Below are positions 1 through 64,000 of a stretch of DNA of 64,000 nucleotides, one piece after another. The stretch comes from Thermoleophilia bacterium (GTDB taxonomy: Bacteria; Actinomycetota; Thermoleophilia; Gaiellales; JAICJC01): the NCBI GenBank assembly GCA_025927685.1, contig JAICKX010000002.1, positions 3,442-67,441 on the forward strand, given 5' to 3'. Each line of letters starts with the position of its first letter. Within the stretch, counting starts at the first letter, position 1. The notes beneath the pieces are model-generated. The model was not told the origin of the DNA. It worked only from the letters and a program-made list of their open reading frames with translations, and searched no databases. Made by a program: the position numbers and the translations under genes.

Positions 1-939
1 GCCTATGCACAGACGTACGACCTGGGAGACAACATGTTCGCGCCGTGGAAGGGCGGAAGCTTTCCCAACAACGTCTTCTCCGTGGCGGCGCAGAGCGGCC
101 AGTACGACGCCAGCCTGGGCGGGCGGTGGATGTACGCGTCGGTGCCGAAGAGCCCGACGGTCTTTCCGCTCAACGCGTGGGGTTGCGATACCCCGCCCGA
201 CACGCTCGAGACGATGATCGACGCCGCCGGTGTGAAGAGCGGCGCGTATCCGTGCTTTGGCTTCCAGGCGCTCCCGAATGTCCTGGCGGAGAACGGTGTC
301 TCCTGGAAGTACTACGGGGACGCGTCCGACGGGCGCGTCTTCACCCACAACGGGCTCGACGCGATCGGCCCCGTCCGCAACGACCCCTCCCTGTGGTCGA
401 ACGTCGTGTCGGACACGACCTTCACGACAGACGCGTCGAGCGGCAACCTGCCGGCGGTGTCATGGGTGATCGGCCGCCAGCTCGAGCATCCCCTGAACAC
501 CACGTGCGCGGGCGAGAACGAGACGGTCAGGTACGTGAACGCCATCATGAACGGGCCGGACTGGAGCTCCACGGCCATCTTCGTCTACTGGGACGAGTGG
601 GGCGGCTTCTACGACCATGTCGCGCCGCGTCAGGTGGACGGCGTCTCCTACGGCTTCCGCGTCCCGCTCTTGATCATCTCCCCGTACACGAAGCACGGGA
701 AGAGCGCGAACGGCGGCTCGATCAGCCACACCTTCTTCACGCACCTCTCGCCGCTCAAGTTCATCGAGGACAACTGGGGCCTTCCGAGCCTCACCCCAAA
801 GGACGCGGCGGCGAACGACATGATGGGGGCGTTCAACTTCACGGGCACACAGCGGCCCGCGCTGATCCGCCAGCAGCGCACCTGCCCCAAGCTCACGGCC
901 GCCCAGCGGGCCGTGGTCGCCTCGTCGGACCCGGACTGA
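1..939 (+). CDS. Phosphoesterase-family protein (phospholipase C / AcpA acid-phosphatase type), 5'-truncated at window edge
   Basis: The frame of track ORF 34..939 stays open back to nt 1 (AYAQTYDLGDN-MFAPWKGG), so the N-terminus lies outside the window. Segments PAVSWVIG, IFVYWDEWGGFYDHV and GFRVPLLIISPY fit my memory of this family. GC3 is high. Confidence 0.7.
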   Translation, partial: AYAQTYDLGDNMFAPWKGGSFPNNVFSVAAQSGQYDASLGGRWMYASVPKSPTVFPLNAWGCDTPPDTLETMIDAAGVKSGAYPCFGFQALPNVLAENGVSWKYYGDASDGRVFTHNGLDAIGPVRNDPSLWSNVVSDTTFTTDASSGNLPAVSWVIGRQLEHPLNTTCAGENETVRYVNAIMNGPDWSSTAIFVYWDEWGGFYDHVAPRQVDGVSYGFRVPLLIISPYTKHGKSANGGSISHTFFTHLSPLKFIEDNWGLPSLTPKDAAANDMMGAFNFTGTQRPALIRQQRTCPKLTAAQRAVVASSDPD

Positions 940-960
940 CGTCTTCAGGGCGTGGTGCGG

Positions 961-2151
961 TCAGTAGCCGCTCCGTAGCGCAGCGAGCCAGTCCGGGTGG
1001 AGCGTCTGCTTGCTCGCCCGGCTGGTGAGCGCCACGCTGCCGCCGGCATATTGATGAAAGGCCCAGCCGGCCCCGTGTCGGCGAAGCGCGGCGACGGCGG
1101 CGCGGATCTCGCCGCTCATCCCCCGCGGCACAGCCGCTGCGGCCGCGCCGCGGTGGTAGATGCCGAGCTCGCCGACCCAGACGGGCACATGCCACCGGGC
1201 CGCCGGGCGGAACGAGGCGCCGAGGGCCGCGCCGGCGGATTGTCCGGGGCGCAGGTAGAGGTGAAACGAGTACACCCACCCCGGCACGCCGACCGGCTCG
1301 GGGAGCGCCGTCTCGCCGCCCGGCCCGCTGCCCGCCTGGCAGATGAGGAGCAGGTGCGGGTTGATGTGCCGAAGGCGCGCGCCCAGCTTGCGGTAGAACG
1401 GCGCGACATCGAGGCCGGGACACTTGCCGGCGCTCGGCTCGTTGAAGAGGTCGGCGCCGACGACCAGCGGGTTGGCCGCGTAGCGGCGCACCACCTTGAT
1501 CAAGGCCGCCGAGTAGCCCGCTTGCACGCCGACGGGAACGTGGGCCTCTGTGCGGTCTGCGAAGAAGTCGCATTCCGCCTGGGTCGCGCCGATGCTCGTG
1601 TCGGGATAGACCCAGGTCGGAAGGCCGGCGCCCTGGCAACGGTCGGGCGCCGGCCATTTGAAGGCGGGTGACATGTGGTTCTGGTGCATGTCGAGGATGA
1701 CGGCGACGCCGGCTCGGGTGAAGCCGGCCACCGCCCGGTCAAGCGCCGTGAGGTACGGCCGGTTCCAGCGGTGGACGACGGTTCCCGCGGGGCTCGTGTG
1801 AGGCGGAGCGGGCTCGAGGTTCGCCCAGCTGAGCCCCAGCCTGACCGAGTTGAATCCGGCGCGGGCGACGTCGCGGTACTCGGTGGGCGCGGGCAGGCGC
1901 CAGCCCTCGTCGCACGCGTCCGGATGCGTGGCGCGGTCGTTCCCGGCTCCGCTGATGAGGCCGGGCTCGGCCACTCCGAGCAGCCGCATCGTGGCGCCGG
2001 CGGAGTCCACGATCCGATCCCCGCTCGTGGCGAGACGGCTCGTGATTCGGGGCGCGCTCGCGGGTGCGGCGCGGTGGTGCGCGGAGCCGCCGCATGCCGC
2101 GACCAGCGTCAGCGTGCCGAGTACCGCCGCGGGCCAGCGGACACCGCCCAC
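961..2151 (-). CDS. Glycoside hydrolase family 5 (glycanase) lipoprotein
   Basis: Track ORF 961..2301. I place the start at in-frame GTG 2151, which gives MGGVRWPAAVLGTLTLVAAC (signal peptide plus lipobox). GH5 hallmarks are present: VILDMHQ, acid/base NEP (LFNEPS) and nucleophile GELG (VWVGELG). Confidence 0.75.
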   Translation of the reverse strand: MGGVRWPAAVLGTLTLVAACGGSAHHRAAPASAPRITSRLATSGDRIVDSAGATMRLLGVAEPGLISGAGNDRATHPDACDEGWRLPAPTEYRDVARAGFNSVRLGLSWANLEPAPPHTSPAGTVVHRWNRPYLTALDRAVAGFTRAGVAVILDMHQNHMSPAFKWPAPDRCQGAGLPTWVYPDTSIGATQAECDFFADRTEAHVPVGVQAGYSAALIKVVRRYAANPLVVGADLFNEPSAGKCPGLDVAPFYRKLGARLRHINPHLLLICQAGSGPGGETALPEPVGVPGWVYSFHLYLRPGQSAGAALGASFRPAARWHVPVWVGELGIYHRGAAAAAVPRGMSGEIRAAVAALRRHGAGWAFHQYAGGSVALTSRASKQTLHPDWLAALRSGY

Positions 2152-2224
2152 CCACGCATGGTACGTGCGCGAAACGCGGCGACACGGCAGGTCGGACGTG
2201 GCCGGGCGCCCGCCCGATCGGCGC

Positions 2225-2381
2225 AGCCGGCGGTGATCTTCGACCAGTGCACGATCGGATGGTGCGGGGCGGCGTTGCAGGGGTCGTCGAGCCGGTTCCA
2301 TGGCGTGTCGTTGAACCCGACGCTGATCAGGATGATGTCGGCGTTCGTGATGTCGCGGCGGACGCGCGCGTCGGCCGGGGA
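2225..2381 (-). pseudogene. Remnant of an SGNH/GDSL-type hydrolase gene
   Basis: A minus-strand frame reads PADARVRRDITNADIILISVGFNDTPWNRLDDPCN, a GxND block-III-like segment. It is bounded upstream by an in-frame TGA (2382-2384). There is no start codon and no GDS block in frame. Confidence 0.3.
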
Positions 2382-2573
2382 TCAGCGTGGCGGGGAGCCC
2401 ACAACGCGGAGCGGCGGTGGAGCAGGCACGCGAGCTCGTCCGACTGGCCCGCGCAAGCGGCTATAGCCATGACGAGTTGATCGGAATCGTGGAACACGCG
2501 GCGTCCTAGTCCTGGCGGCCTCGATTCCGTCGCCGCGGCGCTGAACCGCGCGTCGGTTGGAGAGGAAGATGGA

Positions 2574-2644
2574 AGCGGGCGAGGAGAATCGAACTCCCGT
2601 CTTGAGCTTGGAAGGCTCTTGCTCTGCCATTGAGCTACGCCCGC
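2574..2644 (-). tRNA. tRNA-Gly (anticodon TCC)
   Basis: The reverse complement folds as a cloverleaf: acceptor GCGGGCG/CGCCCGC, D-arm GCTC-AATGGCA-GAGC, anticodon loop CTTCCAA, T-arm GGGAG-TTCGATT-CTCCT. No CCA is encoded. Confidence 0.9.
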
Positions 2645-2703
2645 GCTCGGCCCATCTTAACCGCGGCCGATGAGTTTTCCCGGCGGCGCCGGTCAGACAA
2701 GCG

Positions 2704-3111
2704 ATGCCGAAGCCGACAAGCCGGATCCTGGCCGGACGGTGCGAGTGCCGGGCGGTGCGCTACGAGGTGGCCGACGAGTTCCGCTACGCCGCCAACTGCC
2801 ACTGCTCGAACTGCCGCGCGTCCACCGGCGCGGCGTTCAAGCCGTTCGCCGGCATCGAGCGCTCGAAGCTCGAGGTGACGGCCGGCACAGAGGCGCTCCT
2901 CGTCTGGGGCGACGACGACGCGAACCACACCCGGTGTGGGATCTGCGGGTCGCTGCTCTACTCGGTCGTGCGCGACGGCGAGTACGTCCACGTCGCGATG
3001 GGGTCGCTGGTCGACGAGCCGTCGATCAGGCCTGCGGAGCACATCTACGTCGGCTCCAAGGCGCCCTGGTTCGAGATCACGGACGACCTGCCGCAGGCGG
3101 ACGAGCTCTAG
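2704..3111 (+). CDS. GFA-family protein (glutathione-dependent formaldehyde-activating / CENP-V-like zinc domain)
   Basis: 135 aa with Cys clusters CECRAVRY, CHCSNC and CGICGS in the GFA arrangement. GC3 is high. Confidence 0.8.
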   Translation: MPKPTSRILAGRCECRAVRYEVADEFRYAANCHCSNCRASTGAAFKPFAGIERSKLEVTAGTEALLVWGDDDANHTRCGICGSLLYSVVRDGEYVHVAMGSLVDEPSIRPAEHIYVGSKAPWFEITDDLPQADEL

Positions 3112-3147
3112 ACCGCGCACGGCGCGCGCCGGCCGCCCGCTCCTAGT

Positions 3148-5049
3148 ATGGCGCCGATGACGCCCGGCCTCGAAGCGGACGCCGCCGCCCTCGGGGCCGT
3201 GGCGGCGCTCGCCGGGCTGGCGTGGATTGCGGGCTCGGCCGTGCTCGGGCCGGCGCCGGCCGCCGAACGGCTCGGAGCGGGCATCCTCTGCCTCGCGGCC
3301 GCCGCGTGGCTCGTGATGCTCCAGCCGCTGGCCGGCGTGTCGGTCGCCGGCTCGCCCTGGCTGGTGCGGATCGTCGTGGTTGCGGCGGCGGGGCTGGCCA
3401 TTTGGCGGACACGGCCGTGGCCAATTGGCCGCCCCGACCTCGGCCCTCTGGCGGCGGCCGTCGGGGCGGGCCTGCTCGTCTCGGCGCCCGCCTGGCTCGC
3501 CCCCGGCGACGACCCCCCGGCCCGGTCCACCGACATCCTCTGGCACGAGGGCTGGATCCGCCAGCTGGTGAACGGCGGCCACGCCCCCGGCGGCGTCTAT
3601 GCCGACGTGCCGAACGCCTACCCGTGGCTCGAGCACGCACTCGCCGCGCTCGTGATGTCGGCCGGCGGGCTCTCCATGACGGCGACGCTGACCGCCGTCG
3701 AGGCCCTCATGCTCGCCGCGCTCGCCGCGGGCACCTGGCTGCTCGCGGTCGAGCTCGAGGTCGGACGTGCGGCGGCGGCATGGGCGGCCGTGCTTGCGCT
3801 CGCCGGCGGCGGCATCGGCTGGATCCAGGCGGCCGGGCCGGCGGCGGTCCTCACGGCCACGCGCGCCGACCCGGCCACCACGCCCGCCGACCTCCTGCGC
3901 TTCCAGCACGGCATCGGGGCCTACGGCGGCGACCTCCTGCTCTCGCCCGCGCCGACGCCGGCCCTCGGGAACGTGCCGCCGGCCATGCCGCGGGAGCTGG
4001 GCGTCGCGCTCCTGCCGCTGGCCGCCTGGGCGGCGGTGCGGGCCGCGCACCGCGCCTCGCCGCGCTGGTGGGGAGTCGCCGGTGCCGCCGCCGGGCTGGC
4101 GGGCCTCGCGTCGCCGGTCGCCGGCATCGGCGCGGCGGTCGTCCTGCTGGCGCTCGCCGCGGCTCACCGCTCGCCGGTGGCCTGGCCCGCGCTGCCCGCA
4201 TTCGTGGCCGTCGTCCTGGTGTGGGTCGGCCCGCTCCTGTGGCACGCCGCCGACCTGGGTGGGCTCGTGAGCACCACGCTGGGGACGCCGATCGAGCCGA
4301 GCGTGCTCCAGGCGCTGGCGGCTCTCGCGGCGCTCGTCGTGCTGGCGGCCGGCGGCATCGTGGTTCTCGCCCGCAGCGGGACAGCCGACCGGCGCGCGTT
4401 CGCCGTGGCGACGGCGGCGCTCGTCGTCCCGGCCGTCCTCGCCGCGGGCATGCCGGGCCTGAACGCGGTGCCGGCGCTCACGCGGCCTCTCCACTACCTG
4501 CCGGCCGCCGCCCTCGGCCTGACACTTCCCGCGGGCGTCGCGGCTGCGTGGCTCGTGGCACGCGCGGGCCGCTGGCGCATCGCGTGCGCCGCCGCGGTGG
4601 CGTTCGCCGCTGCGGCTTCCGTGGCGACGGCGTCGGCAGGCGCCGTCGAGATGCTGCGCCGAAGCGGCGACGAGCCCGTCCTGCGTTGCTCGGGCTCGCT
4701 CGGCGGCGTGGACGGTGTCATCGCCGTCGTGGGGTCGGGGGACGTCGCACCGGGCGATCCGCTGGCGCTCACGGTCTTCGCCCGCACCGGCGCGCCGCTC
4801 CTCTACGTGCGCCGTCCGCGGATCCGCTTCCCGGACGTCTACCTGCACATCGCCCCGCAGCAGCCGCGGTTCTTCGTGCTGCGCGACATCGCGGTCGGCC
4901 GGACCGCGCCCGCGGAGGTGACGCGCGTCCTCGCCCCGGCATCCGATGCCGCGCCGCCGGGGTTCGCCGCGGGTGGCTCGTGCCGGGTGGGTGGCGTCAC
5001 GAGTGGCCGGTACCACACGCTGCCCTACCGCTGGTACGAGCGCCGCTAG
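3148..5049 (+). CDS. Large polytopic integral membrane protein, function unknown (GT-C-like architecture is only a guess)
   Basis: 633 aa with a dozen or more Ala/Leu/Val-rich hydrophobic segments. It has a loop DILWHEGWIRQLVNGGHAPGG and a soluble C-terminal part of about 130 aa. GC3 is high throughout. Confidence 0.6.
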   Translation: MAPMTPGLEADAAALGAVAALAGLAWIAGSAVLGPAPAAERLGAGILCLAAAAWLVMLQPLAGVSVAGSPWLVRIVVVAAAGLAIWRTRPWPIGRPDLGPLAAAVGAGLLVSAPAWLAPGDDPPARSTDILWHEGWIRQLVNGGHAPGGVYADVPNAYPWLEHALAALVMSAGGLSMTATLTAVEALMLAALAAGTWLLAVELEVGRAAAAWAAVLALAGGGIGWIQAAGPAAVLTATRADPATTPADLLRFQHGIGAYGGDLLLSPAPTPALGNVPPAMPRELGVALLPLAAWAAVRAAHRASPRWWGVAGAAAGLAGLASPVAGIGAAVVLLALAAAHRSPVAWPALPAFVAVVLVWVGPLLWHAADLGGLVSTTLGTPIEPSVLQALAALAALVVLAAGGIVVLARSGTADRRAFAVATAALVVPAVLAAGMPGLNAVPALTRPLHYLPAAALGLTLPAGVAAAWLVARAGRWRIACAAAVAFAAAASVATASAGAVEMLRRSGDEPVLRCSGSLGGVDGVIAVVGSGDVAPGDPLALTVFARTGAPLLYVRRPRIRFPDVYLHIAPQQPRFFVLRDIAVGRTAPAEVTRVLAPASDAAPPGFAAGGSCRVGGVTSGRYHTLPYRWYERR

Positions 5050-7472
5050 CTGCGCGCGCGCACGTGGTCGGGGTCGTAGAGCACGTCGTCGGCCACGTCG
5101 GCCCGAACGCGCTGACCCAGCACCTCGACCTCGACGCCACTCGCGCCGGGCTCGATCTCGGCCGGGAGGTACGCGTAGGCCACGTTGCGCCCGACGGTGT
5201 GGCCGAACGCGCAGCTTCGCACCCGACCGACCACTGATCCGCCCGCGTGCACGGCCTCGCCGCCGTAGAGGTTCAGGTACCTGCGCCCGCCGACGAGCAG
5301 CGTGCGGATACGCCGCTCGGGGACAGAACCGGCGGCCGCCAGCGCGTCGCGGCCGGTGAACGGGCCCTTGTCGATGGCGACGCAGAACCCGAGGCCGGCC
5401 TCGTAGGGGGTGTCGGAGGCCGTGAGGTCGGTGCCCATGTACCGGTAGCCCTTCTCGATCCGCAGGGAGTCGAGCGCGCGGTAGCCGACCGGCGCGATCC
5501 CGTGCTCTGCGCCCGCGCGGGCCAGTGCGTCCCACACCTGCACGGCCGCCTCGGGCGGGACGTAGAGCTCGAAGCCGAGCTCGCCGACGTACGTGATCCG
5601 CTGCGCGGTCACGTCGGCGCCGGCCACGACGAGCGCCCGGGCGGTCCTGAATGGGAAGGCCTCGGCCGAGACGTCGTCCTCCGTGGCGGCCTGGAGCACC
5701 GCGCGGGCCGCCGCGCCCCAGATCCCGATCACGGCCAGCTCGGCGCTCGCGTCCCGCAGGGTGACCGGCTCGTCGTCCGGCTCGACTCCGGACCGAAGCC
5801 ACCCCAGGTCGGAGTCGACGACGCCCGCCCCGGTCACGACCCGGAACCGGTCCTCGCCGAGCCGCGTGATCGTCACGTCGGCGACGATGCCGCCGCGGCG
5901 GTTCAGGAGCTGGGTGTAGATCACGCTCCCCGGCGGGCGGTCGATCCGGTTGCACGCCGCCCGGTCGAGCAGCGCCAGCGCGCCCGGCCCCTGAACCTCG
6001 ATCTTGCCGAACGACGTCATGTCGATGACGCCGACCCGCTCGCGGATCGCCTTGTGCTCCGCCGCGACCTGCCGGAACCACGGCGGCCGCGTCCAGCCGA
6101 ACTCGCGCTGGTCGGCGCCCGAGCGCCGCCAGGGCTTCCCCGGCTGGAAGTGGTCGGCCCGCTCCCAGCCGTTCTTCACGCCGAACGCCGCGCCCGCCTC
6201 CTGGAGCCGGCCGTGGAGCGGCGAGAGCCGGTTGGGGCGGCCCCACTCGTCGGTGTCGAGCGGGTAGCGCAGCCGGTAGTAGTACCTGTAGACCTCGCGG
6301 CCGGCCGCCTCGACCTGGCCCGGCGCCCGGTAGGCGGCGCCGAACCGCCACGCGCGGTAGCCCGTGACGTCGAGCTCCGTCTCGCCGCCGGTCATCCACT
6401 CGGCGATCGTCTTCCCGATCCCGCCCGCGCCGCCGAAGCCGTTCAGCGACAGGCCGGCTGCCATCCAGAAGCCCGGGGTCCCGGGCACCGGCCCGAGCAG
6501 CGGGTTGCCGTCCGGCGTCATCGCGTCCGGGTGGCAGACGAGCGCCACCACGCCGGCGTCCTCCAGGAACGGGAACCGGCGGACGGCTCCGGCCATGAGC
6601 TGGGCGAAGCGCTCGTGGTCGGGCGGGAGCGCGCGGGCCCCGTGCTCCCACGGCACGCCGTCGACCCAGCGCGCGACCGGGTCGGGCTCGTACCCCCCGA
6701 ACAGCGCGCCGCCGGCCTCCGCGCGGCCGTACACCAGGTTGTCGGTGTCGCGGAAGCACGGCATGTCGCGGGGCAGCGCGTGGCCCTCGACCGCCTCCAG
6801 CGCGATGTGCTGGTGGTCGACCGGCACCGACGGGGTGAACGCGCCCACCATTGCCGCGACCTGCGGCGCCCACATGCCACACGCGTTCACGACCGCCTCG
6901 GTCTCGATCGTCCCGGCGTCGGTCTCGACGGCCTGGACCTCCCGCCGGCGGCCGAGGCGAATCCCGGTGGCACGCGTTCGGGTGCGGATGCCGACGCCGA
7001 GCGCGCGGGCCGCGTCGGCCAGGGCGTAGGTGGCGGTGTGCGGGTCGACGCAGCCGTCGCCGTCGACCCAGACGGCGCCGTGCAGCGACTCGGGGCTCGC
7101 CTGGGGCATGAGCTGGAGCGCCTGCTTGGGGCCGACGACGTCGACGTCGAGGCCGATCCCGCGGGCCCGGCTCGCCCCGCGGCGGAGCTCCGCCAGGCTC
7201 TCCCTGCTCGAGGCGATCCGCAGGCTCCCGAGCCGCTCGAAGACGCCCAGCTCCTCGTAGAGCTCGACGCTGTAGCGGCGGAAGCGCATCATCGTCGGCG
7301 AGGGGTTGAACTGGGTGACGAGGCCCGCCGCGTGGCACGTCGAGCCGCTGGTCAGCTCGCCCTTCTCGACGAGGACGACGTCCGTCCAGCCGGCCCTCGC
7401 CAGGTGGTAGGCGACGCTGCAGCCGGTCACGCCGCCGCCGATCACGACGACCCGGGCTCGGTCACCATCCAC
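5046..7472 (-). CDS. Dimethylglycine/sarcosine oxidase-dehydrogenase family enzyme (FAD domain fused to GcvT-type folate-binding domain)
   Basis: 808 aa. The N-terminus has VVVIGGGVTGCSVAYHLA (FAD GxGxxG). The C-terminal half has aminomethyltransferase-like segments (IDMTSFGKIEVQGPGA, YVGELGFELY). Its stop shares CTAG with the convergent gene. Confidence 0.85.
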   Translation of the reverse strand: MDGDRARVVVIGGGVTGCSVAYHLARAGWTDVVLVEKGELTSGSTCHAAGLVTQFNPSPTMMRFRRYSVELYEELGVFERLGSLRIASSRESLAELRRGASRARGIGLDVDVVGPKQALQLMPQASPESLHGAVWVDGDGCVDPHTATYALADAARALGVGIRTRTRATGIRLGRRREVQAVETDAGTIETEAVVNACGMWAPQVAAMVGAFTPSVPVDHQHIALEAVEGHALPRDMPCFRDTDNLVYGRAEAGGALFGGYEPDPVARWVDGVPWEHGARALPPDHERFAQLMAGAVRRFPFLEDAGVVALVCHPDAMTPDGNPLLGPVPGTPGFWMAAGLSLNGFGGAGGIGKTIAEWMTGGETELDVTGYRAWRFGAAYRAPGQVEAAGREVYRYYYRLRYPLDTDEWGRPNRLSPLHGRLQEAGAAFGVKNGWERADHFQPGKPWRRSGADQREFGWTRPPWFRQVAAEHKAIRERVGVIDMTSFGKIEVQGPGALALLDRAACNRIDRPPGSVIYTQLLNRRGGIVADVTITRLGEDRFRVVTGAGVVDSDLGWLRSGVEPDDEPVTLRDASAELAVIGIWGAAARAVLQAATEDDVSAEAFPFRTARALVVAGADVTAQRITYVGELGFELYVPPEAAVQVWDALARAGAEHGIAPVGYRALDSLRIEKGYRYMGTDLTASDTPYEAGLGFCVAIDKGPFTGRDALAAAGSVPERRIRTLLVGGRRYLNLYGGEAVHAGGSVVGRVRSCAFGHTVGRNVAYAYLPAEIEPGASGVEVEVLGQRVRADVADDVLYDPDHVRARS

Positions 7473-7520
7473 GCGCGCACCGCTCGATCAACCGGTCTGG
7501 ACCACTCAGAGGCAGCTGAC

Positions 7521-7526
7521 TATAGT
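7521..7526 (+). promoter_or_regulatory. Candidate -10 hexamer TATAGT, about 10 nt before ATG 7536 (near-leaderless transcript)
   Basis: TATAGT is a rare AT-rich hexamer in this GC-rich spacer, and no Shine-Dalgarno lies between it and the ATG. Assigned by position only. Confidence 0.25.
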
Positions 7527-7535
7527 GGCGCGGCG

Positions 7536-8438
7536 ATGACGGACCTCGACGTGCTGTTCGACCTCGTCCCGGCGCTACGGGAGCGGGAGTCCGTGGCCGA
7601 GCTGGCCGGCGGCCTGACCAACACCAACTACAAGGTCTTGACGCCGGCGGGCGCCTACGTGGTGCGCGTCTCGGCCAAGGACTCCGGGCTCCTCGCCATC
7701 GACCGCGAGAACGAGTACCTGAACACCGTCGCGGCGGCCGACGCCGGTGTCGGGGCCGCGGTCGTCGACTACCTGCCGGAGCGGTCGCTGCTCGTGCTCG
7801 AGTTCATCGAGGGGACGACGCAGACGTCCGCGGACATGCAGCGCGGCGACAGGCTCGACTGGGTCGCCGAGGCGTGCCGGCGCCTGCACGCCGGCCGGCC
7901 GTTCCGGGACGACTTCAACATGTTCGACATCCAGCGCCGGTACCTGCAACTGGTGCAGGAGCGCGGGTTTCGCCTTCCGGAGCGCTACCTCGAGTTCGAG
8001 CCGCAGGTGCGCCGCATCGAGGCGGCGATGGCGGCCCGGGACGAGGGCACGGTGCCGTGCAACAACGACCTCCTGGCCGAGAACTTCATCGACGTCGGCG
8101 ACCGCTTCCGGCTTATCGACTACGAGTACTCGGGCATGAACGACGCCTGCTTCGAGCTCGGGAACGTCTGGAGCGAGTCGAACCTCTCGCTGCCGCAGCT
8201 CGACGAGCTCGTCGGGCACTACTACGGCGAGCACCTGGCGAACAAGGTCGCCCGGGCCCGCCTGTGGGGGCTCATGTCGAAGTACGGCTGGACGCTGTGG
8301 GCCTCGATCCAGGACGGCGTCTCGCACATCGACTTCGACTTCTGGACGTGGGGGATGGAGAAGTACGACCGGGCGGTGGCAGAGTTCGACGGCCCCGACT
8401 TCGACCGCCTGGTCGAGGACGTCCAGCGCGCCGACTAG
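7536..8438 (+). CDS. Choline/ethanolamine-kinase-like phosphotransferase (APH fold)
   Basis: ATG 7536 is in frame inside track ORF 5247..8438. A Brenner-type loop CNNDLLAENF and a choline-kinase-type motif LIDYEYSGMND are present. Confidence 0.75.
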   Translation: MTDLDVLFDLVPALRERESVAELAGGLTNTNYKVLTPAGAYVVRVSAKDSGLLAIDRENEYLNTVAAADAGVGAAVVDYLPERSLLVLEFIEGTTQTSADMQRGDRLDWVAEACRRLHAGRPFRDDFNMFDIQRRYLQLVQERGFRLPERYLEFEPQVRRIEAAMAARDEGTVPCNNDLLAENFIDVGDRFRLIDYEYSGMNDACFELGNVWSESNLSLPQLDELVGHYYGEHLANKVARARLWGLMSKYGWTLWASIQDGVSHIDFDFWTWGMEKYDRAVAEFDGPDFDRLVEDVQRAD

Positions 8439-8441
8439 AGC

Positions 8442-8571
8442 GGGGACAGTCCCTGAACGTGTGGCGTGCGGCCGGCGTGGCGCTTCCGTGACACGTCCCG
8501 GGGCCCCGCGGGCGCGGCGTGTGGCGTAGCGGGAACGGACGTGTCACGCGAGATGTTCAGGGGCTGTCCCC
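8442..8571. repeat. 130-bp nested imperfect inverted repeat (terminator-like, REP-like or MITE-like element)
   Basis: Outer arms 8442-8468 and 8545-8571 are 23/27 complementary by manual alignment (GGGGACAG[T/C]CCCTGAAC...). Inner arms CGTGACACGTCC (8487-8498) and GGACGTGTCACG (8537-8548) are a perfect 12 bp. An internal direct repeat CGTGTGGCGT occurs at 8458 and 8518. Confidence 0.6.
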
Positions 8572-8596
8572 GGGGTCGTCCGATATACTCGCGCTG

Positions 8597-8620
8597 GCCT
8601 GACTGACTCATCAGTCAGGC
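8597..8620 (+). promoter_or_regulatory. Perfect 10-bp palindrome GCCTGACTGA-ctca-TCAGTCAGGC (operator or 5'-UTR hairpin) ahead of the amine-oxidase operon
   Basis: It lies between a TATACT hexamer (8584-8589) and the SD GGAGG (8626-8630) of the TTG 8640 start. Confidence 0.4.
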
Positions 8621-8639
8621 GGCATGGAGGTGTCGCGCG

Positions 8640-9944
8640 TTGGTCGATGTCGTCGTCGTCGGAGGCGGATTCGCGGGGGTCACCGCCGCGCGCGAGACCG
8701 CGCTTCGCGGCGCGCGCACGCTCCTCCTGGAGGCCCGCGACCGCCTGGGCGGGCGCACGTGGACCGCCCCGTGGGAGGGGCTCGACATCGAGCTCGGCGG
8801 GGGGTGGGTGCACTGGCACCAGCCCAACACCTGGACCGAGATCGTGCGCGCCGGCCTCGCGGTCGAGGTCGGCGAGGAGACCGAGGTCGCCGCCTGGTAC
8901 GTCGGCGACGAGCGCCGCACCGGCACCATCGCCGAGCGTGACGCCGTCGCCGAGCGGGGCTGGAACGCGTTCGTCGAGGGCGCGGAGGAGAGCCTGCCCC
9001 TGCCGCACGACCCGCTCGCGCGGATCGACCGCCTGGCCCGGCTCGACCGCATGTCGATCGCCGAGCGGATGGCCGAGCTCGACCTGACGGAGGAGGAGCG
9101 CGACGTGCTGGCTGCGGAGCTCGAGTCGCTGGCGAGCGGCCCGCTCTCGGAGTCCGGCGCCGTGAGCGTGCTGCGCTGGCACGCGCTCTCGGGCTACAGC
9201 CTGGCGCTCACCCAGTACGCCGGCGGGCGGGTGACGCTCGTCGAAGGCACGGGCGCGCTCCTGCGCGCGATCGCGGGCGGCGCGCGGTTCGAGACCCGGC
9301 TCGAGGCCCCGGTCGCCGCGATCTCGCGGTCGGCCACCGGCATCGAGGTGCGCCTGCGCGACGGCGAGGCGGTGGCCGCCCGCGCCGCCATCGTGGCCCT
9401 GCCGCTGAATGCGCTCGCGGCCGTCGAGTTCGACCCGCCGCTCCCGGCGGACAAGCGGGCCGCGATCGCGACCGGCCAGGCCTCGACCGGCATCAAGGTG
9501 TTCATCCGCGCCCGCGGCCCGGCGATCCAGCAGAACGCGATCCGGCCCGGGCACCCGTTCGGCTACCTCGCCACCGAGCACCTGCTGGACGGCGGCGAGC
9601 AGGTGATGATCGGCTTCGGGATCGACGGGGCGGCGTGCGACACATCCGACCTCGCGTCGGTCCAGCGCCGGCTCGACGACATCATCCCCGGCTACGAGGT
9701 CGTCGCCGCGACCGCGAACGACTGGCTCGGCCAGGAGTTCTCACGCGGGACGTGGGCGATCCACCGGCCGGGGTGGTACACGACCCATCACGCGAACGCC
9801 CGCCGCCCCGAGGGGCCGGTGGTCTTCGCAGGCTCCGACATCGCGAACGGCTGGTCGGGGTTCATCGACGGCGCGATCGAGTCCGGGTTCCGGGGAGCGG
9901 CCCTGGCGCTCGACGCGATGACCAGCCACCGGAGGGCTGCATGA
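8640..9944 (+). CDS. Flavin-containing amine oxidase (MAO/putrescine-oxidase family)
   Basis: 434 aa with a TTG start and an SD upstream. VVVVGGGFAGVTAARE and LLEARDRLGGR match the dinucleotide-binding signature of the MAO family. Confidence 0.85.
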   Translation: MVDVVVVGGGFAGVTAARETALRGARTLLLEARDRLGGRTWTAPWEGLDIELGGGWVHWHQPNTWTEIVRAGLAVEVGEETEVAAWYVGDERRTGTIAERDAVAERGWNAFVEGAEESLPLPHDPLARIDRLARLDRMSIAERMAELDLTEEERDVLAAELESLASGPLSESGAVSVLRWHALSGYSLALTQYAGGRVTLVEGTGALLRAIAGGARFETRLEAPVAAISRSATGIEVRLRDGEAVAARAAIVALPLNALAAVEFDPPLPADKRAAIATGQASTGIKVFIRARGPAIQQNAIRPGHPFGYLATEHLLDGGEQVMIGFGIDGAACDTSDLASVQRRLDDIIPGYEVVAATANDWLGQEFSRGTWAIHRPGWYTTHHANARRPEGPVVFAGSDIANGWSGFIDGAIESGFRGAALALDAMTSHRRAA

Positions 9945-11113
9945 CGACGCATCCGACCACCACGACGCTGTACTTCGGCCCCTGGTACCGGCGCTCGCCG
10001 TACTTCGACGGCACCCAGCGCGCCGGGTGCAAGGCCTACGACGTCTACAACAAGATGTACCTGCCGGCCGAGTACGACGACCCCGCCGTGGAGTACCAGG
10101 CGCTCCAGGATGGCGTGACGCTGTGGGACGTCGGCTGCGAGCGGACGGTGCAGATCAGCGGCCCCGACGCCGACCGGCTGGTCGACGCGATCACCTGCCG
10201 CGACCTCACCCGCTGCGCGGTCAAGCAGTGCAAGTACATGCTCGTCACCGCGCCCCACGGCGGCATCGTGAACGACCCGGTGCTGGTGCACCCCGAGGAG
10301 AACGTCTGGTGGATGCAGCTCGCCGACTCCGACGCGGGCCTGTATGCGCTGGGCGCCCTCTCGCAGCTCGACCTCGACGCGGAGGTGTCCTACCCGGACG
10401 TCCATCCCTGTCAGGTGCAGGGCCCGCTCTCGGGCCGCACGCTGGCGAAGCTCGTCGGCGAGCGCATCTTCGACCTCAACTACTACTGGTGCGACCACTT
10501 CCGGGCCGGCGACATCCCGGTCGTCATCACGCGCACCGGCTGGTCGGCCGTGCCCGGGTTCGAGGTGAACCTGCTCGACGGCTCGCGCGGCGACGAGCTC
10601 TGGGACGCGATCATGGCCGCCGGCGAGGAGTTCTCGATCCGCCCGATCGCGCCCAACGAGGCCCGCCGCGTGGAGGCCGGCATCTTCAACTGCGGCTCCG
10701 ACTTCACGCTGGCCGACACGCCGTTCCACATCAGCGGCCTCGAGCGTCTGGTCGAGGAGCAGGCCCAGGACTACGTCGGCAAGGAGGCGCTCGAGCGCCT
10801 GCGCCGCGAGGGCGTCGACCGCAAGCTGGTCGGGATCGAGTTCGACTCGCGCGAGCCCCTCACCGGCATCACGGTGACGTGGCCCGCCCACCACGGCGGG
10901 CGCCAGGTGGGCCGTGTCACCGACGCCGTCTGGTCGCCGGGCCTCGGCCGGAACATCGGCTACGTGTGGGTGCCGATCGACCTCGCGGCGCCGGGCACCC
11001 GGCTCGAGGTCGAATCCGAGCACGGCGACATGCCCGGCGTCACGGCGGAGGTCCCGTTCGTCGATCCGCGGAAGGAGCGGCCGGCGGAGCCGCTGTCGCG
11101 GGTCGCGGGGTAG
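9941..11113 (+). CDS. GcvT-family (aminomethyltransferase / DmdA-like, folate-binding) protein
   Basis: ATG 9941 overlaps the upstream stop (ATGA), with SD GGAGGG at 9931. RRSPYFD..AYDVYNKMYLP..EYQALQDGVTLWDVGCERTVQISGPDA fits the T-protein/DmdA family as I remember it. Confidence 0.8.
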   Translation: MTTHPTTTTLYFGPWYRRSPYFDGTQRAGCKAYDVYNKMYLPAEYDDPAVEYQALQDGVTLWDVGCERTVQISGPDADRLVDAITCRDLTRCAVKQCKYMLVTAPHGGIVNDPVLVHPEENVWWMQLADSDAGLYALGALSQLDLDAEVSYPDVHPCQVQGPLSGRTLAKLVGERIFDLNYYWCDHFRAGDIPVVITRTGWSAVPGFEVNLLDGSRGDELWDAIMAAGEEFSIRPIAPNEARRVEAGIFNCGSDFTLADTPFHISGLERLVEEQAQDYVGKEALERLRREGVDRKLVGIEFDSREPLTGITVTWPAHHGGRQVGRVTDAVWSPGLGRNIGYVWVPIDLAAPGTRLEVESEHGDMPGVTAEVPFVDPRKERPAEPLSRVAG

Positions 11114-12254
11114 CCCTGCGCGCCGGCGCCGCGATGGCGGCGGCGGCCAGCGCCCCGAGGATCGCGAGCAGGACATAGGAGGCCCGGTCGCCGCGCCACT
11201 GCGGGGCGCCCGGGCCCGCGACCGGCCCCAGGAAGGCGCCCACGCCCCAGGTGAGGTTCACGATGCCGATCGCGATCCCGTGGCCCAGCTGGGCCCGGTC
11301 GGCGCCGTCGGCGCTGAGCGGATAGCCGACGGCGTAGAGGATCGACTGCACCGGCCCGACGGCGATCACGACGGCCACGACCAGGGCGGCGCTCAGCGGC
11401 AGCGCGAGCACGCCGCTCAGCACCGCCAGGATGGTGCACGCAGCAGCCGCCAGCGGGACGCGGCCGACGCGGTCGCCGGCCCGGCCGGTCAGGAGGATCG
11501 CGACGGCCCCCAACATGGCGCCGACCGAATAGGCGGCGCCGATGCCCGACCGCGCGATCCCGTCGGCGGACAGGTGCAGCGGCACCAGCACCTGGAGCGC
11601 GCCGCCGATGACGGACACGGCCAGGATCATCACGACGCTCGCCAGGATGAGCGACTCCGAGAACGCCGCGGCGACCGCCGCCCGCACGCTCACGTGGCGG
11701 TCGGGATCGGCCTGGACGTCGGTCTCCACGAGCGCCCATGCCGCCAGGGCCAGCGAGAGCGCGGCGATGGCCGTGAACGTCGTCCGGATCCCGAACGTGC
11801 TGGTGGCGATGCCCCCGACGAACGGGCCCGCGATCACCCCCGTGATCGCGGCCGCGTTCGAGAAGCTGACGGCCTCGCCGCGCCGCTCGGCCGGGGCCCG
11901 GGCCGCCACCCAGGCGACGCCGGCGCCCCACACGGCGGCATCGCCGACGCCCTGCACGGCCCGTGCCGCGAGGAGGAGCCAGAACGAGCCCGCGAAGCCG
12001 AGTCCGAGCGTCGCGGCCGCCATCGCCGCCCCGCCGGCCGCGACCACGCGGCGGGCGCCGATGCGGTCGGCCAGGTGGCCCACCGGGATCGCGACCACCA
12101 CGACGGCGAGGCTGAACGCCGCCACGAGCCATCCGGACTCGACCTTGGTCAGACCCAGCTCGGCGCGGTAGTGCGGGATGAGCGGGACGATCGCCGACCA
12201 CAGGGTCAGATCGACGGCGACGAGCAGCGAGACGAGCGCGATGAGGCGGCGCAC
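11040..12254 (-). CDS. MFS transporter
   Basis: 404 aa with 12 hydrophobic segments and motif A-like GHLADRIGARR. Its 3' end overlaps the convergent GcvT-family gene by 74 nt. Confidence 0.8.
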   Translation of the reverse strand: MRRLIALVSLLVAVDLTLWSAIVPLIPHYRAELGLTKVESGWLVAAFSLAVVVVAIPVGHLADRIGARRVVAAGGAAMAAATLGLGFAGSFWLLLAARAVQGVGDAAVWGAGVAWVAARAPAERRGEAVSFSNAAAITGVIAGPFVGGIATSTFGIRTTFTAIAALSLALAAWALVETDVQADPDRHVSVRAAVAAAFSESLILASVVMILAVSVIGGALQVLVPLHLSADGIARSGIGAAYSVGAMLGAVAILLTGRAGDRVGRVPLAAAACTILAVLSGVLALPLSAALVVAVVIAVGPVQSILYAVGYPLSADGADRAQLGHGIAIGIVNLTWGVGAFLGPVAGPGAPQWRGDRASYVLLAILGALAAAAIAAPARRATPRPATAAPPAAPSADRRTGPPP

Positions 12255-12318
12255 GGCGGCCGATGCTACCTGCCCCCGAGCCGTTTACCGGACAGGCATT
12301 CAGGGCACCTGGTTTCGC

Positions 12319-12474
12319 ATGTGGCTTCTCCTACTTCTCATCCTCGCCGTGCTCCTCTTCGGCGTCTGGGGAGCGGTGAAGGTCGCCTTCTGGGTGCTTC
12401 TGATCGCGCTCGCAGTGGCGGTCGTCGCCGGCTTCCTCGGCCGGGGGCTCTTCACACGGCGGTCGGCGCTGTAG
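12319..12474 (+). CDS. Small hydrophobic protein (51 aa)
   Basis: In-frame ATG within track ORF 12178..12474. MWLLLLLILAVLLFGVWGAVKVAFWVLLIALAVAVVAGFL forms two TM-like segments. No homology was recognised. Confidence 0.35.
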   Translation: MWLLLLLILAVLLFGVWGAVKVAFWVLLIALAVAVVAGFLGRGLFTRRSAL

Positions 12475-12918
12475 CTACGCCGACTCGTGGTCCCGCGACT
12501 GGAGCAGCTCCATGATGCTCCTGCCGCGCGGCGTGAGGCGGACGGTGCGGTCGGTCTCCGACCCGCCGTTCGCCTCGTCCCACTTGTGGCCGTAGCCGAT
12601 GAGGCCCCGGTGGAAGAGCGACTTCACGGTGATCGGGGCACGGGGGAGGCGCTGGGCGAGGTCGCGCATGCTGACGTCGCGGCCCTCGGACAGCCAGTCC
12701 ATCACGGCCCGCTGGTTGCGGCTGAGCCGGGGAAGGTCCTCGATGTGATCCGCCTCCGAGATCGAGCGCAGAGGGGCCGCGACGACGGCGGGCGCGGAGA
12801 GATCGCCGTTGTGACCCCAGTCGGTCACCGATGCCACGTGCCCCCAGGCAGATTCCACGCTCTCGTTGTGCCGCGTCGCCGGCCCGGGCGCAAGTCCCCG
12901 CGAGGTTCCCGAACACAA
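12475..12918 (-). CDS. Winged-helix DNA-binding protein (MarR-like)
   Basis: LSRNQRAVMDWLSEGRDVSMRDLAQRLPRAPITVKSLFHRGLI..RTVRLTPRG looks like HTH plus wing. The start is uncertain. Confidence 0.55.
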   Translation of the reverse strand: MCSGTSRGLAPGPATRHNESVESAWGHVASVTDWGHNGDLSAPAVVAAPLRSISEADHIEDLPRLSRNQRAVMDWLSEGRDVSMRDLAQRLPRAPITVKSLFHRGLIGYGHKWDEANGGSETDRTVRLTPRGRSIMELLQSRDHESA

Positions 12919-13229
12919 CCTTTACGGCGTCCACGAATACTGGCCAGTAAACGCCCCGGCGCGCGCGGGTTTTCGGGATTACCAGGCGATTCGTCGGCGG
13001 CGCGAGGTGAGGATCACGACGGCCTCGGCGAGCCCGGCGACGACCACGATGGCCGCGAGGGTGATGCACACGATGACGGGGTTTCGGAGCATCGCCGGAG
13101 GATCGCGTCCGCGCGCGGCGCCGGCGATGGGGGTGGCCCGCCGAGGCCGGGCGGTTAACCCCACGATCCCGTCCCCTCGGACGTATTGACGCGATTTCCG
13201 AGGGTCGGTACGCTGGTAATGGTTGGGGG

Positions 13230-13946
13230 ATGAGAGGGCGACCGCTATCCAGACGACGGGCTGCGACCGCAGCGTGGCTCGTGCTCGCGCTGCTCGCGGC
13301 GCTGCCTGCGGCTGCGTACGCCGATCCCACCGCGCGCGGCTATGAGCCCAACCCGAACCATCTGAGCGTCGTCGTCACGACCGATCTGGTGTACGTCACC
13401 TGGACCGACCCCACGGACGTGCAGCCGGCGAACGTGTTCGCCTACCGGGGTGACGGCTCGGCCTGCCCGACCGGCGCGTCGGATGGGACGCTGATCGGCA
13501 GCACGTCCGTCACGAACCACATGATCGACGGCACCGTCGCGGCGGGCCGCTCGTACTGCTACACGGTGCTGGTGGCGGACGCATCCGGCACGCTCCACAA
13601 GGTCGGGAGCACCGGCGCGGTGCCGGTGCCGGACCTGAAGGCGCCGCCTCCGGCCGCCGCCCCCAGCTCGGCGCCCGTGCCGCAGCCGGCCGCGGCGAGC
13701 GCGGACGGCCTCGGCACGACCCAGAAGAAGGCGATCGCCGGGTCGGCCGGCGGCCTGCTGGCGCTCGCCCTGGTCGTCGTCATCGTGCGGCTCCTGCGGC
13801 GGCCGCGACCCGCCCAGACCCGGCCGGTGTGGGGCAGCGAGCTTCGGATGTCCTTCACCGGGCTCTCCGTGTCGGCGCTCATCATCCCGGCGGTGATCGC
13901 GCTCGCCTGGGTGCTCGTCGTGACCGCGCTCCTGGTGTTCAGGTAG
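13230..13946 (+). CDS. Secreted, membrane-anchored protein with an FN3/Ig-like beta domain
   Basis: Signal peptide LVLALLAALPAAAYA, a beta-rich domain (LSVVVTTDLVYVTWTDP), a Pro/Ala linker and two C-terminal TM segments. Confidence 0.6.
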   Translation: MRGRPLSRRRAATAAWLVLALLAALPAAAYADPTARGYEPNPNHLSVVVTTDLVYVTWTDPTDVQPANVFAYRGDGSACPTGASDGTLIGSTSVTNHMIDGTVAAGRSYCYTVLVADASGTLHKVGSTGAVPVPDLKAPPPAAAPSSAPVPQPAAASADGLGTTQKKAIAGSAGGLLALALVVVIVRLLRRPRPAQTRPVWGSELRMSFTGLSVSALIIPAVIALAWVLVVTALLVFR

Positions 13947-13977
13947 GCCATTGCAGGATCCCGCCCTGATCCGAGGC

Positions 13978-15165
13978 ATGACCCGGCGCCGGCTGTCACG
14001 GCGCGAGCTGCTCGTGCGCGGCGCCGCGGGCGCGCTTGCGATCTCGCCGCTCGCGGCGGCCTGCGGCGGGAGCTCCTCGACGACTCCCGCGAAGGTGGGC
14101 GACCCGGCCTGGTGGAGGGAGCAGCGGCCGACCGGGGAGCTCGTCTTCGCCAACTGGCCGCTCTACATCGACTACCGCAACTGGCTGAAGGACCGGCCGA
14201 CGCTGAACGACTTCTCCCGCCAGTCCGGCATCATGGTGACGTACGAGGAGGTCATCGAGGACAACGCCGTTTTCGCCGAGAAGCTCGCCCGGACGCTCGG
14301 CTCCGGCCGGGCCTCGGGCTACGACCTCGTCGTCCTGACGAACAGCTGGCAGCTCACCCAGCTCGTCGAGAGGGGCTACCTGGTCCCGCTCGACCACTCC
14401 CAGCTCGGGAACTTCTCCCGCTACGCCAGCCCGCTCGTCCGGAGCCCGGCGTACGACCCCGGCAACAGGTACACGCTGGCGTGGCAGTCCGGCTTCACGG
14501 GCATCGCGTACGACTCGCGCAGGATCCGCCGCAAGATCACGAGCATCCACGACCTGTGGGACCCGGCGTTCACGGGCCGCGTCGGGATGATGACGGACCT
14601 GAACGACCTCGGCAGCGCCGGCCTGCTCTACAACGGCGCCGACGTCACGAACTCCACGGAGGACGACTGGCACCGCGCGGCCGAGGCGCTCCAGAACCAG
14701 AAGGCCCAGGGGATCGTCCGCCACTACTACGACCAGCGCTACATCGACGCGCTCGAGCGGGGCGACATCTGGATCACGCAGGCCTGGTCGGGCGATATCT
14801 TCCAGGCTCGGGCGAGCGGGTATCCCTACCTCGAGTTCGTCGTGCCCGAGGAGGGCGTGATGCACTGGACGGACAACATGATGATCCCGATGCACGCCGC
14901 CAACCCGCAGAGTGCGATCATGTGGATGGACTTCTACTACCAGCCCGCCGTCGCCGCGCGCGTGGCGGACTGGGTGAACTACATCACGCCCGTGCCCGAT
15001 GCCCAGCCCATCATCGCAAACGACCTCGACGACCCGGCGGTCGCCGGCAGCCCGCTCGTCTTCCCGACGTCCGGCATCACCGCTCATGACTACCGTGTGT
15101 TCTCGAGCCAGCAGGAGTCCCACACCTGGAACCGGCTCTTCGGCTCGATCGCCACGAACGCCTGA
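13978..15165 (+). CDS. Polyamine-type (PotD/PotF-like) ABC substrate-binding lipoprotein
   Basis: TAT-like MTRRRLSRRELLV plus lipobox LAAC. NWPLYID, FTGIAYD and WSGDIF are PotD-like segments. An alternative TTG start is at 13951. Confidence 0.8.
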   Translation: MTRRRLSRRELLVRGAAGALAISPLAAACGGSSSTTPAKVGDPAWWREQRPTGELVFANWPLYIDYRNWLKDRPTLNDFSRQSGIMVTYEEVIEDNAVFAEKLARTLGSGRASGYDLVVLTNSWQLTQLVERGYLVPLDHSQLGNFSRYASPLVRSPAYDPGNRYTLAWQSGFTGIAYDSRRIRRKITSIHDLWDPAFTGRVGMMTDLNDLGSAGLLYNGADVTNSTEDDWHRAAEALQNQKAQGIVRHYYDQRYIDALERGDIWITQAWSGDIFQARASGYPYLEFVVPEEGVMHWTDNMMIPMHAANPQSAIMWMDFYYQPAVAARVADWVNYITPVPDAQPIIANDLDDPAVAGSPLVFPTSGITAHDYRVFSSQQESHTWNRLFGSIATNA

Positions 15166-15284
15166 CCGAGGCCCGTCCCATGCGCCGCCGCATCCCGCAA
15201 CCGTCCGATGTACGCCACTCCGGGCGCGACGCTACGCCAAACCGGGGATTGCGGGCGGAGCGGCGGGGCGGGAGGATCGAGCGA

Positions 15285-15587
15285 GTGACGACTGATCGGC
15301 GCTCACGCGGGCTCGCCCGGCAGATCGCCCGCGGCGCGATCGAGGGTGACACGGTCCGCCTGCACGGCGCGATCGTCGCCACGCTCGAGCTGTACACGAT
15401 CGCTGACGCAGCCAGCTACGTGTTCGACACCGCCATCGAGGGGCTGCTCGACCGGCCGGCGCCCAGGCGCGTCGCCGAGGCGGCGATCCGCAGCCACACG
15501 ACGGCCTACCGCCACGAGGGCATCGCGGGCCGTCGGCGCGCGCTGGCCGCCCGGCGGGCCGAGACCGGCGCCAAGTCCTCGAGCTAG
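15285..15587 (+). CDS. Hypothetical helical protein (100 aa)
   Basis: GTG 15285 is preceded by GGGAGGA at 15269-15275. GC3 is high across the ORF. No family was recognised. Confidence 0.5.
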   Translation: MTTDRRSRGLARQIARGAIEGDTVRLHGAIVATLELYTIADAASYVFDTAIEGLLDRPAPRRVAEAAIRSHTTAYRHEGIAGRRRALAARRAETGAKSSS

Positions 15588-15617
15588 TCGCCGACGCGGG
15601 CCGTCAGGGCCACCGCG

Positions 15618-15989
15618 TCAGTACGGCTCGGAGATGAGCGCGTCGAGCGTCGCTGCCAGGTGGCCGGCGAGCTCGTGGCTCGCGCGCTCGGCCTCCCTGC
15701 GCCAGTAGCGCCGCGAGAGCCACCCGTGCGAGGGATCGGCGACCTCGTCGGCAGCCGTGCGGGCGGCCTCGGCCGAGACCATGATCCGCATCACGGCCGG
15801 TGCGGTGCGGTTCGTGTCGAGCACGAGGTGAAACCGGGACACGAGCTCGGCGAAGGCGGCTTCCTCGAGCCCGACATGGGAGCGCATGCCCCCGATGGCG
15901 GCATCGATGACCTCGATGTTGAGATCGGCGTTCTCGTAGGCGTCGCTCGCGGCCAGCGCAAGCGCGACGGACTCGTAGCGGTGACCCAT
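15618..15989 (-). CDS. Hypothetical protein (123 aa), divergent from the ECF sigma gene
   Basis: Balanced residue composition and high GC3. No family was recognised. Confidence 0.55.
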   Translation of the reverse strand: MGHRYESVALALAASDAYENADLNIEVIDAAIGGMRSHVGLEEAAFAELVSRFHLVLDTNRTAPAVMRIMVSAEAARTAADEVADPSHGWLSRRYWRREAERASHELAGHLAATLDALISEPY

Positions 15990-16070
15990 CCGTTCTGTAT
16001 CGGCGAATTCCGGAGCGTCCTTGACGGCTGCTTCGTCGTGCTTGGCAACGAGCGCCTACCATGGACCCCC

Positions 16071-17063
16071 ATGCAGGATTCGACCACCACCGAGCTGACG
16101 GGCTCCTCCGAGGTCGAACGCGAGCTCGAGGCCTACCGCTCCGAGCTCACCGGCTACTGCTACCGCATGCTCGCCTCTCCGTTCGAGGCGGAGGATGCGG
16201 TGCAGGAGACGTTCATCCGCGCCTGGCGGGCGTACGACCGCTTCGAGGGCCGCTCCTCGCTTCGCTCCTGGCTCTACCGGATCGCGACCAACGTGTGCCT
16301 CGACATGCTGGGAAGCCGGGAGCGGCGGGCGCGGCCGATGGACCTGGGCCCGGCCGTCGATCCCGATCCGGCCCATCTGAACGTGCTGTCCGAGGCGACC
16401 TGGGTGCAGCCGGCGCCCGACGGCATGCTCGTCCCGGAGGGCGACCCGGCCGACGTCGCGGTGGCGCGCGAGAGCATCAGGCTTGCGTTCATCGCGGCGC
16501 TTCAGCACCTGCCGGCGCGGCAGCGGGCCTCGCTCATCCTGTGCGACGTCCTGCGCTGGAAGGCGAGCGAGGCCGCCGAGCTGCTCGACACAAGCGTCGC
16601 GTCCGTGAACAGCGCGCTCCAGCGCGCGCGCGCGACGCTGGCGGCGGCGGACGCCGTCCCGGGCGATCCGCGCCCACCGCTGGACGACGCCGACGAGGCG
16701 CTGCTCGACCGGTACGTGCAGGCCTTCGAGCAGTACGACATGGCCGCGCTCACCTCCCTCATCCAGGAGGACGCGACCCAGTCCATGCCGCCGTACGACA
16801 TGTGGCTCGCGGGCCGGGAGCACATCTTCGCGTGGTGGCTGGGGCCGGGGATCGGCTGCAAGGGCTCACGCGTGATCCCGGCGCCGGCGGCGTGCGGGTC
16901 GCCCGCATTCGGCCAGTACAAACCGGATCCCAACGGCGGCTACGAGCCGTGGGCGCTTCAGGTGCTCGAGCTCTCAGGCGGGCGGATCGCCGAGTTCACG
17001 TTCTTCCTCGACACCGAGGCGCTGTTCCCGCTCTTCGGGCTGCCCCCACGGCTCGATCCCTAG
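16071..17063 (+). CDS. ECF sigma-70 factor with fused C-terminal SnoaL/NTF2-like domain (ECF41/SigJ-like)
   Basis: Region 2 is YCYRMLASPFEAEDAVQETFIRAW. Region 4 is LPARQRASLILCDVLRWKASEAAELLDTSVASVNSALQRAR. A C-terminal extension of about 110 aa follows (LLDRYVQAFEQYDMAAL...). Confidence 0.85.
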   Translation: MQDSTTTELTGSSEVERELEAYRSELTGYCYRMLASPFEAEDAVQETFIRAWRAYDRFEGRSSLRSWLYRIATNVCLDMLGSRERRARPMDLGPAVDPDPAHLNVLSEATWVQPAPDGMLVPEGDPADVAVARESIRLAFIAALQHLPARQRASLILCDVLRWKASEAAELLDTSVASVNSALQRARATLAAADAVPGDPRPPLDDADEALLDRYVQAFEQYDMAALTSLIQEDATQSMPPYDMWLAGREHIFAWWLGPGIGCKGSRVIPAPAACGSPAFGQYKPDPNGGYEPWALQVLELSGGRIAEFTFFLDTEALFPLFGLPPRLDP

Positions 17064-17342
17064 GACGCCGGCGACCCCGACGAAGGCGAGCAGGTCGAGC
17101 AGGTCGTCGGCCGCGCCGCGGAGCACGAGCCTGCGGCCCGCGCGCCTGACGGCGAGCTGGATCCGGCAGATCGCGTCGATCGCCGCCGCGTCCGCGGCGA
17201 GCGCGCCGACGTCGCAGACGGCGACGTCCGCGCCGCTCGTCTCGAGCAGCACGGCGACCTGCCCGCAGAGCGCGGGCACGTCGGAACGGGCGACCTGCCC
17301 GGCGACGGCGAAGGCAACTGTGGTCGACCGCGCGGACGGCAT
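16974..17342 (-). CDS. STAS-domain protein (anti-sigma-factor-antagonist-like)
   Basis: This is the C-terminal part of track ORF 16974..17951; only this part looks protein-like (MPSARSTTVAFAVAGQVARSDVPALCGQVAVLLETSGADVAVCDVGAL...LVLRGAADDLLDLL). An alternative ATG is at 17378. It overlaps the sigma gene's 3' end by 90 nt. Confidence 0.6.
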   Translation of the reverse strand: MPSARSTTVAFAVAGQVARSDVPALCGQVAVLLETSGADVAVCDVGALAADAAAIDAICRIQLAVRRAGRRLVLRGAADDLLDLLAFVGVAGVLGIEPWGQPEEREQRLGVEEERELGDPPA

Positions 17343-17371
17343 CTCCAAGCTAGGACGGCGGCGGCGGCCGG

Positions 17372-17398
17372 AACTCATCGCCGGCCGACCGATGAGTT
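17372..17398. promoter_or_regulatory. Inverted repeat AACTCATCG-N9-CGATGAGTT in the divergent STAS/MFS spacer (candidate operator)
   Basis: Perfect 9-bp arms read directly from the sequence, extendable by CCGG..CCGG. No cognate regulator was identified. Confidence 0.3.
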
Positions 17399-17456
17399 TT
17401 CCGGGGCCTCGCCGTCTACCCGTTCGAGACCGACCTCGAAAGGACTGATCCCTCCG

Positions 17457-18917
17457 ATGACGATGGACAACCGCACCCGCTGGTTCGCGCTCTACGTGCT
17501 CTGCCTCGCGAGCCTCATGATCGTGCTCGATGCGACCATCGTGAACGTCGCCCTGCCGTCGATCCGCAAGGATCTCGACTTCTCGCAGACGTCGCTCGCG
17601 TGGGTCGTGAACGCCTACCTGCTCACGTACGGGGGCTGTCTGCTCCTCGGCGGGCGGCTGGGCGACCTCTTCGGCCACAGGCGCCTGTTCCTGATCGGCA
17701 TCTCGCTCTTCACGCTCGCGTCGCTGGCGTGCGGGCTGGCGACGAGCCAGGAATTCCTGATCGCCGCACGCTCCATCCAGGGCGTGGGCGGCGCGATCGC
17801 CTCGGCCGTGTCCCTCTCGCTCATGATGACCCTCTTCACCGAGCCGGCCGACCGGGCCAAGGCCATGGGCGTCTTCGGCTTCGTGGCCGCCGGCGGCGGC
17901 AGCATCGGCGTCACCCTGGGCGGCATCCTCACGGATTCGCTCGACTGGCACTGGATCTTCCTCGTGAACTTCCCGATCGGGCTGATCGTGGTCGCCCTGT
18001 CGCTGAAGCTCCTGCCCGCCGCCCGGATCGAGGGCGCGCGCGTGAAGCTCGACGTTGCCGGCGCGATCACCGTCACGTCCTCGCTCATGCTCGCCGTCTA
18101 CGCGATCGTGAACGGCAACCAGGAGGGGTGGACCTCGGCGCAGACGCTCGGCCTGCTCGGCGCGTCGGCCGGGCTGCTCGCCGCGTTCCTCGCGATCGAG
18201 GCGCGGGTCGAGTCGCCGCTCATGCCGCTTCGCCTGTTCCGGCTTCGCAACCTCGCCACGTCGCAGGTCGTCGGCATCCTGTGGGCCGCCGCGATGTTCG
18301 CGTGGTTCTTCCTCGCGGCGCTCTACATGCAGCTCGTGCTCGGTTACACGCCGCTCGAGGTGGGGCTGGCGTTCCTGCCGGCCAACCTCATCATGGGGGC
18401 CTTCTCGCTCGGCCTCTCCGCCAAGCTCGTCATGCGCTTCGGCATCCGGGCCCCGCTGGGCGTCGGCCTCATGATCGCCGCCGCAGGCATGGTGCTGTTC
18501 GTCCGCGCCCCCGTCGACGGCAGCTTCGTCGTCGACGTGCTGCCCAGCATGATCCTGCTCGGCCTGGGGGCCGGGACGGCCTTCAATCCGGTGCTGCTCG
18601 CGGCGATGAGCGACGTCGACCAGAGCGAGGCCGGCCTCGCGTCGGGCGTGGTGAACACGTCCTTCATGATGGGCGGCGCGGTGGGGCTGGCCGTCCTCGC
18701 CAGCCTGGCCCAGTCGCGCACGGACTCATTGCGCTCGTCCGGCGACGGCGTCCTGACGGCGCTCACCGGCGGCTACCACGCGGCGTTCCTGCTCGGAGCG
18801 GTGTTCGCGGCCGCCGCGGCCCTTCTGGGTGCCTCCCTCCTCAGGCCGGGCTCGCAGTACGCGGGCCAGGGCCACGAGGGTGCCGCCATGGGCGAGCCGC
18901 TGACCGAGGCCGACTGA
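17457..18917 (+). CDS. MFS transporter, DHA2 (14-TMS EmrB/QacA) family
   Basis: 486 aa. LDATIVNVALPSI and GRLGDLFGHRR motifs with about 14 hydrophobic segments. Confidence 0.85.
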   Translation: MTMDNRTRWFALYVLCLASLMIVLDATIVNVALPSIRKDLDFSQTSLAWVVNAYLLTYGGCLLLGGRLGDLFGHRRLFLIGISLFTLASLACGLATSQEFLIAARSIQGVGGAIASAVSLSLMMTLFTEPADRAKAMGVFGFVAAGGGSIGVTLGGILTDSLDWHWIFLVNFPIGLIVVALSLKLLPAARIEGARVKLDVAGAITVTSSLMLAVYAIVNGNQEGWTSAQTLGLLGASAGLLAAFLAIEARVESPLMPLRLFRLRNLATSQVVGILWAAAMFAWFFLAALYMQLVLGYTPLEVGLAFLPANLIMGAFSLGLSAKLVMRFGIRAPLGVGLMIAAAGMVLFVRAPVDGSFVVDVLPSMILLGLGAGTAFNPVLLAAMSDVDQSEAGLASGVVNTSFMMGGAVGLAVLASLAQSRTDSLRSSGDGVLTALTGGYHAAFLLGAVFAAAAALLGASLLRPGSQYAGQGHEGAAMGEPLTEAD

Positions 18918-18927
18918 GCGCGGCCGT

Positions 18928-18964
18928 ACGGTCTGGGGATTCCGCACTCGAATCCCCAGACCGT
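18928..18964 (+). terminator. Stem-loop terminator candidate
   Basis: Perfect 15-bp stem ACGGTCTGGGGATTC / GAATCCCCAGACCGT with a 7-nt loop, 11 nt after the MFS stop. There is no T-tract. Confidence 0.6.
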
Positions 18965-19032
18965 AGGCCAAGCCAGACGTTCGCCCCAGATTTGTTGCAG
19001 ATTCCGTTGCGTTTCCGTAGGATCGCTGCGGA

Positions 19033-19581
19033 ATGTCGCTCGATTCGCTCGACCGTCAGCTGATCGCCTCGCTCAAGCTCGACGGCCGGATGAGCTATGC
19101 GGAGCTCGCCGGCCGTCTCGGCGTGAGTGAGAGCACGGCGCGCAACCGCCTCGCGCGGCTCGTCGACGCGGGCACGGTCCGGATCCTGCCGATTATCGAC
19201 CAGACCGAGCTCGGCTACCGCCTGAACGCGTGGATCGGCGTCCGCTGCCGGCCGGGCGCATTCCGCCGAGTCGCCGAGGAGCTGGCAGGGTTCCACGCCG
19301 TCCGCTACGTCGGCGCGTGCACCGGTGCCTACGACGTGATCTGCGAGGCGGTCTTTCTTTCGCAGGAGGAGATGCTGCGGTTCCTCGAGAGCGAGCTCCC
19401 GACCGTCGACGGCATCACGAGCACGGACTCGTCGATCGTGCTCGAGATGGCGAAGCTCGGCTACGAGTGGGAGTTGCGGGAGGAGGATGCGCGGCCGGGC
19501 CGCGGGGAGCGAGAGACCGGACCGGCAGGAACGCATGGCGCGCGCGATGCCGAGCCTGGCGACCAAGGGGGTCGACCATGA
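19033..19581 (+). CDS. Lrp/AsnC-family transcriptional regulator
   Basis: HTH MSYAELAGRLGVSESTARNRLARL followed by an AsnC-type ligand domain. Confidence 0.85.
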   Translation: MSLDSLDRQLIASLKLDGRMSYAELAGRLGVSESTARNRLARLVDAGTVRILPIIDQTELGYRLNAWIGVRCRPGAFRRVAEELAGFHAVRYVGACTGAYDVICEAVFLSQEEMLRFLESELPTVDGITSTDSSIVLEMAKLGYEWELREEDARPGRGERETGPAGTHGARDAEPGDQGGRP

Positions 19582-21185
19582 GCGTTGACGGGTTGGAGCA
19601 CGAGACGGGCGGGGGGCCCAGGGTCTTCAGCAGGAGCGCAACCGGGCTCGTGCGCGAGGCGTCGCTCCGCGACGTGCTCGCGTTCAACGTGAACATGCAG
19701 AACGTCACGATCGGCGTGATTTTCTCGCTGCTTTTGATCCCACCGCTGTACCCCGGCGCGAACATCTACCTCTCGACGCTGATCGCACTCGTCGCTGCCG
19801 TGCCGGTCAGCCTCGTCTACGCCAAGCTGTCGGCGGCGTATCCCCGGTCGGGTGGCGACTACGTCTTCGTCTCCCGGATCCTGCACCCGGCAGTCGCGTT
19901 CACGTCCAACTTCTCCTACTGCGTCTGGGGGACCTTCTACATCGGCGTCTCCGGTGTCTTCCTCGGCGTGTACGGGATCGCGCCGCTTCTGCGTGTCCTC
20001 GGCGCGTACGAGAACAGCACGCGCCTGGCCGATGCCGGCAACTGGTTCGCGCGCGACAACGGCAAGTTCGTCATGGCTGTCACCGTGATCTCCGTCTTCT
20101 CGCTCATCTTCATCTTCGGCGGCCTCAGGCTCTATTTCCGCATCCAGGCCATCAACTTCGTGATCGCCTCGGCGGCGCTGGGGGTCGTGATCGTCTGGGC
20201 GCTGCTCGCCTCGCGCGGGACGGCACTCGGACACCTCGACGACCAGATTCGAGGCCTCGGCGGGAAGTCGATGTCGCCGCTGGCGAACGGCGCGGGATCC
20301 GACGACTTCTCGCTGCGACAGACGATCTACGCCTCGATCTGGCCGTGGCTCGCCTTCAACTCGGCCATCTACTCCACGTATATGGGCGGCGAGGTCAAGC
20401 GCGCCGATCGGACGCAGGTCGCTGGCATCATGGGCGCCCTGGGATGGGCGGGCGCATGGACGATGGCGGCGACGTTCGCGATGCTGCACCTCTTCGGCAA
20501 CACGTTCTGGGCCAACCTCGGAAACGCCGATCCGGCGGTCTACAACCTCTCGACGACCCCGACGTTCGCTGAGGTATCGGGATACGCGATCGGGAACGTT
20601 GTGATCGCGTGCGTCGTGCTGATCGGATTCGTGCTGTGGTCATACGTCTGGATCGCGCCGTACACCGTGCTCGTCACCCGCAGCATGCTGGCCTGGTCGC
20701 TCGACCGGCTTGCACCGGCCAGGCTCGCGGAGGTGAGTGAGCGCTACCACTCCCCGGTGGTCGCGCTTGTCGTGATCTTCGGGCTGGGGGTGGTGACGTC
20801 GGCGTTCTACGCCTACGGCAAGCTCTCGGTGCTCTCGGGGACGGTAGGCATCACTGCCTCGATGATCGTTGTCGCGCTCGCGGGGATCGCGTTCCCGTAT
20901 AGGAACACGGAGGCATGGCGCTCGTCGCCTGCATCCGGTCGCACCTTCGGGGTCCCGACGATCACGCTGGTCGGATTGGTGGCGCTGCCACTGCTCGCCC
21001 TGATCGAGTGGGCCCTGCTGGAGGACGTGAACTCGGGAACGAGCATCGACGGGAACCCGCGCATCCTCGAGTACGCGATCGGGATCTTCCTCGTCGGCCT
21101 GCCGCTCTACTACCTGATCCGAACCTTCCAGCGTGGCCGGGGCGTCAACGTCGACCTCGCCTACAAGGAGATCCCGCCCGAGTGA
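19578..21185 (+). CDS. APC-superfamily amino-acid/amine permease
   Basis: ATG 19578 overlaps the Lrp stop (ATGA). About 12 TM segments and the segment AAYPRSGGDYVFVSR, typical of APC permeases. Confidence 0.8.
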   Translation: MSVDGLEHETGGGPRVFSRSATGLVREASLRDVLAFNVNMQNVTIGVIFSLLLIPPLYPGANIYLSTLIALVAAVPVSLVYAKLSAAYPRSGGDYVFVSRILHPAVAFTSNFSYCVWGTFYIGVSGVFLGVYGIAPLLRVLGAYENSTRLADAGNWFARDNGKFVMAVTVISVFSLIFIFGGLRLYFRIQAINFVIASAALGVVIVWALLASRGTALGHLDDQIRGLGGKSMSPLANGAGSDDFSLRQTIYASIWPWLAFNSAIYSTYMGGEVKRADRTQVAGIMGALGWAGAWTMAATFAMLHLFGNTFWANLGNADPAVYNLSTTPTFAEVSGYAIGNVVIACVVLIGFVLWSYVWIAPYTVLVTRSMLAWSLDRLAPARLAEVSERYHSPVVALVVIFGLGVVTSAFYAYGKLSVLSGTVGITASMIVVALAGIAFPYRNTEAWRSSPASGRTFGVPTITLVGLVALPLLALIEWALLEDVNSGTSIDGNPRILEYAIGIFLVGLPLYYLIRTFQRGRGVNVDLAYKEIPPE

Positions 21186-22321
21186 CCCCGGCCCCGATCT
21201 CAGACGCCGAATACGGGAGCCGCCTCGATCGGGTGCGTGCCGGGTTGGCCGACGCCGACCTTGCCGGACTGATCGCCTACGGAGCTCACCGCGACTACCA
21301 CCCAGCCGATCTGCGCTACCTGGCCCGATGGTACTGCGTGGAGGAGGAGCAGGCCGCGCTGTTCATTCCGGTCTCGGGACCCACGACGCTTCTGACCGAC
21401 GCGGCGTGGGATATCGAGCGGGCCGAAGCCGAGGCGTTCGCGGACGAGATGCGACACTCGCGCGACCTCGGCTCGGCGCTGGCGGCGCTCGTCGCGGGTG
21501 CTGGGGCGGCGGGCGCTTCGATCGGCATTGCCGGGTTTCCGGTCTTCCCGGCTCCGGCGTACCTGACCCTCCGCGAGCGGCTTCCCGACGCGCGGTTCGT
21601 CGATGCGTCCGAGTTGACCGCGAGCCTGCGGATGGTGAAGAGCCCGGCTGAGCTCGACTTGATGCGCGAGGCCTCGCACATCAGCGACGAGGCGATGCGG
21701 GCCGGGCTCGCCGTGGTCGAGGACGGGGCAACCGAGACGGCTGTCGCGGCCGCCGCCGAGGCCGTCATTCGGGCGGCCGGTGCCGAGCCGTCGTTCGTGA
21801 CGGAGATGGGAAGCGGGGCACGCACGGCGCTCGGGACATTCCTGCCGGGCCCGCGGACGCTCTCCACCGGTGAGTTGGCGGTGCTCGACTGCGGCGCCCG
21901 GCTCCACGGTTACCACGGCGACATGTGTCGCACGGTCGTCGTCGGGGAGCCGTCGGCCGAGCAAAGGCGGAAGCTCGAGGCGGTCCAGGGCGCGGTCGGA
22001 GATGCCATCACGGCGGTGAGGCCCGGTGTCACGGTCGGCACAATCCGGGACGTCGCCGCCGGCTCGATCTCCGAGGCCGGCTACGGCGACAACTGGTGGG
22101 ACGCGTTCATGCCGCATGGAAACGGAGCGGGCCAGCATGAGCCGCCAAACGCCAAGGATCACCCCGACATGGCATTGGAGGAGGGGATGGTCCTCTGCAT
22201 CGAGCCCGGCATCACCGTACCCGGCGAGGGCGCGGTGATCATCGAGCAGATGATCGCCGTGGCTGCCGACGGCGCCGAGGTGCTGAACGCGCTCCCGACG
22301 AATATGTGGGACCGGGCTTGA
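21182..22321 (+). CDS. M24-family metallopeptidase-fold hydrolase (Xaa-Pro peptidase / creatinase / ectoine-hydrolase type)
   Basis: GTG 21182 overlaps the permease stop (GTGA). Metal-ligand segments are intact: VLDCGARLHGYHGDMCRT, PHGNGAGQHEPP, LCIEPGI, VIIEQMI. Confidence 0.8.
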   Translation: MTPAPISDAEYGSRLDRVRAGLADADLAGLIAYGAHRDYHPADLRYLARWYCVEEEQAALFIPVSGPTTLLTDAAWDIERAEAEAFADEMRHSRDLGSALAALVAGAGAAGASIGIAGFPVFPAPAYLTLRERLPDARFVDASELTASLRMVKSPAELDLMREASHISDEAMRAGLAVVEDGATETAVAAAAEAVIRAAGAEPSFVTEMGSGARTALGTFLPGPRTLSTGELAVLDCGARLHGYHGDMCRTVVVGEPSAEQRRKLEAVQGAVGDAITAVRPGVTVGTIRDVAAGSISEAGYGDNWWDAFMPHGNGAGQHEPPNAKDHPDMALEEGMVLCIEPGITVPGEGAVIIEQMIAVAADGAEVLNALPTNMWDRA

Positions 22322-22329
22322 AGTTGAAA

Positions 22330-22794
22330 ATGGAGCTGCCCGCGATGGGCGTCGAGGCAGAGGTGACACTGCTCACCGATGCCGCGCCGCGCGTGTCGCA
22401 GGCGATCTACGACGTGCTCGCCGAGCCGCTCGAGACGCACACCTCGCATGCCTGTTTCGACGGGCACGAGATCTTCTGCTTCCTGCCGCCGTTCCCCGAG
22501 CCGCCGCCGATCGAGAACCGCACGATGCGGCCCCTTCCTGGCGAGGTGATGTTCTTCTATGCCGCACCGAACCAGTTCGCCTGCATGGGTGAGGACCGGC
22601 TGAGCGGCGGGTCGGGCGCTGTCCACGAGCTCGCGGTCATGTACGGCGACGTCGACCTGCGACACTTCTGGGAGGAGGGCGTGCACGGCTCGCTGGTCGG
22701 CCGGGTGACGGCCGGGCTCGACGAGCTCGCGGCCGCCTGCCGGCGGACGCTGGACGAGGGGCGGACGCCGCTTCGGATCCGGCGCGCGAGCTGA
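22330..22794 (+). CDS. Cyclophilin-like small protein (resembles the DUF3830 family, from memory)
   Basis: ATG 22330 lies 9 nt after the M24 stop; alternative GTG 22306 and TTG 22318 overlap it. Sequence MELPAMGVEAEVTLLTDAAPRVSQAIYDVL...HACFDGHEIF. Confidence 0.55.
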   Translation: MELPAMGVEAEVTLLTDAAPRVSQAIYDVLAEPLETHTSHACFDGHEIFCFLPPFPEPPPIENRTMRPLPGEVMFFYAAPNQFACMGEDRLSGGSGAVHELAVMYGDVDLRHFWEEGVHGSLVGRVTAGLDELAAACRRTLDEGRTPLRIRRAS

Positions 22795-22802
22795 CTACTC
22801 GC

Positions 22803-23900
22803 CTACGCGAACCGGCGGGCGGCGGCCAGGTCGACGGTCTGCGCCGGAGAGTCGCCGAAGCGCCACACCTGCGGCCGCCCCGTGGGAGGCACGATCACCG
22901 CGATCGTGCCGAGCCCGGCTCCGGAGTCGTCGACCGCGCTCGTGTAGTGGATCCCGAGGTCGTAGTCCTCCTTGCGCGGGGCGCCGCTCGACGTGGTCGG
23001 CTGGCGCGCCTCGCGGAGCGCCTCCTGCGCGAGCAGGTGGGGGAAGTTGAACTCGCCGCCGCCGCCGACAGACGAGATCAGGCTGAGCCCGGGCCGGATG
23101 CGCTCGATCAGCTCGAGGTTGATCCCGTGCTTCGATCCGTGGTGGGACACCTTGAGGACGTCGGCCGCCAGGGTATCGCCGCCCTGGGCCATCCGCAGGG
23201 CCGCGTACACCGGCGACGGGTTCGCCACCAGCTCGGGGAAGTCTTCGACCACCCCGGCCCACGCCAGGGTCTGGGCGTCGCCGCCGAGGATGAGCCGCCG
23301 CGCCGGCGCCGGCGCGCCCTGCGCCCTGGCGACGGCGGACGGGAACTCGAGCGCCAGCACGATCGACGCGTTGTTCGCATCGACGCCGTAGGTGTCGAAG
23401 CGGTTGCGGAGCTGGATCGACGGCGAGAGCGCCTCCACCTTCACGGCGTCGATCCAGCGCGTCGTCCCGCTCGTCGGCTGGGCGATGGGAACGGCGTGCT
23501 CGTCGACCGTCGCCATCAGCTCGAAGTACGTCTGCGAGGTGTAGAAGAACCCGCTGTCCCACAGCTCACCGATCTCGTCGTGGTGCAGGTCGAGCAGCTC
23601 CGGCATGCCCCCGATGTGGTCGTTGTGCGGGTGGGTGGCGACGACGAGCGGGATCCCGCCGATCCGCGGGCCCAGCGCCGGGTGCGCCCTGAGCGCGGCG
23701 ATCAGCGCGGGCAGCTTGCGGGTCGTGGCGACGTCGACCACGAGCATGCGCCGGGTCCCGCTCTGCTCCGGGAGGAGGACGAGCTGCGTATCGCCGTCGC
23801 CGACGTTCAGCAGGAAGTGCACGAGCCGGTCACCGGTGCACTGGGCCACGAAGTCGCCGGCGGTCAGGCGGCCCGCCGGGATGGGGTCGGGAACGGGCAT
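22803..23900 (-). CDS. MBL-fold metallo-hydrolase (stand-alone ComEC-C-terminal-like)
   Basis: HxHxDH motif in VVATHPHNDHIGG. A later VSHHGSKHG segment follows. Confidence 0.8.
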   Translation of the reverse strand: MPVPDPIPAGRLTAGDFVAQCTGDRLVHFLLNVGDGDTQLVLLPEQSGTRRMLVVDVATTRKLPALIAALRAHPALGPRIGGIPLVVATHPHNDHIGGMPELLDLHHDEIGELWDSGFFYTSQTYFELMATVDEHAVPIAQPTSGTTRWIDAVKVEALSPSIQLRNRFDTYGVDANNASIVLALEFPSAVARAQGAPAPARRLILGGDAQTLAWAGVVEDFPELVANPSPVYAALRMAQGGDTLAADVLKVSHHGSKHGINLELIERIRPGLSLISSVGGGGEFNFPHLLAQEALREARQPTTSSGAPRKEDYDLGIHYTSAVDDSGAGLGTIAVIVPPTGRPQVWRFGDSPAQTVDLAAARRFA

Positions 23901-23903
23901 CGA

Positions 23904-24395
23904 TCAGTCGCCCACCCGGCGGCGGCCGGCGGCGGTCAGGTATGCGGCCTTGGCGGCGTCCCGCGCGTCGGCGGTGACGTCGAACACCGGCCCCTTCAGC
24001 CAGCGCGAGATCGGGCTGCGCGGCCCGGGTACGCGCCGCCGGATCGTCGTCCGGGCCGCGAAGGCGTCGCCCTCGCGGAGCGGCCGGTCGCGCACCCGCT
24101 CCGGCAGCCGGGCGATCGCCAGATACGCGGCGAGGCGCGCCTGGTCGACGTCGACGGCGACGGGCTCCGCGCCGCGAAACCGGAGCCGCCCGCGCTCGTC
24201 CGCGTCGGGCCACTCCGAGATCAGGAGCGTCACGACCCCCTGGCTCACCTCGTCGACCGTGATGTAGGAGAGCTCCGCCAGGTCGTCGATCCCGGGCGTC
24301 CTCCTCACGTGGCCCGCGACCGGGCTGCCCCGGCCTTTCACGGGATGGGGGAGCCTGGGATTCCAACGGCGGTCCTGCGGCAACGGTTTGCGCAT
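23904..24395 (-). CDS. Hypothetical protein co-transcribed with the MBL hydrolase
   Basis: Its stop lies 3 nt before the MBL start. GC3 is high. The start is uncertain (ATG 24395 chosen; track start 24455 would abut the divergent gene). No family was recognised. Confidence 0.45.
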   Translation of the reverse strand: MRKPLPQDRRWNPRLPHPVKGRGSPVAGHVRRTPGIDDLAELSYITVDEVSQGVVTLLISEWPDADERGRLRFRGAEPVAVDVDQARLAAYLAIARLPERVRDRPLREGDAFAARTTIRRRVPGPRSPISRWLKGPVFDVTADARDAAKAAYLTAAGRRRVGD

Positions 24396-24453
24396 TCTCC
24401 CACCCGGGTAGCCGGAGAGCGTCTTTCGATCCTCATCCTGGAGGGAGCAGAGC

Positions 24454-25002
24454 ATGGCATGGGTGATCCTGGCAATCGTTGTCGTCCTCGCACTCGTGGT
24501 GGTTGGATGGCTGTGGACGCGCCTGCGACGGACGGAGCATCTTCAGGACCGGTTCGGGCCGGAGTACGCCCGCACGGTCGATGAGCACGGCGACGCCCGG
24601 GCTGCCGAGAAGGAGCTCGCGGAGCGCGAGTCGCGGCGCGAGAAGTTCGACATCCGCCCGCTGGCGCCCGAGTCGCGGGCCCGCTATCTCGAGCGGTGGA
24701 AGGACGTGCAGGCCCGGTTCGTGGACGACCCGGCGCCTGCGGTCGCCGACGCCGACCGGCTGATCGGCGAGGCGATGCGCGAGCGCGGGTATCCCGTCGA
24801 CGACTTCGACCAGCGCGCGGCCGACCTGTCCGTCGACTATCCGGACGTGGTCGAGAACTACCGTGCCGGCCACTCGGTTGCCGCCGGCAACGGCAGCGCC
24901 GACACCGAGGACATGCGCCAGGCGATGGTGCATTACCGCAGCCTGTTCGACCGGCTGGTCGAGCGTGAGGAGACCGCCGAGCCGGCGGGGGTAGAGCGAT
25001 GA
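24454..25002 (+). CDS. Membrane-anchored conserved hypothetical protein (helical module also found in the next gene)
   Basis: N-terminal TM MAWVILAIVVVLALVVVGWLW. Module RYLERWKDVQARFVDDPAPAVADADRLIGE...DTEDMRQAMVHYRSLFDRLV. Confidence 0.65.
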   Translation: MAWVILAIVVVLALVVVGWLWTRLRRTEHLQDRFGPEYARTVDEHGDARAAEKELAERESRREKFDIRPLAPESRARYLERWKDVQARFVDDPAPAVADADRLIGEAMRERGYPVDDFDQRAADLSVDYPDVVENYRAGHSVAAGNGSADTEDMRQAMVHYRSLFDRLVEREETAEPAGVER

Positions 25003-25274
25003 GCACGGGCGAAGTGCTCTTCGATCACTCGGGCGAGGACTATCGCTCGCGGTGGCACGACATCCAGGCCGAGTTCGTCGACCATCCGCGTCAGGCGGTC
25101 GAGGAGGCGGACGGGCTCGTCTCCGAGGTGATGCAGGAGCTGTCCAAGGTCTTCACGGACGAGCGCCGCAAGCTCGAGGCGCAGTGGGGCACGGGCGAGG
25201 ATGCCGACACGGAGGACCTGCGCGTCGCGCTCACCCGCTACCGGTCGTTCTTCGAGCGGCTGCTCGCCGTCTGA
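24999..25274 (+). CDS. Small paralog of the preceding gene (single helical module)
   Basis: The ATG overlaps the upstream stop (ATGA). SRWHDIQAEFVDHPRQAVEEADGLVSE...DTEDLRVALTRYRSFFERLL aligns with the upstream protein. Confidence 0.6.
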   Translation: MSTGEVLFDHSGEDYRSRWHDIQAEFVDHPRQAVEEADGLVSEVMQELSKVFTDERRKLEAQWGTGEDADTEDLRVALTRYRSFFERLLAV

Positions 25275-25438
25275 CCCGGTCGACCGCTGCCGGGTCTGAG
25301 CCGGCTTCCGTAAACTGTCAACCTCGCTGGCCCGCCGACACGGGCCGCGAGCGCACCGCGCCTCGTCCGCCGGGCCGACCAATCGGAACCTGGTCTGGGC
25401 TCGCACGTTGCCGCCGTGAGCGACGCCCAGGTCTAGGC

Positions 25439-25470
25439 GGAGGGCGCCGCTCCGGGCAGCGGCGCCCTCC
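25439..25470. terminator. Bidirectional stem-loop between convergent genes
   Basis: Perfect 13-bp stem GGAGGGCGCCGCT / AGCGGCGCCCTCC with a 6-nt loop, 13 nt beyond the stop of the minus-strand propeller gene. Confidence 0.5.
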
Positions 25471-25482
25471 ATCGCCGGCCGG

Positions 25483-26565
25483 TCAGCGCGCGGCCAGCCC
25501 CACCGTGCCCGCCGGCAGCGACCCGACCGACCCGGCATGATGCAGGCTCCCGCCGGAGCCGATATGGAACCCCTCGATGCGGCCGAGGCCGTCCGCCAGG
25601 ACGTAGAGGAACCCGCCGGAAGGGGTCACCGCCTCATCAAGCGGGTGGCTTCCGGGGCCCGTGTCGCCGGCGATCCCGCCTCCCACCAGCGAGATCGTGC
25701 CGTGCTGGATCCGGTATGCGGAGACGTTGCCGCTCCCGGCGTTCGCCGTGAAGGCGAAGCGGCCGTTCGGCGTCACGGCGACCCAGCAGGCGGCCTGCTG
25801 ATGGTTCTCGGTCGCGGTGGAGGTCGCGGTGAGCGCGCCGGACGCGGCCACCGCGTACGACGTGGCGCCGCTGCTCGGCGGGATGCTCGCATCGGACACG
25901 ACCAGCGCACCGGTCCGGGCGAACGCGAACCCGAACGGGGTGCCCCCGACGGAGGCGTGCGAGACGGCGTGGGCCAGGGCGCCGCGGGCGCGGATGCGGA
26001 ACGTGTCGATCGTCCCCGACGTCTTGTTCGTCACGACGAGGACGTTTCCCGCCGGGCTCAGCCCCACCTGCGCCGGATCCCTGTCGAGCGCCGCGAGGTG
26101 CCGCCAGGCGCCATGGATGCGGGCGATGCCGGCGCCGGTCACCCGGAAGCCGACCACGCTGGGAGTGGTTCCGGCGTTCAGGACGTACACGCGGGCGCGG
26201 CCCGCGGCGACGCTGATCGGCAGGTCGCCGCCGGACCGCACGACCTGAAGGCGATGCAGGTGCGCCCCGGACACCCGAAAGACGGTGAGCGTGTCGCTGC
26301 CGGCGTTCACGGCATAGAGCCGGCGACCGTCAGGACTGAGAGTCAGCGCGCCCTGCGACCCGAGGTTGGCGCCCGTGCCAACGCCCCCGGTGGGGAACGT
26401 GTGCCGGCGGACGAGATGCCCGTCCACCCCGCGGTGGAACGCGATCACCCTGTTCCCGCCGGTGCCGTTCGAGAGCGTGAACACGGCGCCTCGGGAGTGC
26501 GCCAGCGCGCTCGCCGGGAAGAGCAGTCCTGCCATCCCGAGCATGATCACGATGGCTCGCTTCAC
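25483..26565 (-). CDS. Secreted lactonase-type 7-bladed beta-propeller protein
   Basis: Only the C-terminal 360 aa of track ORF 25483..27351 look real. GTG 26565 follows AGGAGG. A signal peptide is followed by repeated blades (LSPDGRRLYAVNAGSDTLTVF, VTPNGRFAFTANAGSGNVSAY). Confidence 0.75.
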   Translation of the reverse strand: MKRAIVIMLGMAGLLFPASALAHSRGAVFTLSNGTGGNRVIAFHRGVDGHLVRRHTFPTGGVGTGANLGSQGALTLSPDGRRLYAVNAGSDTLTVFRVSGAHLHRLQVVRSGGDLPISVAAGRARVYVLNAGTTPSVVGFRVTGAGIARIHGAWRHLAALDRDPAQVGLSPAGNVLVVTNKTSGTIDTFRIRARGALAHAVSHASVGGTPFGFAFARTGALVVSDASIPPSSGATSYAVAASGALTATSTATENHQQAACWVAVTPNGRFAFTANAGSGNVSAYRIQHGTISLVGGGIAGDTGPGSHPLDEAVTPSGGFLYVLADGLGRIEGFHIGSGGSLHHAGSVGSLPAGTVGLAAR

Positions 26566-26700
26566 GATGCCTCCTCCGTTGGTGGTGTCGCTCCACGGTA
26601 GGACTGAGGCCTTGTGAGGGTCTTTCGCATTCCTTACAAAAGCCGGAATTCGTGGCGTCCGCCGCGGCGCCGCACGCGGGCGGCAGGCGATACTTGGCAC

Positions 26701-27393
26701 ATGGACTCGACAGCGACCGCCCAGATCCTGGTCGTCGACGACGAGCCCATCGTGCGCGACGTGGTGTGCAGATACCTCGAGCGTGAGTCCTTCCGGACGA
26801 TCGAGGCGGCGAACGGCGACGAGGCGGTCCGGGCCCTGGAGGCCGAGGACGTGCAGCTCGTCGTCCTCGACGTGATGCTGCCCGGGCAGGGCGGCCTCGA
26901 GGTCTGCCGGTGGATCAGAGCCCGGTCCGATCTCCCGGTGATCATGCTGACCGGCCGCGGCGAGCTCACGGATCGGATCGTCGGGCTCGAGCTGGGCGCC
27001 GACGACTACGTGACGAAGCCGTTCTCGCCGCGGGAGCTGGTGGCCCGGATTCGGACGGTCCTGCGCCGGGCAGGTGCCCGCGCCGGCGCCGACGGGCGGA
27101 TCGAGCACCCCGGGCTCACGGTGGATCCGGCGACCCGTGAGGTGGTGGCGGCCGGCACGCCCGTCGATCTCACGGTGCGGGAGTTCGACCTGCTCGAGTT
27201 CCTGTGCCGCCATCCGCGTCAGGTGTTCTCGCGCGAGCAGCTCATGGACGCGGTGTGGGGCTACCGGTCGGCGCGGGACACGGGCACCGTCACGGTCCAC
27301 GTCCGCCGCTTGCGGGAGAAGCTCGAGTCCGACCCCTCCGCGCCGCAGCACCTGCAGACCGTGTGGGGCGTCGGCTACCGGTTCGCACCGTGA
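26701..27393 (+). CDS. OmpR/PhoB-family response regulator
   Basis: Receiver domain ILVVDDE..VVLDVMLPG..VTKPF. Winged-helix output domain LTVREFDLLEFL..VWGVGYRF. Confidence 0.9.
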   Translation: MDSTATAQILVVDDEPIVRDVVCRYLERESFRTIEAANGDEAVRALEAEDVQLVVLDVMLPGQGGLEVCRWIRARSDLPVIMLTGRGELTDRIVGLELGADDYVTKPFSPRELVARIRTVLRRAGARAGADGRIEHPGLTVDPATREVVAAGTPVDLTVREFDLLEFLCRHPRQVFSREQLMDAVWGYRSARDTGTVTVHVRRLREKLESDPSAPQHLQTVWGVGYRFAP

Positions 27394-28475
27394 TCGGCGT
27401 CGCGCTCAGCGCCACCGCCCTGGCCTTCGTCCTGGGGGCGGCGATCGCGATTGCCGCCAGCACGCCGCGGACGCTTCGCGGCCAGCTCGTGGTCTTCGCC
27501 GTCGCGATGCCGCTGGTCCCGCTGGCCGTCGTGCTGGCGTCCGGCGCCGTGATGTTCGACTCCGAGCACGACCTCGCCGTCCTCGGGGTCGCGGCTGCCT
27601 CGTCGACGGCGGCGGTGATCGGCGCGCTGCGCTTCGCCCGTTCCATCACCGCCGGGCTCGGCCAGCTCCGCGCAACGGCGCTCGGGATCGCGGCGGGCCG
27701 ACTCTCTCTGCGGGCGCCGGTCGGCTCGTCCACCGAGCTCACCGACGTGGCGGAGGCGTTGAACGAGATGGCCCAGAACCTGGAGCGGCTCTTCGACGTC
27801 CGCCGCGAGCTGGTCGCCTGGGCGAGCCATGACCTGCGCACGCCGCTCTCCGCGCTCCAGGCGATGCTCGAGGCGATCGACGACGGGCTCGTCCCGCCCG
27901 AGCACTACCTCCCGGCCATCCACGAGCAGGTCAGAGCCATGGCCGTGCTCATCGACGATCTCTTCGAGCTCGCACAGCTCGACGCCCGGACGGTCTCGCC
28001 GGACGGGGAAACGGCGTTGCATCCGGTGGTCGAGACCTGCCTGCGCGGGCTTCAGGCCGAGGCGGCGGCTCGGCGCGTGCGGCTCGAAGCCCGGCTCCCG
28101 TCCCACCTGCCGTACGTCCAGTGCGCTCCGAGCAGCGTCGAGCGCGTGCTCCTCAATCTGCTGACGAACGCGCTGCGGCACACCCCGTCGGACGGCTCGA
28201 TCGCGATCGTGGCGCAGGGGGCGGCTGACGCGCCGGAGGTGGTCGTGACGGTCGAGGACACCGGCAACGGGCTCTCCCCACAGGCGCTCCAGCGCATGTT
28301 CGAGCGGTTCTGGCGCGCCGACGAGGCCCGCACGCGCGACGGCGGAGGAGGCGCCGGCCTCGGGCTGGCGATCGCCCAGGGGCTCGTCGAGCACCACGGC
28401 GGCCGGATCTGGGCCGAGAACCGCGTCGGTGGGGGCGCCAGCGTGAGCTTCACGCTTCCAGCCGCGCAGGCGTGA
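27390..28475 (+). CDS. Sensor histidine kinase (2 TM, HAMP, HisKA, HATPase)
   Basis: GTG overlaps the regulator stop (GTGA). H-box SHDLRTPL, N-box LLTNALRHT, G1 VEDTGNGL and G2 GGAGLGLAIA are present. Confidence 0.85.
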   Translation: MIGVALSATALAFVLGAAIAIAASTPRTLRGQLVVFAVAMPLVPLAVVLASGAVMFDSEHDLAVLGVAAASSTAAVIGALRFARSITAGLGQLRATALGIAAGRLSLRAPVGSSTELTDVAEALNEMAQNLERLFDVRRELVAWASHDLRTPLSALQAMLEAIDDGLVPPEHYLPAIHEQVRAMAVLIDDLFELAQLDARTVSPDGETALHPVVETCLRGLQAEAAARRVRLEARLPSHLPYVQCAPSSVERVLLNLLTNALRHTPSDGSIAIVAQGAADAPEVVVTVEDTGNGLSPQALQRMFERFWRADEARTRDGGGGAGLGLAIAQGLVEHHGGRIWAENRVGGGASVSFTLPAAQA

Positions 28476-28539
28476 GCACCGACCGCCGTGGCGCCGGCGA
28501 TGGGTTAGCCTCGGGCCGCGAGACGACGAGGAGGGTCAT

Positions 28540-29175
28540 GTGAGCGGGTACAAGGTGGCACAGATCGACGAGATCGAGGAGATCGACGACGGCCGGTGTC
28601 CGTGGCGGCCGGTGCGGCACCACCTGGGCATCACGTCCTTCGGGGTGAACGCGTTCACCGCCAAGGACAGCGGCGACCGGATCATCAACGAGCACGACGA
28701 GGAGGGCGAGCACGAGGAGCTCTACCTCGTCCACACCGGCCGGGCCCGCTTCGAGCTCGACGACGCGTCGGTCGACGCGCCGGCCGGGACGCTCGTCTTC
28801 GCCGAGCGCGGTGTCAAGCGCACGGCGTTTGCCGAGGAGCCGGGGACGACGCTCTTCGCGCTCGGCGGCGAGCCGGGGAAGGCCTACCACCCCCACGGGT
28901 ACGAGCTCTGGGCGCCGCTCAACCCGCTGTTCCAGGCGGGGAAGTACGCCGAGGTCGCCGACCGCGGCGCCGCGCTGGCCGACGCCCACCCGGAGTACGG
29001 GGAGCTCGCCTACAACATCGCCTGCTGTGAGAGCCTGGCCGGGAGGAAGGCTGACGCGATCCGGCACCTGCGCATGGCCATCGAGGCCCACGAGCCCTTG
29101 CGCACGTTCGCGGCCGAGGACACCGACCTCGAGGCGATCCGTGACGAGCCCGAGTTCAAGGAGCTGATCGGCTAG
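28540..29175 (+). CDS. Cupin-domain protein with a helical (TPR-like) C-terminal domain
   Basis: GTG follows GGAGGG. Cupin-like EHDEEGEHEELYLVHTGRARFEL...GTLVF. The C-terminal half is helical. Confidence 0.65.
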   Translation: MSGYKVAQIDEIEEIDDGRCPWRPVRHHLGITSFGVNAFTAKDSGDRIINEHDEEGEHEELYLVHTGRARFELDDASVDAPAGTLVFAERGVKRTAFAEEPGTTLFALGGEPGKAYHPHGYELWAPLNPLFQAGKYAEVADRGAALADAHPEYGELAYNIACCESLAGRKADAIRHLRMAIEAHEPLRTFAAEDTDLEAIRDEPEFKELIG

Positions 29176-29177
29176 CG

Positions 29178-29681
29178 CTATCCCCGCACGACGAAGTCAG
29201 CGGTCCAGACGCACGCCCCCGGGTGCCCTCCGAACCGGCCGCAGTCCCGGCCGATCCCGACCCAGCGGAACCCGCCCGAGAGCACGATCGCCCGATGGAC
29301 CGGGCTCGCGAGCCACGCGGCGACGGTCGCCTCGGCGCTCGCCCGGGCTCCGACGCCCCACGCGAGCGTCTCGGCGCCCCTCCACCAGTGACCGTTCACG
29401 AATCCCGAGCGGACGATGCGGTTGGTGATCGTCGAGCCGGTGGGACTGGTGTGTGCGAAGTAGTTGCGCGTCACCATGTCCGTCGAGTGCCGCAGGGCGG
29501 CAAACCGCAGCGCCGAAGCGGCGAGGAGCTTGTGGATCCCGTGGACGGCGCGAACGTGGTTGATGGCCCGCAGGAGCTCCTTCCGCGGCGGCGTCGTCGC
29601 CGCCGACGCGACCCCGCTCGCGGCGAGGACCGCCCAGAGCGCGAAGAGACACAGCACGACACGGACCACGCGTCGCCGCAT
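29178..29681 (-). CDS. Secreted CAP/SCP (PR-1-like) domain protein
   Basis: Signal peptide, then NYFAHTSPTG and GETLAWG CAP-type segments. SD GGGAGG lies upstream. Confidence 0.8.
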   Translation of the reverse strand: MRRRVVRVVLCLFALWAVLAASGVASAATTPPRKELLRAINHVRAVHGIHKLLAASALRFAALRHSTDMVTRNYFAHTSPTGSTITNRIVRSGFVNGHWWRGAETLAWGVGARASAEATVAAWLASPVHRAIVLSGGFRWVGIGRDCGRFGGHPGACVWTADFVVRG

Positions 29682-30112
29682 GGGACCACCTCCCTCTCAG
29701 CGGCCGTCCCTGAGCGCTGGAGCCGGGACGCCCAACAAACCCCGTCGGATCCCGCGGCCGAAATGTGCCGCGGCGATGTCGGAGGGTATGCGCCGCTGCA
29801 GACCCTGACATCCCCCAAAAGCGGTACTCCGCTTCGTCGATCGTCCGGGGCGCCCCGCTTTCGATGATCGGGCGGAGTGGCGGCCGTCCCCGCGCAGCAC
29901 CCGCTTCGAGTGAAGCGCGCCGAGGTGCGTGGCCTCGACCCGGCGGCATCCACGCCGGCGGTCGAACGCCACACCCCGGCTGCCGGGTCCGGACGGCCAC
30001 GCTGCCCGAGCCCGAGCACGGGCTCTCAGAGGAGGTGCTGGCCGGCACGGACACGTACTTCGGCCCCGGCCGTCCCGGATCGTCCGGACGCCGTCAACGG
30101 CGGCGGCCGGCG

Positions 30113-30316
30113 CTACCTCGCGAGCCGCGCGACGACCCGGTGGAGCCCCACGCCTGCCACCGCGAGCGCCGGCGCCCACACGACCGCGATGATGCCCAGC
30201 GCCGAGAGCCCGTCCATGAACCGGCCGGCGACGGCCATCGCCAGGCAGAGGGCGGCGCCGAGGGAGACGCAGCCGGTCCAGACGGTCTTGAAGACTTGCC
30301 CGGGCGTCGCGTGCAT
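30113..30316 (-). CDS. Small membrane protein (67 aa)
   Basis: This is the C-terminal part of track ORF 30113..30919. MHATPGQVFKTVWTGCVSLGAALCLAMAVAG..GIIAVVWAPALAVAGVGL forms two TM segments. Confidence 0.35.
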   Translation of the reverse strand: MHATPGQVFKTVWTGCVSLGAALCLAMAVAGRFMDGLSALGIIAVVWAPALAVAGVGLHRVVARLAR

Positions 30317-30472
30317 GCGCGGGTCATCGGCAGTGGGCACGCAGCAGATGAACCGGAACCGCACGACCCATCGACCACTCCGCGGGCGCCCCGGCCGGGA
30401 TGGCGGCGGGTGTGTCTGGGTATGTATGCGGTCGCGGAGGCCGTGCGGTAGCGTGTGGATCGGAGGTGGGGG

Positions 30473-32014
30473 TTGCCCGCGAGGAGGCGCGAGGTCACGG
30501 GAACGTGGAAGGCCGCGCTCGGCGCGTCGGCCGTCCTTGCCACGGGTGCGGGCGTGCTCGCCGCTCCCGCCGCCGGCGCGACCGCTGCGCCGGTCGAGCG
30601 GGCCTCGGCGACCGCCGTCGCCATCCTGACTCCGGCCGGGCGCGCCGCGGACGGCACCCCGACCGTGTTCGCCTCGCAGGCTCCGGTCCCGAGACACGGG
30701 TACCGCTACCCCGACGACGGCTCGCTGGTTCGAGTCGGCCATGTGACGGCCTCGGCGGACCGCGGCTCCGGCGATGAGCTGGAGGCCAGTGGCGCGGTCG
30801 TCCTTCGCTCCGTGGAGCTCTTCGGCGGCCGCCTCGAGGTCGACATCATTCGCGCCCGAGCGTCGCTGACGGCGAGCGACGGGGCGGTCGCCGACGGCTC
30901 CGGCGCGCACCTCGTCCATGTCCGCCTGGACGGCGCTCCCGTCGAGCTCGTTCCGGGCGAGAAGCTCTGGGTGAAGGGCTGGGGCTACGCGGTCGTCGAC
31001 GATCCGGTCGCCCGCAGCGACTCGGCCGGCGCCGGCGACACGCTGGCCGGGCTACGGCTGCACCTCACCTCGGCGCACGCCGGCCTCCCCGCCGGGACCG
31101 ACATCCTCCTCGGACGCGTTCACGCTGACCTCGAGCACGTGCCGCCTGCGCCCGCGTCGGATCCCGGCGGCTCCGGCGGGAGCGGCACGACCGGCACGGT
31201 GCCCGATCGGCAGGCGAAGCTGCCGCGGCACCGCCACGGGATGTCACAGGCCCCGGACGGTCGTCGCCACGGCTCGCATCAGGCAAAGCACCGCAGGCAT
31301 CCATCGCGACCGCCCGCCCCCGTCATCCATCCCGTGACGCCGCCGCTTGACGCTGCCCAGGGCACGGGAGCTCGCGCCGCGATCGTCCGAGCAGCGCTGG
31401 CCCAGGTCGGGTGGCCGTACGTCTGGGGCGGCGAGAGCCGCACGGAGGGCGGGTTCGACTGCTCGGGCCTCGTCGACCATGCCTACGCCCGCGCGGGGTA
31501 CCCGCTGCCCGGGCGCCCGACGGCGGAAGTCCTGTGGGCGATGTCCGTCCCGCTCCGACCGGCCGACCTGCGGCCCGGCGACCTGGTGTTCCTGGGAGCG
31601 CGCTCGGGCCTCGCCCACCACGTCGGGCTGTACGCGGGCGGCGGTCTGGTCATCGCCGCACCGCATCGCGGCGCACTGGTGTCGATCGAGCCGCTGGCCA
31701 CCGTCCCGTGGGACGGCTTCGGCCGCATCCTGAAGGCGCCGCGCGGCCGGATCGTGGACGTCCGCCTCCTCTCCGGCAGCGATCGCCGCCCGGCCCTCCA
31801 AGGACGGCACGACGTGCCCGCGACGGCGACGGCCGTCCCCACGCCGGGCGCCCCGCCGACCACCTTCACGGCGCCGCCACCACAGCGACCGGCCCCGTCT
31901 CCGGCTCCCCCGAGGCGGCGGCATGGAGTCGATCGCCAGGCGGCGCTCCAGCGCGAGGAGTTCCGGCATTGGGGGATCAGCCTCCTCGCGAGCTTCCGCG
32001 GCGCGGGCCGATAG
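30473..32014 (+). CDS. NlpC/P60-family peptidoglycan endopeptidase with unknown N-terminal domain
   Basis: TTG 30473 lies 6 nt after GGAGG (track start is GTG 30455). Catalytic FDCSGLV and HHVGLY are present. A signal peptide is present and the linker is His/Arg-rich. Confidence 0.8.
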   Translation: MPARRREVTGTWKAALGASAVLATGAGVLAAPAAGATAAPVERASATAVAILTPAGRAADGTPTVFASQAPVPRHGYRYPDDGSLVRVGHVTASADRGSGDELEASGAVVLRSVELFGGRLEVDIIRARASLTASDGAVADGSGAHLVHVRLDGAPVELVPGEKLWVKGWGYAVVDDPVARSDSAGAGDTLAGLRLHLTSAHAGLPAGTDILLGRVHADLEHVPPAPASDPGGSGGSGTTGTVPDRQAKLPRHRHGMSQAPDGRRHGSHQAKHRRHPSRPPAPVIHPVTPPLDAAQGTGARAAIVRAALAQVGWPYVWGGESRTEGGFDCSGLVDHAYARAGYPLPGRPTAEVLWAMSVPLRPADLRPGDLVFLGARSGLAHHVGLYAGGGLVIAAPHRGALVSIEPLATVPWDGFGRILKAPRGRIVDVRLLSGSDRRPALQGRHDVPATATAVPTPGAPPTTFTAPPPQRPAPSPAPPRRRHGVDRQAALQREEFRHWGISLLASFRGAGR

Positions 32015-32106
32015 ACGCCGGTCACCGGTCGGATGACCGTGAGCATTCGTCAAGGCCCATGGCGGAGACGACAGGGCGGCCGCTGCCCGCGACCGGCATC
32101 TACCGC

Positions 32107-32139
32107 GAGTCGGGACGGCCAGATTCGAACTGGCGACCG
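32107..32139 (-). repeat. Displaced copy of the 3' end of tRNA-Pro (att-like direct repeat)
   Basis: 32108-32138 against 33754-33784 is 28/31 identical by manual alignment. It covers the T-arm (GCCAG-TTCGAAT-CTGGC), the acceptor 3' strand and 3 flanking nt. No upstream tRNA half is present. Confidence 0.6.
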
Positions 32140-32439
32140 AGCCCGACCTTCTGCGCCAGCGGCTCGAGGCCCAAGATCGCCCAGGTCGCGGAGCACCTCG
32201 GTTTCGCCCGGTCTGACCTCGAGCAGTTCAACGGCAATCTTGAAGGCGCGATCCGCGCCGCTGTTACGAGACGGCGCGAGCAGCTCCTTGCCGACGAGCG
32301 GCGCTTGGCCGCGTTCGACTTACCAGTGGACAGGCCGGCGAAGCCGCCCCAGACCTACGCCGCGCCGCGTCCGCCGCGGCAAGGATCGCGCTGGATGCCC
32401 AGCAACCTCTTTGAGTCGGTGGAGCCGATGACGCCAATG

Positions 32440-32674
32440 GCGGAGGCGATCTCCGAGGCGCGGACTGAGCTTCTCGAAGCCGGTGCGTCTGGAATCGATG
32501 TGATCGGCTTGCCGTGGCTGTCCGGCCGGGGATCACCGAGGCATTCGAGGTAGTGGGTCGGGCGGGGCATCCGTATTCGTAGTGGCGAAGCTCGACGGCC
32601 TCTCCCGCTCGCCGTTGGACTTTGCGGCGGCGGCGAAGACACGTGGGACGAGCAGCGCCATAGCCGTACGGTGA
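32440..32674 (+). pseudogene. Serine recombinase (resolvase/invertase) remnant
   Basis: One frame reads VFVVAKLDGLSRSPLDFAAAAKTRGTSSAIAVR then TGA (32672-32674), resembling the vvv.KLDRLSRS resolvase segment. The preceding part (ELLEAGASGIDVIGLPWLSGRGSPR) is in another frame. No intact catalytic N-terminus is present. Confidence 0.35.
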
Positions 32675-32690
32675 CTAGGATCGGGCTTGG

Positions 32691-33542
32691 ATGGCTGAGG
32701 ATCGTGCAACAGAGGGGCTGCGGCTGAAGGGGAGGGTGGCTCTTGTTACTGGCGCGAGTCGCGGTGGTGGCAAAGGGATCGCAGTCGTGCTTGGTGAGAA
32801 GGGGGCGACTGTTTACGTCACAGGTCGGAGCGTGCGTGGTCAGCCGACGACGCTTGATCGTCCCGGTACCATCGAAGACACGGCCGAAGAGTTGACCGCA
32901 CGCGGCGGCGTTGGGATCGCCGTTCGCTGCGACCACACCGACGACGCACAGGTCGAGGCGCTCTTCGACCGGATCCGCCGCGAGCAGGGGCGGCTAGATC
33001 TGCTCGTCAACAACGCTTGGAGCGGCTACGAGATCGCCCCATACGGTGACCTGCCATTCTGGGAGATCGAGTGGCGGCACTGGGATCTGATGTTCGGCGG
33101 CGGGCTGCGGGCGACGGCGCTCGCTTCGACGCTGGCCGCCCCGATCATGATCAAGGCGGGGTCGGGGTTGATCATCAATATCACCTGGGTGCTTGACCGC
33201 CCCCACGGCCACGCCTTCTACGAGGTGGTCAAGAACGCGACCAACAAGCTGACCGAGCAGATGGCAGACGATCTGCGGCCGCTCGGTATCGCCTGCATAG
33301 CCGTATCACCGGGGTTCATGCGCCTTGAACGGATGGATCTGACGCCGGAGGTGGCCGCGAAGGCCGAGTCGGCGGAGTTTCCGGGCCGCGCAATCGCAGC
33401 GCTGGCAGCCGACCCGAACGTGATGGCGAAGTCCGGCGGCGTCTTCATCACGCCCGCGCTCGCCCGCGAGTACAGCTTCACCGACGTTGACGGGAAACAG
33501 CAATCCGCCTTCTGGAATGAACACTGGGCAGGCACCTGGTAG
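32691..33542 (+). CDS. Short-chain dehydrogenase/reductase (SDR)
   Basis: TGASRGGGKG (TGxxxGxG), NNAW and YEVVK (YxxxK) are present. Confidence 0.85.
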   Translation: MAEDRATEGLRLKGRVALVTGASRGGGKGIAVVLGEKGATVYVTGRSVRGQPTTLDRPGTIEDTAEELTARGGVGIAVRCDHTDDAQVEALFDRIRREQGRLDLLVNNAWSGYEIAPYGDLPFWEIEWRHWDLMFGGGLRATALASTLAAPIMIKAGSGLIINITWVLDRPHGHAFYEVVKNATNKLTEQMADDLRPLGIACIAVSPGFMRLERMDLTPEVAAKAESAEFPGRAIAALAADPNVMAKSGGVFITPALAREYSFTDVDGKQQSAFWNEHWAGTW

Positions 33543-33755
33543 AAGGACCTGGCGCGGTGAGGGCGGCTGCTCAGCCAGAACCGGATTCAGTGTGCCGTGC
33601 ACTGCACCGTGGGAGCCGTCCGAACACGTTGGGGTAGATCTCCAGGCCGAACACGCTGAAGCGGTGCGTCTTCCGTGTGTCTCACCGACCCTCCGGCTGG
33701 CCTTCGGCGTTCCATCTGATCGACGGAAACGGCTCAACCGAGCCGATTCTGCTAG

Positions 33756-33829
33756 TCGGGACGGCGAGATTTGAACTCGCGACCCCCTGCTCCCAAAGCA
33801 GGTGCGCTACCAGGCTGCGCCACGTCCCG
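33756..33829 (-). tRNA. tRNA-Pro (anticodon TGG)
   Basis: Reverse complement: acceptor CGGGACG/CGTCCCG, D-arm GCGC-AGCCTGGTA-GCGC, anticodon stem CCTGC/GCAGG with loop TTTGGGA, T-arm GCGAG-TTCAAAT-CTCGC. Confidence 0.9.
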
Positions 33830-33853
33830 CGTCTCAGCCTGCCAGTGTATGCG

Positions 33854-35185
33854 ATGGGGCGGCGCCGCCTGCTTGACCGGTTCCCGCGCGCTTGGTACCG
33901 TCGGGCTGTGCGCGCTCGGCTGCTCCTCGTCGCGGTCGTCTCGGCGGCGGCCTTCGCCGGCGCCGGGTCAGGCGCCGCCCGCGCCGCCGGCGGCTTTGCG
34001 ACCGAGCAGCTGTGGCAGGCGGGGGCCGACGACTGGGAGCCGACCGTGGCGACCGACCCGTCCTCGGCCTACGTCTACCAGGTGACGACCCGGTACGGCG
34101 GCCAGAAGGCCTGCGGCAAGGGGCTGGGACACTGCCTCCTCGTGCGTGCTTCCGCGGACCGCGGTGCGACATGGGGGACGGCGCGACGACTCCCCGCGAC
34201 GCCCAACACCACCGCCCAGAACGATCCCGAGGTGAAGGTCGCGTCGGACGGCGTCGTATATGCGGCCTGGATGAACGATTTCGACGTGATGTTCGCGCGG
34301 TCGGTCGATCATGGCGCCACGTGGAGCAGTCCCGTGAACCTGCGCCTCCAGTCGGGGCTGCACTTCACGGACAAGCCGATCCTCGCGATCTCGCCGAGCG
34401 GCACGGACGTGTACATCGCGTTCAACTCGAGCGACTCGTACGTCGCCACGAGCCACGACCACGGGAACACGTTCGCCATCTCGAGCCCGACGAACGCGGA
34501 CGGCCTGTACTGGTTCGCCGAGCAGGGCGCCGTGGCTCCCGACGGGACGGTCATGTTCGGCGAGAGCGCCGAGGAGCAGTCCGGTCTCGGACCGGTTCAG
34601 CTCGCGATCGTGCGCTCGCCGGACGGGGGCGCGCACTGGTCCACGACGTTCATCGGCACGAGCCAGGAGCGGCCCCCGTGCACGACCTCGACGTGCCCCG
34701 TCGACTTCTACGGCCCGCAGACGGCGGTCGCCGTCGACACGTCGGGCACGGCGCTCGCCGTCTACGGGGCGAACAGCACGCCGGACGGGCCGATGTCGCT
34801 GTTCTCCCGCACCTCCACCGACGACGGTGCGACGTGGAGCGCGCCGCGCCTCGTCTCCTCCGCCGGCTCCGCCGTCGGAGCAGACTTCCAGCAGCTTGCC
34901 GTCGGCCGGACCGCGGGCGACTTCCGCATGGTGTTCATGGATGACCGAAACGGCCCGGCGGCCTGGAACACGTGGTTCGTGAAGGCCTCCGGAACCGGAT
35001 GGTCGGCGCCGGTGCGGCTGTCCAACGCCACGGCGGGTGCGCCGTACAAGTCGGCCGCCGGGTTCGTGCAGCCGTACGGCGACTACCTCGGATACGCCGT
35101 CGACCGCAACGGCACCGACTACGCCATCTGGGGCGAAGGCTCGTCGTACGCCGGCCCCGGCGGGGCGTGGTTCACGCGCGACTGA
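33854..35185 (+). CDS. Secreted BNR-repeat (sialidase-fold) protein
   Basis: ATG 33854 lies within track ORF 33677..35185. Signal peptide plus five Asp-box-like repeats: SADRGATW, SVDHGATW, SHDHGNTF, SPDGGAHW, STDDGATW. Confidence 0.75.
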   Translation: MGRRRLLDRFPRAWYRRAVRARLLLVAVVSAAAFAGAGSGAARAAGGFATEQLWQAGADDWEPTVATDPSSAYVYQVTTRYGGQKACGKGLGHCLLVRASADRGATWGTARRLPATPNTTAQNDPEVKVASDGVVYAAWMNDFDVMFARSVDHGATWSSPVNLRLQSGLHFTDKPILAISPSGTDVYIAFNSSDSYVATSHDHGNTFAISSPTNADGLYWFAEQGAVAPDGTVMFGESAEEQSGLGPVQLAIVRSPDGGAHWSTTFIGTSQERPPCTTSTCPVDFYGPQTAVAVDTSGTALAVYGANSTPDGPMSLFSRTSTDDGATWSAPRLVSSAGSAVGADFQQLAVGRTAGDFRMVFMDDRNGPAAWNTWFVKASGTGWSAPVRLSNATAGAPYKSAAGFVQPYGDYLGYAVDRNGTDYAIWGEGSSYAGPGGAWFTRD

Positions 35186-35188
35186 CGC

Positions 35189-35929
35189 CTACGGCTCGAT
35201 GACCACCGGCGTCCCCGGGCGCACGTAGCGCTTGAGGACGCCGAGCGCCGCCGACGAGACGCGCAGGCAGCCGGCCGACGCGGCGGTGCCGAGCGACCAG
35301 GGCGTGTTCGTGCCGTGGATGGCGAGCTGATCGCCGCCCGACCAGCCGGGCGGGAGGTTGGGCTGGTGGCCGGAGAGCCCGAACGCGTACCACCCGAACG
35401 GGCCGCCCGGGTCGCCGGTCGCGATCGGGTCGGTCACGCTGAAGCGACCCATGGGCGTGGGGGAGGCCGGCGCGCCGATCGCCGCGACGAACGACCGCAC
35501 GAGGGCGTTCCCGCGCATCAGGTTCACGCGCCGGCGGGAGAGATCCGCCTTCACCCAGATCCGGCTCTTCACCGTCCGGCGGCCGCGCAGCGACACCCAG
35601 CCCGTGCGGCCGTTCGGGCGCCACGGAAGGATCACCCGCGCCCAGCGGCCGTCGTGGGACAGCTGCACCGCCCAGAGCCAGGTCGCCGTCCCGAGCGGCG
35701 TGCGCCCGGGCAGCGTGCCGGCGATGCGCCCGTTCGGCCGGGCCCGCACGACGGCGCCGTTCCCGGCGTCGACGAGCGTGAAGACGTGGCGGGCCTTCGC
35801 GGGCCGCGGGGCCGGCGCCTCCGCGGTTCGCACAGGCGCGAGCCGCACGCCGGAGGGGTGCGCCGAGGCGACCGTCGGTGACGCCGCCGCGACCAGCGCG
35901 GCGGCCAGCAGGAGGAGTGCCCGACCCAT
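35189..35929 (-). CDS. L,D-transpeptidase (YkuD domain)
   Basis: Signal peptide. Catalytic segment LAIHGTN...SAGCLRV is present. Confidence 0.8.
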   Translation of the reverse strand: MGRALLLLAAALVAAASPTVASAHPSGVRLAPVRTAEAPAPRPAKARHVFTLVDAGNGAVVRARPNGRIAGTLPGRTPLGTATWLWAVQLSHDGRWARVILPWRPNGRTGWVSLRGRRTVKSRIWVKADLSRRRVNLMRGNALVRSFVAAIGAPASPTPMGRFSVTDPIATGDPGGPFGWYAFGLSGHQPNLPPGWSGGDQLAIHGTNTPWSLGTAASAGCLRVSSAALGVLKRYVRPGTPVVIEP

Positions 35930-36039
35930 TGCTTCCTAGCAATTCGGCACTTGCGTATGCGTTCTTGAGCAACGGGCGCTTCAAGGACACAGGCGGGCCG
36001 GCCGATACATCGGGCACAACCCCCGAGCTGGAGCACACC

Positions 36040-36183
36040 ATGGGCAAGCATCGGACATTGGGAGGGCTGGCAGTGATCGTCACCGCTGTCGCGGTTCCCA
36101 TGCTGGTCTTCCTCCGCACGCGGCCGCGCGACTACACGCAGACGCGCGAGTTCCGCCGCCTGGTCGGCGACTACGTCATCTAG
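36040..36183 (+). CDS. Small membrane protein (47 aa)
   Basis: MGKHRTLGGLAVIVTAVAVPMLVFLRTRPRD has a single TM segment. No SD is obvious. Confidence 0.3.
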   Translation: MGKHRTLGGLAVIVTAVAVPMLVFLRTRPRDYTQTREFRRLVGDYVI

Positions 36184-36226
36184 CGCCGAATTACCGCAAT
36201 TCGGGCGGGCCGTATCCCCAAACCGG

Positions 36227-36694
36227 GTGATGTCACCCTGCGCGGAAGTCGTCATGATCACGGCCATGTCGACCTTCGTATCCGCCAGGGCGGCGGGTCG
36301 GATCGAGGGGCTCGAGGCGCTCCTCTCGCGCCTGCGACGATGCTCTTCTCCGGCCCAGGCCGAGAACATGGTCGCGTACGCCATCCCAGAGCTGGTCGAC
36401 GCGATCTGGGCCACGCTCTACCTGTCCGACGACGGCCGCCCGCCGGTGGTCTACGGCGACGACGTCTGGCAGCACCTGGCTGACGCGGCCATCGCCCGCC
36501 GGATGCCGTGCGCGACGCGCCGGGACGGGATCGTCACGACGGCGATCCCGATCTTCTCCGACATGGGCGTCGCCGGCGTGCTCGTGATGGCGAGCACGGG
36601 CGAGCTCTCGGACGACGACCAGCGCACGCTGCGGCTCTTCGCCGCGCGCGCCGGGCGCGCGGTCAGGCGGCCCGGGCTCCCCGTCTCGGCCTGA
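36227..36694 (+). CDS. Small GAF-like domain protein
   Basis: LYLSDDGRPPVV..TAIPIFSDMGVAGVLVMASTGELSDDDQRTLRLFAARAG resembles the C-terminal half of a GAF fold. The assignment is weak. Confidence 0.45.
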   Translation: MMSPCAEVVMITAMSTFVSARAAGRIEGLEALLSRLRRCSSPAQAENMVAYAIPELVDAIWATLYLSDDGRPPVVYGDDVWQHLADAAIARRMPCATRRDGIVTTAIPIFSDMGVAGVLVMASTGELSDDDQRTLRLFAARAGRAVRRPGLPVSA

Positions 36695-37787
36695 GCCACA
36701 GGATCTGCTCGAAGTACTCGCCCGCCCGGCGGCCGGTGCGCCGGTTCACGTGCCGCACGTCCCGGCGGGCGATCGCATAGCCGGCCCGGCGGGCGATGCC
36801 GTCGTAGAGCTCGCGGCGGTCGTTCACGACGATCGCTGCCGTCGCGCCCGCCCCGAGCCGGCCGCGGGCGCGCGCCAGCGCCTCGGCGATCCCCTCGCAG
36901 TACGCGTCGATCGCCCGGCGCGCGGTGCCCGCCGCCGCCGCCCCCAGCTCGAGCTCGCGGCGGTCGTCCAGGTCGAGCAGCTCGTAGGCGTAGCGGTGCT
37001 GCTCGTGGTAGTCGATGAGGCCGGGGTACGGCGGAGAGGTGACGATCCCGTCGATCCGCTCCGGGAGCTCTGCGGCCCGGGCGTCGGCGTGGAGCACGGC
37101 GACGGTCGCCGGCGTCCGCACCGCGGCGAACTCGGCCAGGCGCTGCACGGTGTCGTTGGCGTACCTGCGCAGGAAGTGGTCTGCCCGCTCCACCGGCCGG
37201 CAGGTGCGCCGGTGCTTGTGGCACGCGTAGGGCGCGCGCACCGGGGACCGGGGCATGTCGAGATCGTGATGAGCTGCCAGGCGTGCCGACCGGGCCGCCC
37301 GGGAGGCGACGACCATGAGCGTCTCCGCCTCGGCCGACCCCTTGATGGCGCCGCAGAATCCGGCCAAGTCTCCCAGTGCCGCCGGCGCGTACCAGCGGGC
37401 CAGCCACTCCGACTCCGGCGGATCGGCCGCCGGCGCCGCGAGCGCGCGGTCGACGTCGCGTCGCAGCACGGCCAGGTCGTGCTCGGCCACCTTGACGCGC
37501 ATGAGCAGGCAGTTGAACGCCGAGACGTCGGCGCCGATCGCATGGATCCCGAGGGCGTTCGCCTCGACGAGCGTCGTGCCGGAGCCGGCGAAGGGGTCGT
37601 ACACGACGCCGCCCGCGGCCAGGCTGCGGGTGAGCAGCCTCTCGGCGAGCTGCGGCACGAACTTGCCCAGGTATGGGTGCAGGCGATGGACGTGCTTCGT
37701 GCGCTGGTGTTGGGGCAGGTCGCGCTCGGACCACGAGAGCTCGTGGTCGATCTCGGCGTAGAGCGCTGCCTGCGTGCGGCCGGACAC
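36663..37787 (-). CDS. DNA methyltransferase (N4-C/N6-A amino-MTase), apparently orphan
   Basis: HPYLGKFVPQLAERLL..VVYDPFAGSGTT (SAM motif I) is N-terminal. IVTSPPYPGL (motif IV) lies about 180 aa later. Confidence 0.8.
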   Translation of the reverse strand: MSGRTQAALYAEIDHELSWSERDLPQHQRTKHVHRLHPYLGKFVPQLAERLLTRSLAAGGVVYDPFAGSGTTLVEANALGIHAIGADVSAFNCLLMRVKVAEHDLAVLRRDVDRALAAPAADPPESEWLARWYAPAALGDLAGFCGAIKGSAEAETLMVVASRAARSARLAAHHDLDMPRSPVRAPYACHKHRRTCRPVERADHFLRRYANDTVQRLAEFAAVRTPATVAVLHADARAAELPERIDGIVTSPPYPGLIDYHEQHRYAYELLDLDDRRELELGAAAAGTARRAIDAYCEGIAEALARARGRLGAGATAAIVVNDRRELYDGIARRAGYAIARRDVRHVNRRTGRRAGEYFEQILWLRPRRGARAA

Positions 37788-37832
37788 GGCCGCTCAGGCT
37801 ATCCGGGGGGGCGGACGGCTACGGTTCCGGGC

Positions 37833-38177
37833 GTGAGCACGGCCCTCGTCGCACTGATCCTGATCGTCTTCCTGATGGCGTTCGGCTTCGGCCTGCTCGG
37901 GTTCGCGCTCGGCGTCCTCTGGTCGCTCATCTGGTACGGGATCGCGGGGCTCGTGATCGGCGGCCTGGGCCGGGCGGTGGTCTCTGGGCGCCAGGACATG
38001 GGCCTGCTCGAGACCACCCTCATCGGCATCCTCGGCGCGCTCCTCGGCGGCATCGTCGCGAACGACGTCCTCGACGTCGGCTGGCTCGGCCAGTTCCTGA
38101 CCGCGATCATCGTGGCGGCGGTCCTCGTGCTGCTCGTCGACGCGGGTACGCGGCGCAGGACGCGTACGTCGAACTGA
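37833..38177 (+). CDS. GlsB/YeaQ/YmgE-family (transglycosylase-associated) membrane protein
   Basis: GTG 37833 lies within track ORF 36750..38177. Gly-zipper TM segments are WYGIAGLVIGGLGRAV and IGILGALLGGIV. Confidence 0.7.
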   Translation: MSTALVALILIVFLMAFGFGLLGFALGVLWSLIWYGIAGLVIGGLGRAVVSGRQDMGLLETTLIGILGALLGGIVANDVLDVGWLGQFLTAIIVAAVLVLLVDAGTRRRTRTSN

Positions 38178-38200
38178 CACAGCGGCACGATCGGATCGAG

Positions 38201-38273
38201 CGGGGGCGGCAGGATTCGAACCTGCGACCTCGAGCTTAGAAGGCTCTCGCTCTGTCCCCTGAGCTACGCCCCC
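38201..38273 (-). tRNA. tRNA-Arg (anticodon TCT)
   Basis: Reverse complement: acceptor GGGGGCG/CGCCCCC, D-arm GCTC-AGGGGACA-GAGC, anticodon loop CTTCTAA, T-arm GCAGG-TTCGAAT-CCTGC. Confidence 0.9.
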
Positions 38274-38304
38274 GAGGTTGCCGGCTTCGTCCCTGCCGGC
38301 CGGG

Positions 38305-38430
38305 TCAGCGTCTGGCGCGCGAGCTCGTGGCCTCGTCGCCGCGCGCGAGCACGAACGCGACGAGCGCCGAGATCACGACGATCGCGATCACGGGCGCCAG
38401 CGAGATGATTGTCGAGAGGTCGACGCTCAC
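38305..38430 (-). CDS. 41-aa single-TM micro-protein, translationally coupled to the upstream kinase-like gene
   Basis: It is not in the ORF track because it is too short. GTG 38430 overlaps the TGA of the upstream gene (GTGA). It reads VSVDLSTIISLAPVIAIVVISALVAFVLARGDEATSSRARR with high GC3. Confidence 0.3.
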   Translation of the reverse strand: MSVDLSTIISLAPVIAIVVISALVAFVLARGDEATSSRARR

Positions 38431-39644
38431 GGTTCCGTCCCATGGTACCGGCCGTCGAGGAGGGCGGCCAGTGCCGACCCGAAACGGTCGCGAAGCCCGG
38501 TGACCCCGGCGGCGCGCGCCTCGGCGAAGCGCACCGACATCTCGAGCAGCTCCAGCGAGACGACGAGGCGAGCGTCGGAGGCGGGGACGTCGAGCCCGTC
38601 GAGCACGCGCGGGAGCCGCGCGAGGACGTCGGGGACGGCGGAGTCCGGCGGCAGCCCGCGCGCGTTCAGGGCGACCAGCAGGCAGTAGTGGGCGGCGTCG
38701 ACGCCGACCGGCACGTCTTCAGCGGCGCGCTCCCAGTCCCACACCACCAGCCGGCCGCCCACCTCCGCCATGTTCCAGGGCGTCCAGTCGCCGTGGCCGC
38801 GGCCGAAGGTCAGCACGCGCGCGCCGTCCGCCTCCGCGATCCGGTCCGCCATGCCGCGCTGCTCCTCGCCGGCGGACGTGTCGATCCGCTCGCGCACCCT
38901 TCGCCACCAGCCCGACTCGGTCAGGGCGGCCCGCTCGGTCGCACCGCCGAGGGCCAGCTCGCGCGTCGCGGCCGCCGGCGGCTCCGGCGACAGGTGCGGC
39001 CGCCCACCCATCGCCGGAGCCACGGCGGTGACCGCGCTGCCGTCCCAGTCGCCGGCGTGCAGGAGCTCGGGCACGGCGAACGCCGACGGAGGCGAGGCGG
39101 CCAGGCGACGCAGGGCCTCCGCCTCGGCGGCGATCAGCCCGTGGGTGAGCTCGTTCCAGCCCACCTTGGCGAACGCGACGATCCGGCCGTCCGGCGCGGC
39201 CACCTGGACCACCGGCTTCCCGTTGGGCCGGGCCGCTCCCACCCTGACCGCCAGGTCGGCCCGCGGCAGGTCGAGCACGCGCGCCAGATGATGCGAGAGG
39301 ACGAGGTCGGGAAGGTCGGCGTCTTCGACGCCCGGAGCGACCGAGATCGACGCCCGGCCGCGCAGGAGGCGCTGCGCCACGCCGGCCCGCAGCGCGGCTG
39401 CCGCGGCCGCCGCGGCCAGGCGCGCCCGCCGTGGCGCACCGTTGGAGAACTGTGTGACGGCGGCCGCCGCCGGGCCGCGGGCGGAGGCCGGCGCGAGGAT
39501 CTGCGGACGCCGGGCGGAGGGCAGGAGCACGTAGCGCTCGATCGCCCTCCAGCCGGGCGAAACCGGGCCGATCGCGGCCCGGACGCGGTCGTCGGCAGCG
39601 GTCAGGCCGCGGGTGCACGCATCGGCGTCTCGCACGGCCGACAC
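38427..39644 (-). CDS. Aminoglycoside-phosphotransferase-fold kinase-like protein
   Basis: Catalytic loop HGDWTPWN and metal-binding VWDWERA are present. The N-terminal start is uncertain. Confidence 0.7.
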   Translation of the reverse strand: MSAVRDADACTRGLTAADDRVRAAIGPVSPGWRAIERYVLLPSARRPQILAPASARGPAAAAVTQFSNGAPRRARLAAAAAAAALRAGVAQRLLRGRASISVAPGVEDADLPDLVLSHHLARVLDLPRADLAVRVGAARPNGKPVVQVAAPDGRIVAFAKVGWNELTHGLIAAEAEALRRLAASPPSAFAVPELLHAGDWDGSAVTAVAPAMGGRPHLSPEPPAAATRELALGGATERAALTESGWWRRVRERIDTSAGEEQRGMADRIAEADGARVLTFGRGHGDWTPWNMAEVGGRLVVWDWERAAEDVPVGVDAAHYCLLVALNARGLPPDSAVPDVLARLPRVLDGLDVPASDARLVVSLELLEMSVRFAEARAAGVTGLRDRFGSALAALLDGRYHGTEP

Positions 39645-39681
39645 CGTACCGGCTGGGCGCGGAACCGTGTCCGTAGCAGGC

Positions 39682-39709
39682 TTGACGCCTCTATCGTCAG
39701 GGGTACCAT
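39682..39709 (+). promoter_or_regulatory. Candidate sigma-70-type promoter of the polysaccharide operon
   Basis: TTGACG (39682-39687), a 16-nt spacer, then TACCAT (39704-39709). This would leave a leader of about 130 nt before GTG 39848. Sequence pattern only. Confidence 0.3.
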
Positions 39710-39847
39710 TGGCTTGGGAGGCCAGAAAGCTGGACGCGAGGCAATCTCTCCCACCAGCGGCGCTCTCGCACGCGGGCGCCTCGATGACCGAGCTTTTCCG
39801 AGCGGGCCGCGCGGGCTCGATCGCAGACGACCCGAGAGGATTCCACG

Positions 39848-41530
39848 GTGGAAACAGGATGGTATGAGTCGGTCTCGCTGAGCGACTACTTCGGCGTCAT
39901 CGCTCGCCGGAAGTGGATCGTGCTGCTCGTGACGGTGCTGATGACGGTGAGCGCCGTCGCGTACTCGAAGAACCAGACGCCGAAGTACCAGGCGACCGCC
40001 GAGCTCCTGTCGCCCATTCCCGTCAGCAGCTCCTCGAAGTCGGGCATCACCTGGTCGGTCCAGAACGCGCCGCTCGCCAAGACGCTCAAGATCGCGAACC
40101 TGGTGCTCAACGGCAAGCCGGAACCGCTCCCGAAGCTGCCGCCCGACGTCATCGTGAACTCGCCCGACTTCCCGGCCCGCCCGGCGGGCGGCCTCGACGG
40201 CCAGCAGCTGTACAACGCGACGGGGGTTGTGCCAAACGCGACCAGCGACGGCATCGACTTCACGGTCAGCGCGTCCGATCCAGTCCTGGCAGAACGGCTC
40301 GCGACCGCCTGGGCCGTGACGTACGGCAACTACGTCACCTACCAGAACATCCGGCAGACGGCTGAGAAGTTCATCAGCATCGACACGCAGTTACACCCGG
40401 CCTTCTACACGGTGGGCGCCACGAACCCGAAGCTGTGCACGGCGGGCACCTCCGCCGGGTGCCTGACGCAGGCCCAGATCGACACGATCAACAGCCAGGA
40501 GGCGGGGCCGCGGAACGCGCTTCTCACCGCACCACGCCCGCCGGATGTCCAGGCCGCGTCGAACGCCAACCAGACCCAGCCGCAGACGACCCGCAACACG
40601 ATCCTCGGCCTCGTGCTGGGCCTGATCCTCGGCGTGATCCTGGCCTTCATCCAGGACCTGCTCGACAAGCGCATCCGCACCGCCGACGAGGTCGGCCGGC
40701 GCCTGCGCGTGCCGCTGCTGGCGTCGATCCCGTCGCCGCCGCGGTCGCTGCGCGACCATCCGCTCGTGCTGCTCGCGCCGCGCGGTGGGGCGCAGGGCCC
40801 GTCCGCCGAGGCCTACCGCATCGCCAAGCTGAACCTCGGCACCGTGATGCGCGCCAACCGGGCCAAGGCCGTGATGTTCGTGGCGGCCGCCGACTCCGAG
40901 GGGACGTCGCGCACGGTCGCCAACATGGCCGTCGCGCTGGCTCGCTCCGGATCCCACGTGGTCCTGGTGGACGCGAACATGCGCCGCCCCGCGATCGACC
41001 GGTTCTACGGGCTCGACGACCGCACCGGCCTGTCCGACATCCTGAGCGGCCACGGTGACCTCGCCGACGCGCTCACGATCGTCGACGTCGGCGGCGAGCA
41101 GCCCGACGATGTCGGTACCAACGGCCGGGCCGCAACCGGCGGCCTGCTCGAGGTGCTTCCCGCGGGGCCGACGCCTGCGGATGCGGCCGACCTGCTCGAG
41201 TCGCGCGCCATGTCCGAGCTCCTGGGCGAGCTGCGCGGCCGCGCGGACGTGGTCCTGATCGACGCGCCGCCGATGCTGCCCGTGACCGATGCGATGATGC
41301 TCGGCTCGAAGGTGGACGGCGTGATCGTGGTCGCCCGCGCCCGGCTCGCGAGCCGGCCGCACATGGTGGCGATGGCGCGCGCGCTCGACGCCTGCGCGGC
41401 GCCCACCCTCGGCTTCCTCTTCACCGGCGTCTCGGTGTCGGAGGAGAACGAGTACGGCGGCTACGTCGGGGTCGGCGGGGCCGGCCTCTCCCACACGCGC
41501 ACGCCCCAGCGGGAGCGCGAACTGCTGTGA
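39848..41530 (+). CDS. Polysaccharide co-polymerase (Wzz domain) fused to a BY-kinase-like P-loop domain
   Basis: Wzz-type N-terminus DYFGVIARRKWIVLLVTVLM and a second TM ILGLVLGLILGVILAF. The P-loop domain has a degenerate Walker A (AADSEGTSRT), A' (VLVDANMRRP) and Walker B (VVLIDAPPMLPVTDA). Confidence 0.8.
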   Translation: METGWYESVSLSDYFGVIARRKWIVLLVTVLMTVSAVAYSKNQTPKYQATAELLSPIPVSSSSKSGITWSVQNAPLAKTLKIANLVLNGKPEPLPKLPPDVIVNSPDFPARPAGGLDGQQLYNATGVVPNATSDGIDFTVSASDPVLAERLATAWAVTYGNYVTYQNIRQTAEKFISIDTQLHPAFYTVGATNPKLCTAGTSAGCLTQAQIDTINSQEAGPRNALLTAPRPPDVQAASNANQTQPQTTRNTILGLVLGLILGVILAFIQDLLDKRIRTADEVGRRLRVPLLASIPSPPRSLRDHPLVLLAPRGGAQGPSAEAYRIAKLNLGTVMRANRAKAVMFVAAADSEGTSRTVANMAVALARSGSHVVLVDANMRRPAIDRFYGLDDRTGLSDILSGHGDLADALTIVDVGGEQPDDVGTNGRAATGGLLEVLPAGPTPADAADLLESRAMSELLGELRGRADVVLIDAPPMLPVTDAMMLGSKVDGVIVVARARLASRPHMVAMARALDACAAPTLGFLFTGVSVSEENEYGGYVGVGGAGLSHTRTPQRERELL

Positions 41531-41976
41531 GAGTCGTGCTCGTCTGCTCGTCGGGCGGCCACCTCATCCAGCTTCACCAGTTGAAGCCGTGGTGGGAGAA
41601 GCACGAGCGCACCTGGGTCACGTTCGACCTGCCCGACGGCCGCTCGCTGCTCGAGGGTGAGGACGTCGTGTGGGCGCACCACCCGACGACCCGGAACGTC
41701 CGAAACGCCTTCCGCAACCTCATGCTGGCCGTGCGGCTCCTGCCGCGCTACCGGCCCGACGTGGTCGTCTCCGACGGCGCCGGGGTGGCGTTCCCGTTCT
41801 TCGTCGTCGCCCGCCTGCTTCGGATCAAGACCGTGTACCTCGAGGTCTACGACCGGATCGACTCGGCGACGCTCACCGGCCGCCTGTGCCGGCCGCTCTC
41901 GAGCCTCTTCCTCGTGCAGTGGGAGGAGCAGCTTCGCCTCTATCCCGGGGCGAAGGTCATCGGGGGGCTCTTCTGA
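41527..41976 (+). CDS. Alg14-like (PssD/Cps14F-type) glycosyltransferase membrane-anchor/activator subunit
   Basis: GTG overlaps the upstream stop (GTGA). VLVCSSGGHLIQL and TYLEVYDRI-type segments fit the Alg14 family. Confidence 0.8.
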   Translation: MRVVLVCSSGGHLIQLHQLKPWWEKHERTWVTFDLPDGRSLLEGEDVVWAHHPTTRNVRNAFRNLMLAVRLLPRYRPDVVVSDGAGVAFPFFVVARLLRIKTVYLEVYDRIDSATLTGRLCRPLSSLFLVQWEEQLRLYPGAKVIGGLF

Positions 41977-42548
41977 GCGCCGACCTCCCCCTCGTCTTCG
42001 TGTCGGTGGGGACGGACTTCCACCCGTTCGACCGGCTGTGCCGGTGGGTCGACGCATGGCTGGCCGACGGCGGCGACGAGATCGCCCGCTGCTTCGTCCA
42101 GACCGGGACGTCGACGCCGCCGACCCGCGCGGAGCACGGCCAATACCTGGGCCAGGAGCAGATGGAGGCGATGATGCGGGAGGCCGCCGTCGTCGTCTGC
42201 CACGGCGGGCCGGGAACCATCATGCTGGCGTCGACGATGGGCAAGCGGCCGATCGTCGTGCCGCGGCGCAAGGCGGCCGGCGAGCACGTCGACGACCACC
42301 AACACGCCTTCACCCGCCGGATCGCGGCGGACGGCGCGATCATCCTGGCCGAGTCGGAGCCGGACTTCCGCGGCTACCTGAGCGGCGTCCTGCACGCCAA
42401 CGGGGGCGAGCCGCTGCCGCCCCGGCTCACGAGCCCCGCCGACGCCGTGCGCCGCTTCGAGGAGCTCGTCCAGGAGCTCTTCGAGCCGGAGGAGGCCGCA
42501 GGCTCAGCTCCCGACCCCGCGCCGCCGGCGTTCCGCACGAAGGTATGA
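41973..42548 (+). CDS. Alg13-like (PssE/Cps14G-type, GT28 C-terminal domain) glycosyltransferase catalytic subunit
   Basis: LVFVSVGTDFHPFDRL and VVCHGGPGTIM are present. The only canonical in-frame start (GTG 42000) would cut the first beta strand. CTG 41973 overlapping the upstream TGA is my preferred start, but it is uncertain. Confidence 0.7.
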   Translation: MSADLPLVFVSVGTDFHPFDRLCRWVDAWLADGGDEIARCFVQTGTSTPPTRAEHGQYLGQEQMEAMMREAAVVVCHGGPGTIMLASTMGKRPIVVPRRKAAGEHVDDHQHAFTRRIAADGAIILAESEPDFRGYLSGVLHANGGEPLPPRLTSPADAVRRFEELVQELFEPEEAAGSAPDPAPPAFRTKV

Positions 42549-43477
42549 CGCCGGCGCAGGTCCTCTACATCGGCGGCTGGGGCCGCAGCGGGTCGACGCT
42601 CCTCTCGCATCTCCTGGGCGGGCTCGACGGCATGGTGTCGGTGGGCGAGCTGCGCTACGTGTGGCAGGCCGGCCCGGCCGCCAACGAGCTCTGCGGGTGC
42701 GGCCGGTCGTTCGCGGACTGTCCGTTCTGGCAGGCCGTGGGCGAGGAGGCGTTCGGCGGCTGGGAAAGGGTGGACGTCGCCGAGGTGCTCCAGTTGGAGG
42801 CCGACGTCCTACGCCACCGCAACATCCCGCTGCTCGCGTTCCCGCGGCTCTTCCCGGGCCACGCGCGCAAGGTCGACCGCTACGCCGAGCTGACCGCGCG
42901 CGTGTACGAGGCGATCCTGGCCGTCTCGGGCGCGCGCACGGTCGTCGACTCCACCAAGAACCCGCCGTATGCCTACTTCCTGCGCCGGGCGCCGGGTGTC
43001 GGCCTGCGCGTGCTCCACCTCGTGCGCGACAGCCGCGGCGTCGTTTATTCGTGGATGAAGAAGGTGGAGCGGCCCGAGATCACCGGCGACGCCGCCTTCT
43101 TCGAGGAGTTCAGCCCGTGGAAGGCCGGGCTCCGCTGGATGGAGTGCAACCTGGCCTTCGACGTCCTGCGGCTGCGGACGCCGACCGCCCGCATGCGCTA
43201 CGAGGCGCTCGCGGCGGAGCCGGCGGGCGAGGTGGCACGCGCGATGCGGTCGCTCGGCGAGGAGATCGACGCGACCGCGCTCGCCGGTGGCTCGGTCGAG
43301 GTGGCCGGCCAGCACAGCGTGCGCGGGAACCCGATGCGGTTCGCCCACGGCAGGCAGCGGGTGAAGGCCGACGAGGCGTGGCGGCGCGACATGGCCCGCC
43401 CGGTGCGGCGCACGGTGCTCGCGCTCACGTGGCCGCTCCTCTGGCGCTACGGCTATCTGCGAGGGCGGCATGTTTAG
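42545..43477 (+). CDS. Sulfotransferase (Sulfotransfer_3-like)
   Basis: ATG overlaps the upstream stop (ATGA). 5'-PSB-like loop YIGGWGRSGSTLL and 3'-PB-like HLVRDSRGVVYS are present. Confidence 0.8.
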   Translation: MTPAQVLYIGGWGRSGSTLLSHLLGGLDGMVSVGELRYVWQAGPAANELCGCGRSFADCPFWQAVGEEAFGGWERVDVAEVLQLEADVLRHRNIPLLAFPRLFPGHARKVDRYAELTARVYEAILAVSGARTVVDSTKNPPYAYFLRRAPGVGLRVLHLVRDSRGVVYSWMKKVERPEITGDAAFFEEFSPWKAGLRWMECNLAFDVLRLRTPTARMRYEALAAEPAGEVARAMRSLGEEIDATALAGGSVEVAGQHSVRGNPMRFAHGRQRVKADEAWRRDMARPVRRTVLALTWPLLWRYGYLRGRHV

Positions 43478-44801
43478 GGTCCCGGCGGACGCCGTCGACA
43501 TGCGCGTGCCGCGGGAGTACGTGCTCCCGCGCGGCTGGCAGGCCTTCGCGATCGTGGGCCTGATCCCGCTCTGGTGGCTGATCGGCGCGTCGTTCTTCAT
43601 GTGGCCGCTGATCGCCGCGCCGCTCATCGCGGCCATGGTCGTGCGCGGCCGGATCCTGGCCCCGCGCCGGTTCGGCATCTGGCTGCTCTTCATCCTGTGG
43701 GTGATCGCCTCGGGCGTCGAGCTCAGCGACCCCAGCCGGGCGCTGGCGTGGGGGTGGCGGCTCTCGTTCTACATCGCCGGGGCGGCGGTCTTCCTCTACC
43801 TGATCAACGTGCCCGAGCGGCGCATCTCGACGCGGTCGATCGTGAACGCCATGGCCGCCCTGTGGGTGATGGTCGTCGTGGGCGGCTGGCTCGGCGTCGC
43901 CTTCCCCGGCATGAACTTCGCGAGCCCGATGGAGAAGCTCCTCCCGCACAGCCTCGCCGAGAACCAGTATGTGTACGCGCACGTCCACCTGGAGTTCGCC
44001 CAGGTGCAGCACTTCCTCGGGTTCCCGATCGGGCGCCCCGAGACGTTCTTCGCATACACGAACGCGTGGGGGTCGGCGTTCGCGATGCTGGCGCCGTGCG
44101 CGATCTGCTCCATGCTCCACACCGGGTCGCGGGGCTGGAAGATCATCCTGCGCTGCGCGATGGCGGCCTCGATCGTGCCGGTCGTCTTCTCGCTCAACCG
44201 CGGCCTCTGGCTCAGCCTGGGCCTCGCGCTCATGTACGCGATGTTCCGGTTCTGGCTGCGCGGCGACTTCCGCCAGGCCCTGAAGGTGATCCTGGCGTTC
44301 GCCGTCGTCGGGGCCGTGCTGGTCGCGAGCCCGCTCGGCGACCTGGCCACGAGCCGGTTCTCGCACAAGACGGGCGACACCGGCCGCGTCCAGCGCGACC
44401 TGGGCGCCCAGGAGAAGATCGCCGACTCGCCGATCCTCGGATTCGGGGCGCCCCTCGGCGCGGTGCAGACCCCGGCGCACAAGCAGTCGAACCTGGGCAC
44501 CGAGAGCGAGATCTTCCTGCTCGTCTTCTCCCACGGCGTGCCGGGGCTGGCGCTCTTCCTGATCTGGATGTTCTACACGCTCTTCCGCTCGGGGAGGTGG
44601 CGATCGCCGTGGGGGTTCTGGGCCCATATCACCATCCTCGTGGCCTGCATCCAGCTTCCGTACTACGACATCACCGAGCGCGTCCCGCTGGTGATGGTGG
44701 CGGCTGCCATCGCCTACCGCGAGATCGCCCGCAACCCCGAGCCGGAGCCCTCGACGCGGGAGCTGCGGCGGGCCCGCCGGCAGGTCCTGGTCCCCGCGTG
44801 A
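43470..44801 (+). CDS. Wzy-type polymerase / O-antigen-ligase-family membrane protein
   Basis: About 10-12 TM segments. FSLNRGLWLSLGLAL and ESEIFLLVFSHGVPGLALFL resemble the Wzy_C core. It overlaps the previous gene by 8 nt; an alternative ATG is near 43500. Confidence 0.75.
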   Translation: MFRVPADAVDMRVPREYVLPRGWQAFAIVGLIPLWWLIGASFFMWPLIAAPLIAAMVVRGRILAPRRFGIWLLFILWVIASGVELSDPSRALAWGWRLSFYIAGAAVFLYLINVPERRISTRSIVNAMAALWVMVVVGGWLGVAFPGMNFASPMEKLLPHSLAENQYVYAHVHLEFAQVQHFLGFPIGRPETFFAYTNAWGSAFAMLAPCAICSMLHTGSRGWKIILRCAMAASIVPVVFSLNRGLWLSLGLALMYAMFRFWLRGDFRQALKVILAFAVVGAVLVASPLGDLATSRFSHKTGDTGRVQRDLGAQEKIADSPILGFGAPLGAVQTPAHKQSNLGTESEIFLLVFSHGVPGLALFLIWMFYTLFRSGRWRSPWGFWAHITILVACIQLPYYDITERVPLVMVAAAIAYREIARNPEPEPSTRELRRARRQVLVPA

Positions 44802-45619
44802 CGACTGCGTTCGAGGGCAAGACGCTCGTCTTCGTCGGCGGCCTGCACAGAAGCGGCACGTCGCTCCTTCACCGCTGCCTGGCCGAGCATCCCGACGCGA
44901 GCGGCTTTCGGGAGACCGGCGTTCCCGAGGACGAGGGCCAGCACCTCCAGTCGGTCTACCGGCCGGCGCGCGCGCACGGCGGCCCCGGCCGCTTCGGCTT
45001 CGACCCCGGCGCGCACCTCACCGAGGGCTCCCCGCTCGTGAGCGACGAGAACCGCGCCAAGCTGGCCGCGGACTGGAGCCCGCACTGGGACCTGAGCCGG
45101 CGGGTGCTCGTCGAGAAGTCGCCGCCGAACCTGATCCGGGGCCGGTTCCTCCAGGCGATGTTCCCGGGTGCACGGCTTGTCATGATGATGCGCCACCCGA
45201 TCGCCGTCGCGTGCGCGACCCGCAAGTGGTCGTGGACCTCCTACACGGAGCTCGTCGAGCACTGGCTCGTCTGCCACGAGACCCTGATCGGCGACGCGCC
45301 GCACCTCCGCGATCCGGTGATCCTGCGCTACGAGGACCTCGTGGCGGACCCGGACCGCGTGCTCGAGGCGGCGTTCCGGGCCGCGGGCCTCGAGCCGCAC
45401 CCCAGCGGCATCACCGTGCGCACCGGCATCAACGACGCCTACTTCCGGCGCTGGTCGGGGCGGCGCTGGAACCCGGTGAAGCGGGCCGACACCGACCGGG
45501 CCGTGCACCGGTTCGAGGAGCGCGTGCGCCGCTTCGGCTACAGCCTGAAGCAGCCCGGCCGGCTCGAGGTCCCCCCGGAGCCCGCGATGGCCCGGTCGCT
45601 CGCGGCATCGGAGACCTGA
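44798..45619 (+). CDS. Sulfotransferase (second, divergent type)
   Basis: GTG overlaps the upstream stop (GTGA). FVGGLHRSGTSLL P-loop and LVMMMRHPIAVA are present. Confidence 0.75.
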   Translation: MTTAFEGKTLVFVGGLHRSGTSLLHRCLAEHPDASGFRETGVPEDEGQHLQSVYRPARAHGGPGRFGFDPGAHLTEGSPLVSDENRAKLAADWSPHWDLSRRVLVEKSPPNLIRGRFLQAMFPGARLVMMMRHPIAVACATRKWSWTSYTELVEHWLVCHETLIGDAPHLRDPVILRYEDLVADPDRVLEAAFRAAGLEPHPSGITVRTGINDAYFRRWSGRRWNPVKRADTDRAVHRFEERVRRFGYSLKQPGRLEVPPEPAMARSLAASET

Positions 45620-46530
45620 TGATGCGGCGGGAGCGCGGCGCACGAAACGACAACTACTCGCGCGTGCCCGAGCCGCTGGCCGACGCCGTGAAGGCGGCGT
45701 ACGTCGGCGCGCGCATGCTGAACGCGGGCTCGCGGCCGCTGCCCGACTTCCTCATCATCGGCGCGCAGCGGTGCGGCACGACCTCGCTCTACCGGTACCT
45801 GGCCCAGCACCCGCAGGTGATCGGGGCGGCGCCGTCGAAGGGCGTGCACTACTTCGATGTCAATCACGAGCGGAGCCTGCGCTGGTACCGGGCCCACTTC
45901 CCGACGCGGCGCCGGCGCGACCACGCGGGGAGCGCCGCCGTCACGGGCGAGGCGAGCCCCTACTACGTGTTCCACCCGCACGGGCCGGACCGGGTGCGGG
46001 CCGCCGTCCCGAACGCCGGCCTGATCCTCATGCTCCGCGATCCCGTCGTCCGCGCCTTCTCCCAGTACCAGCAGGAGTACGCCCGGGGCTTCGAGGACGC
46101 CGAGACGTTCGAGCGGGCGCTCGACCTGGAGCCGGGCCGCCTGGCCGGCGAGCGCGAGCGGATGCTGGCGGATCCCGGCTACGACAGCCGGGCGCTCCAG
46201 CACCACGCCTACGCTGCCCGGGGCGAGTACGCGCCCCAGCTCGAGGCGTGGCGGGCCCGTTTCGACCCGGCCCAGATCCACGCCATCGTCGCCGAGGAGT
46301 TCTTCGCCGACCCGGCCGCCGCATACCGGGGCGTGCTCGACTTCCTCGGCCTGCCCATGCCGCCGCGACCGCCGCAGTTCAAGGCGTTCAACGCCCGCCC
46401 CGCGGGCGGGATGGCGGCGGAGACGCGCGAGCGGCTGGCGGCGCGCTTCGCCGAGCCGAATCGACGCCTCGAGAAGCTCCTGGGCCGTCGGCTGGCATGG
46501 ACGAGTCCCAACGGGTCCTCGGATGGCTGA
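45619..46530 (+). CDS. Sulfotransferase (Sulfotransfer_1 / N-sulfotransferase-like)
   Basis: TGATG overlap with the upstream stop. FLIIGAQRCGTTSLYRYL and LILMLRDPVVRAFSQY are present. Confidence 0.8.
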   Translation: MMRRERGARNDNYSRVPEPLADAVKAAYVGARMLNAGSRPLPDFLIIGAQRCGTTSLYRYLAQHPQVIGAAPSKGVHYFDVNHERSLRWYRAHFPTRRRRDHAGSAAVTGEASPYYVFHPHGPDRVRAAVPNAGLILMLRDPVVRAFSQYQQEYARGFEDAETFERALDLEPGRLAGERERMLADPGYDSRALQHHAYAARGEYAPQLEAWRARFDPAQIHAIVAEEFFADPAAAYRGVLDFLGLPMPPRPPQFKAFNARPAGGMAAETRERLAARFAEPNRRLEKLLGRRLAWTSPNGSSDG

Positions 46531-48094
46531 CGAGGGCGTCCGGGCCGAGCGCGAGTCCGATCTGAAGAGCGTCGCCCGCGGCGGCACGCTCAACTTCATC
46601 GGGTCGGTCATGAACGGCGTGCTCCAGTTCGTGCTCGTCGTCGTCGTGACGCAGGCGCTCACGAGGCGCGAGGCCGGGGCGTTCTTCGAGGCGGTCGCGC
46701 TCTTCATCATCCTCTCGAACACCTGCGAGCTGGGCGCCGACACCGGCCTCACCCGCATGATCCCGCGCCTGCGCGTGCTCGGCCGGATCCCCGACATCCG
46801 TCGCAGCATGGCGGTCGGGATCCTGCCCGGCTTCGTGGCGGGCATCGTGCTCGCCGAGATCACGTTCTTCCTCGCCGACCCGCTGGCGGCGATCTTCACG
46901 AACCACCAGCACACCGACGCCGACCGGGTGGCGACCTACATCCGCGTCCTGGCCGCGTTCCTGCCCGTCTCGGCGGCGTACACGGTCTCGATCGCGGCCA
47001 CCCGCGGCTTCGGCACCATGCTCCCGAACGCGGTCGTCGACCGGATCGGGCGGGCCGTCCTCCAACTGGCCGGCGTCGGCGCGGTCGTGATCGCGGGCGG
47101 CGGCGCCTTCGGGGTGGCGCTGGGCTGGGGCGTGCCGATCCTGATGGCGTTCGCCGTCGCCCTGGTCTGGCTGGTGCGGCTCATCACCAAGGTCGAGAGC
47201 ACGCCCGGCGAGCGGGCGGCGCCGACGAGCGCGAGCGCCCTCTGGTCGGAGTTCTGGAGGTTCACGGCGCCACGCGGGCTGACGGGCGTCTTCCAGGTGA
47301 CGATCCTCTGGATCGGGACGCTGCTCGTGGGCTCGCTGCTCGACGCGGCCCACGCCTCGGTCTACACCGCGTCCACGCGCTACCTCACCGCCGGCTCGGT
47401 CGTGAACTACGCCATCATCACGGCGATCGCGCCGAAGCTCTCCGAGCTCCTCTCCGGCGGCGAGAACCAGCGGGCCCGCGACGTCTACCAGGTGGCGACG
47501 TGCTGGCTCATGACGCTCGCATGGCCGCTCTACTTCACGCTCGCGATCTTCGCGCCGCTGCTCCTCAAGGTGTTCAAGCCGGAGTACGTGGCCGGCGCCT
47601 CGTCGCTCGAGGTGCTCGCCGTGGCGATGCTGGTCGCGACCGCGATCGGCCCGGTCGACATCGTGCTCCTGATGGGCGGCCGCAGCATGTGGAACCTCTT
47701 CAACGTCCTCGTCGCCCTCGCCCTGAACCTGGCGCTGAGCTTCCTGCTCGTGCCGCGGATCGGGATCGCGGGAGCGGCGGTTGCGTGGGCGGCGTCGATC
47801 CTCTTCAACAACATCGCCCCGCTGGCCGAGGTCCGCGCGTTCCTCAAGCTGCACCCGTTCGGGCGCGGGTTCCCGGTGGTGAGCACGAGCGCCGCGATCT
47901 GCTTCGGCGCCTTCGGGATGGCGATCCGGCTGAGCGTGGGGCTCAGCATCCCGTCGTTCGTCGTCTTCCTGATCGTCGCGAGCGTCGCCTATGCCGCGGT
48001 CATGTGGCGGTTCCGGAGCCGCGCCGAGCTGGAGCTCCTGGCCGGCACGCTGCGTGCCCGTCGCGGCCGCCGGGCACGGCCGGTCACCGTGTAG
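46523..48094 (+). CDS. Wzx-type flippase (MOP-superfamily polysaccharide biosynthesis protein)
   Basis: 523 aa with about 14 TM segments and an N-terminus GGTLNFIGSVMNGVLQFVLVVVVTQAL typical of the Polysacc_synt family. It overlaps the previous gene by 8 nt. Confidence 0.8.
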   Translation: MADEGVRAERESDLKSVARGGTLNFIGSVMNGVLQFVLVVVVTQALTRREAGAFFEAVALFIILSNTCELGADTGLTRMIPRLRVLGRIPDIRRSMAVGILPGFVAGIVLAEITFFLADPLAAIFTNHQHTDADRVATYIRVLAAFLPVSAAYTVSIAATRGFGTMLPNAVVDRIGRAVLQLAGVGAVVIAGGGAFGVALGWGVPILMAFAVALVWLVRLITKVESTPGERAAPTSASALWSEFWRFTAPRGLTGVFQVTILWIGTLLVGSLLDAAHASVYTASTRYLTAGSVVNYAIITAIAPKLSELLSGGENQRARDVYQVATCWLMTLAWPLYFTLAIFAPLLLKVFKPEYVAGASSLEVLAVAMLVATAIGPVDIVLLMGGRSMWNLFNVLVALALNLALSFLLVPRIGIAGAAVAWAASILFNNIAPLAEVRAFLKLHPFGRGFPVVSTSAAICFGAFGMAIRLSVGLSIPSFVVFLIVASVAYAAVMWRFRSRAELELLAGTLRARRGRRARPVTV

Positions 48095-48100
48095 CCGGCG

Positions 48101-49333
48101 CTACTGGGCGCCGCGCAGCGCGTTCTCGAGCTGGATCGCCTCGGCCGTCGGCGACCCGGTGCCCTGGAGCAGGCCGAAGCCGCCGCCCCGGGCCAGGTTC
48201 CAGCGCGTCCACGAGATGTTCTCGCTGGAGAAGATGTCGAGCATCTGGCGCTGGTACTCGAGCGCGCCCGGGACGCCGGTGTGGATGCCCCACTCGCCGA
48301 CGAGGAGCGGGATCTTCCACTCCGCCGTCCGCCGCAGCGGGACGTCCAGGACGGCCGCCTGCGAGGCGGCGGTGCCGGCGTAGCGGTCGGCCTTCTGGTT
48401 GTGCGTCGCGGGCCAGCTCGGCGTCCAGTCGTTGCCGTTCGAGGTGAGGCCGATCCCGGGGATGCCGTTGAAGTAGTCGTGGTAGTCGAGCGCCAGGTGG
48501 TCGAGCGGGCCGAAGGCCTTGAGATCGGCGGTGCCGACGCCCTCGCCGCCGCCGCGGCACATGATGAAGACGGTGCGGCCGGGGTCGACGGCCCGGATGA
48601 CCTTGCGGATCTCGGCCTGCCACTGGAGCATCGTGTCGGTGGCCGCCGTCGAGTCGCCGAGACCGCCCGGGTGTGGCTCGTTGAAGACCTCGTACCCGAC
48701 CACGTTCGGCGCGTCCGCGTAGCGCTGCGCGATCATGGCGGCGAACGCCGCGTAGGCATCCTCCGACCGGGCGGCCTCGTTCGTCCAGAACGCCTTCTTG
48801 GCGTCCGACTCGCCCCGCTTCGTGTCGGGGAAGCGGCCGTCGGCGTAGTACCAGCCGGGCACGCCCGAGGCGTTGCAGTCCGCCGCGTCGTGCTTGCACT
48901 CGACCTTGGCGAAGTAGGGCGACCAGTGGAACTGGTGGAAGTCGATGAGGACGTTCACGCCGGCCTTCTGGAAGTCCGCCACGGCACCGTCGAGCTGCTG
49001 GAGGAACGCCTCGTCCCAGTGGTGCGTCGCACCGTCGGGAGCGGTCGGCTCGACCGTGCTCCACGGGGCCATGATGCGCACGAAGTTCGCGCCCATCGAC
49101 GCCGCCTTGTCGTAGACGAGCGCGCTCGAGTTGACCGCCACGTTCACGCCGCGGAGGACGACGGGCGTGCCCGTGCGCGTGTCGACGAAGCGGCCGTCCT
49201 GGGTGGTGATCCACGGCGCGACGGCGTTTGCGGCACGGTGCGGGAGCTTCACCCGGTGCGGCTTCGCGGTCGAGCCGCAGCCGGCCGCGACGAGGGCGAG
49301 CGCGAGCCCGGCCGAAAGGAGCCTCGTCCACAT
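48101..49333 (-). CDS. Glycoside hydrolase family 5 lipoprotein (paralog of 961..2151)
   Basis: Lipobox LVAAGC. VLIDFHQ, acid/base VFNEPHP and nucleophile LLVGEWG are present. Confidence 0.8.
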   Translation of the reverse strand: MWTRLLSAGLALALVAAGCGSTAKPHRVKLPHRAANAVAPWITTQDGRFVDTRTGTPVVLRGVNVAVNSSALVYDKAASMGANFVRIMAPWSTVEPTAPDGATHHWDEAFLQQLDGAVADFQKAGVNVLIDFHQFHWSPYFAKVECKHDAADCNASGVPGWYYADGRFPDTKRGESDAKKAFWTNEAARSEDAYAAFAAMIAQRYADAPNVVGYEVFNEPHPGGLGDSTAATDTMLQWQAEIRKVIRAVDPGRTVFIMCRGGGEGVGTADLKAFGPLDHLALDYHDYFNGIPGIGLTSNGNDWTPSWPATHNQKADRYAGTAASQAAVLDVPLRRTAEWKIPLLVGEWGIHTGVPGALEYQRQMLDIFSSENISWTRWNLARGGGFGLLQGTGSPTAEAIQLENALRGAQ

Positions 49334-49787
49334 GATCCCAGTGTACGGTCGGCGGACGCGTTGGGAAGCGGGCTGTCATACTCGTTCAATCGAGACCGAT
49401 CCCGCAGCCCTGGCCCGGACGTACGTCGAGACGATCACGCGCGTGGCCGCGAACGGCGACGACGACGATGTGCTGGATCTCGTCCACCCGGCGGCGGAGC
49501 TCAGGCCCATCATCACGGGCGAGGTGCACCGCGGCCGGGAGGGCGCCGCGGCCTGGATCCGGGCGGCGCGCGAGGCGCTCGTCTGGGAGCCCGTCATCCG
49601 GCGCGTCGTCCGCGTCGACGACACCACCGCGGTCGCGATCATCCATCTGCACGCGTCCCGCATCCACCAGGGGATCGTCGACTCGGAGATCGCCTGGGTG
49701 GCCGAGTTCGACGACGGGCTGCTGCGCCGGGCGACGGCGTACTCGAGCGTGGACGGCCTGCCCGAGAACGTGCGGGCCGCGCTGTAG
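49332..49787 (+). CDS. SnoaL/NTF2-like small protein (start uncertain)
   Basis: DPAALARTYVETITRVAANGDDDDVLDLVHP...IAWVAEFDDGLLRRATAY fits an NTF2-like fold. The first ~19 codons after ATG 49332 have poor GC3. The next canonical start, GTG 49443, would truncate the fold. Confidence 0.45.
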   Translation: MIPVYGRRTRWEAGCHTRSIETDPAALARTYVETITRVAANGDDDDVLDLVHPAAELRPIITGEVHRGREGAAAWIRAAREALVWEPVIRRVVRVDDTTAVAIIHLHASRIHQGIVDSEIAWVAEFDDGLLRRATAYSSVDGLPENVRAAL

Positions 49788-49793
49788 CGGCGT

Positions 49794-49822
49794 GCAACAT
49801 CGGTGTCAGGCACCGATGTTGC
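49794..49822. terminator. Bidirectional stem-loop between convergent genes
   Basis: Perfect 12-bp stem GCAACATCGGTG / CACCGATGTTGC with a 5-nt loop. Confidence 0.55.
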
Positions 49823-49838
49823 GGGCGGCCGTCCCAGC

Positions 49839-50993
49839 CTACTCGGTGAACTCGGCGAAGCCCTGCTGGCTGCGGCCGCCGATCCGCGTGAAGTCGCCGC
49901 CGGCGGCGAGCACGGTGCCCGAGCCGGTCAGCGCGAACACGCCGAGGGTGCTGTTGGCGCTCGGGTTCCAGCTCAGCAGCGAGCCCGTCGTCTCGTCGAC
50001 CGCCAGCAGCTTGTGGCGCGTGATCGGCGTGGTGCACGTGTGCTGTCCGCTGCGCATCCCGCAGTAGTTGTCGAAGTGACCGCCCACGTAGACGACGCCG
50101 TCAAGAGTCGCGATCGCCTGGGCGTTGCCGTTGGTGCCCCCCTGCCAGACCGTGGCGCCGGTCGTCAGGTTGAGCTCGGCGAAGTTCCCGCCGCCGCCGG
50201 CGCCGGCGAGGAAGACGCCGTTCGCGTCGACCGCCATGTCGACGACCGCGTAGGAGGGGCCGTGCGAGAACGAGGAGATCGGCGCGCCGGAGGCCGTGTC
50301 GAGCGCGGCGACGTGCCGGCGACTCGTGCCGTTGACGGTCGTGAAGTTGCCGGCGACGTAGACGCGGCTTCCGTCCGCTGCCATGTCCACGGCCTTCACG
50401 ACGTCATCGGCGGAGGGCGTCCACGTCGTGATGAGCGCTCCGCTTGTCGCATCGACCGCGGCGAGGTTGGCGCGGGGGATGCCGCTGACGGTCGAGAAGT
50501 TGCCGCCGGCGTAGAGGGTGTTGCCGGCGAGCGCAAGGGAGTTGACGCTTCCACTCGGGCGAGGGTTGAAGCCGGGGACCACCGCACCGATGCTCGGGTC
50601 GACCGCCGCCAGGCGCGTCCGCGAGGTCCCGCCGACGTTCGAGAACGAGCCGCCCAGATAGACGCGGCCGTTGCCGACGGCCAGCGACTGCACGGTGCCG
50701 TTCACGTCCGGGTTCCACGGCAGCACCTGGCCGGTCGCGAGGCTCAGCGCCGCCGCGTGGTTCCGGGTCACGCTGCCGGACGACGATCCGGCCGGGCGCA
50801 CGGCGGTGAACTGGCCGCCGAGGTAGATGACGCCGCCCTGGATCACGATCACGTTCACGCGGCCGTTGGTCTGGTAGGTCGGGACGGGCGCCGAGTGGAC
50901 GACGGCAGCCTCCGCGGCAGGAGCCGCGAACGCTGCGACCACCAGGACCGCGGCGGATGCGATCGCACGGCGAAGCGTCCTCTTCCCGAACAT
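49839..50993 (-). CDS. Secreted beta-propeller repeat protein
   Basis: Only the C-terminal 384 aa of track ORF 49839..51500 look real, starting at ATG 50993. Signal peptide plus about 7 repeats of the form GG.F..V.G..R..LAA.D..TG....W.P. Confidence 0.7.
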   Translation of the reverse strand: MFGKRTLRRAIASAAVLVVAAFAAPAAEAAVVHSAPVPTYQTNGRVNVIVIQGGVIYLGGQFTAVRPAGSSSGSVTRNHAAALSLATGQVLPWNPDVNGTVQSLAVGNGRVYLGGSFSNVGGTSRTRLAAVDPSIGAVVPGFNPRPSGSVNSLALAGNTLYAGGNFSTVSGIPRANLAAVDATSGALITTWTPSADDVVKAVDMAADGSRVYVAGNFTTVNGTSRRHVAALDTASGAPISSFSHGPSYAVVDMAVDANGVFLAGAGGGGNFAELNLTTGATVWQGGTNGNAQAIATLDGVVYVGGHFDNYCGMRSGQHTCTTPITRHKLLAVDETTGSLLSWNPSANSTLGVFALTGSGTVLAAGGDFTRIGGRSQQGFAEFTE

Positions 50994-51070
50994 GCGTGAC
51001 CCCCAGATGAACCGGTTCCCCGACACCAGGGTACGCGGCCGCGCCCGGCGGGACAAGCGGTTGAATTTCG

Positions 51071-51868
51071 CTACCCGGCGAGGTGGCGGAGCACATCCGC
51101 CTGCTGCGGGTCGTCGGCGATGCCCAGGTACGCCCCGCGGATCAGCGTCCACGCCCGGATCCGGGCCTCGTCGAGCCCGGTCGCCGCGAACGCCGCGATC
51201 CTCCGCTCCGTCCGCTCCGCGGTCATCGCCGAGTCGAGCGGGTTCCAGAGGAAGCTGGGGACGTCGAACTCCGGCTCGCCGAGCATCGCCTTGGTGTCGA
51301 TGGCGACGTACCGGTCGCCGTGCCGGAGGATGTTGTGGTGGTGGAAGTCGCCGTGAACGAGCGTCGCGCGGCGGGGCTCGAGCTCGGCGTAGAGCTCGCG
51401 GGCCAGGGCGATCAGGCCGGCGCCGTCGCGCTCCGCGTGGTCGAGCCAGACCGGGACGTGGTCGCCGATCCACCGGAACGGCGCGCCGGCCGGTCGCCAC
51501 AGCCGGTGGCCGGTCTCGACGGCGACCGCGGTCGCCTCGTCGTCGGGGAGGCCGGAGATGTCGGTGCCGGGATCGGCCCGCTCGACCAGGAGGGCGCGCC
51601 GGGGGGCGTCCCGGCGCAGCAGCCGCACGGCCCCGTCGCCGCCCCAGAGCTGGAGCGCGTCCGCCTCGTGGTCGGACTCGTCGTCGTGCTCCCAGGCGAC
51701 CTTGAGGACAGCGTCAGCCCCCGCCGGGGCCACGAACGAGTAGCGGGAGAGCGCGAAGGGCGGGCCGAGCTCGAGGCCCCAGTCCGCCGCGACCTCGGCG
51801 GCGCGCTGCGCCATCCGGCGCATGTCGTCCGGCGAGGGCCCGTCGTCCGGTGCGTCCATCTTCGCCAT
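51071..51868 (-). CDS. Aminoglycoside/streptomycin-type phosphotransferase (APH(6)-like)
   Basis: ATG 51868 lies within track ORF 51071..53182. LVHGDFHHHNIL catalytic loop and AIDTKAMLGEPEFD are present. Confidence 0.75.
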   Translation of the reverse strand: MAKMDAPDDGPSPDDMRRMAQRAAEVAADWGLELGPPFALSRYSFVAPAGADAVLKVAWEHDDESDHEADALQLWGGDGAVRLLRRDAPRRALLVERADPGTDISGLPDDEATAVAVETGHRLWRPAGAPFRWIGDHVPVWLDHAERDGAGLIALARELYAELEPRRATLVHGDFHHHNILRHGDRYVAIDTKAMLGEPEFDVPSFLWNPLDSAMTAERTERRIAAFAATGLDEARIRAWTLIRGAYLGIADDPQQADVLRHLAG

Positions 51869-51904
51869 GCGGCTCCCGCGTTCGCGAACCGACGAGCCGG
51901 TAGT

Positions 51905-53080
51905 ATGCCGACCGCTTTGGGGCGAGCGGTCAGAGTCGCCGTGGTCGGCACCGGCTTCGCCGGCGGCTCGCACGTCGAGGCGCTGCGCAGGGTGCCGGGG
52001 GTCGAGGTGGCCGCGCTCGCCGGCAGCTCGGATGAGCGGGCCCGGGCCGCCGCCGGCCGGCTGGGCGTGCCCGCCGCCGCCGGTGACTACCGCACCCTCC
52101 TCGCCGATGCCTCGATCGACGCCGTCCACAACTGCACGCCCAACGACCTGCACCACGAGGTCACCTCGGCGGCGCTCGAGGCCGGGAAGCACGTGCTGGC
52201 CGAGAAGCCGCTGGCGATGGACGCGGCCGAGACCGCCGACCTGGTGGGCCGGGCCGAGCGGGCCGGCACGGTCACCGGCGTCTGCTTCAACTACCGCCAC
52301 TACCCCCTGGTGGCCGAGGCGCGGGCGATGCTGGCCGACGGCCGCGCGGGTCGGCCACACCTGATCCGGGGCGCGTACCTCCAGGACTGGCTGCTCGACG
52401 CGGCCGACTGGAACTGGCGGCTCCAGTCCGAGCGCTCGGGAGCCTCGCGCGCGATCGGCGACATCGGCTCGCACTGGATGGACCTGCTCCAGCACGTGAC
52501 CGGCGGCCGCATCGCCCGCGTCTATGCCCGGCTTGGACGGCTGCACGAGGAACGCCTGCGGCCCGCCGGCCCCTCGCAGACCTTCGATCGCGGCGGCGGC
52601 GCGGACGCGGAACGGGTCGCCGTCGACACCGAGGACTTCGCCACCGTGCTGTTCGAGCTCGACGGCGGCTGCCCCGGCGTCTTCACCGTCTCGCAGGTGA
52701 CGCCGGGAAAGCGCAACGGGCTCACGTTCGAGATCGACGCCGGCGCGGTCTCGCTGGCGTGGGACCAGGAGCACCCGAACGCCCTTCGGATCGGCCGCCG
52801 CGACCGCCCGAACGAGGTGCTCGTCCGCGACCCCGCGTTGCTCTCGCCGTCCGCCGCGGCGCTGGCCCACTATCCCGCCGGTCATGAGGAGGGGTGGCCC
52901 GACGGGCTCAAGAACCTCTTCCTCGACTTCTACGCCGCGGTCGACGCGCACGGCAGCGGGGCGCCGCACGAGTCGAGCGTGGCCACGTTCGCCGACGCCC
53001 ACCGGATCACGTGCGCGGTCGAGGCGATCCTCGAGAGCCACCGCGAGGGCCGCTGGGTCGAGGTCGGCGCGGGCGGCTAG
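51905..53080 (+). CDS. Gfo/Idh/MocA-family oxidoreductase
   Basis: ATG 51905 lies within track ORF 51083..53080. VAVVGTGFAGGSH Rossmann motif and VLAEKP motif are present. Confidence 0.85.
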   Translation: MPTALGRAVRVAVVGTGFAGGSHVEALRRVPGVEVAALAGSSDERARAAAGRLGVPAAAGDYRTLLADASIDAVHNCTPNDLHHEVTSAALEAGKHVLAEKPLAMDAAETADLVGRAERAGTVTGVCFNYRHYPLVAEARAMLADGRAGRPHLIRGAYLQDWLLDAADWNWRLQSERSGASRAIGDIGSHWMDLLQHVTGGRIARVYARLGRLHEERLRPAGPSQTFDRGGGADAERVAVDTEDFATVLFELDGGCPGVFTVSQVTPGKRNGLTFEIDAGAVSLAWDQEHPNALRIGRRDRPNEVLVRDPALLSPSAAALAHYPAGHEEGWPDGLKNLFLDFYAAVDAHGSGAPHESSVATFADAHRITCAVEAILESHREGRWVEVGAGG

Positions 53081-53348
53081 CGTCGTTCCGCGCTCTGGCA
53101 TCACGTTCCTGCATCGCGATCCCCAACTCGTGCCGACCCGAGGCGATGGGCGCCGAGGTGCACGCACACGCGCTCGCTGCACTTCGTCGACCCGCCCACG
53201 AGCCAGCGATCGCGTAGCGGCGCAACGACGGGCTCAGACCCCAATGCTGCAGCTGCGGCGCTCCGCGCCTGCTGCTCGACCGCTTCCGCGCGGGGCACCC
53301 CCGAGTCGGGGCGAGGCGTTCCGGCCGCACGCCGGGTAGGTTAGTGGC

Positions 53349-54194
53349 GTGGCGTGCGTCGGCGTTTGCGGATCGGTCAACATGGACGTGTTCGGCTACG
53401 TGCCGCGGCTCCCGGCGCCGGGCCAGACGCTGCGCGGCACCCGGCTCGCGTACGCGCCGGGCGGCAAGGGGGCGAACCAGGCGGTGGCGGCGGCGCGCGC
53501 CGGCGCCACCGTCCGCTTCACGAGCGCGTGCGGCGACGACGACTTCGGGCACGAGCTCATGTCGGCGCTGGAGCAGGATGGGATCGACACCGGGAACGTC
53601 AGCCGGGTCGCGGGGGCGACGGGCGTCGCGCTCATCCTTGTCGACGACGACGGTGAGAACCAGATCGTCGTCATCCCCGGCGCGAACGACGCCGTCGGCG
53701 CACCGGAGCCGGACGAGGAGGTCGGCGTGTGGCTCGTGCAGGGTGAGGTGCCGCTCGCCGCCGTCGAGGGGACGCTCGCCGCGGCCCGGGCCACGGGCGC
53801 CGCTGCGGTCGTGAACCCGTCGCCCGCCGGCCGGATCCCGCCCGAGGTCGTCGCCCGGTTCGACGTCGCGATCGTGAACGAGACCGAGCTCGATGCGCTG
53901 GGGGACGGCCGTCCCTCGCGGGTCGTCCTCACGCTCGGGGCGCGCGGCGCGCGGATCCTGCCGGACGGCCCGGAGCTGCCGGCGATCCCGGCCCAGGTGG
54001 TCGACACGACCGGTGCCGGTGACGCGCTCGCCGGCGTGACGGCCGCTGCGCTGGCGGAGGGACGGCCGCTCGAGGAGGCGGTGGGGTGGGGGATCGCGGC
54101 CGCGTCGCTCGCGGTCGAGCGCCACGGCTGCCAGCCGGCGATCCCGCGCCGCGAGGAGGTCGAGATGCGGATGCGGACGAACGGGGCGGCATGA
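53349..54194 (+). CDS. rbsK: Ribokinase (PfkB family)
   Basis: GGKGANQA and DTTGAGDA signature segments are present. The start is GTG. Confidence 0.75.
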   Translation: MACVGVCGSVNMDVFGYVPRLPAPGQTLRGTRLAYAPGGKGANQAVAAARAGATVRFTSACGDDDFGHELMSALEQDGIDTGNVSRVAGATGVALILVDDDGENQIVVIPGANDAVGAPEPDEEVGVWLVQGEVPLAAVEGTLAAARATGAAAVVNPSPAGRIPPEVVARFDVAIVNETELDALGDGRPSRVVLTLGARGARILPDGPELPAIPAQVVDTTGAGDALAGVTAAALAEGRPLEEAVGWGIAAASLAVERHGCQPAIPRREEVEMRMRTNGAA

Positions 54195-55114
54195 GCGGGG
54201 CGGCGATCCCGATCGTGATCGACTGCGACCCCGGCCACGACGACGCCATGGCGATCATGCTGGCGCTGGGGAGCCCCGAGGTCGACCTGCGCGCGGTGAC
54301 GACGGTGTCGGGAAACGCGCCCCTGCGCCACACCACCGCGAACGCGATCCGCGTCCTCGACCACGTCGGCAGGTCGGACGTGCCGGTCGCCTCAGGCGCC
54401 GACCGCCCGTTGGTGGTGGATCCCTACCCGCCCGGCGACGTGCACGGGGAGACGGGCCTCGACGGCATCGACCTGCCGCCGCCGGCCCGCGCCCCGGTGG
54501 AGACGCATGCGGTCGACCTGATCGCCGAGACGGCGACGACGTCCGACCGGCCCGTGACGCTCGTCGCGATCGGCCCGCTCACCAACGTCGCCATCTTCGC
54601 GGCCCGGCATCCCGAGGCCGCGGCCGCGCTGGAGCGGGTCGTCATCATGGGCGGCTCGATCGGGCTCGGCAACGTCACGCCGGCGGCGGAGTTCAACATC
54701 TGGGGCGATCCCGAGGCGGCCCGGCGCGTGTTCACGAGCGGGCTCGACGTCACGATGGTCGGGCTCGACGTGACGCACAAGGCGCTCTTCACCGGAGAGC
54801 AGAACGAGCGCCTGCGCCCCCGCGGGCGAGCCGCGAAGCTGGCGGCCGAGCTGGTCGACTTCTACCGCCGCTCCCATCCGCGCATCGGCGGCACGCCGAT
54901 CCACGACGCGGTGGCGGTCGCGCAGGTCGTGAAGCCGGACATCCTGACGCTCGAGCACTGCCACGTCGAGGTGGACTGCGGGCCGGTGAGCCGCGGGCGG
55001 ACGCTGGTCGACCTGCGCGGCGTCACGGGCCGCGAGCCGAACGTCCATGTCGCGACGGACGTCGACTCGGCGTTCAACGACCTCATGGCCGACCGGATCG
55101 CAAGCCTTGGTTGA
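54191..55114 (+). CDS. Nucleoside hydrolase (inosine/uridine-preferring, IUNH family)
   Basis: ATG overlaps the ribokinase stop (ATGA). The N-terminal DCDPGHDDA (DxDxxxDD) calcium-site fingerprint is present. Confidence 0.85.
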   Translation: MSGAAIPIVIDCDPGHDDAMAIMLALGSPEVDLRAVTTVSGNAPLRHTTANAIRVLDHVGRSDVPVASGADRPLVVDPYPPGDVHGETGLDGIDLPPPARAPVETHAVDLIAETATTSDRPVTLVAIGPLTNVAIFAARHPEAAAALERVVIMGGSIGLGNVTPAAEFNIWGDPEAARRVFTSGLDVTMVGLDVTHKALFTGEQNERLRPRGRAAKLAAELVDFYRRSHPRIGGTPIHDAVAVAQVVKPDILTLEHCHVEVDCGPVSRGRTLVDLRGVTGREPNVHVATDVDSAFNDLMADRIASLG

Positions 55115-55119
55115 GGCCC

Positions 55120-55593
55120 TCAATCGAGGTCGTAGAAGACCTCGACGACCCGCTTCGCGGGGTCGCTCGGCGGCAGCCCGTCGGCCTGCCAGCCCGGCTC
55201 CTCCGCCTCGATGTTCTCGTACTGGGTGACGTAGCCGCGCATCGCCATGAGCTCGTCGAGTAGCAGCAGTCGGCGACCAGGGTCACCGCACCCGCCGTCC
55301 GCGCGGCACCGCCCGTCGAGCAGCGGCAGGTGCACCGCCTCACGTCCGAGGCTCGCGAGCACGGCCCGGTGCTCCGCTGGGCGGGCGTGCACGTGGGCGG
55401 CGGAGTCGGTGATGCCGCAGCGCTCGTCCCACCAGCCCGTCCCGACGGGATCCCGGCGAACGCCGTCACGACGACGAGCGGCTCGTCGCCGACGAGCAGC
55501 GAGAAGCACGCCCAGACCGGGTCGTCGCGGTGCGGGGAGAGGACGGCGGCGGGAGCGTCGGGGTCGTACGCCGGCGCGTTGGCACGTTGGCAC
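55120..55593 (-). pseudogene. Frameshifted gene of unknown function
   Basis: High GC3 switches frame near 55445. One frame reads YDPDAPAAVLSPHRDDPVWACFSLLVGDEPLVVVTAFAGIP upstream. The track frame reads VGTGWWDERCG...YVTQYENIEAEEPGWQADGLPPSDPAKRVVEVFYDLD downstream. No in-frame start exists for the upstream part. An 8-bp tandem duplication GTTGGCAC x2 sits at 55578-55593. Confidence 0.4.
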
Positions 55594-55714
55594 GCTAGAT
55601 CATGGGCGCGCGGCCGCGTACCGCATTTGGGGGAGGCGACGGCGGGCAGGCCGGCGATACGCTTGCCGCCGGCCGCGTCTGAACCGCGCGGCGCACACCA
55701 ACCCCCGATCAGTG

Positions 55715-56851
55715 ATGCGAGAGATCGAGCACGCGGGCCTGGCCACGAGCCTGCCGACCGACTTCGCGCAGAGCCGTGCAGCGGTCGTCGTCATGCGGGC
55801 GGACGGCACGTTCGTCTACGTCAGCGACGGCTTCTGCGACCTCGTCGGAAGGAGCCGCGCAGACCTCCTCGGCGTCCGCGCCGACGCGGCCGACATCGCG
55901 AGCTCGGCCGACCGCACGCGCTGGATCCTCGAGCGCGCATCCGAGGTCGGCACGGCCTTCAGGTACCGGCGCCTGTACGAGACCCCCGACGGCGACCGCC
56001 TGGTGGACGTGAGTGTCCACCGCGCGGCCGAGGATTTGATCGTGACGACGATGGCCGACGTCTCCGAGCACGAGAACGGCATGAGCGAGGCGGAGATCCT
56101 GGAGTCCTTCCTCGACGCGGTTCCGCTCGGCGTCGTGGTCTACGACCGCGAGCTTCGTATCGTCAGGGTGAACCGAACCGTCGAGGAGCTCGGCCGGGTG
56201 CGGCCGGAGCACCTGGGCGAGCGCCTCACCGACGCGTTTCCGGATGCCGACCCCAAGGTCGTCGGCGCCATCGAAGCCGTGCTCGAGAGCGGCGAGCAGA
56301 TCGTGAACCTGCCGATCACGCGCCCGGACGGCCACAGCCTGCTCCTGAACTTCTTCCCGGTGCGTGACGCGCACGACGCGGTGGTGCAGGTCGGCTGCCT
56401 CTTCTCCGACGTCACCGAGTTCACCGAGGCCCACGCCACGATCCAGGCGCAGCGCGAGACGATCCGCAAGCTCGCGACGCCGGTCCTGGAGCTCGGCGAC
56501 CGCGTCCTCGTCGCACCGCTCGTCGGGGAGATGGACACGACCCGCGTCCGCCAGCTGACGGAGCGGCTCCTTCAGGCGATCGCCGAGAAGCGGGCCCGGG
56601 TCGTGATCCTCGACGTGACCGGCGTGCCCGTCATCGACTCCGCGGTCGCCCACGAGCTTCTGACCACGGTGTCGGTGGCCCGGCTCATGGGAGCGGAGGC
56701 CGTGATGAGCGGGATCTCGACCGACCATGCCGAGGCGATCACGAGGCTCGGCATCGCGGTGTCCGGTTTTGAGACCGTCGCCACGCTGGCCGACGCCGTC
56801 GCCGCCGCGCGATCGCTCTCCCAGCGGGCCGTGGCGCTGACCAGCAGCTAG
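55715..56851 (+). CDS. PAS-PAS-STAS sensor (RsbR-type STAS output)
   Basis: ATG 55715 lies within track ORF 55247..56851. It has two PAS-like modules, then ATPVLELGDRVLVAPLVGEMDTTRV and ILDVTGVPVIDSAVAHELL, typical of stressosome-type STAS. Confidence 0.8.
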   Translation: MREIEHAGLATSLPTDFAQSRAAVVVMRADGTFVYVSDGFCDLVGRSRADLLGVRADAADIASSADRTRWILERASEVGTAFRYRRLYETPDGDRLVDVSVHRAAEDLIVTTMADVSEHENGMSEAEILESFLDAVPLGVVVYDRELRIVRVNRTVEELGRVRPEHLGERLTDAFPDADPKVVGAIEAVLESGEQIVNLPITRPDGHSLLLNFFPVRDAHDAVVQVGCLFSDVTEFTEAHATIQAQRETIRKLATPVLELGDRVLVAPLVGEMDTTRVRQLTERLLQAIAEKRARVVILDVTGVPVIDSAVAHELLTTVSVARLMGAEAVMSGISTDHAEAITRLGIAVSGFETVATLADAVAAARSLSQRAVALTSS

Positions 56852-58596
56852 GCGGCCTGCTCCTCGGCTCCGGTGATCAGCGCCGTGAAGCGCGAGACGG
56901 GAAGCGGCCGGCTGTAGAGGAAGCCCTGGCCGAGGTGGCAGCCGTGCTCGACGAGGAACCGGAGCTGCTCCTCGGTCTCGATCCCCTCGGCGAGGCACTG
57001 CATCCCGAGCCGGTTGGCGAGCGTGATCATGATCTCGACGAGGACCGCAGCCTCCTTGTCGTTCGGAAGGTCGCGGATGTAGGAGCGGTCGATCTTGAGC
57101 GTGTTCGGCCGGAGCTGGCGCAGCCGGCTGAGCGACGAATGGCCGGTGCCGAAGTCGTCGATCGCAAGGCGCAGGCCGCGGCCCCGGAACTCGGCCACGA
57201 GCGGCTCGAGCTCCTCGCTCTGGGTCATCGCCGACTGCTCGGTGATCTCGATCATGAGCCGGTCGGCTGGGAGCCCGAAGTCGGAGATGGTCGCGAGGAC
57301 GCGCCGCATCGAGGCGGGCTGCCAGTAGGCGGGCGGCACGTTGATCGAGGCGTACAGGTCGAGGTCGAGGTCGCACCAGCGCCGGGCCTGGATGCACGCC
57401 TGCTCGACGACCCACGCCGTGATCGGCCGGATGAGCCCGGTCCGCTCGGCGACCGGGAGGAACTCGGCCGGCGACAGCAGGTCGCCCTCCGGCGTCTTCC
57501 AGCGGATCAGGGCCTCGGCGCCCACGATGCAGGACGTCTTGAGATCGACCATCGGCTGGTAGACGAGGACAAGCTCGTCGCGCTTCTCGGCGTTTCGCAG
57601 CCGCGCGGCGATCGCCAGGTCGCGCGTGGTGTCGTGCTTGGGCTCGGCGTAGAGGCGGTAGCCGTCCCGGCCGGCGTCCTTGGCCGAGTACAGGGCGACG
57701 TCGGCATGCTTCAGCACGAGCTCGGCGGTATCGGCATCGGACGGGTAGAGGCTCGCGCCGATGCTGGCGGTCACGTAGAGCTCCGTGTCGCCGATGTGGA
57801 ACGGCAGGCCGAGGGCGGTGCGCAGGTTCGCCGCCACCTTCTGCGCGGCGTCCGCGACGGCCTCGCCCGAGCCGGCCGACTCGGCAGAGCCACCCAGGAG
57901 GATCAGGAACTCGTCGCCACCCTGGCGGGCCACGACGTCGTCGGCACGGCAGGACTCGCGCAGCCGGCTGGACACCTGGACGAGCAGCTCGTCGCCCACG
58001 GCATGGCCGAACCCGTCGTTGATCATCTTGAAGTCGTCGAGGTCGACGAAGAGCACGGCGCCGCCGACGCCGGTGCGGCGGGCGTGCGCGATCGCGAGGT
58101 TCAGGTGCTCCTGGAAGAGGGCTCGATTCGGGAGGTCGGTGAGCGCGTCGTGGAGCGCCAGATGCGTCAGCCGGGCCTCGGTCTCCTTGCGCTCGGTGGC
58201 GTCGAAGATGACGCCGTCGGCGAACCGGAGCGTGCCGTCCTCGCCCGAGACCCCCGCGCCGTACCCGTTCAGCCAGCGGACGGAGCCGTCGGCGTGGACG
58301 ATCCGGTACTCGACCGCGTACGGCTCGCCCCGGGTCATCGCGTCGAACACCGCGGCGATCACCGCATCGCGATCCTCCGGGTGGATGATGCTGTCGAACG
58401 GCCGCTCGCCTCCCGGGAGGAAGGTGGCCGGCGGATAGCCCGTGATCGCCTCGATCGCGTCGCTGAGCGATTCCATGATCCACTCGCCGTCGCGGTTGGC
58501 ATAGCGGTAGACGGCGCCGGGCATGCTGCTGACGATCGCGTGAATACGCGCTGCATCCCAGCCCGCTGGGCGGCCTCCGGTGGTGTCCGGTTCCAT
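56848..58596 (-). CDS. PAS-GGDEF-EAL cyclic-di-GMP turnover protein
   Basis: GGDEF is intact (ARQGGDEFLILL) with an RxxD I-site (RADD) 5 aa upstream. EAL is intact (GAEALIRW, IEITE, DDFGTGHSSL). Confidence 0.9.
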   Translation of the reverse strand: MEPDTTGGRPAGWDAARIHAIVSSMPGAVYRYANRDGEWIMESLSDAIEAITGYPPATFLPGGERPFDSIIHPEDRDAVIAAVFDAMTRGEPYAVEYRIVHADGSVRWLNGYGAGVSGEDGTLRFADGVIFDATERKETEARLTHLALHDALTDLPNRALFQEHLNLAIAHARRTGVGGAVLFVDLDDFKMINDGFGHAVGDELLVQVSSRLRESCRADDVVARQGGDEFLILLGGSAESAGSGEAVADAAQKVAANLRTALGLPFHIGDTELYVTASIGASLYPSDADTAELVLKHADVALYSAKDAGRDGYRLYAEPKHDTTRDLAIAARLRNAEKRDELVLVYQPMVDLKTSCIVGAEALIRWKTPEGDLLSPAEFLPVAERTGLIRPITAWVVEQACIQARRWCDLDLDLYASINVPPAYWQPASMRRVLATISDFGLPADRLMIEITEQSAMTQSEELEPLVAEFRGRGLRLAIDDFGTGHSSLSRLRQLRPNTLKIDRSYIRDLPNDKEAAVLVEIMITLANRLGMQCLAEGIETEEQLRFLVEHGCHLGQGFLYSRPLPVSRFTALITGAEEQAA

Positions 58597-58653
58597 ACCA
58601 GGACTGGTCGGCCCGCGTCGCCGGGGATGGATGGCCCCTTCGGGGGATGCGCG

Positions 58654-59535
58654 CTACACGACCGTGCCGTGCGTCGCCGCCTGCTGGATGGCGTCGGCGA
58701 GGCTGCCGGCGATCCGAAGGCCGCGGAAGTCGATCCCGATGCCGGCGAGGGTCTGGGCGTTGACGGCGGAGATGCCGGCGAGGATGGCCGTGGCACCCAT
58801 GAGGCGGGCGGCCTCTGCGGTGCGCATGAGGTGGTTGGCCACGGCCGAGTCGACCGCCGGAACGCCGGTGATGTCGATGACGATCGTTCTGGCCCGGTGC
58901 TTGGGGATGGCGCCGAGCAGGGCCTCGGTGATCGTGGCGGCGCGCTCGCTGTCGACGGAGCCGATCAGCGGCAGCAGCAGGAGGCCGTCCCACAGCTCGA
59001 GGACGGGGGTGGAGAGCTCGCGGATGTCGGCCTGCTGGGCGGTGATGATGCGTTCCTTGGCCGCCAGGTACGCGTTCCCGATGGTGACCATCATCAGGTC
59101 GACGTAGATGGCGGCGCCGCGCAGGGCTTGTGCGAGCCGCTCGGGGTTGCTGCGGAACGTGTCGACGACCAGCGGAGTGAGACGCATGCGCAGCGCTCGC
59201 CCGGTGGCGAACCATGACCCGAAATCGAGGCCGGTCTCGGCGTAGCGTGCGCCGGCCGCGTCGACCTCGGTGAGGTACGGGATCCAGTCCTCGTCGACGA
59301 CGGCGCGGCGGATCAGCTCGCGGATCTCCGCCAGCTCGACGCTGCCCGCCGCCCCGATGAAGCCCGGCAGCTCGGGGTGCCCGGCGGCGGCCGGGTCGAG
59401 GCCGTCGGCGAGCGGGTCGAAGTGCGCGTCGTAGACCTGCCAGAACCCGGCCAGCGCGTCCCGTTCGGCGGTGCTCAGGTCGGGCGGGAGCAGGTGCCGG
59501 CCCGTCCGTCGAGGAGTGGGGAGCATGGTTGCCAT
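58654..59535 (-). CDS. RsbR-like protein (helical/globin-like N-domain plus STAS)
   Basis: The C-terminus has STPVLELWDGLLLLPLIGSVDSERA and VIDITGVPAVDSAVANHLM. The N-terminal ~150 aa are helical, as in the non-haem globin sensor domain of RsbR. Confidence 0.8.
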   Translation of the reverse strand: MATMLPTPRRTGRHLLPPDLSTAERDALAGFWQVYDAHFDPLADGLDPAAAGHPELPGFIGAAGSVELAEIRELIRRAVVDEDWIPYLTEVDAAGARYAETGLDFGSWFATGRALRMRLTPLVVDTFRSNPERLAQALRGAAIYVDLMMVTIGNAYLAAKERIITAQQADIRELSTPVLELWDGLLLLPLIGSVDSERAATITEALLGAIPKHRARTIVIDITGVPAVDSAVANHLMRTAEAARLMGATAILAGISAVNAQTLAGIGIDFRGLRIAGSLADAIQQAATHGTVV

Positions 59536-59574
59536 GAGCGTGGCAGCGAGCCTAGATCGCAGACCGGAACGGGC

Positions 59575-59618
59575 CCTCCCCGATACGCGGGTACCGTTGA
59601 TACCGCGTTTCGGGGAGG
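59575..59618. promoter_or_regulatory. 15-bp hairpin in the 318-bp ORF-free spacer
   Basis: CCTCCCCGA-T-ACGCGG, a 12-nt loop, then CCGCGT-T-TCGGGGAGG. It lies 40-83 nt upstream of the RsbR-like start on the minus strand. Confidence 0.3.
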
Positions 59619-59853
59619 CGACAAGGTGGGGTGCGAGCTACCGTCGAGGTCCCCATACCTCGCGGGGACGGCTCGCAGGGGTCGGATCCAGGCAGAGGCC
59701 GTCCCAGCATCCGCGGCTCGCTCTCCGAGCTCGGCCACGCTATCACCCGTCCTCCTCGACCCTGCGTGGAGGGCGAGCCGCGGCCAACCCGATCCGCGTC
59801 GACACGCGCGATTGGTTTCGGGTGATGCCGGGTAAGGCGTTACCCGAACCGGG

Positions 59854-60039
59854 ATGGCGCGTGAGTACCACATCGCCGCGGTCGGCGGCAGCAACGACGA
59901 CGAGGTCTCCGTCGACCTGTCCGACGTGCTGAACGCGCTCGGCGCTCAGAACTGGGAGCTCAGAAGCGCCGTCCCGCTGAAGGACAGCGACACGCTCCTC
60001 CTGATCCTGAGCCGCGAGACGGCGGAGGCGACGCCGTGA
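59854..60039 (+). CDS. DUF4177-like small protein
   Basis: 61 aa. The pattern LNALGAQNWELRSAVP...LLLILSRE fits my memory of DUF4177. Confidence 0.55.
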   Translation: MAREYHIAAVGGSNDDEVSVDLSDVLNALGAQNWELRSAVPLKDSDTLLLILSRETAEATP

Positions 60040-60194
60040 GGGCGGCCGCCGCGTTGTTGCTCGCCACCGCCGCCGCGGTGATCCTGCTCGACTCCGAGTG
60101 GTGGCTCGCAGCGGCCGGATCGGGAGTCGTCCTGATGGCGTTCTTCCACCGCCATCACCCCCGCCACTCGCCGTACCACGAGGGGTGGTATTAG
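60036..60194 (+). CDS. 52-aa two-TM micro-protein coupled to the DUF4177-like gene
   Basis: It is not in the track. GTG overlaps the upstream TGA (GTGA). It reads VRAAAALLLATAAAVILLDSEWWLAAAGSGVVLMAFFHRHHPRHSPYHEGWY. Confidence 0.3.
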   Translation: MRAAAALLLATAAAVILLDSEWWLAAAGSGVVLMAFFHRHHPRHSPYHEGWY

Positions 60195-60283
60195 GCCCGT
60201 GGGGTTCGGCTTGGCATCAGGTGGGCATAGGTGTGGCGGGCGGCGCCGGTGGGCCGGAAACCACGGTTCGGAGGGACGGCAAG

Positions 60284-60517
60284 ATGCCGAAGCAGGGTGA
60301 TGTGCACGTGGTCTACCAGGCGACCGACAAGGGTTGGCGCGTCGAGGTGACCGGGAACAAGCGCGCCTCGGGCACGCACGCCAGGAAGCCGCCGGCGGTG
60401 GAGCAGGGTCGCAAGCTCGCCCAGCGGAACAAGTCGGAGCTCGTCATCCACAACCAGGACGGAAAGATTGGCAATCGCCGCTCCTACGGCAACGATCCGT
60501 TCCCGCCACGAGGCTAG
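60284..60517 (+). CDS. DUF2188-like small protein
   Basis: ATG 60284 follows GGAGGGA. MPKQGDVHVVYQATDKGWRVEVTGNKRASGTHARK..ELVIHNQDGKIGNRRSYGNDPFPP fits my memory of DUF2188. Confidence 0.6.
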   Translation: MPKQGDVHVVYQATDKGWRVEVTGNKRASGTHARKPPAVEQGRKLAQRNKSELVIHNQDGKIGNRRSYGNDPFPPRG

Positions 60518-60574
60518 ACGAGCGCCTCTTCAAACCGGCGGCCCGGAACCCCAAACCCAGGGAGGACACTCATC

Positions 60575-60742
60575 ATGACCACTCGACGAAGCAGCGGAGG
60601 ACTCGGCGGACTCACGACGGGCGGCATCATCGTCATCGTCGGGATCATCGTCGCGATCTTCTGGAGCCTCATTCTCGGGATCATCATCGCCCTTGTCGGC
60701 CTCGTCGCCTTCGGCGGCTTCGCGCGGGGCAGGTGGTACTGA
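60575..60742 (+). CDS. 55-aa membrane micro-protein
   Basis: It is not in the track. ATG follows GGGAGGA. It reads MTTRRSSGGLGGLTTGGIIVIVGIIVAIFWSLILGIIIALVGLVAFGGFARGRWY. Confidence 0.45.
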   Translation: MTTRRSSGGLGGLTTGGIIVIVGIIVAIFWSLILGIIIALVGLVAFGGFARGRWY

Positions 60743-60876
60743 CCGGGCGCGCGCCGGCGGCGCGACCCGAACGTGCGAGGCTGAGTCACGGCGTGCGGCT
60801 GGGTTCGGTCCCTCCACGCGATCCGGCTCGTGGACACGGAGTCGGCCGTCACGTCGGTCTCGCCGGATAGGCACCC

Positions 60877-61056
60877 ATGCGACTTCTCCGGATCAACCTC
60901 CTCGCTGTGATCTACCTGGTCGTGGGCGTCGTGGTGGCGGCCACGCACCACTACTTTCGACACCTGGGCTCCCTGCGCCTGATCGCCTCGGCGGTGTTGG
61001 CGGTCGTTCTCTGGCCGCTCGTCCTCTTGGGCGTGAACGTCCACATCCACCACTAG
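60877..61056 (+). CDS. 59-aa membrane micro-protein
   Basis: It is not in the track. It reads MRLLRINLLAVIYLVVGVVVAATHHYFRHLGSLRLIASAVLAVVLWPLVLLGVNVHIHH. No clear SD is present. Confidence 0.4.
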   Translation: MRLLRINLLAVIYLVVGVVVAATHHYFRHLGSLRLIASAVLAVVLWPLVLLGVNVHIHH

Positions 61057-61202
61057 ATGAGTGATTCCACGACCCCCGCGCGCGGGGACGCTCGTCTGTG
61101 GTGGGTTGGCGTGGTGTGGTGGGGCTGCGGCTGCGAACCTTCTCCTCCACGGGAGCGCGGCAAGCCGACGACTTGCCGCTGGGACATCACGGTGCCGTGG
61201 AA

Positions 61203-61361
61203 TCAATCATCTGGACATCCCCGGCGTCCCGCCAGGTTCACCGTAACGCGACGCTCGTGGTCACAACAGGCCCCGGTCGCCGACGGCAGCTTCACGCTGT
61301 TCACGAACACGACCGGCGCCAGTGAGTCCACGAGCGTGAACTCGAGCCGCTGGCCGCGCAT
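61203..61361 (-). CDS. Possible 52-aa protein
   Basis: Internal ATG of track ORF 61203..61541. GC3 is moderately high. It reads MRGQRLEFTLVDSLAPVVFVNSVKLPSATGACCDHERRVTVNLAGRRGCPDD. No family was recognised. Confidence 0.2.
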   Translation of the reverse strand: MRGQRLEFTLVDSLAPVVFVNSVKLPSATGACCDHERRVTVNLAGRRGCPDD

Positions 61362-61428
61362 GAGAGCCTCGCGTTGTCGCCTCGTTGCGTTTGCATCGTT
61401 CCAGGCGTAGAGTCGTGCGACGCTGACG

Positions 61429-62307
61429 ATGTCGGAACGACGGCGATCAAGACCGCGCTGGGCAGCACGGCGCACCGTAGTCCTCCTGCTCGGGCTTGGC
61501 GTGCTCGCGCTCTGGTCGGCCCCGGCCGCCCTTGCGAGCACGGTTTCGTGTCAAGGTCATCCAGCGACGATGGTCGGCACTCCGGGCGCTGACACGTTGC
61601 TTGGAACGAGCGGCCCCGACGTCATCGTGGGCTTGGGTGGCGAAGACTCGCTCGGCGGGCGCGGCGGGGATGACATCATCTGCGGCGGCGGGTTTCCCGA
61701 TACCTTGGTCGGTGGCCGCGGCGACGACCAGTTGTTCGGCGAGGCGAGCGTTGACGGCCTGTTTGGGGGCGCTGGGGCCGATGTGCTCGTCGGAGGTGGC
61801 AAGCCGGACTTTCTCTCCGGCGACCGGGGCGATGATGCGCTTCGTGGTGGGAAGGGCCGCGATGAAATCTCGATGGATCGCGGCGACGACTTCCTGGGCG
61901 GCGGCGCAAGCCGACGCGATGTGATCGAAACGTTCATGGGCAAGTTCGTGTCCTTGACAGTGAACCTCGCGGCCGGGACAGCAACGGGCCTCGGACACGA
62001 TCGCGTCTTCGGCGTCGAGAATCTCGAGTTCCCCGTCCACCGTGGGCCGCTCCTCCTGGTTGGGAGCGAGATCCACAACCGGATCGTGGCGCGGGGGAAT
62101 CCGCTCGTCATTCGCGGCCGGGGAGGGAACGACCAGATCTTCGGTGGCAAGTTCGCTGACGAGATCCGTGGTGGGTCCGGCGACGACTCGGTGCGTGGAT
62201 TCCGTGGAAACGACGATCTCGACGGTGGGATCGGCACGGACAGGCTGGACGGAGGTCCCGGGACTGACACCTGCAATCGCGGCGAACTGGTGATCTCGTG
62301 CCCCTAG
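61429..62307 (+). CDS. Secreted calcium-binding RTX-like (GGxGxD beta-roll) repeat protein
   Basis: Sec signal VVLLLGLGVLALWSAPAALA. Repeats include GGRGGDDIICGG, GGRGDDQLFG, GGAGADVLVGG and GGSGDDSVRG. The C-terminus is GTDTCNRGELVISCP. Confidence 0.75.
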   Translation: MSERRRSRPRWAARRTVVLLLGLGVLALWSAPAALASTVSCQGHPATMVGTPGADTLLGTSGPDVIVGLGGEDSLGGRGGDDIICGGGFPDTLVGGRGDDQLFGEASVDGLFGGAGADVLVGGGKPDFLSGDRGDDALRGGKGRDEISMDRGDDFLGGGASRRDVIETFMGKFVSLTVNLAAGTATGLGHDRVFGVENLEFPVHRGPLLLVGSEIHNRIVARGNPLVIRGRGGNDQIFGGKFADEIRGGSGDDSVRGFRGNDDLDGGIGTDRLDGGPGTDTCNRGELVISCP

Positions 62308-62434
62308 CTCCAACCGGAATCTGGCGACGTGCGATGACTTCTACGCTCGCCGACGAGCTACCACCCTTGGCACGAGACGATGAGGTCAGCGAGACAATCG
62401 CCGTCGACGCTGTCGAGGAGATCGGGAGGCGTAG

Positions 62435-63244
62435 GTGAGACACCTTCAGATAGCCGTGAGTGGGGTCGCGCTGGCAGCGTCGGCGAGCGGTGGTGTTGTT
62501 GTCGACTCCGCAGTGGCCGGAGTTGTCGCGAAATGCGGATCGCAGACCGCGACGATCACGGGTACGCCTGGGGATGACGTCTTGGTGGGGACATCTGGCG
62601 GCGATGTGATCGTCGCACTTGGCGGCGATGACGTGATTCGAGGTCGCGGTGGGAGCGATCTGATCTGTTCTGGAGATGGCGATGACGCGGTGTTCGGAGG
62701 GGGTGGCCAAGACGTCGCGTTCGCTGGGCCAGGACGGGATCGGCTGTTTGGTGGTGCCGGCGGGGATCTGTTCGGCGGGTTCGCGAAATCGAGCGGCGGC
62801 CCTGGTGATGACATCATGCGTGGCGGTCGGGGATTCGATGAGCTGCAAGGCGGCCGCGGCGCCGACACGTTGCGGGGTGGCGCTGGAGTGGACCTTTTGC
62901 ACGCTGGCCGCGGAAGAGGAGAACGCTACGCCGGCGGCGCCGGCGCTGACGTCGTGTTCTTCTTCACGTTCCCGGCGGGGGTGATCGCGAATCTGACCAC
63001 TGGTCGCGCGTCAGCTAGCGGATTCACCGCTCGACTTGTCGCCGTGGAGAACATGGTCGGCAGCCCGGGTGGCGATGTACTCGCCGGCGATGCAAACCCG
63101 AACCGCATCGACGGCGAGGGCGGCGGCGACACAATCTTTGGACGCGCTGGAGACGACAACCTCATCGGCGGGCTCGGCACCGACACGATCAACGGCGGCG
63201 TCGGCACCGATACCTGCGCCGGTGAAACCACCACCAACTGCTAG
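62435..63244 (+). CDS. Secreted RTX-like repeat protein, paralog of 61429..62307
   Basis: GTG follows GGGAGG. The layout is the same: N-terminal CGSQTATITGTPGDD, GGxGxD repeats, and C-terminal GTDTCAGETTTNC. Confidence 0.75.
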   Translation: MRHLQIAVSGVALAASASGGVVVDSAVAGVVAKCGSQTATITGTPGDDVLVGTSGGDVIVALGGDDVIRGRGGSDLICSGDGDDAVFGGGGQDVAFAGPGRDRLFGGAGGDLFGGFAKSSGGPGDDIMRGGRGFDELQGGRGADTLRGGAGVDLLHAGRGRGERYAGGAGADVVFFFTFPAGVIANLTTGRASASGFTARLVAVENMVGSPGGDVLAGDANPNRIDGEGGGDTIFGRAGDDNLIGGLGTDTINGGVGTDTCAGETTTNC

Positions 63245-63305
63245 TCCAATGCAAGCTCCGATACGCGGTTCTTGGAGGGCTTTCACGGGCTTGGAGGGCG
63301 GAGTC

Positions 63306-63806
63306 ATGGGTCGACGTTTTTCGATATGCACGGTGCTTGTGGGCGCGATACTCCTCTCGAGCGTGGGCGTGGCGAGTGCGGCGACTACGCGGGTGGATAC
63401 CGTGAAGGGGGCCGAGGTGGCCTATACCTCGACACAAGGCACGTTCACCGGATATGCGGACGGTGACCTCCCTGGCACGTGGGCCGCCGTGATCGACCAC
63501 ACCGTTCTCTCCCCCGACGCGACCATCACCGGCGGCACCCTCACCCTGCTGACGCTGATCCATTGGCTCCCGACGACGGTCGGGGGCACCTTTGCTGACG
63601 GCGGCACCGTCAGCCGCGTCTATCAGGAGGCCGGCTGCGGCGTTCAGAGGTACGCCATCAAGGACAAACTCGTGCACGTCGGCGTCGACGGCGGGTCGGG
63701 CACGGGTGACGTCTCGGCGACCCTGACGCACCACCGGCGCTGGATCCTCGGACGCTGCATCGCCTACGCGGCGACCATCACCGGAACGGTACACCTGACG
63801 TTCTGA
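63306..63806 (+). CDS. Secreted hypothetical protein (166 aa)
   Basis: ATG 63306 follows GGAGGGCGGAG. Signal peptide ICTVLVGAILLSSVGVASA and a beta-rich mature part. No family was recognised. Confidence 0.55.
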   Translation: MGRRFSICTVLVGAILLSSVGVASAATTRVDTVKGAEVAYTSTQGTFTGYADGDLPGTWAAVIDHTVLSPDATITGGTLTLLTLIHWLPTTVGGTFADGGTVSRVYQEAGCGVQRYAIKDKLVHVGVDGGSGTGDVSATLTHHRRWILGRCIAYAATITGTVHLTF

Positions 63807-64000
63807 GACGCGACCCGCGGAAGGACGACTCTTCGCCTGTGCGTCCGGCTAGCCCCGATTTGCATCGCGAGACGGCGGCGCGGTATCGCGGGCGCTTCCT
63901 CGGCAAGGCGGAGTCGCCGCGCTCCGCCGTGGGGAGCCCGCTGCGTCGGGCCGATGCGGGGCAGCATGAGGCCGACAGGAGGGTTGGGCAGAGTGCGGCA

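Follow-up and report, generated by a model that had tools for sequence, protein, structure and literature searches.

A ten-gene actinobacterial cassette carries three sulfotransferase genes among genes for polysaccharide polymerization and export, which raises the question of whether it makes a sulfated glycan, and by which route. From the genes present and their order, their conservation, and the motifs and folds of the proteins, all shown for the 64-kb window (the whole stretch of DNA that was analysed) and for related genomes, we consider it quite probable that the locus forms a self-contained cassette to modify, export and polymerize a predicted sulfated surface or extracellular polysaccharide made through the Wzx/Wzy route. 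A sequence-only reading had proposed such a Wzx/Wzy locus with a predicted sulfated glycan; profile HMMs, motif alignments, a fold model of high confidence and the comparison of related genomes support this proposal, including the predicted PAPS-dependent sulfation.

The cassette consists of a divergent gene, U400, an operon of eight plus-strand genes (39848-48094) and a convergent gene encoding a GH5 lipoprotein, which begins 6 bp past the Wzx end at 48094 (Table 1). The open reading frame listing and direct reading of the DNA agreed with all coordinates of the sequence-only reading for the latter nine genes, and its quoted motif strings were all found in the translations; U400, a conserved core gene with a kinase fold, had been overlooked. 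The eight genes are chained by stop/start overlaps, six of which had been listed before and were reproduced by direct reading: GTGA at 41527 (Wzz/Alg14), ATGA at 42545 (Alg13/ST-A), an 8-nt overlap at 43470/43477 (ST-A/Wzy), GTGA at 44798 (Wzy/ST-B), TGATG at 45619 (ST-B/ST-C) and an 8-nt overlap at 46523/46530 (ST-C/Wzx). The seventh junction (Alg14/Alg13), absent from that list, is most likely also an overlap. Here, the TGA stop at 41974-41976 shares letters with a CTG at 41973, and this position reads GTGA in three related loci in a junction comparison of 50 loci. This CTG, overlapping the Alg14 stop as CTGA, is the probable start of the Alg13-like gene; a start at 42000 (GTG, the canonical start codon that follows) would lose the first strand. 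Together, the junction overlaps and gene calls point to a single translationally coupled operon.

Table 1. Genes of the cassette and of the neighbouring propeller protein, with positions in the window.
Feature	Coordinates	Strand	Evidence
U400, APH-fold (aminoglycoside-phosphotransferase, eukaryotic-like) kinase, divergent from operon	38427..39644	-	AF2 and Foldseek
Wzz-type polysaccharide co-polymerase with C-terminal BY-kinase-type P-loop domain	39848..41530	+	Pfam Wzz, 37.1 bits
Alg14/PssD/Cps14F-like subunit (membrane-anchoring, acceptor-side half of split glycosyltransferase)	41527..41976	+	PF08660, 47.4 bits
Alg13/PssE/Cps14G-like catalytic subunit of split glycosyltransferase	41973..42548	+	PF04101 (Glyco_tran_28_C), 47.8 bits
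ST-A, divergent Sulfotransfer_3 clade, cytoplasmic	42545..43477	+	PF13469, 27.6 bits (cutoff 27)
Wzy-type polymerase (O-antigen polymerase/ligase superfamily)	43470..44801	+	PF04932 (Wzy_C), 32.0 bits (cutoff 31.7)
ST-B, TPST-like sulfotransferase, cytoplasmic	44798..45619	+	PF13469, 84.1 bits
ST-C, heparan-sulfate 3-O/N-sulfotransferase kind, cytoplasmic	45619..46530	+	PF13469, 70.5 bits; PF00685, 60.6 bits
Wzx flippase (MOP superfamily)	46523..48094	+	MatE, 27.5 bits
GH5 lipoprotein, secreted retaining β-glycanase, convergent on operon	48101..49333	-	PF00150, 100.2 bits
DUF5122/Rax2-like β-propeller protein, secreted	49839..51026	-	PF17164, 35.9 bits; N-terminal hydrophobic segment

The ten-gene order is kept in about 31 species-level genomes of uncultured soil actinobacteria with differing flanks, belonging to Gaiellales/Thermoleophilia where named. 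The recurrence of this order in dozens of genomes, at protein identities of 45-97% depending on the gene, argues that the arrangement is not due to chance. A looser core of ST-A, Wzy, U400, ST-C and Wzx is spread across other Actinomycetota. U400 is a core member of the cassette, accompanying ST-A in 59 of 84 loci and being coupled to sulfotransferases, Wzz and Wzx in natural fusions. The protein itself gave no match in a Pfam scan, while some of its homologs match PF01636; the top Foldseek matches of its AF2 model (pLDDT 90.4) were APH(3'), maltokinase, glucosamine kinase, homoserine kinase and fructosamine-3-kinase. Its invariant residues are K160, E174, HGDWTPWN (284-291) and VWDWER (301-306).

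Polymerization and export are represented by Wzz, Wzy and Wzx. The co-polymerase has two hydrophobic segments and scored 102.9 bits against TIGR01007, under the cutoff of 108. The sequence-only reading was right about its Wzz and P-loop domains, but the ATPase domain is degenerate: Walker A reads EGTS or EGVS in every Gaiellales copy, compared with GEGKST in several other Actinomycetota. Because the Walker A lysine is lost, the protein is probably not an active tyrosine kinase; the conserved EYGGY tail is retained. A simple hydropathy scan found several hydrophobic segments in Wzy (nine overlapping windows) and numerous ones in Wzx (14 overlapping windows), the orthologs of which carry the annotation PF01943 (Polysacc_synt). 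On its Alg14-like side, the split glycosyltransferase exceeded the equivalog cutoff of NF041549 (PssD/Cps14F; 119.8 against 110 bits); the Alg13-like side scored 66.5 bits against NF041548 (PssE), under the cutoff of 120. Both halves also match the profile of WelK, a fused β-1,4-glucuronosyltransferase (83.7 bits for the Alg14-like and 78.9 bits for the Alg13-like protein). The GH5 protein contains the catalytic motifs NEP and GEWG and a lipobox, LVAAGC; it occupies the same position in 27 loci, and GH26 takes its place in other Actinomycetota.

Besides polymerases, PF04932 takes in O-antigen ligases and O-oligosaccharyltransferases, and Wzy exceeds its cutoff by a narrow 0.3 bits. The protein could instead be a ligase or oligosaccharyltransferase that joins a flipped, sulfated oligosaccharide to lipid, protein or cell wall, the product being a short sulfated glycoconjugate. 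Such a product would agree with the single glycosyltransferase and the lack of a priming enzyme in the locus, and with the solved structures nearest to the GH5 protein, which are endoglycoceramidases, enzymes that cleave glycolipids (Rhodococcus endoglycoceramidase II, E 7e-13), followed by endoglucanases. We consider this reading unlikely. Chain-length determinants of the Wzz type go with polymerization, and the Wzz gene is kept at the operon head in 56 of 84 loci, the Wzy gene being found in 57. Moreover, the locus has a gene for an endo-acting glycanase (GH5 or GH26) as a conserved neighbour, and the Actinoplanes relative discussed below genetically resembles a matrix polysaccharide cluster (PMC13390465). 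A Wzy-dependent polysaccharide is therefore preferred.

Three mutually dissimilar sulfotransferases had been proposed from the DNA alone, and this description holds. All three proteins exceed the Pfam thresholds, ST-A marginally (by 0.6 bits), they are almost unalignable to one another (best pairwise BLASTP E-value 2e-4), and none contains a hydrophobic segment. Alignment to solved sulfotransferases showed that the PAPS-loop and 3'-phosphate motifs are retained, and the motifs are conserved across orthologs (n = 97 for ST-A, 34 for ST-B and 58 for ST-C). The AF2 model of ST-A (pLDDT 91.2) matched TPST1/2 and the CurM sulfotransferase in Foldseek with a probability of 1.0 and TM-scores of 0.55-0.61, Stf9 also being among the matches, and the family profile matched OLS/CurM sulfotransferase domains and TPSTs in the PDB (E 3.5e-5 to 3e-4). 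Invariant in ST-A are GRSGST, GE35, CGCG..C, DSTK and HLVRDSRG..SW. ST-B, found in 34 loci and mostly confined to the cassette as it occurs in Gaiellales, has TPST2 as its best PDB match (E 1.5e-5), with GGLHRSGTSL, EKSPPN and MMMRHP aligned to GGVPRSGTTL, NKDPF and LMVRDG. ST-C is present in 58 of 84 loci, usually adjoining U400, and matched PDB entry 3rnl (E 2.6e-22), human 3-OST-3A1 (1.6e-21) and NDST1 (~6e-12); its GAQRCGTTS, GEASPYY and MLRDPVVRAFS segments line up with cofactor and catalytic motifs of the solved enzymes. About 210 residues align with the animal heparan sulfate enzymes, and the 5'-phosphosulfate loop, the position of the catalytic glutamate (GEASPYY vs MEKTPSY) and the 3'-phosphate motif (RDPVVRAFS vs RDPVTRAIS) are retained. 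ST-C differs in having arginine in place of the loop lysine (QRCGT vs KKGGT), as in TPST-type enzymes. Furthermore, it is predicted to be soluble and cytoplasmic, presumably acting on a lipid-linked unit, whereas the animal enzymes act in the Golgi on a finished chain.

At least one of these enzymes, ST-B especially, might have a non-glycan target, for example a lipid, a small metabolite or the tyrosine of a protein, leaving the glycan with fewer sulfates or none. The solved relatives of ST-B are consistent with this, as are the fold matches of ST-A to TPSTs and CurM/OLS activating sulfotransferases, the ST-B relatives (~56-60% identity) outside polysaccharide loci, such as those beside patatin and phasin genes in locus L004, and the absence of ST-B from most non-Gaiellales versions of the locus. 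A non-glycan target nevertheless seems decidedly improbable to us, since the three genes are translationally coupled inside the operon, between those for the glycosyltransferase, Wzy and Wzx, the family of ST-C is one of carbohydrate sulfotransferases, and natural Alg13::ST-A fusions in several organisms tie ST-A to the glycosyltransferase product. The Sulfotransfer_3/TPST-like fold is, moreover, widespread in bacteria with non-protein substrates, as in the mycobacterial Stf enzymes.

Pfam scans of the approximately 55 genes in the 64-kb window found no priming transferase (Bac_transf or WecA-type) and no nucleotide-sugar enzymes, as the sequence-only reading had also stated, and no CysC, CysN, CysD, CysH or CysQ; cysC, cysN, cysD and cysQ were likewise not found within ±10 kb of any Gaiellales copy. 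That this organism makes no PAPS, its sulfotransferase genes being idle or using another donor, would fit these absences but is very hard to accept, because about 31 species keep all three genes intact (58-93% identity) and their cofactor motifs invariant, PAPS genes need no linkage to a sulfotransferase locus, and related loci carry CysD, CysN and CysQ. In other Actinomycetota, genes adjoining those of the cassette encode a Bac_transf primer in 18 loci, CysN in eight, and CysD and CysQ (PAP phosphatase) in seven each. This frequent linkage of the looser core to a priming transferase, CysD-CysN and CysQ supports PAPS-dependent sulfation.

From these observations we infer the substrate, the order of the steps, the disaccharide repeat and sulfation itself as follows. 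The first sugar would be placed on undecaprenyl phosphate by a phosphoglycosyl transferase whose gene would lie in another part of the genome. PssD/PssE, Cps14F/Cps14G and WelK-type enzymes add a second, β-1,4-linked sugar to a lipid-linked primer, and the split Alg14/Alg13 transferase would do the same, probably with this linkage. Because it is the sole glycosyltransferase in the locus, the repeat unit is probably a β-linked disaccharide. ST-A, ST-B and ST-C, all PAPS-dependent, would sulfate the lipid-linked unit at different positions in the cytoplasm, and U400 most likely phosphorylates the same intermediate. The unit would then be flipped by Wzx and polymerized by Wzy, with chain length set by the Wzz-type co-polymerase with its degenerate ATPase domain, and the polymer may be trimmed or released outside the cell by the GH5 lipoprotein.

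The earlier statement that no such cluster had been described for a high-GC Gram-positive-type lineage is outdated by the wps-1 cluster of Actinoplanes missouriensis (AMIS_7280-7380, WpsA-K; Appl Environ Microbiol, June 2026; PMC13390465). This cluster was mutated gene by gene and is needed for sporangium formation; single deletions of the heparan-sulfate-type sulfotransferase, the kinase-like gene, Wzx, Wzy, Wzz or the CysN-family gene gave the sporangium defect of the whole-cluster deletion (PMC13390465). Its product is a predicted sulfated polysaccharide, and its authors state that sulfation awaits verification (PMC13390465). Like the Gaiellales cassette, wps-1 is a Wzx/Wzy locus from an actinobacterium; it combines Wzx, Wzy and Wzz with a protein-kinase-like gene, a glycanase of clan GH-A and sulfotransferases that are dissimilar to one another, one being of the heparan sulfate type. 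The order of WpsG-K (Wzx, heparan-sulfate-type sulfotransferase, kinase-like protein, Wzy, Wzz) is that of the Dactylosporangium (L085) and Streptosporangiaceae (L072) loci, the proteins of which are 26-48% identical to those of the window, and the Micromonosporaceae/Streptosporangiaceae versions match wps-1 gene for gene. Through these loci and the domain descriptions in the paper, we infer homology between the window and Wps proteins. The Gaiellales cassette thus appears to be a variant related to wps-1, not the first of its kind. It differs in having a split Alg14/Alg13 transferase instead of GT2 and GT26, GH5 instead of GH26, and three sulfotransferases instead of two. The methyltransferase, DUF4262 and adjacent CysN-family genes of wps-1 are absent from the window, where the kinase gene is divergent at the operon head and the Wzz Walker A lysine is lost. 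In addition, its host belongs to a lineage of Gaiellales that is uncultured and not known to form sporangia.

The synechan (xss) locus of Synechocystis sp. PCC 6803 (eLife 2021), the best-characterized bacterial pathway for a sulfated exopolysaccharide, with a chemically verified product, is likewise Wzx/Wzy-dependent and has dedicated sulfotransferases acting before export (PMC8205485). In contrast to the window, it belongs to another phylum and is much larger: it encodes many glycosyltransferases as well as its own regulators and a component for outer-membrane export. Two further bacteria with known sulfated capsule loci are Vibrio sp. KMM 8419 and Cobetia marina KMM 1449; these polysaccharide clusters with sulfotransferases, whose likeness to the window is taken from literature descriptions, come from Gram-negative marine hosts, and their products are structurally proven to be sulfated (PMC11641403, PMC11766843).

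The kin of the split glycosyltransferase, split or fused transferases of the Alg14/Alg13 type, include PssD/PssE from Rhizobium, Cps14F/Cps14G from Streptococcus pneumoniae, and WelK/SpsK. In some members of the locus family described here, a sulfotransferase is joined to the Alg13 half; we know of no such fusion among the characterized PssD/PssE, Cps14F/G and WelK/SpsK members. Lastly, relatives of the secreted DUF5122/Rax2-like propeller protein occur in 17 loci, and three loci (L037, L042 and L048) have the gene of a larger propeller protein placed between U400 and ST-C, so that the propeller is a possible accessory member of the locus.

From our gene-content, profile and structural analyses, we conclude that the locus is real; among the actinobacterial Wzx/Wzy loci that bear sulfotransferases it represents a compact and strongly conserved Gaiellales variant, but it is not a first of its kind. 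Its product is probably a sulfated Wzx/Wzy glycan. The functional part of the sequence-only reading, which had predicted such a glycan at the cell surface, is well supported in silico by HMMs, motifs, conservation and the CysD, CysN and CysQ genes of related loci, whereas its claim of a first is not. The ORF listing and a direct reading of the junctions bore out the eight plus-strand genes and every overlap that had been listed for them. The Alg14/Alg13 junction, absent from that list, is probably an overlap too: a CTG lies on the Alg14 stop (CTGA) and would be a rare start codon used through translational coupling. The position of this CTG is conserved in Gaiellales, and the related loci L041, L060 and L062 have a canonical GTGA there. 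In locus L002, an ATG precedes the conserved LPL[VI]F strand of the Alg13-like protein by four codons; the window protein would lose this strand if Alg13 started at the next GTG (42000). Together with the six listed overlaps, this makes coupling likely at each of the seven junctions between the eight genes. An Rfam scan of positions 36000-52000 found tRNA only, with no riboswitch or leader RNA ahead of the operon.

Features of the sulfotransferase operon and its surroundings (window positions)
Feature	Position	Strand	Remark
Second GH5 lipoprotein gene and PF04185 phosphoesterase gene	1-939; 961-2301	+; -	window start
DNA N6/N4-methyltransferase gene	36663-37787	-	follows tRNA-Arg
tRNA-Arg(TCT)	38200-38273	-	immediately downstream of U400
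U400 (APH-fold kinase gene)	38427-39644	-	405 residues; upstream of and divergent from the operon
Junction Wzz/Alg14	41527	+	GTGA overlap
Junction Alg14/Alg13	41973-41976	+	probable CTGA overlap
Junction Alg13/ST-A	42545	+	ATGA overlap
ST-A (sulfotransferase)	42545-43477	+
Junction ST-A/Wzy	43470	+	8-nt overlap
Junction Wzy/ST-B	44798	+	GTGA overlap
ST-B (sulfotransferase)	44798-45619	+
Junction ST-B/ST-C	45619	+	TGATG
ST-C (sulfotransferase)	45619-46530	+
Junction ST-C/Wzx	46523	+	8-nt overlap
Wzx, end	48094	+
GH5 gene	48101-49333	-	convergent; gap of 6 bp after Wzx
DUF5122/Rax2-like β-propeller gene	49839-51026	-	secreted product
STAS, cyclic-di-GMP and RTX-repeat genes	55712-59526; 61597-62307		downstream

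A survey of gene order in related genomes recovered all ten genes in unchanged order, with 69-84% identity and differing flanks. This full cassette (type I), U400(-)-Wzz-Alg14-Alg13-ST-A-Wzy-ST-B-ST-C-Wzx-GH5(-), was delineated by tblastn of the window proteins against 80 fetched loci and occurs in about 31 species, which belong to the Gaiellales or Thermoleophilia where named to order; two more distant type I copies were found beyond these. In one distant copy (L088, 3018-10981 and 12240-19813), no Wzx was called, the kinase is shortened and phage-like integrase and tail protein genes adjoin; this copy may be decaying or an assembly artefact. The window DNA is 83-89% identical to the nearest carrier genomes and therefore represents a related but distinct species. 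Homologs of ST-A and ST-B are numerous, the nearest named ones coming from Gaiellales MAGs, and a scan of one genome per species detected an ST-A relative in 374 genomes of Actinomycetota. Other Actinomycetota carry a looser core (type II). When the genes of 84 loci were clustered and scored alongside ST-A, the most frequent partners were Wzx (63), U400 (59), ST-C (58), Wzy (57), Wzz (56), Alg14 (51), Alg13 (48), GT2 (40) and ST-B (34), followed by GH5 (27), GH26 (22), a phosphoesterase (20), a Bac_transf priming transferase (18, all in other Actinomycetota), GT26 (13), CysN (8), CysQ (7) and CysD (7). Among the type II loci, L072 of a Streptosporangiaceae MAG is the most complete, with PGT, CysQ, CysD, CysN, ST-A, GT2 and GH26 on one strand and methyltransferase, Wzx, ST-C, U400, Wzy and Wzz on the other. 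The Gaiellales form is the smallest version seen, with one split glycosyltransferase, three sulfotransferases, one kinase, Wzx, Wzy and Wzz.

The Wzx flippase (a MatE/Polysacc_synt protein with numerous hydrophobic segments), the Wzy polymerase (Wzy_C 32.0 bits versus a cutoff of 31.7; several hydrophobic segments) and the Wzz/PCP co-polymerase (37.1 bits, with a P-loop domain and two hydrophobic segments) are encoded together, as in Wzx/Wzy-dependent pathways. The adjacent Alg14-like gene (PF08660 47.4 bits; NCBIfam NF041549 PssD/Cps14F 119.8 versus a cutoff of 110) and Alg13-like gene (PF04101 Glyco_tran_28_C 47.8 bits; PssE model 66.5, under its equivalog cutoff of 120) belong with the split glycosyltransferases PssD/PssE and Cps14F/Cps14G. 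Members of the PssD/E, Cps14F/G and WelK family add the second sugar of a repeat in β-1,4 linkage. From the gene content, coupling, motifs, folds and conservation established here, we infer a pathway in which a primer enzyme encoded outside the window would load the first sugar, the Alg14/Alg13 pair would add the second, the three cytoplasmic sulfotransferases would act on the lipid-linked unit, and Wzx would flip the sulfated unit for polymerisation by Wzy, with chain length modulated by Wzz. A disaccharide repeat is probable because the Alg14/Alg13 pair is the only glycosyltransferase. A β-linked backbone fits the conserved retaining β-glycanase, which is GH5 here (100.2 bits; nearest solved relatives endoglycoceramidase II and endoglucanases) and GH26 elsewhere. 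In agreement with the sequence-only reading, Pfam scans of the approximately 55 genes across the 64-kb window revealed neither a priming transferase nor nucleotide-sugar enzymes, and the ±10 kb around the Gaiellales copies hold no initiating phosphoglycosyl transferase of the WbaP/Bac_transf or WecA type. The gene for the primer may lie elsewhere in the genome, as wecA does for many O-antigens. A product that is a short sulfated glycoconjugate instead of a polymer would accord with the single split glycosyltransferase, but is unlikely alongside the conserved Wzz-type chain-length determinant.

The Wzz protein of the window departs from the BY-kinase pattern of GxxxxGK[ST] plus a C-terminal tyrosine cluster, and scores 102.9 against TIGR01007, under the cutoff of 108. 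This protein and every Gaiellales ortholog lack the Walker A lysine and read EGTS or EGVS at that site (residues ~346-360). Just two tyrosines (EYGGY) are left at the C-terminus, within the conserved tail EYGGY...RE(R/T)ELL. Several non-Gaiellales (type II) relatives retain GEGKST and tyrosine-rich YYYY tails. Chain-length control in the Gaiellales cassette thus probably does not rely on autophosphorylation.

All three putative sulfotransferases exceeded the curated Pfam thresholds, ST-A marginally (PF13469 Sulfotransfer_3, 27.6 bits versus a cutoff of 27.0), ST-B with 84.1 bits for the same model and ST-C with 70.5 bits for PF13469 and 60.6 bits for PF00685 (cutoff 22). None contains a hydrophobic segment, and their reported mutual dissimilarity was upheld: they are nearly unalignable, with a best BLASTP E-value of 2e-4. 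Each keeps the 5'-phosphosulfate-binding loop, defined as x-K/R-x-G-S/T-S/T after the first strand, since GRSGST (ST-A), HRSGTS (ST-B) and QRCGTT (ST-C) align with PRSGTT of TPST and KKGGTR of 3-OST-3. The 3'-phosphate Arg...Ser motif is clear in ST-A (HLVRDSRGVxxSW) and ST-C (MLRDPVVRAFS); in ST-B the Arg is present (MMMRHP versus LMVRDG) and the Ser position falls within a gapped stretch of the alignment. Motif conservation is high among the orthologs of ST-A (n=97), ST-B (n=34) and ST-C (n=58). The sulfotransferase fold was assessed with a structure model for ST-A, and by alignment to solved sulfotransferases for ST-B and ST-C.

ST-C is, by sequence, a carbohydrate sulfotransferase. It matches a bacterial sulfotransferase of solved structure (3rnl, E 2.6e-22), the human heparan sulfate enzyme 3-OST-3A1 (E 1.6e-21) and the N-sulfotransferase domain of NDST1; GAQRCGTTS and MLRDPVVRAFS align with GVKKGGTRA and VVRDPVTRAIS of the heparan sulfate enzyme, and GEASPYY aligns with MEKTPSY at the position of the catalytic glutamate. 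ST-A gave only noise as a single sequence against PDB sequences, and its 23-sequence family profile retrieved the OLS and CurM sulfotransferase domains, TPSTs and SULT1A1 (E 3.5e-5 to 1e-3). Its AlphaFold model (pLDDT 91.2) matched TPST1/2, the CurM/OLS sulfotransferase domains and mycobacterial Stf9 in Foldseek with probability 1.0 and TM-scores up to 0.61. Proteins of ~480-500 residues that fuse an Alg13-like half to an ST-A-type sulfotransferase (P0217-P0221 and P0229; L083, 9497-10945) link ST-A with what the split glycosyltransferase produces. An invariant cysteine cluster (CGCG..F..C.FW; residues 50-62) is present in ST-A and all 22 aligned relatives; it sits between the PAPS loop and the core, outside the sulfotransferase alignments obtained, and could be a metal site.

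The nearest solved relatives of ST-B are tyrosylprotein sulfotransferases (E 1.5e-5), and its GGLHRSGTSL, EKSPPN and MMMRHP segments align with the cofactor motifs of TPST2. The clade is not confined to glycan clusters, since a relative with 60% identity (L004, 10001-10783) lies between patatin/phasin and HMG-CoA reductase genes and not in a polysaccharide locus. That ST-B marks a RaxST-like system, in which a peptide is sulfated on tyrosine, was rejected as the main reading, because in every Gaiellales copy ST-B is translationally coupled between Wzy and ST-C. That some of the sulfotransferases act on non-glycan substrates is improbable.

The window contains none of cysC, cysN, cysD, cysH and cysQ among its approximately 55 genes (Pfam scans). 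A PGT-CysQ-CysD-CysN block is present in the related loci L038, L056, L058, L059, L070, L072 and L083. No other in-silico evidence argues as strongly for the use of PAPS by the sulfotransferases as this physical linkage of ATP sulfurylase and PAP phosphatase to the gene set. That sulfation fails for want of PAPS is very improbable. The block often lies beside pth, an L25 ribosomal protein gene and prs. CysN of these loci has 415-430 residues (416-430 in the complete loci L058 and L072) and lacks an APS-kinase domain. A canonical APS kinase was sought among all genes left unlabelled in the most complete of the related loci and was not found; these genes encode DUF3048, NmrA, MarR, TNT, GH26, CBM96, GDSL lipase and phosphoesterase proteins, and L058 and L072 have no CysC.

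The sole kinase that is always present in the complete related loci is U400. Alone it matched nothing in Pfam or the PDB, and its homologs occasionally match the APH family. The family alignment contains a complete kinase catalytic set (K160, E174, HGDWTPWN and VWDWER), and the AF2 model (pLDDT 90.4) matched aminoglycoside 3'-phosphotransferases, maltokinase, glucosamine kinase, homoserine kinase and fructosamine-3-kinase in Foldseek. The family, which includes P0362-P0503, is large and unnamed, and Pfam has no model for it; when 1.84 billion representatives were searched with a profile, 1,775 clusters matched at E ≤ 1e-30. Natural fusions join U400 to sulfotransferases in three independent proteins (P0365, P0451 and P0476), to Wzz (P0469) and to Wzx (P0481). 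Functionally, the kinase family is linked to sulfotransferases. We favour U400 as a putative kinase of the lipid-linked glycan, because of the fusions to Wzx and Wzz and the phosphoesterase beside the glycanase; a secreted PF04185 phosphoesterase adjoins the glycanase in 20 loci of one gene cluster and in L057. Complete loci with CysD, a kinase-less CysN and CysQ but without CysC, together with the sulfotransferase fusions, suggest a non-canonical APS 3'-kinase instead, a reading that we regard as doubtful. Equally doubtful is the wider proposal that the cassette would produce a glycosaminoglycan-like, β-linked disaccharide polyanion with up to three sulfates, with U400 making PAPS locally as an APS 3'-kinase and not phosphorylating the glycan; the Wzx and Wzz fusions and the secreted phosphoesterases by the glycanase point to a phosphorylated glycan and argue against an APS kinase. 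A third reading would make U400 a trans-acting kinase for the Wzz tail.

Sulfated polysaccharides are common in animals and algae, and are rare and poorly documented in bacteria outside the cyanobacteria. Proven loci include those of synechan, Vibrio sp. KMM 8419 and Cobetia marina. The statement that none had been described for a high-GC Gram-positive-type lineage is out of date, since the wps-1 cluster of Actinoplanes missouriensis was described in June 2026 (PMC13390465). It encodes WpsA (GT2), WpsB (sulfotransferase), WpsC (GT26), WpsD (DUF4262), WpsE (GH26), WpsF (methyltransferase), WpsG (Wzx), WpsH (heparan-sulfate-type sulfotransferase), WpsI (protein-kinase-like), WpsJ (Wzy) and WpsK (Wzz), and is adjoined by AMIS_7390, a gene of the CysN/APS-kinase family (PMC13390465). 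Deletion of wpsA, C, G, H, I, J, K or AMIS_7390 gave squashed sporangia, as did deletion of the whole cluster; the authors predict a sulfated polysaccharide and state that verification is awaited (PMC13390465). The WpsE-K order is exactly that of L072 and of the Dactylosporangium locus L085, whose proteins are homologous to those of the window. From the domain descriptions in that paper and related Micromonosporaceae loci, we infer that the window genes are equivalent to Wps proteins. The window shares Wzx, the heparan-sulfate-type sulfotransferase, the kinase-like protein, Wzy, Wzz, a second sulfotransferase and a secreted glycanase with wps-1, but lacks its GT2, GT26, GH26 and methyltransferase, and has Alg14/Alg13 and GH5 in their places. 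One member of this locus family has been studied genetically and none chemically; a literature search on Gaiellales and sulfotransferases found nothing.

The Gaiellales/Thermoleophilia are an abundant, almost uncultured soil lineage. The cassette family has relatives in no fewer than 374 species-level genomes of Actinomycetota, of which about 31 are Gaiellales/Thermoleophilia species. Should the prediction prove right, the matrix that actinobacteria form in soil would regularly contain densely sulfated, glycosaminoglycan-like polymers, which would affect soil aggregation, cation binding and sulfur cycling. The smallest form is an attractive start for the microbial production of defined sulfated glycans, and the unnamed kinase family (~1,800 clusters, E ≤ 1e-30) is worth testing.

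The adjacent tRNA-Arg and DNA methylase hinted at a recent mobile island, which seems unlikely: the G+C content (~72%) is even along the whole window, and the flanks from ~33.7 to 53.8 kb are common to close relatives. More distant Gaiellales have a LuxR-type response regulator and a GAF histidine kinase in place of the tRNA-Arg and methyltransferase. The second GH5 lipoprotein is 30% identical to that of the cassette (E 3e-27), and a GH5-phosphoesterase pair directly follows the cassette in ~20 other genomes. The β-propeller protein recurs near the cassette in 17 loci, and L037 (14744-17227), L042 and L048 have a larger one in the interval from the kinase to ST-C. The downstream genes encode PAS-STAS, PAS-GGDEF-EAL cyclic-di-GMP, further STAS and RTX-repeat proteins.
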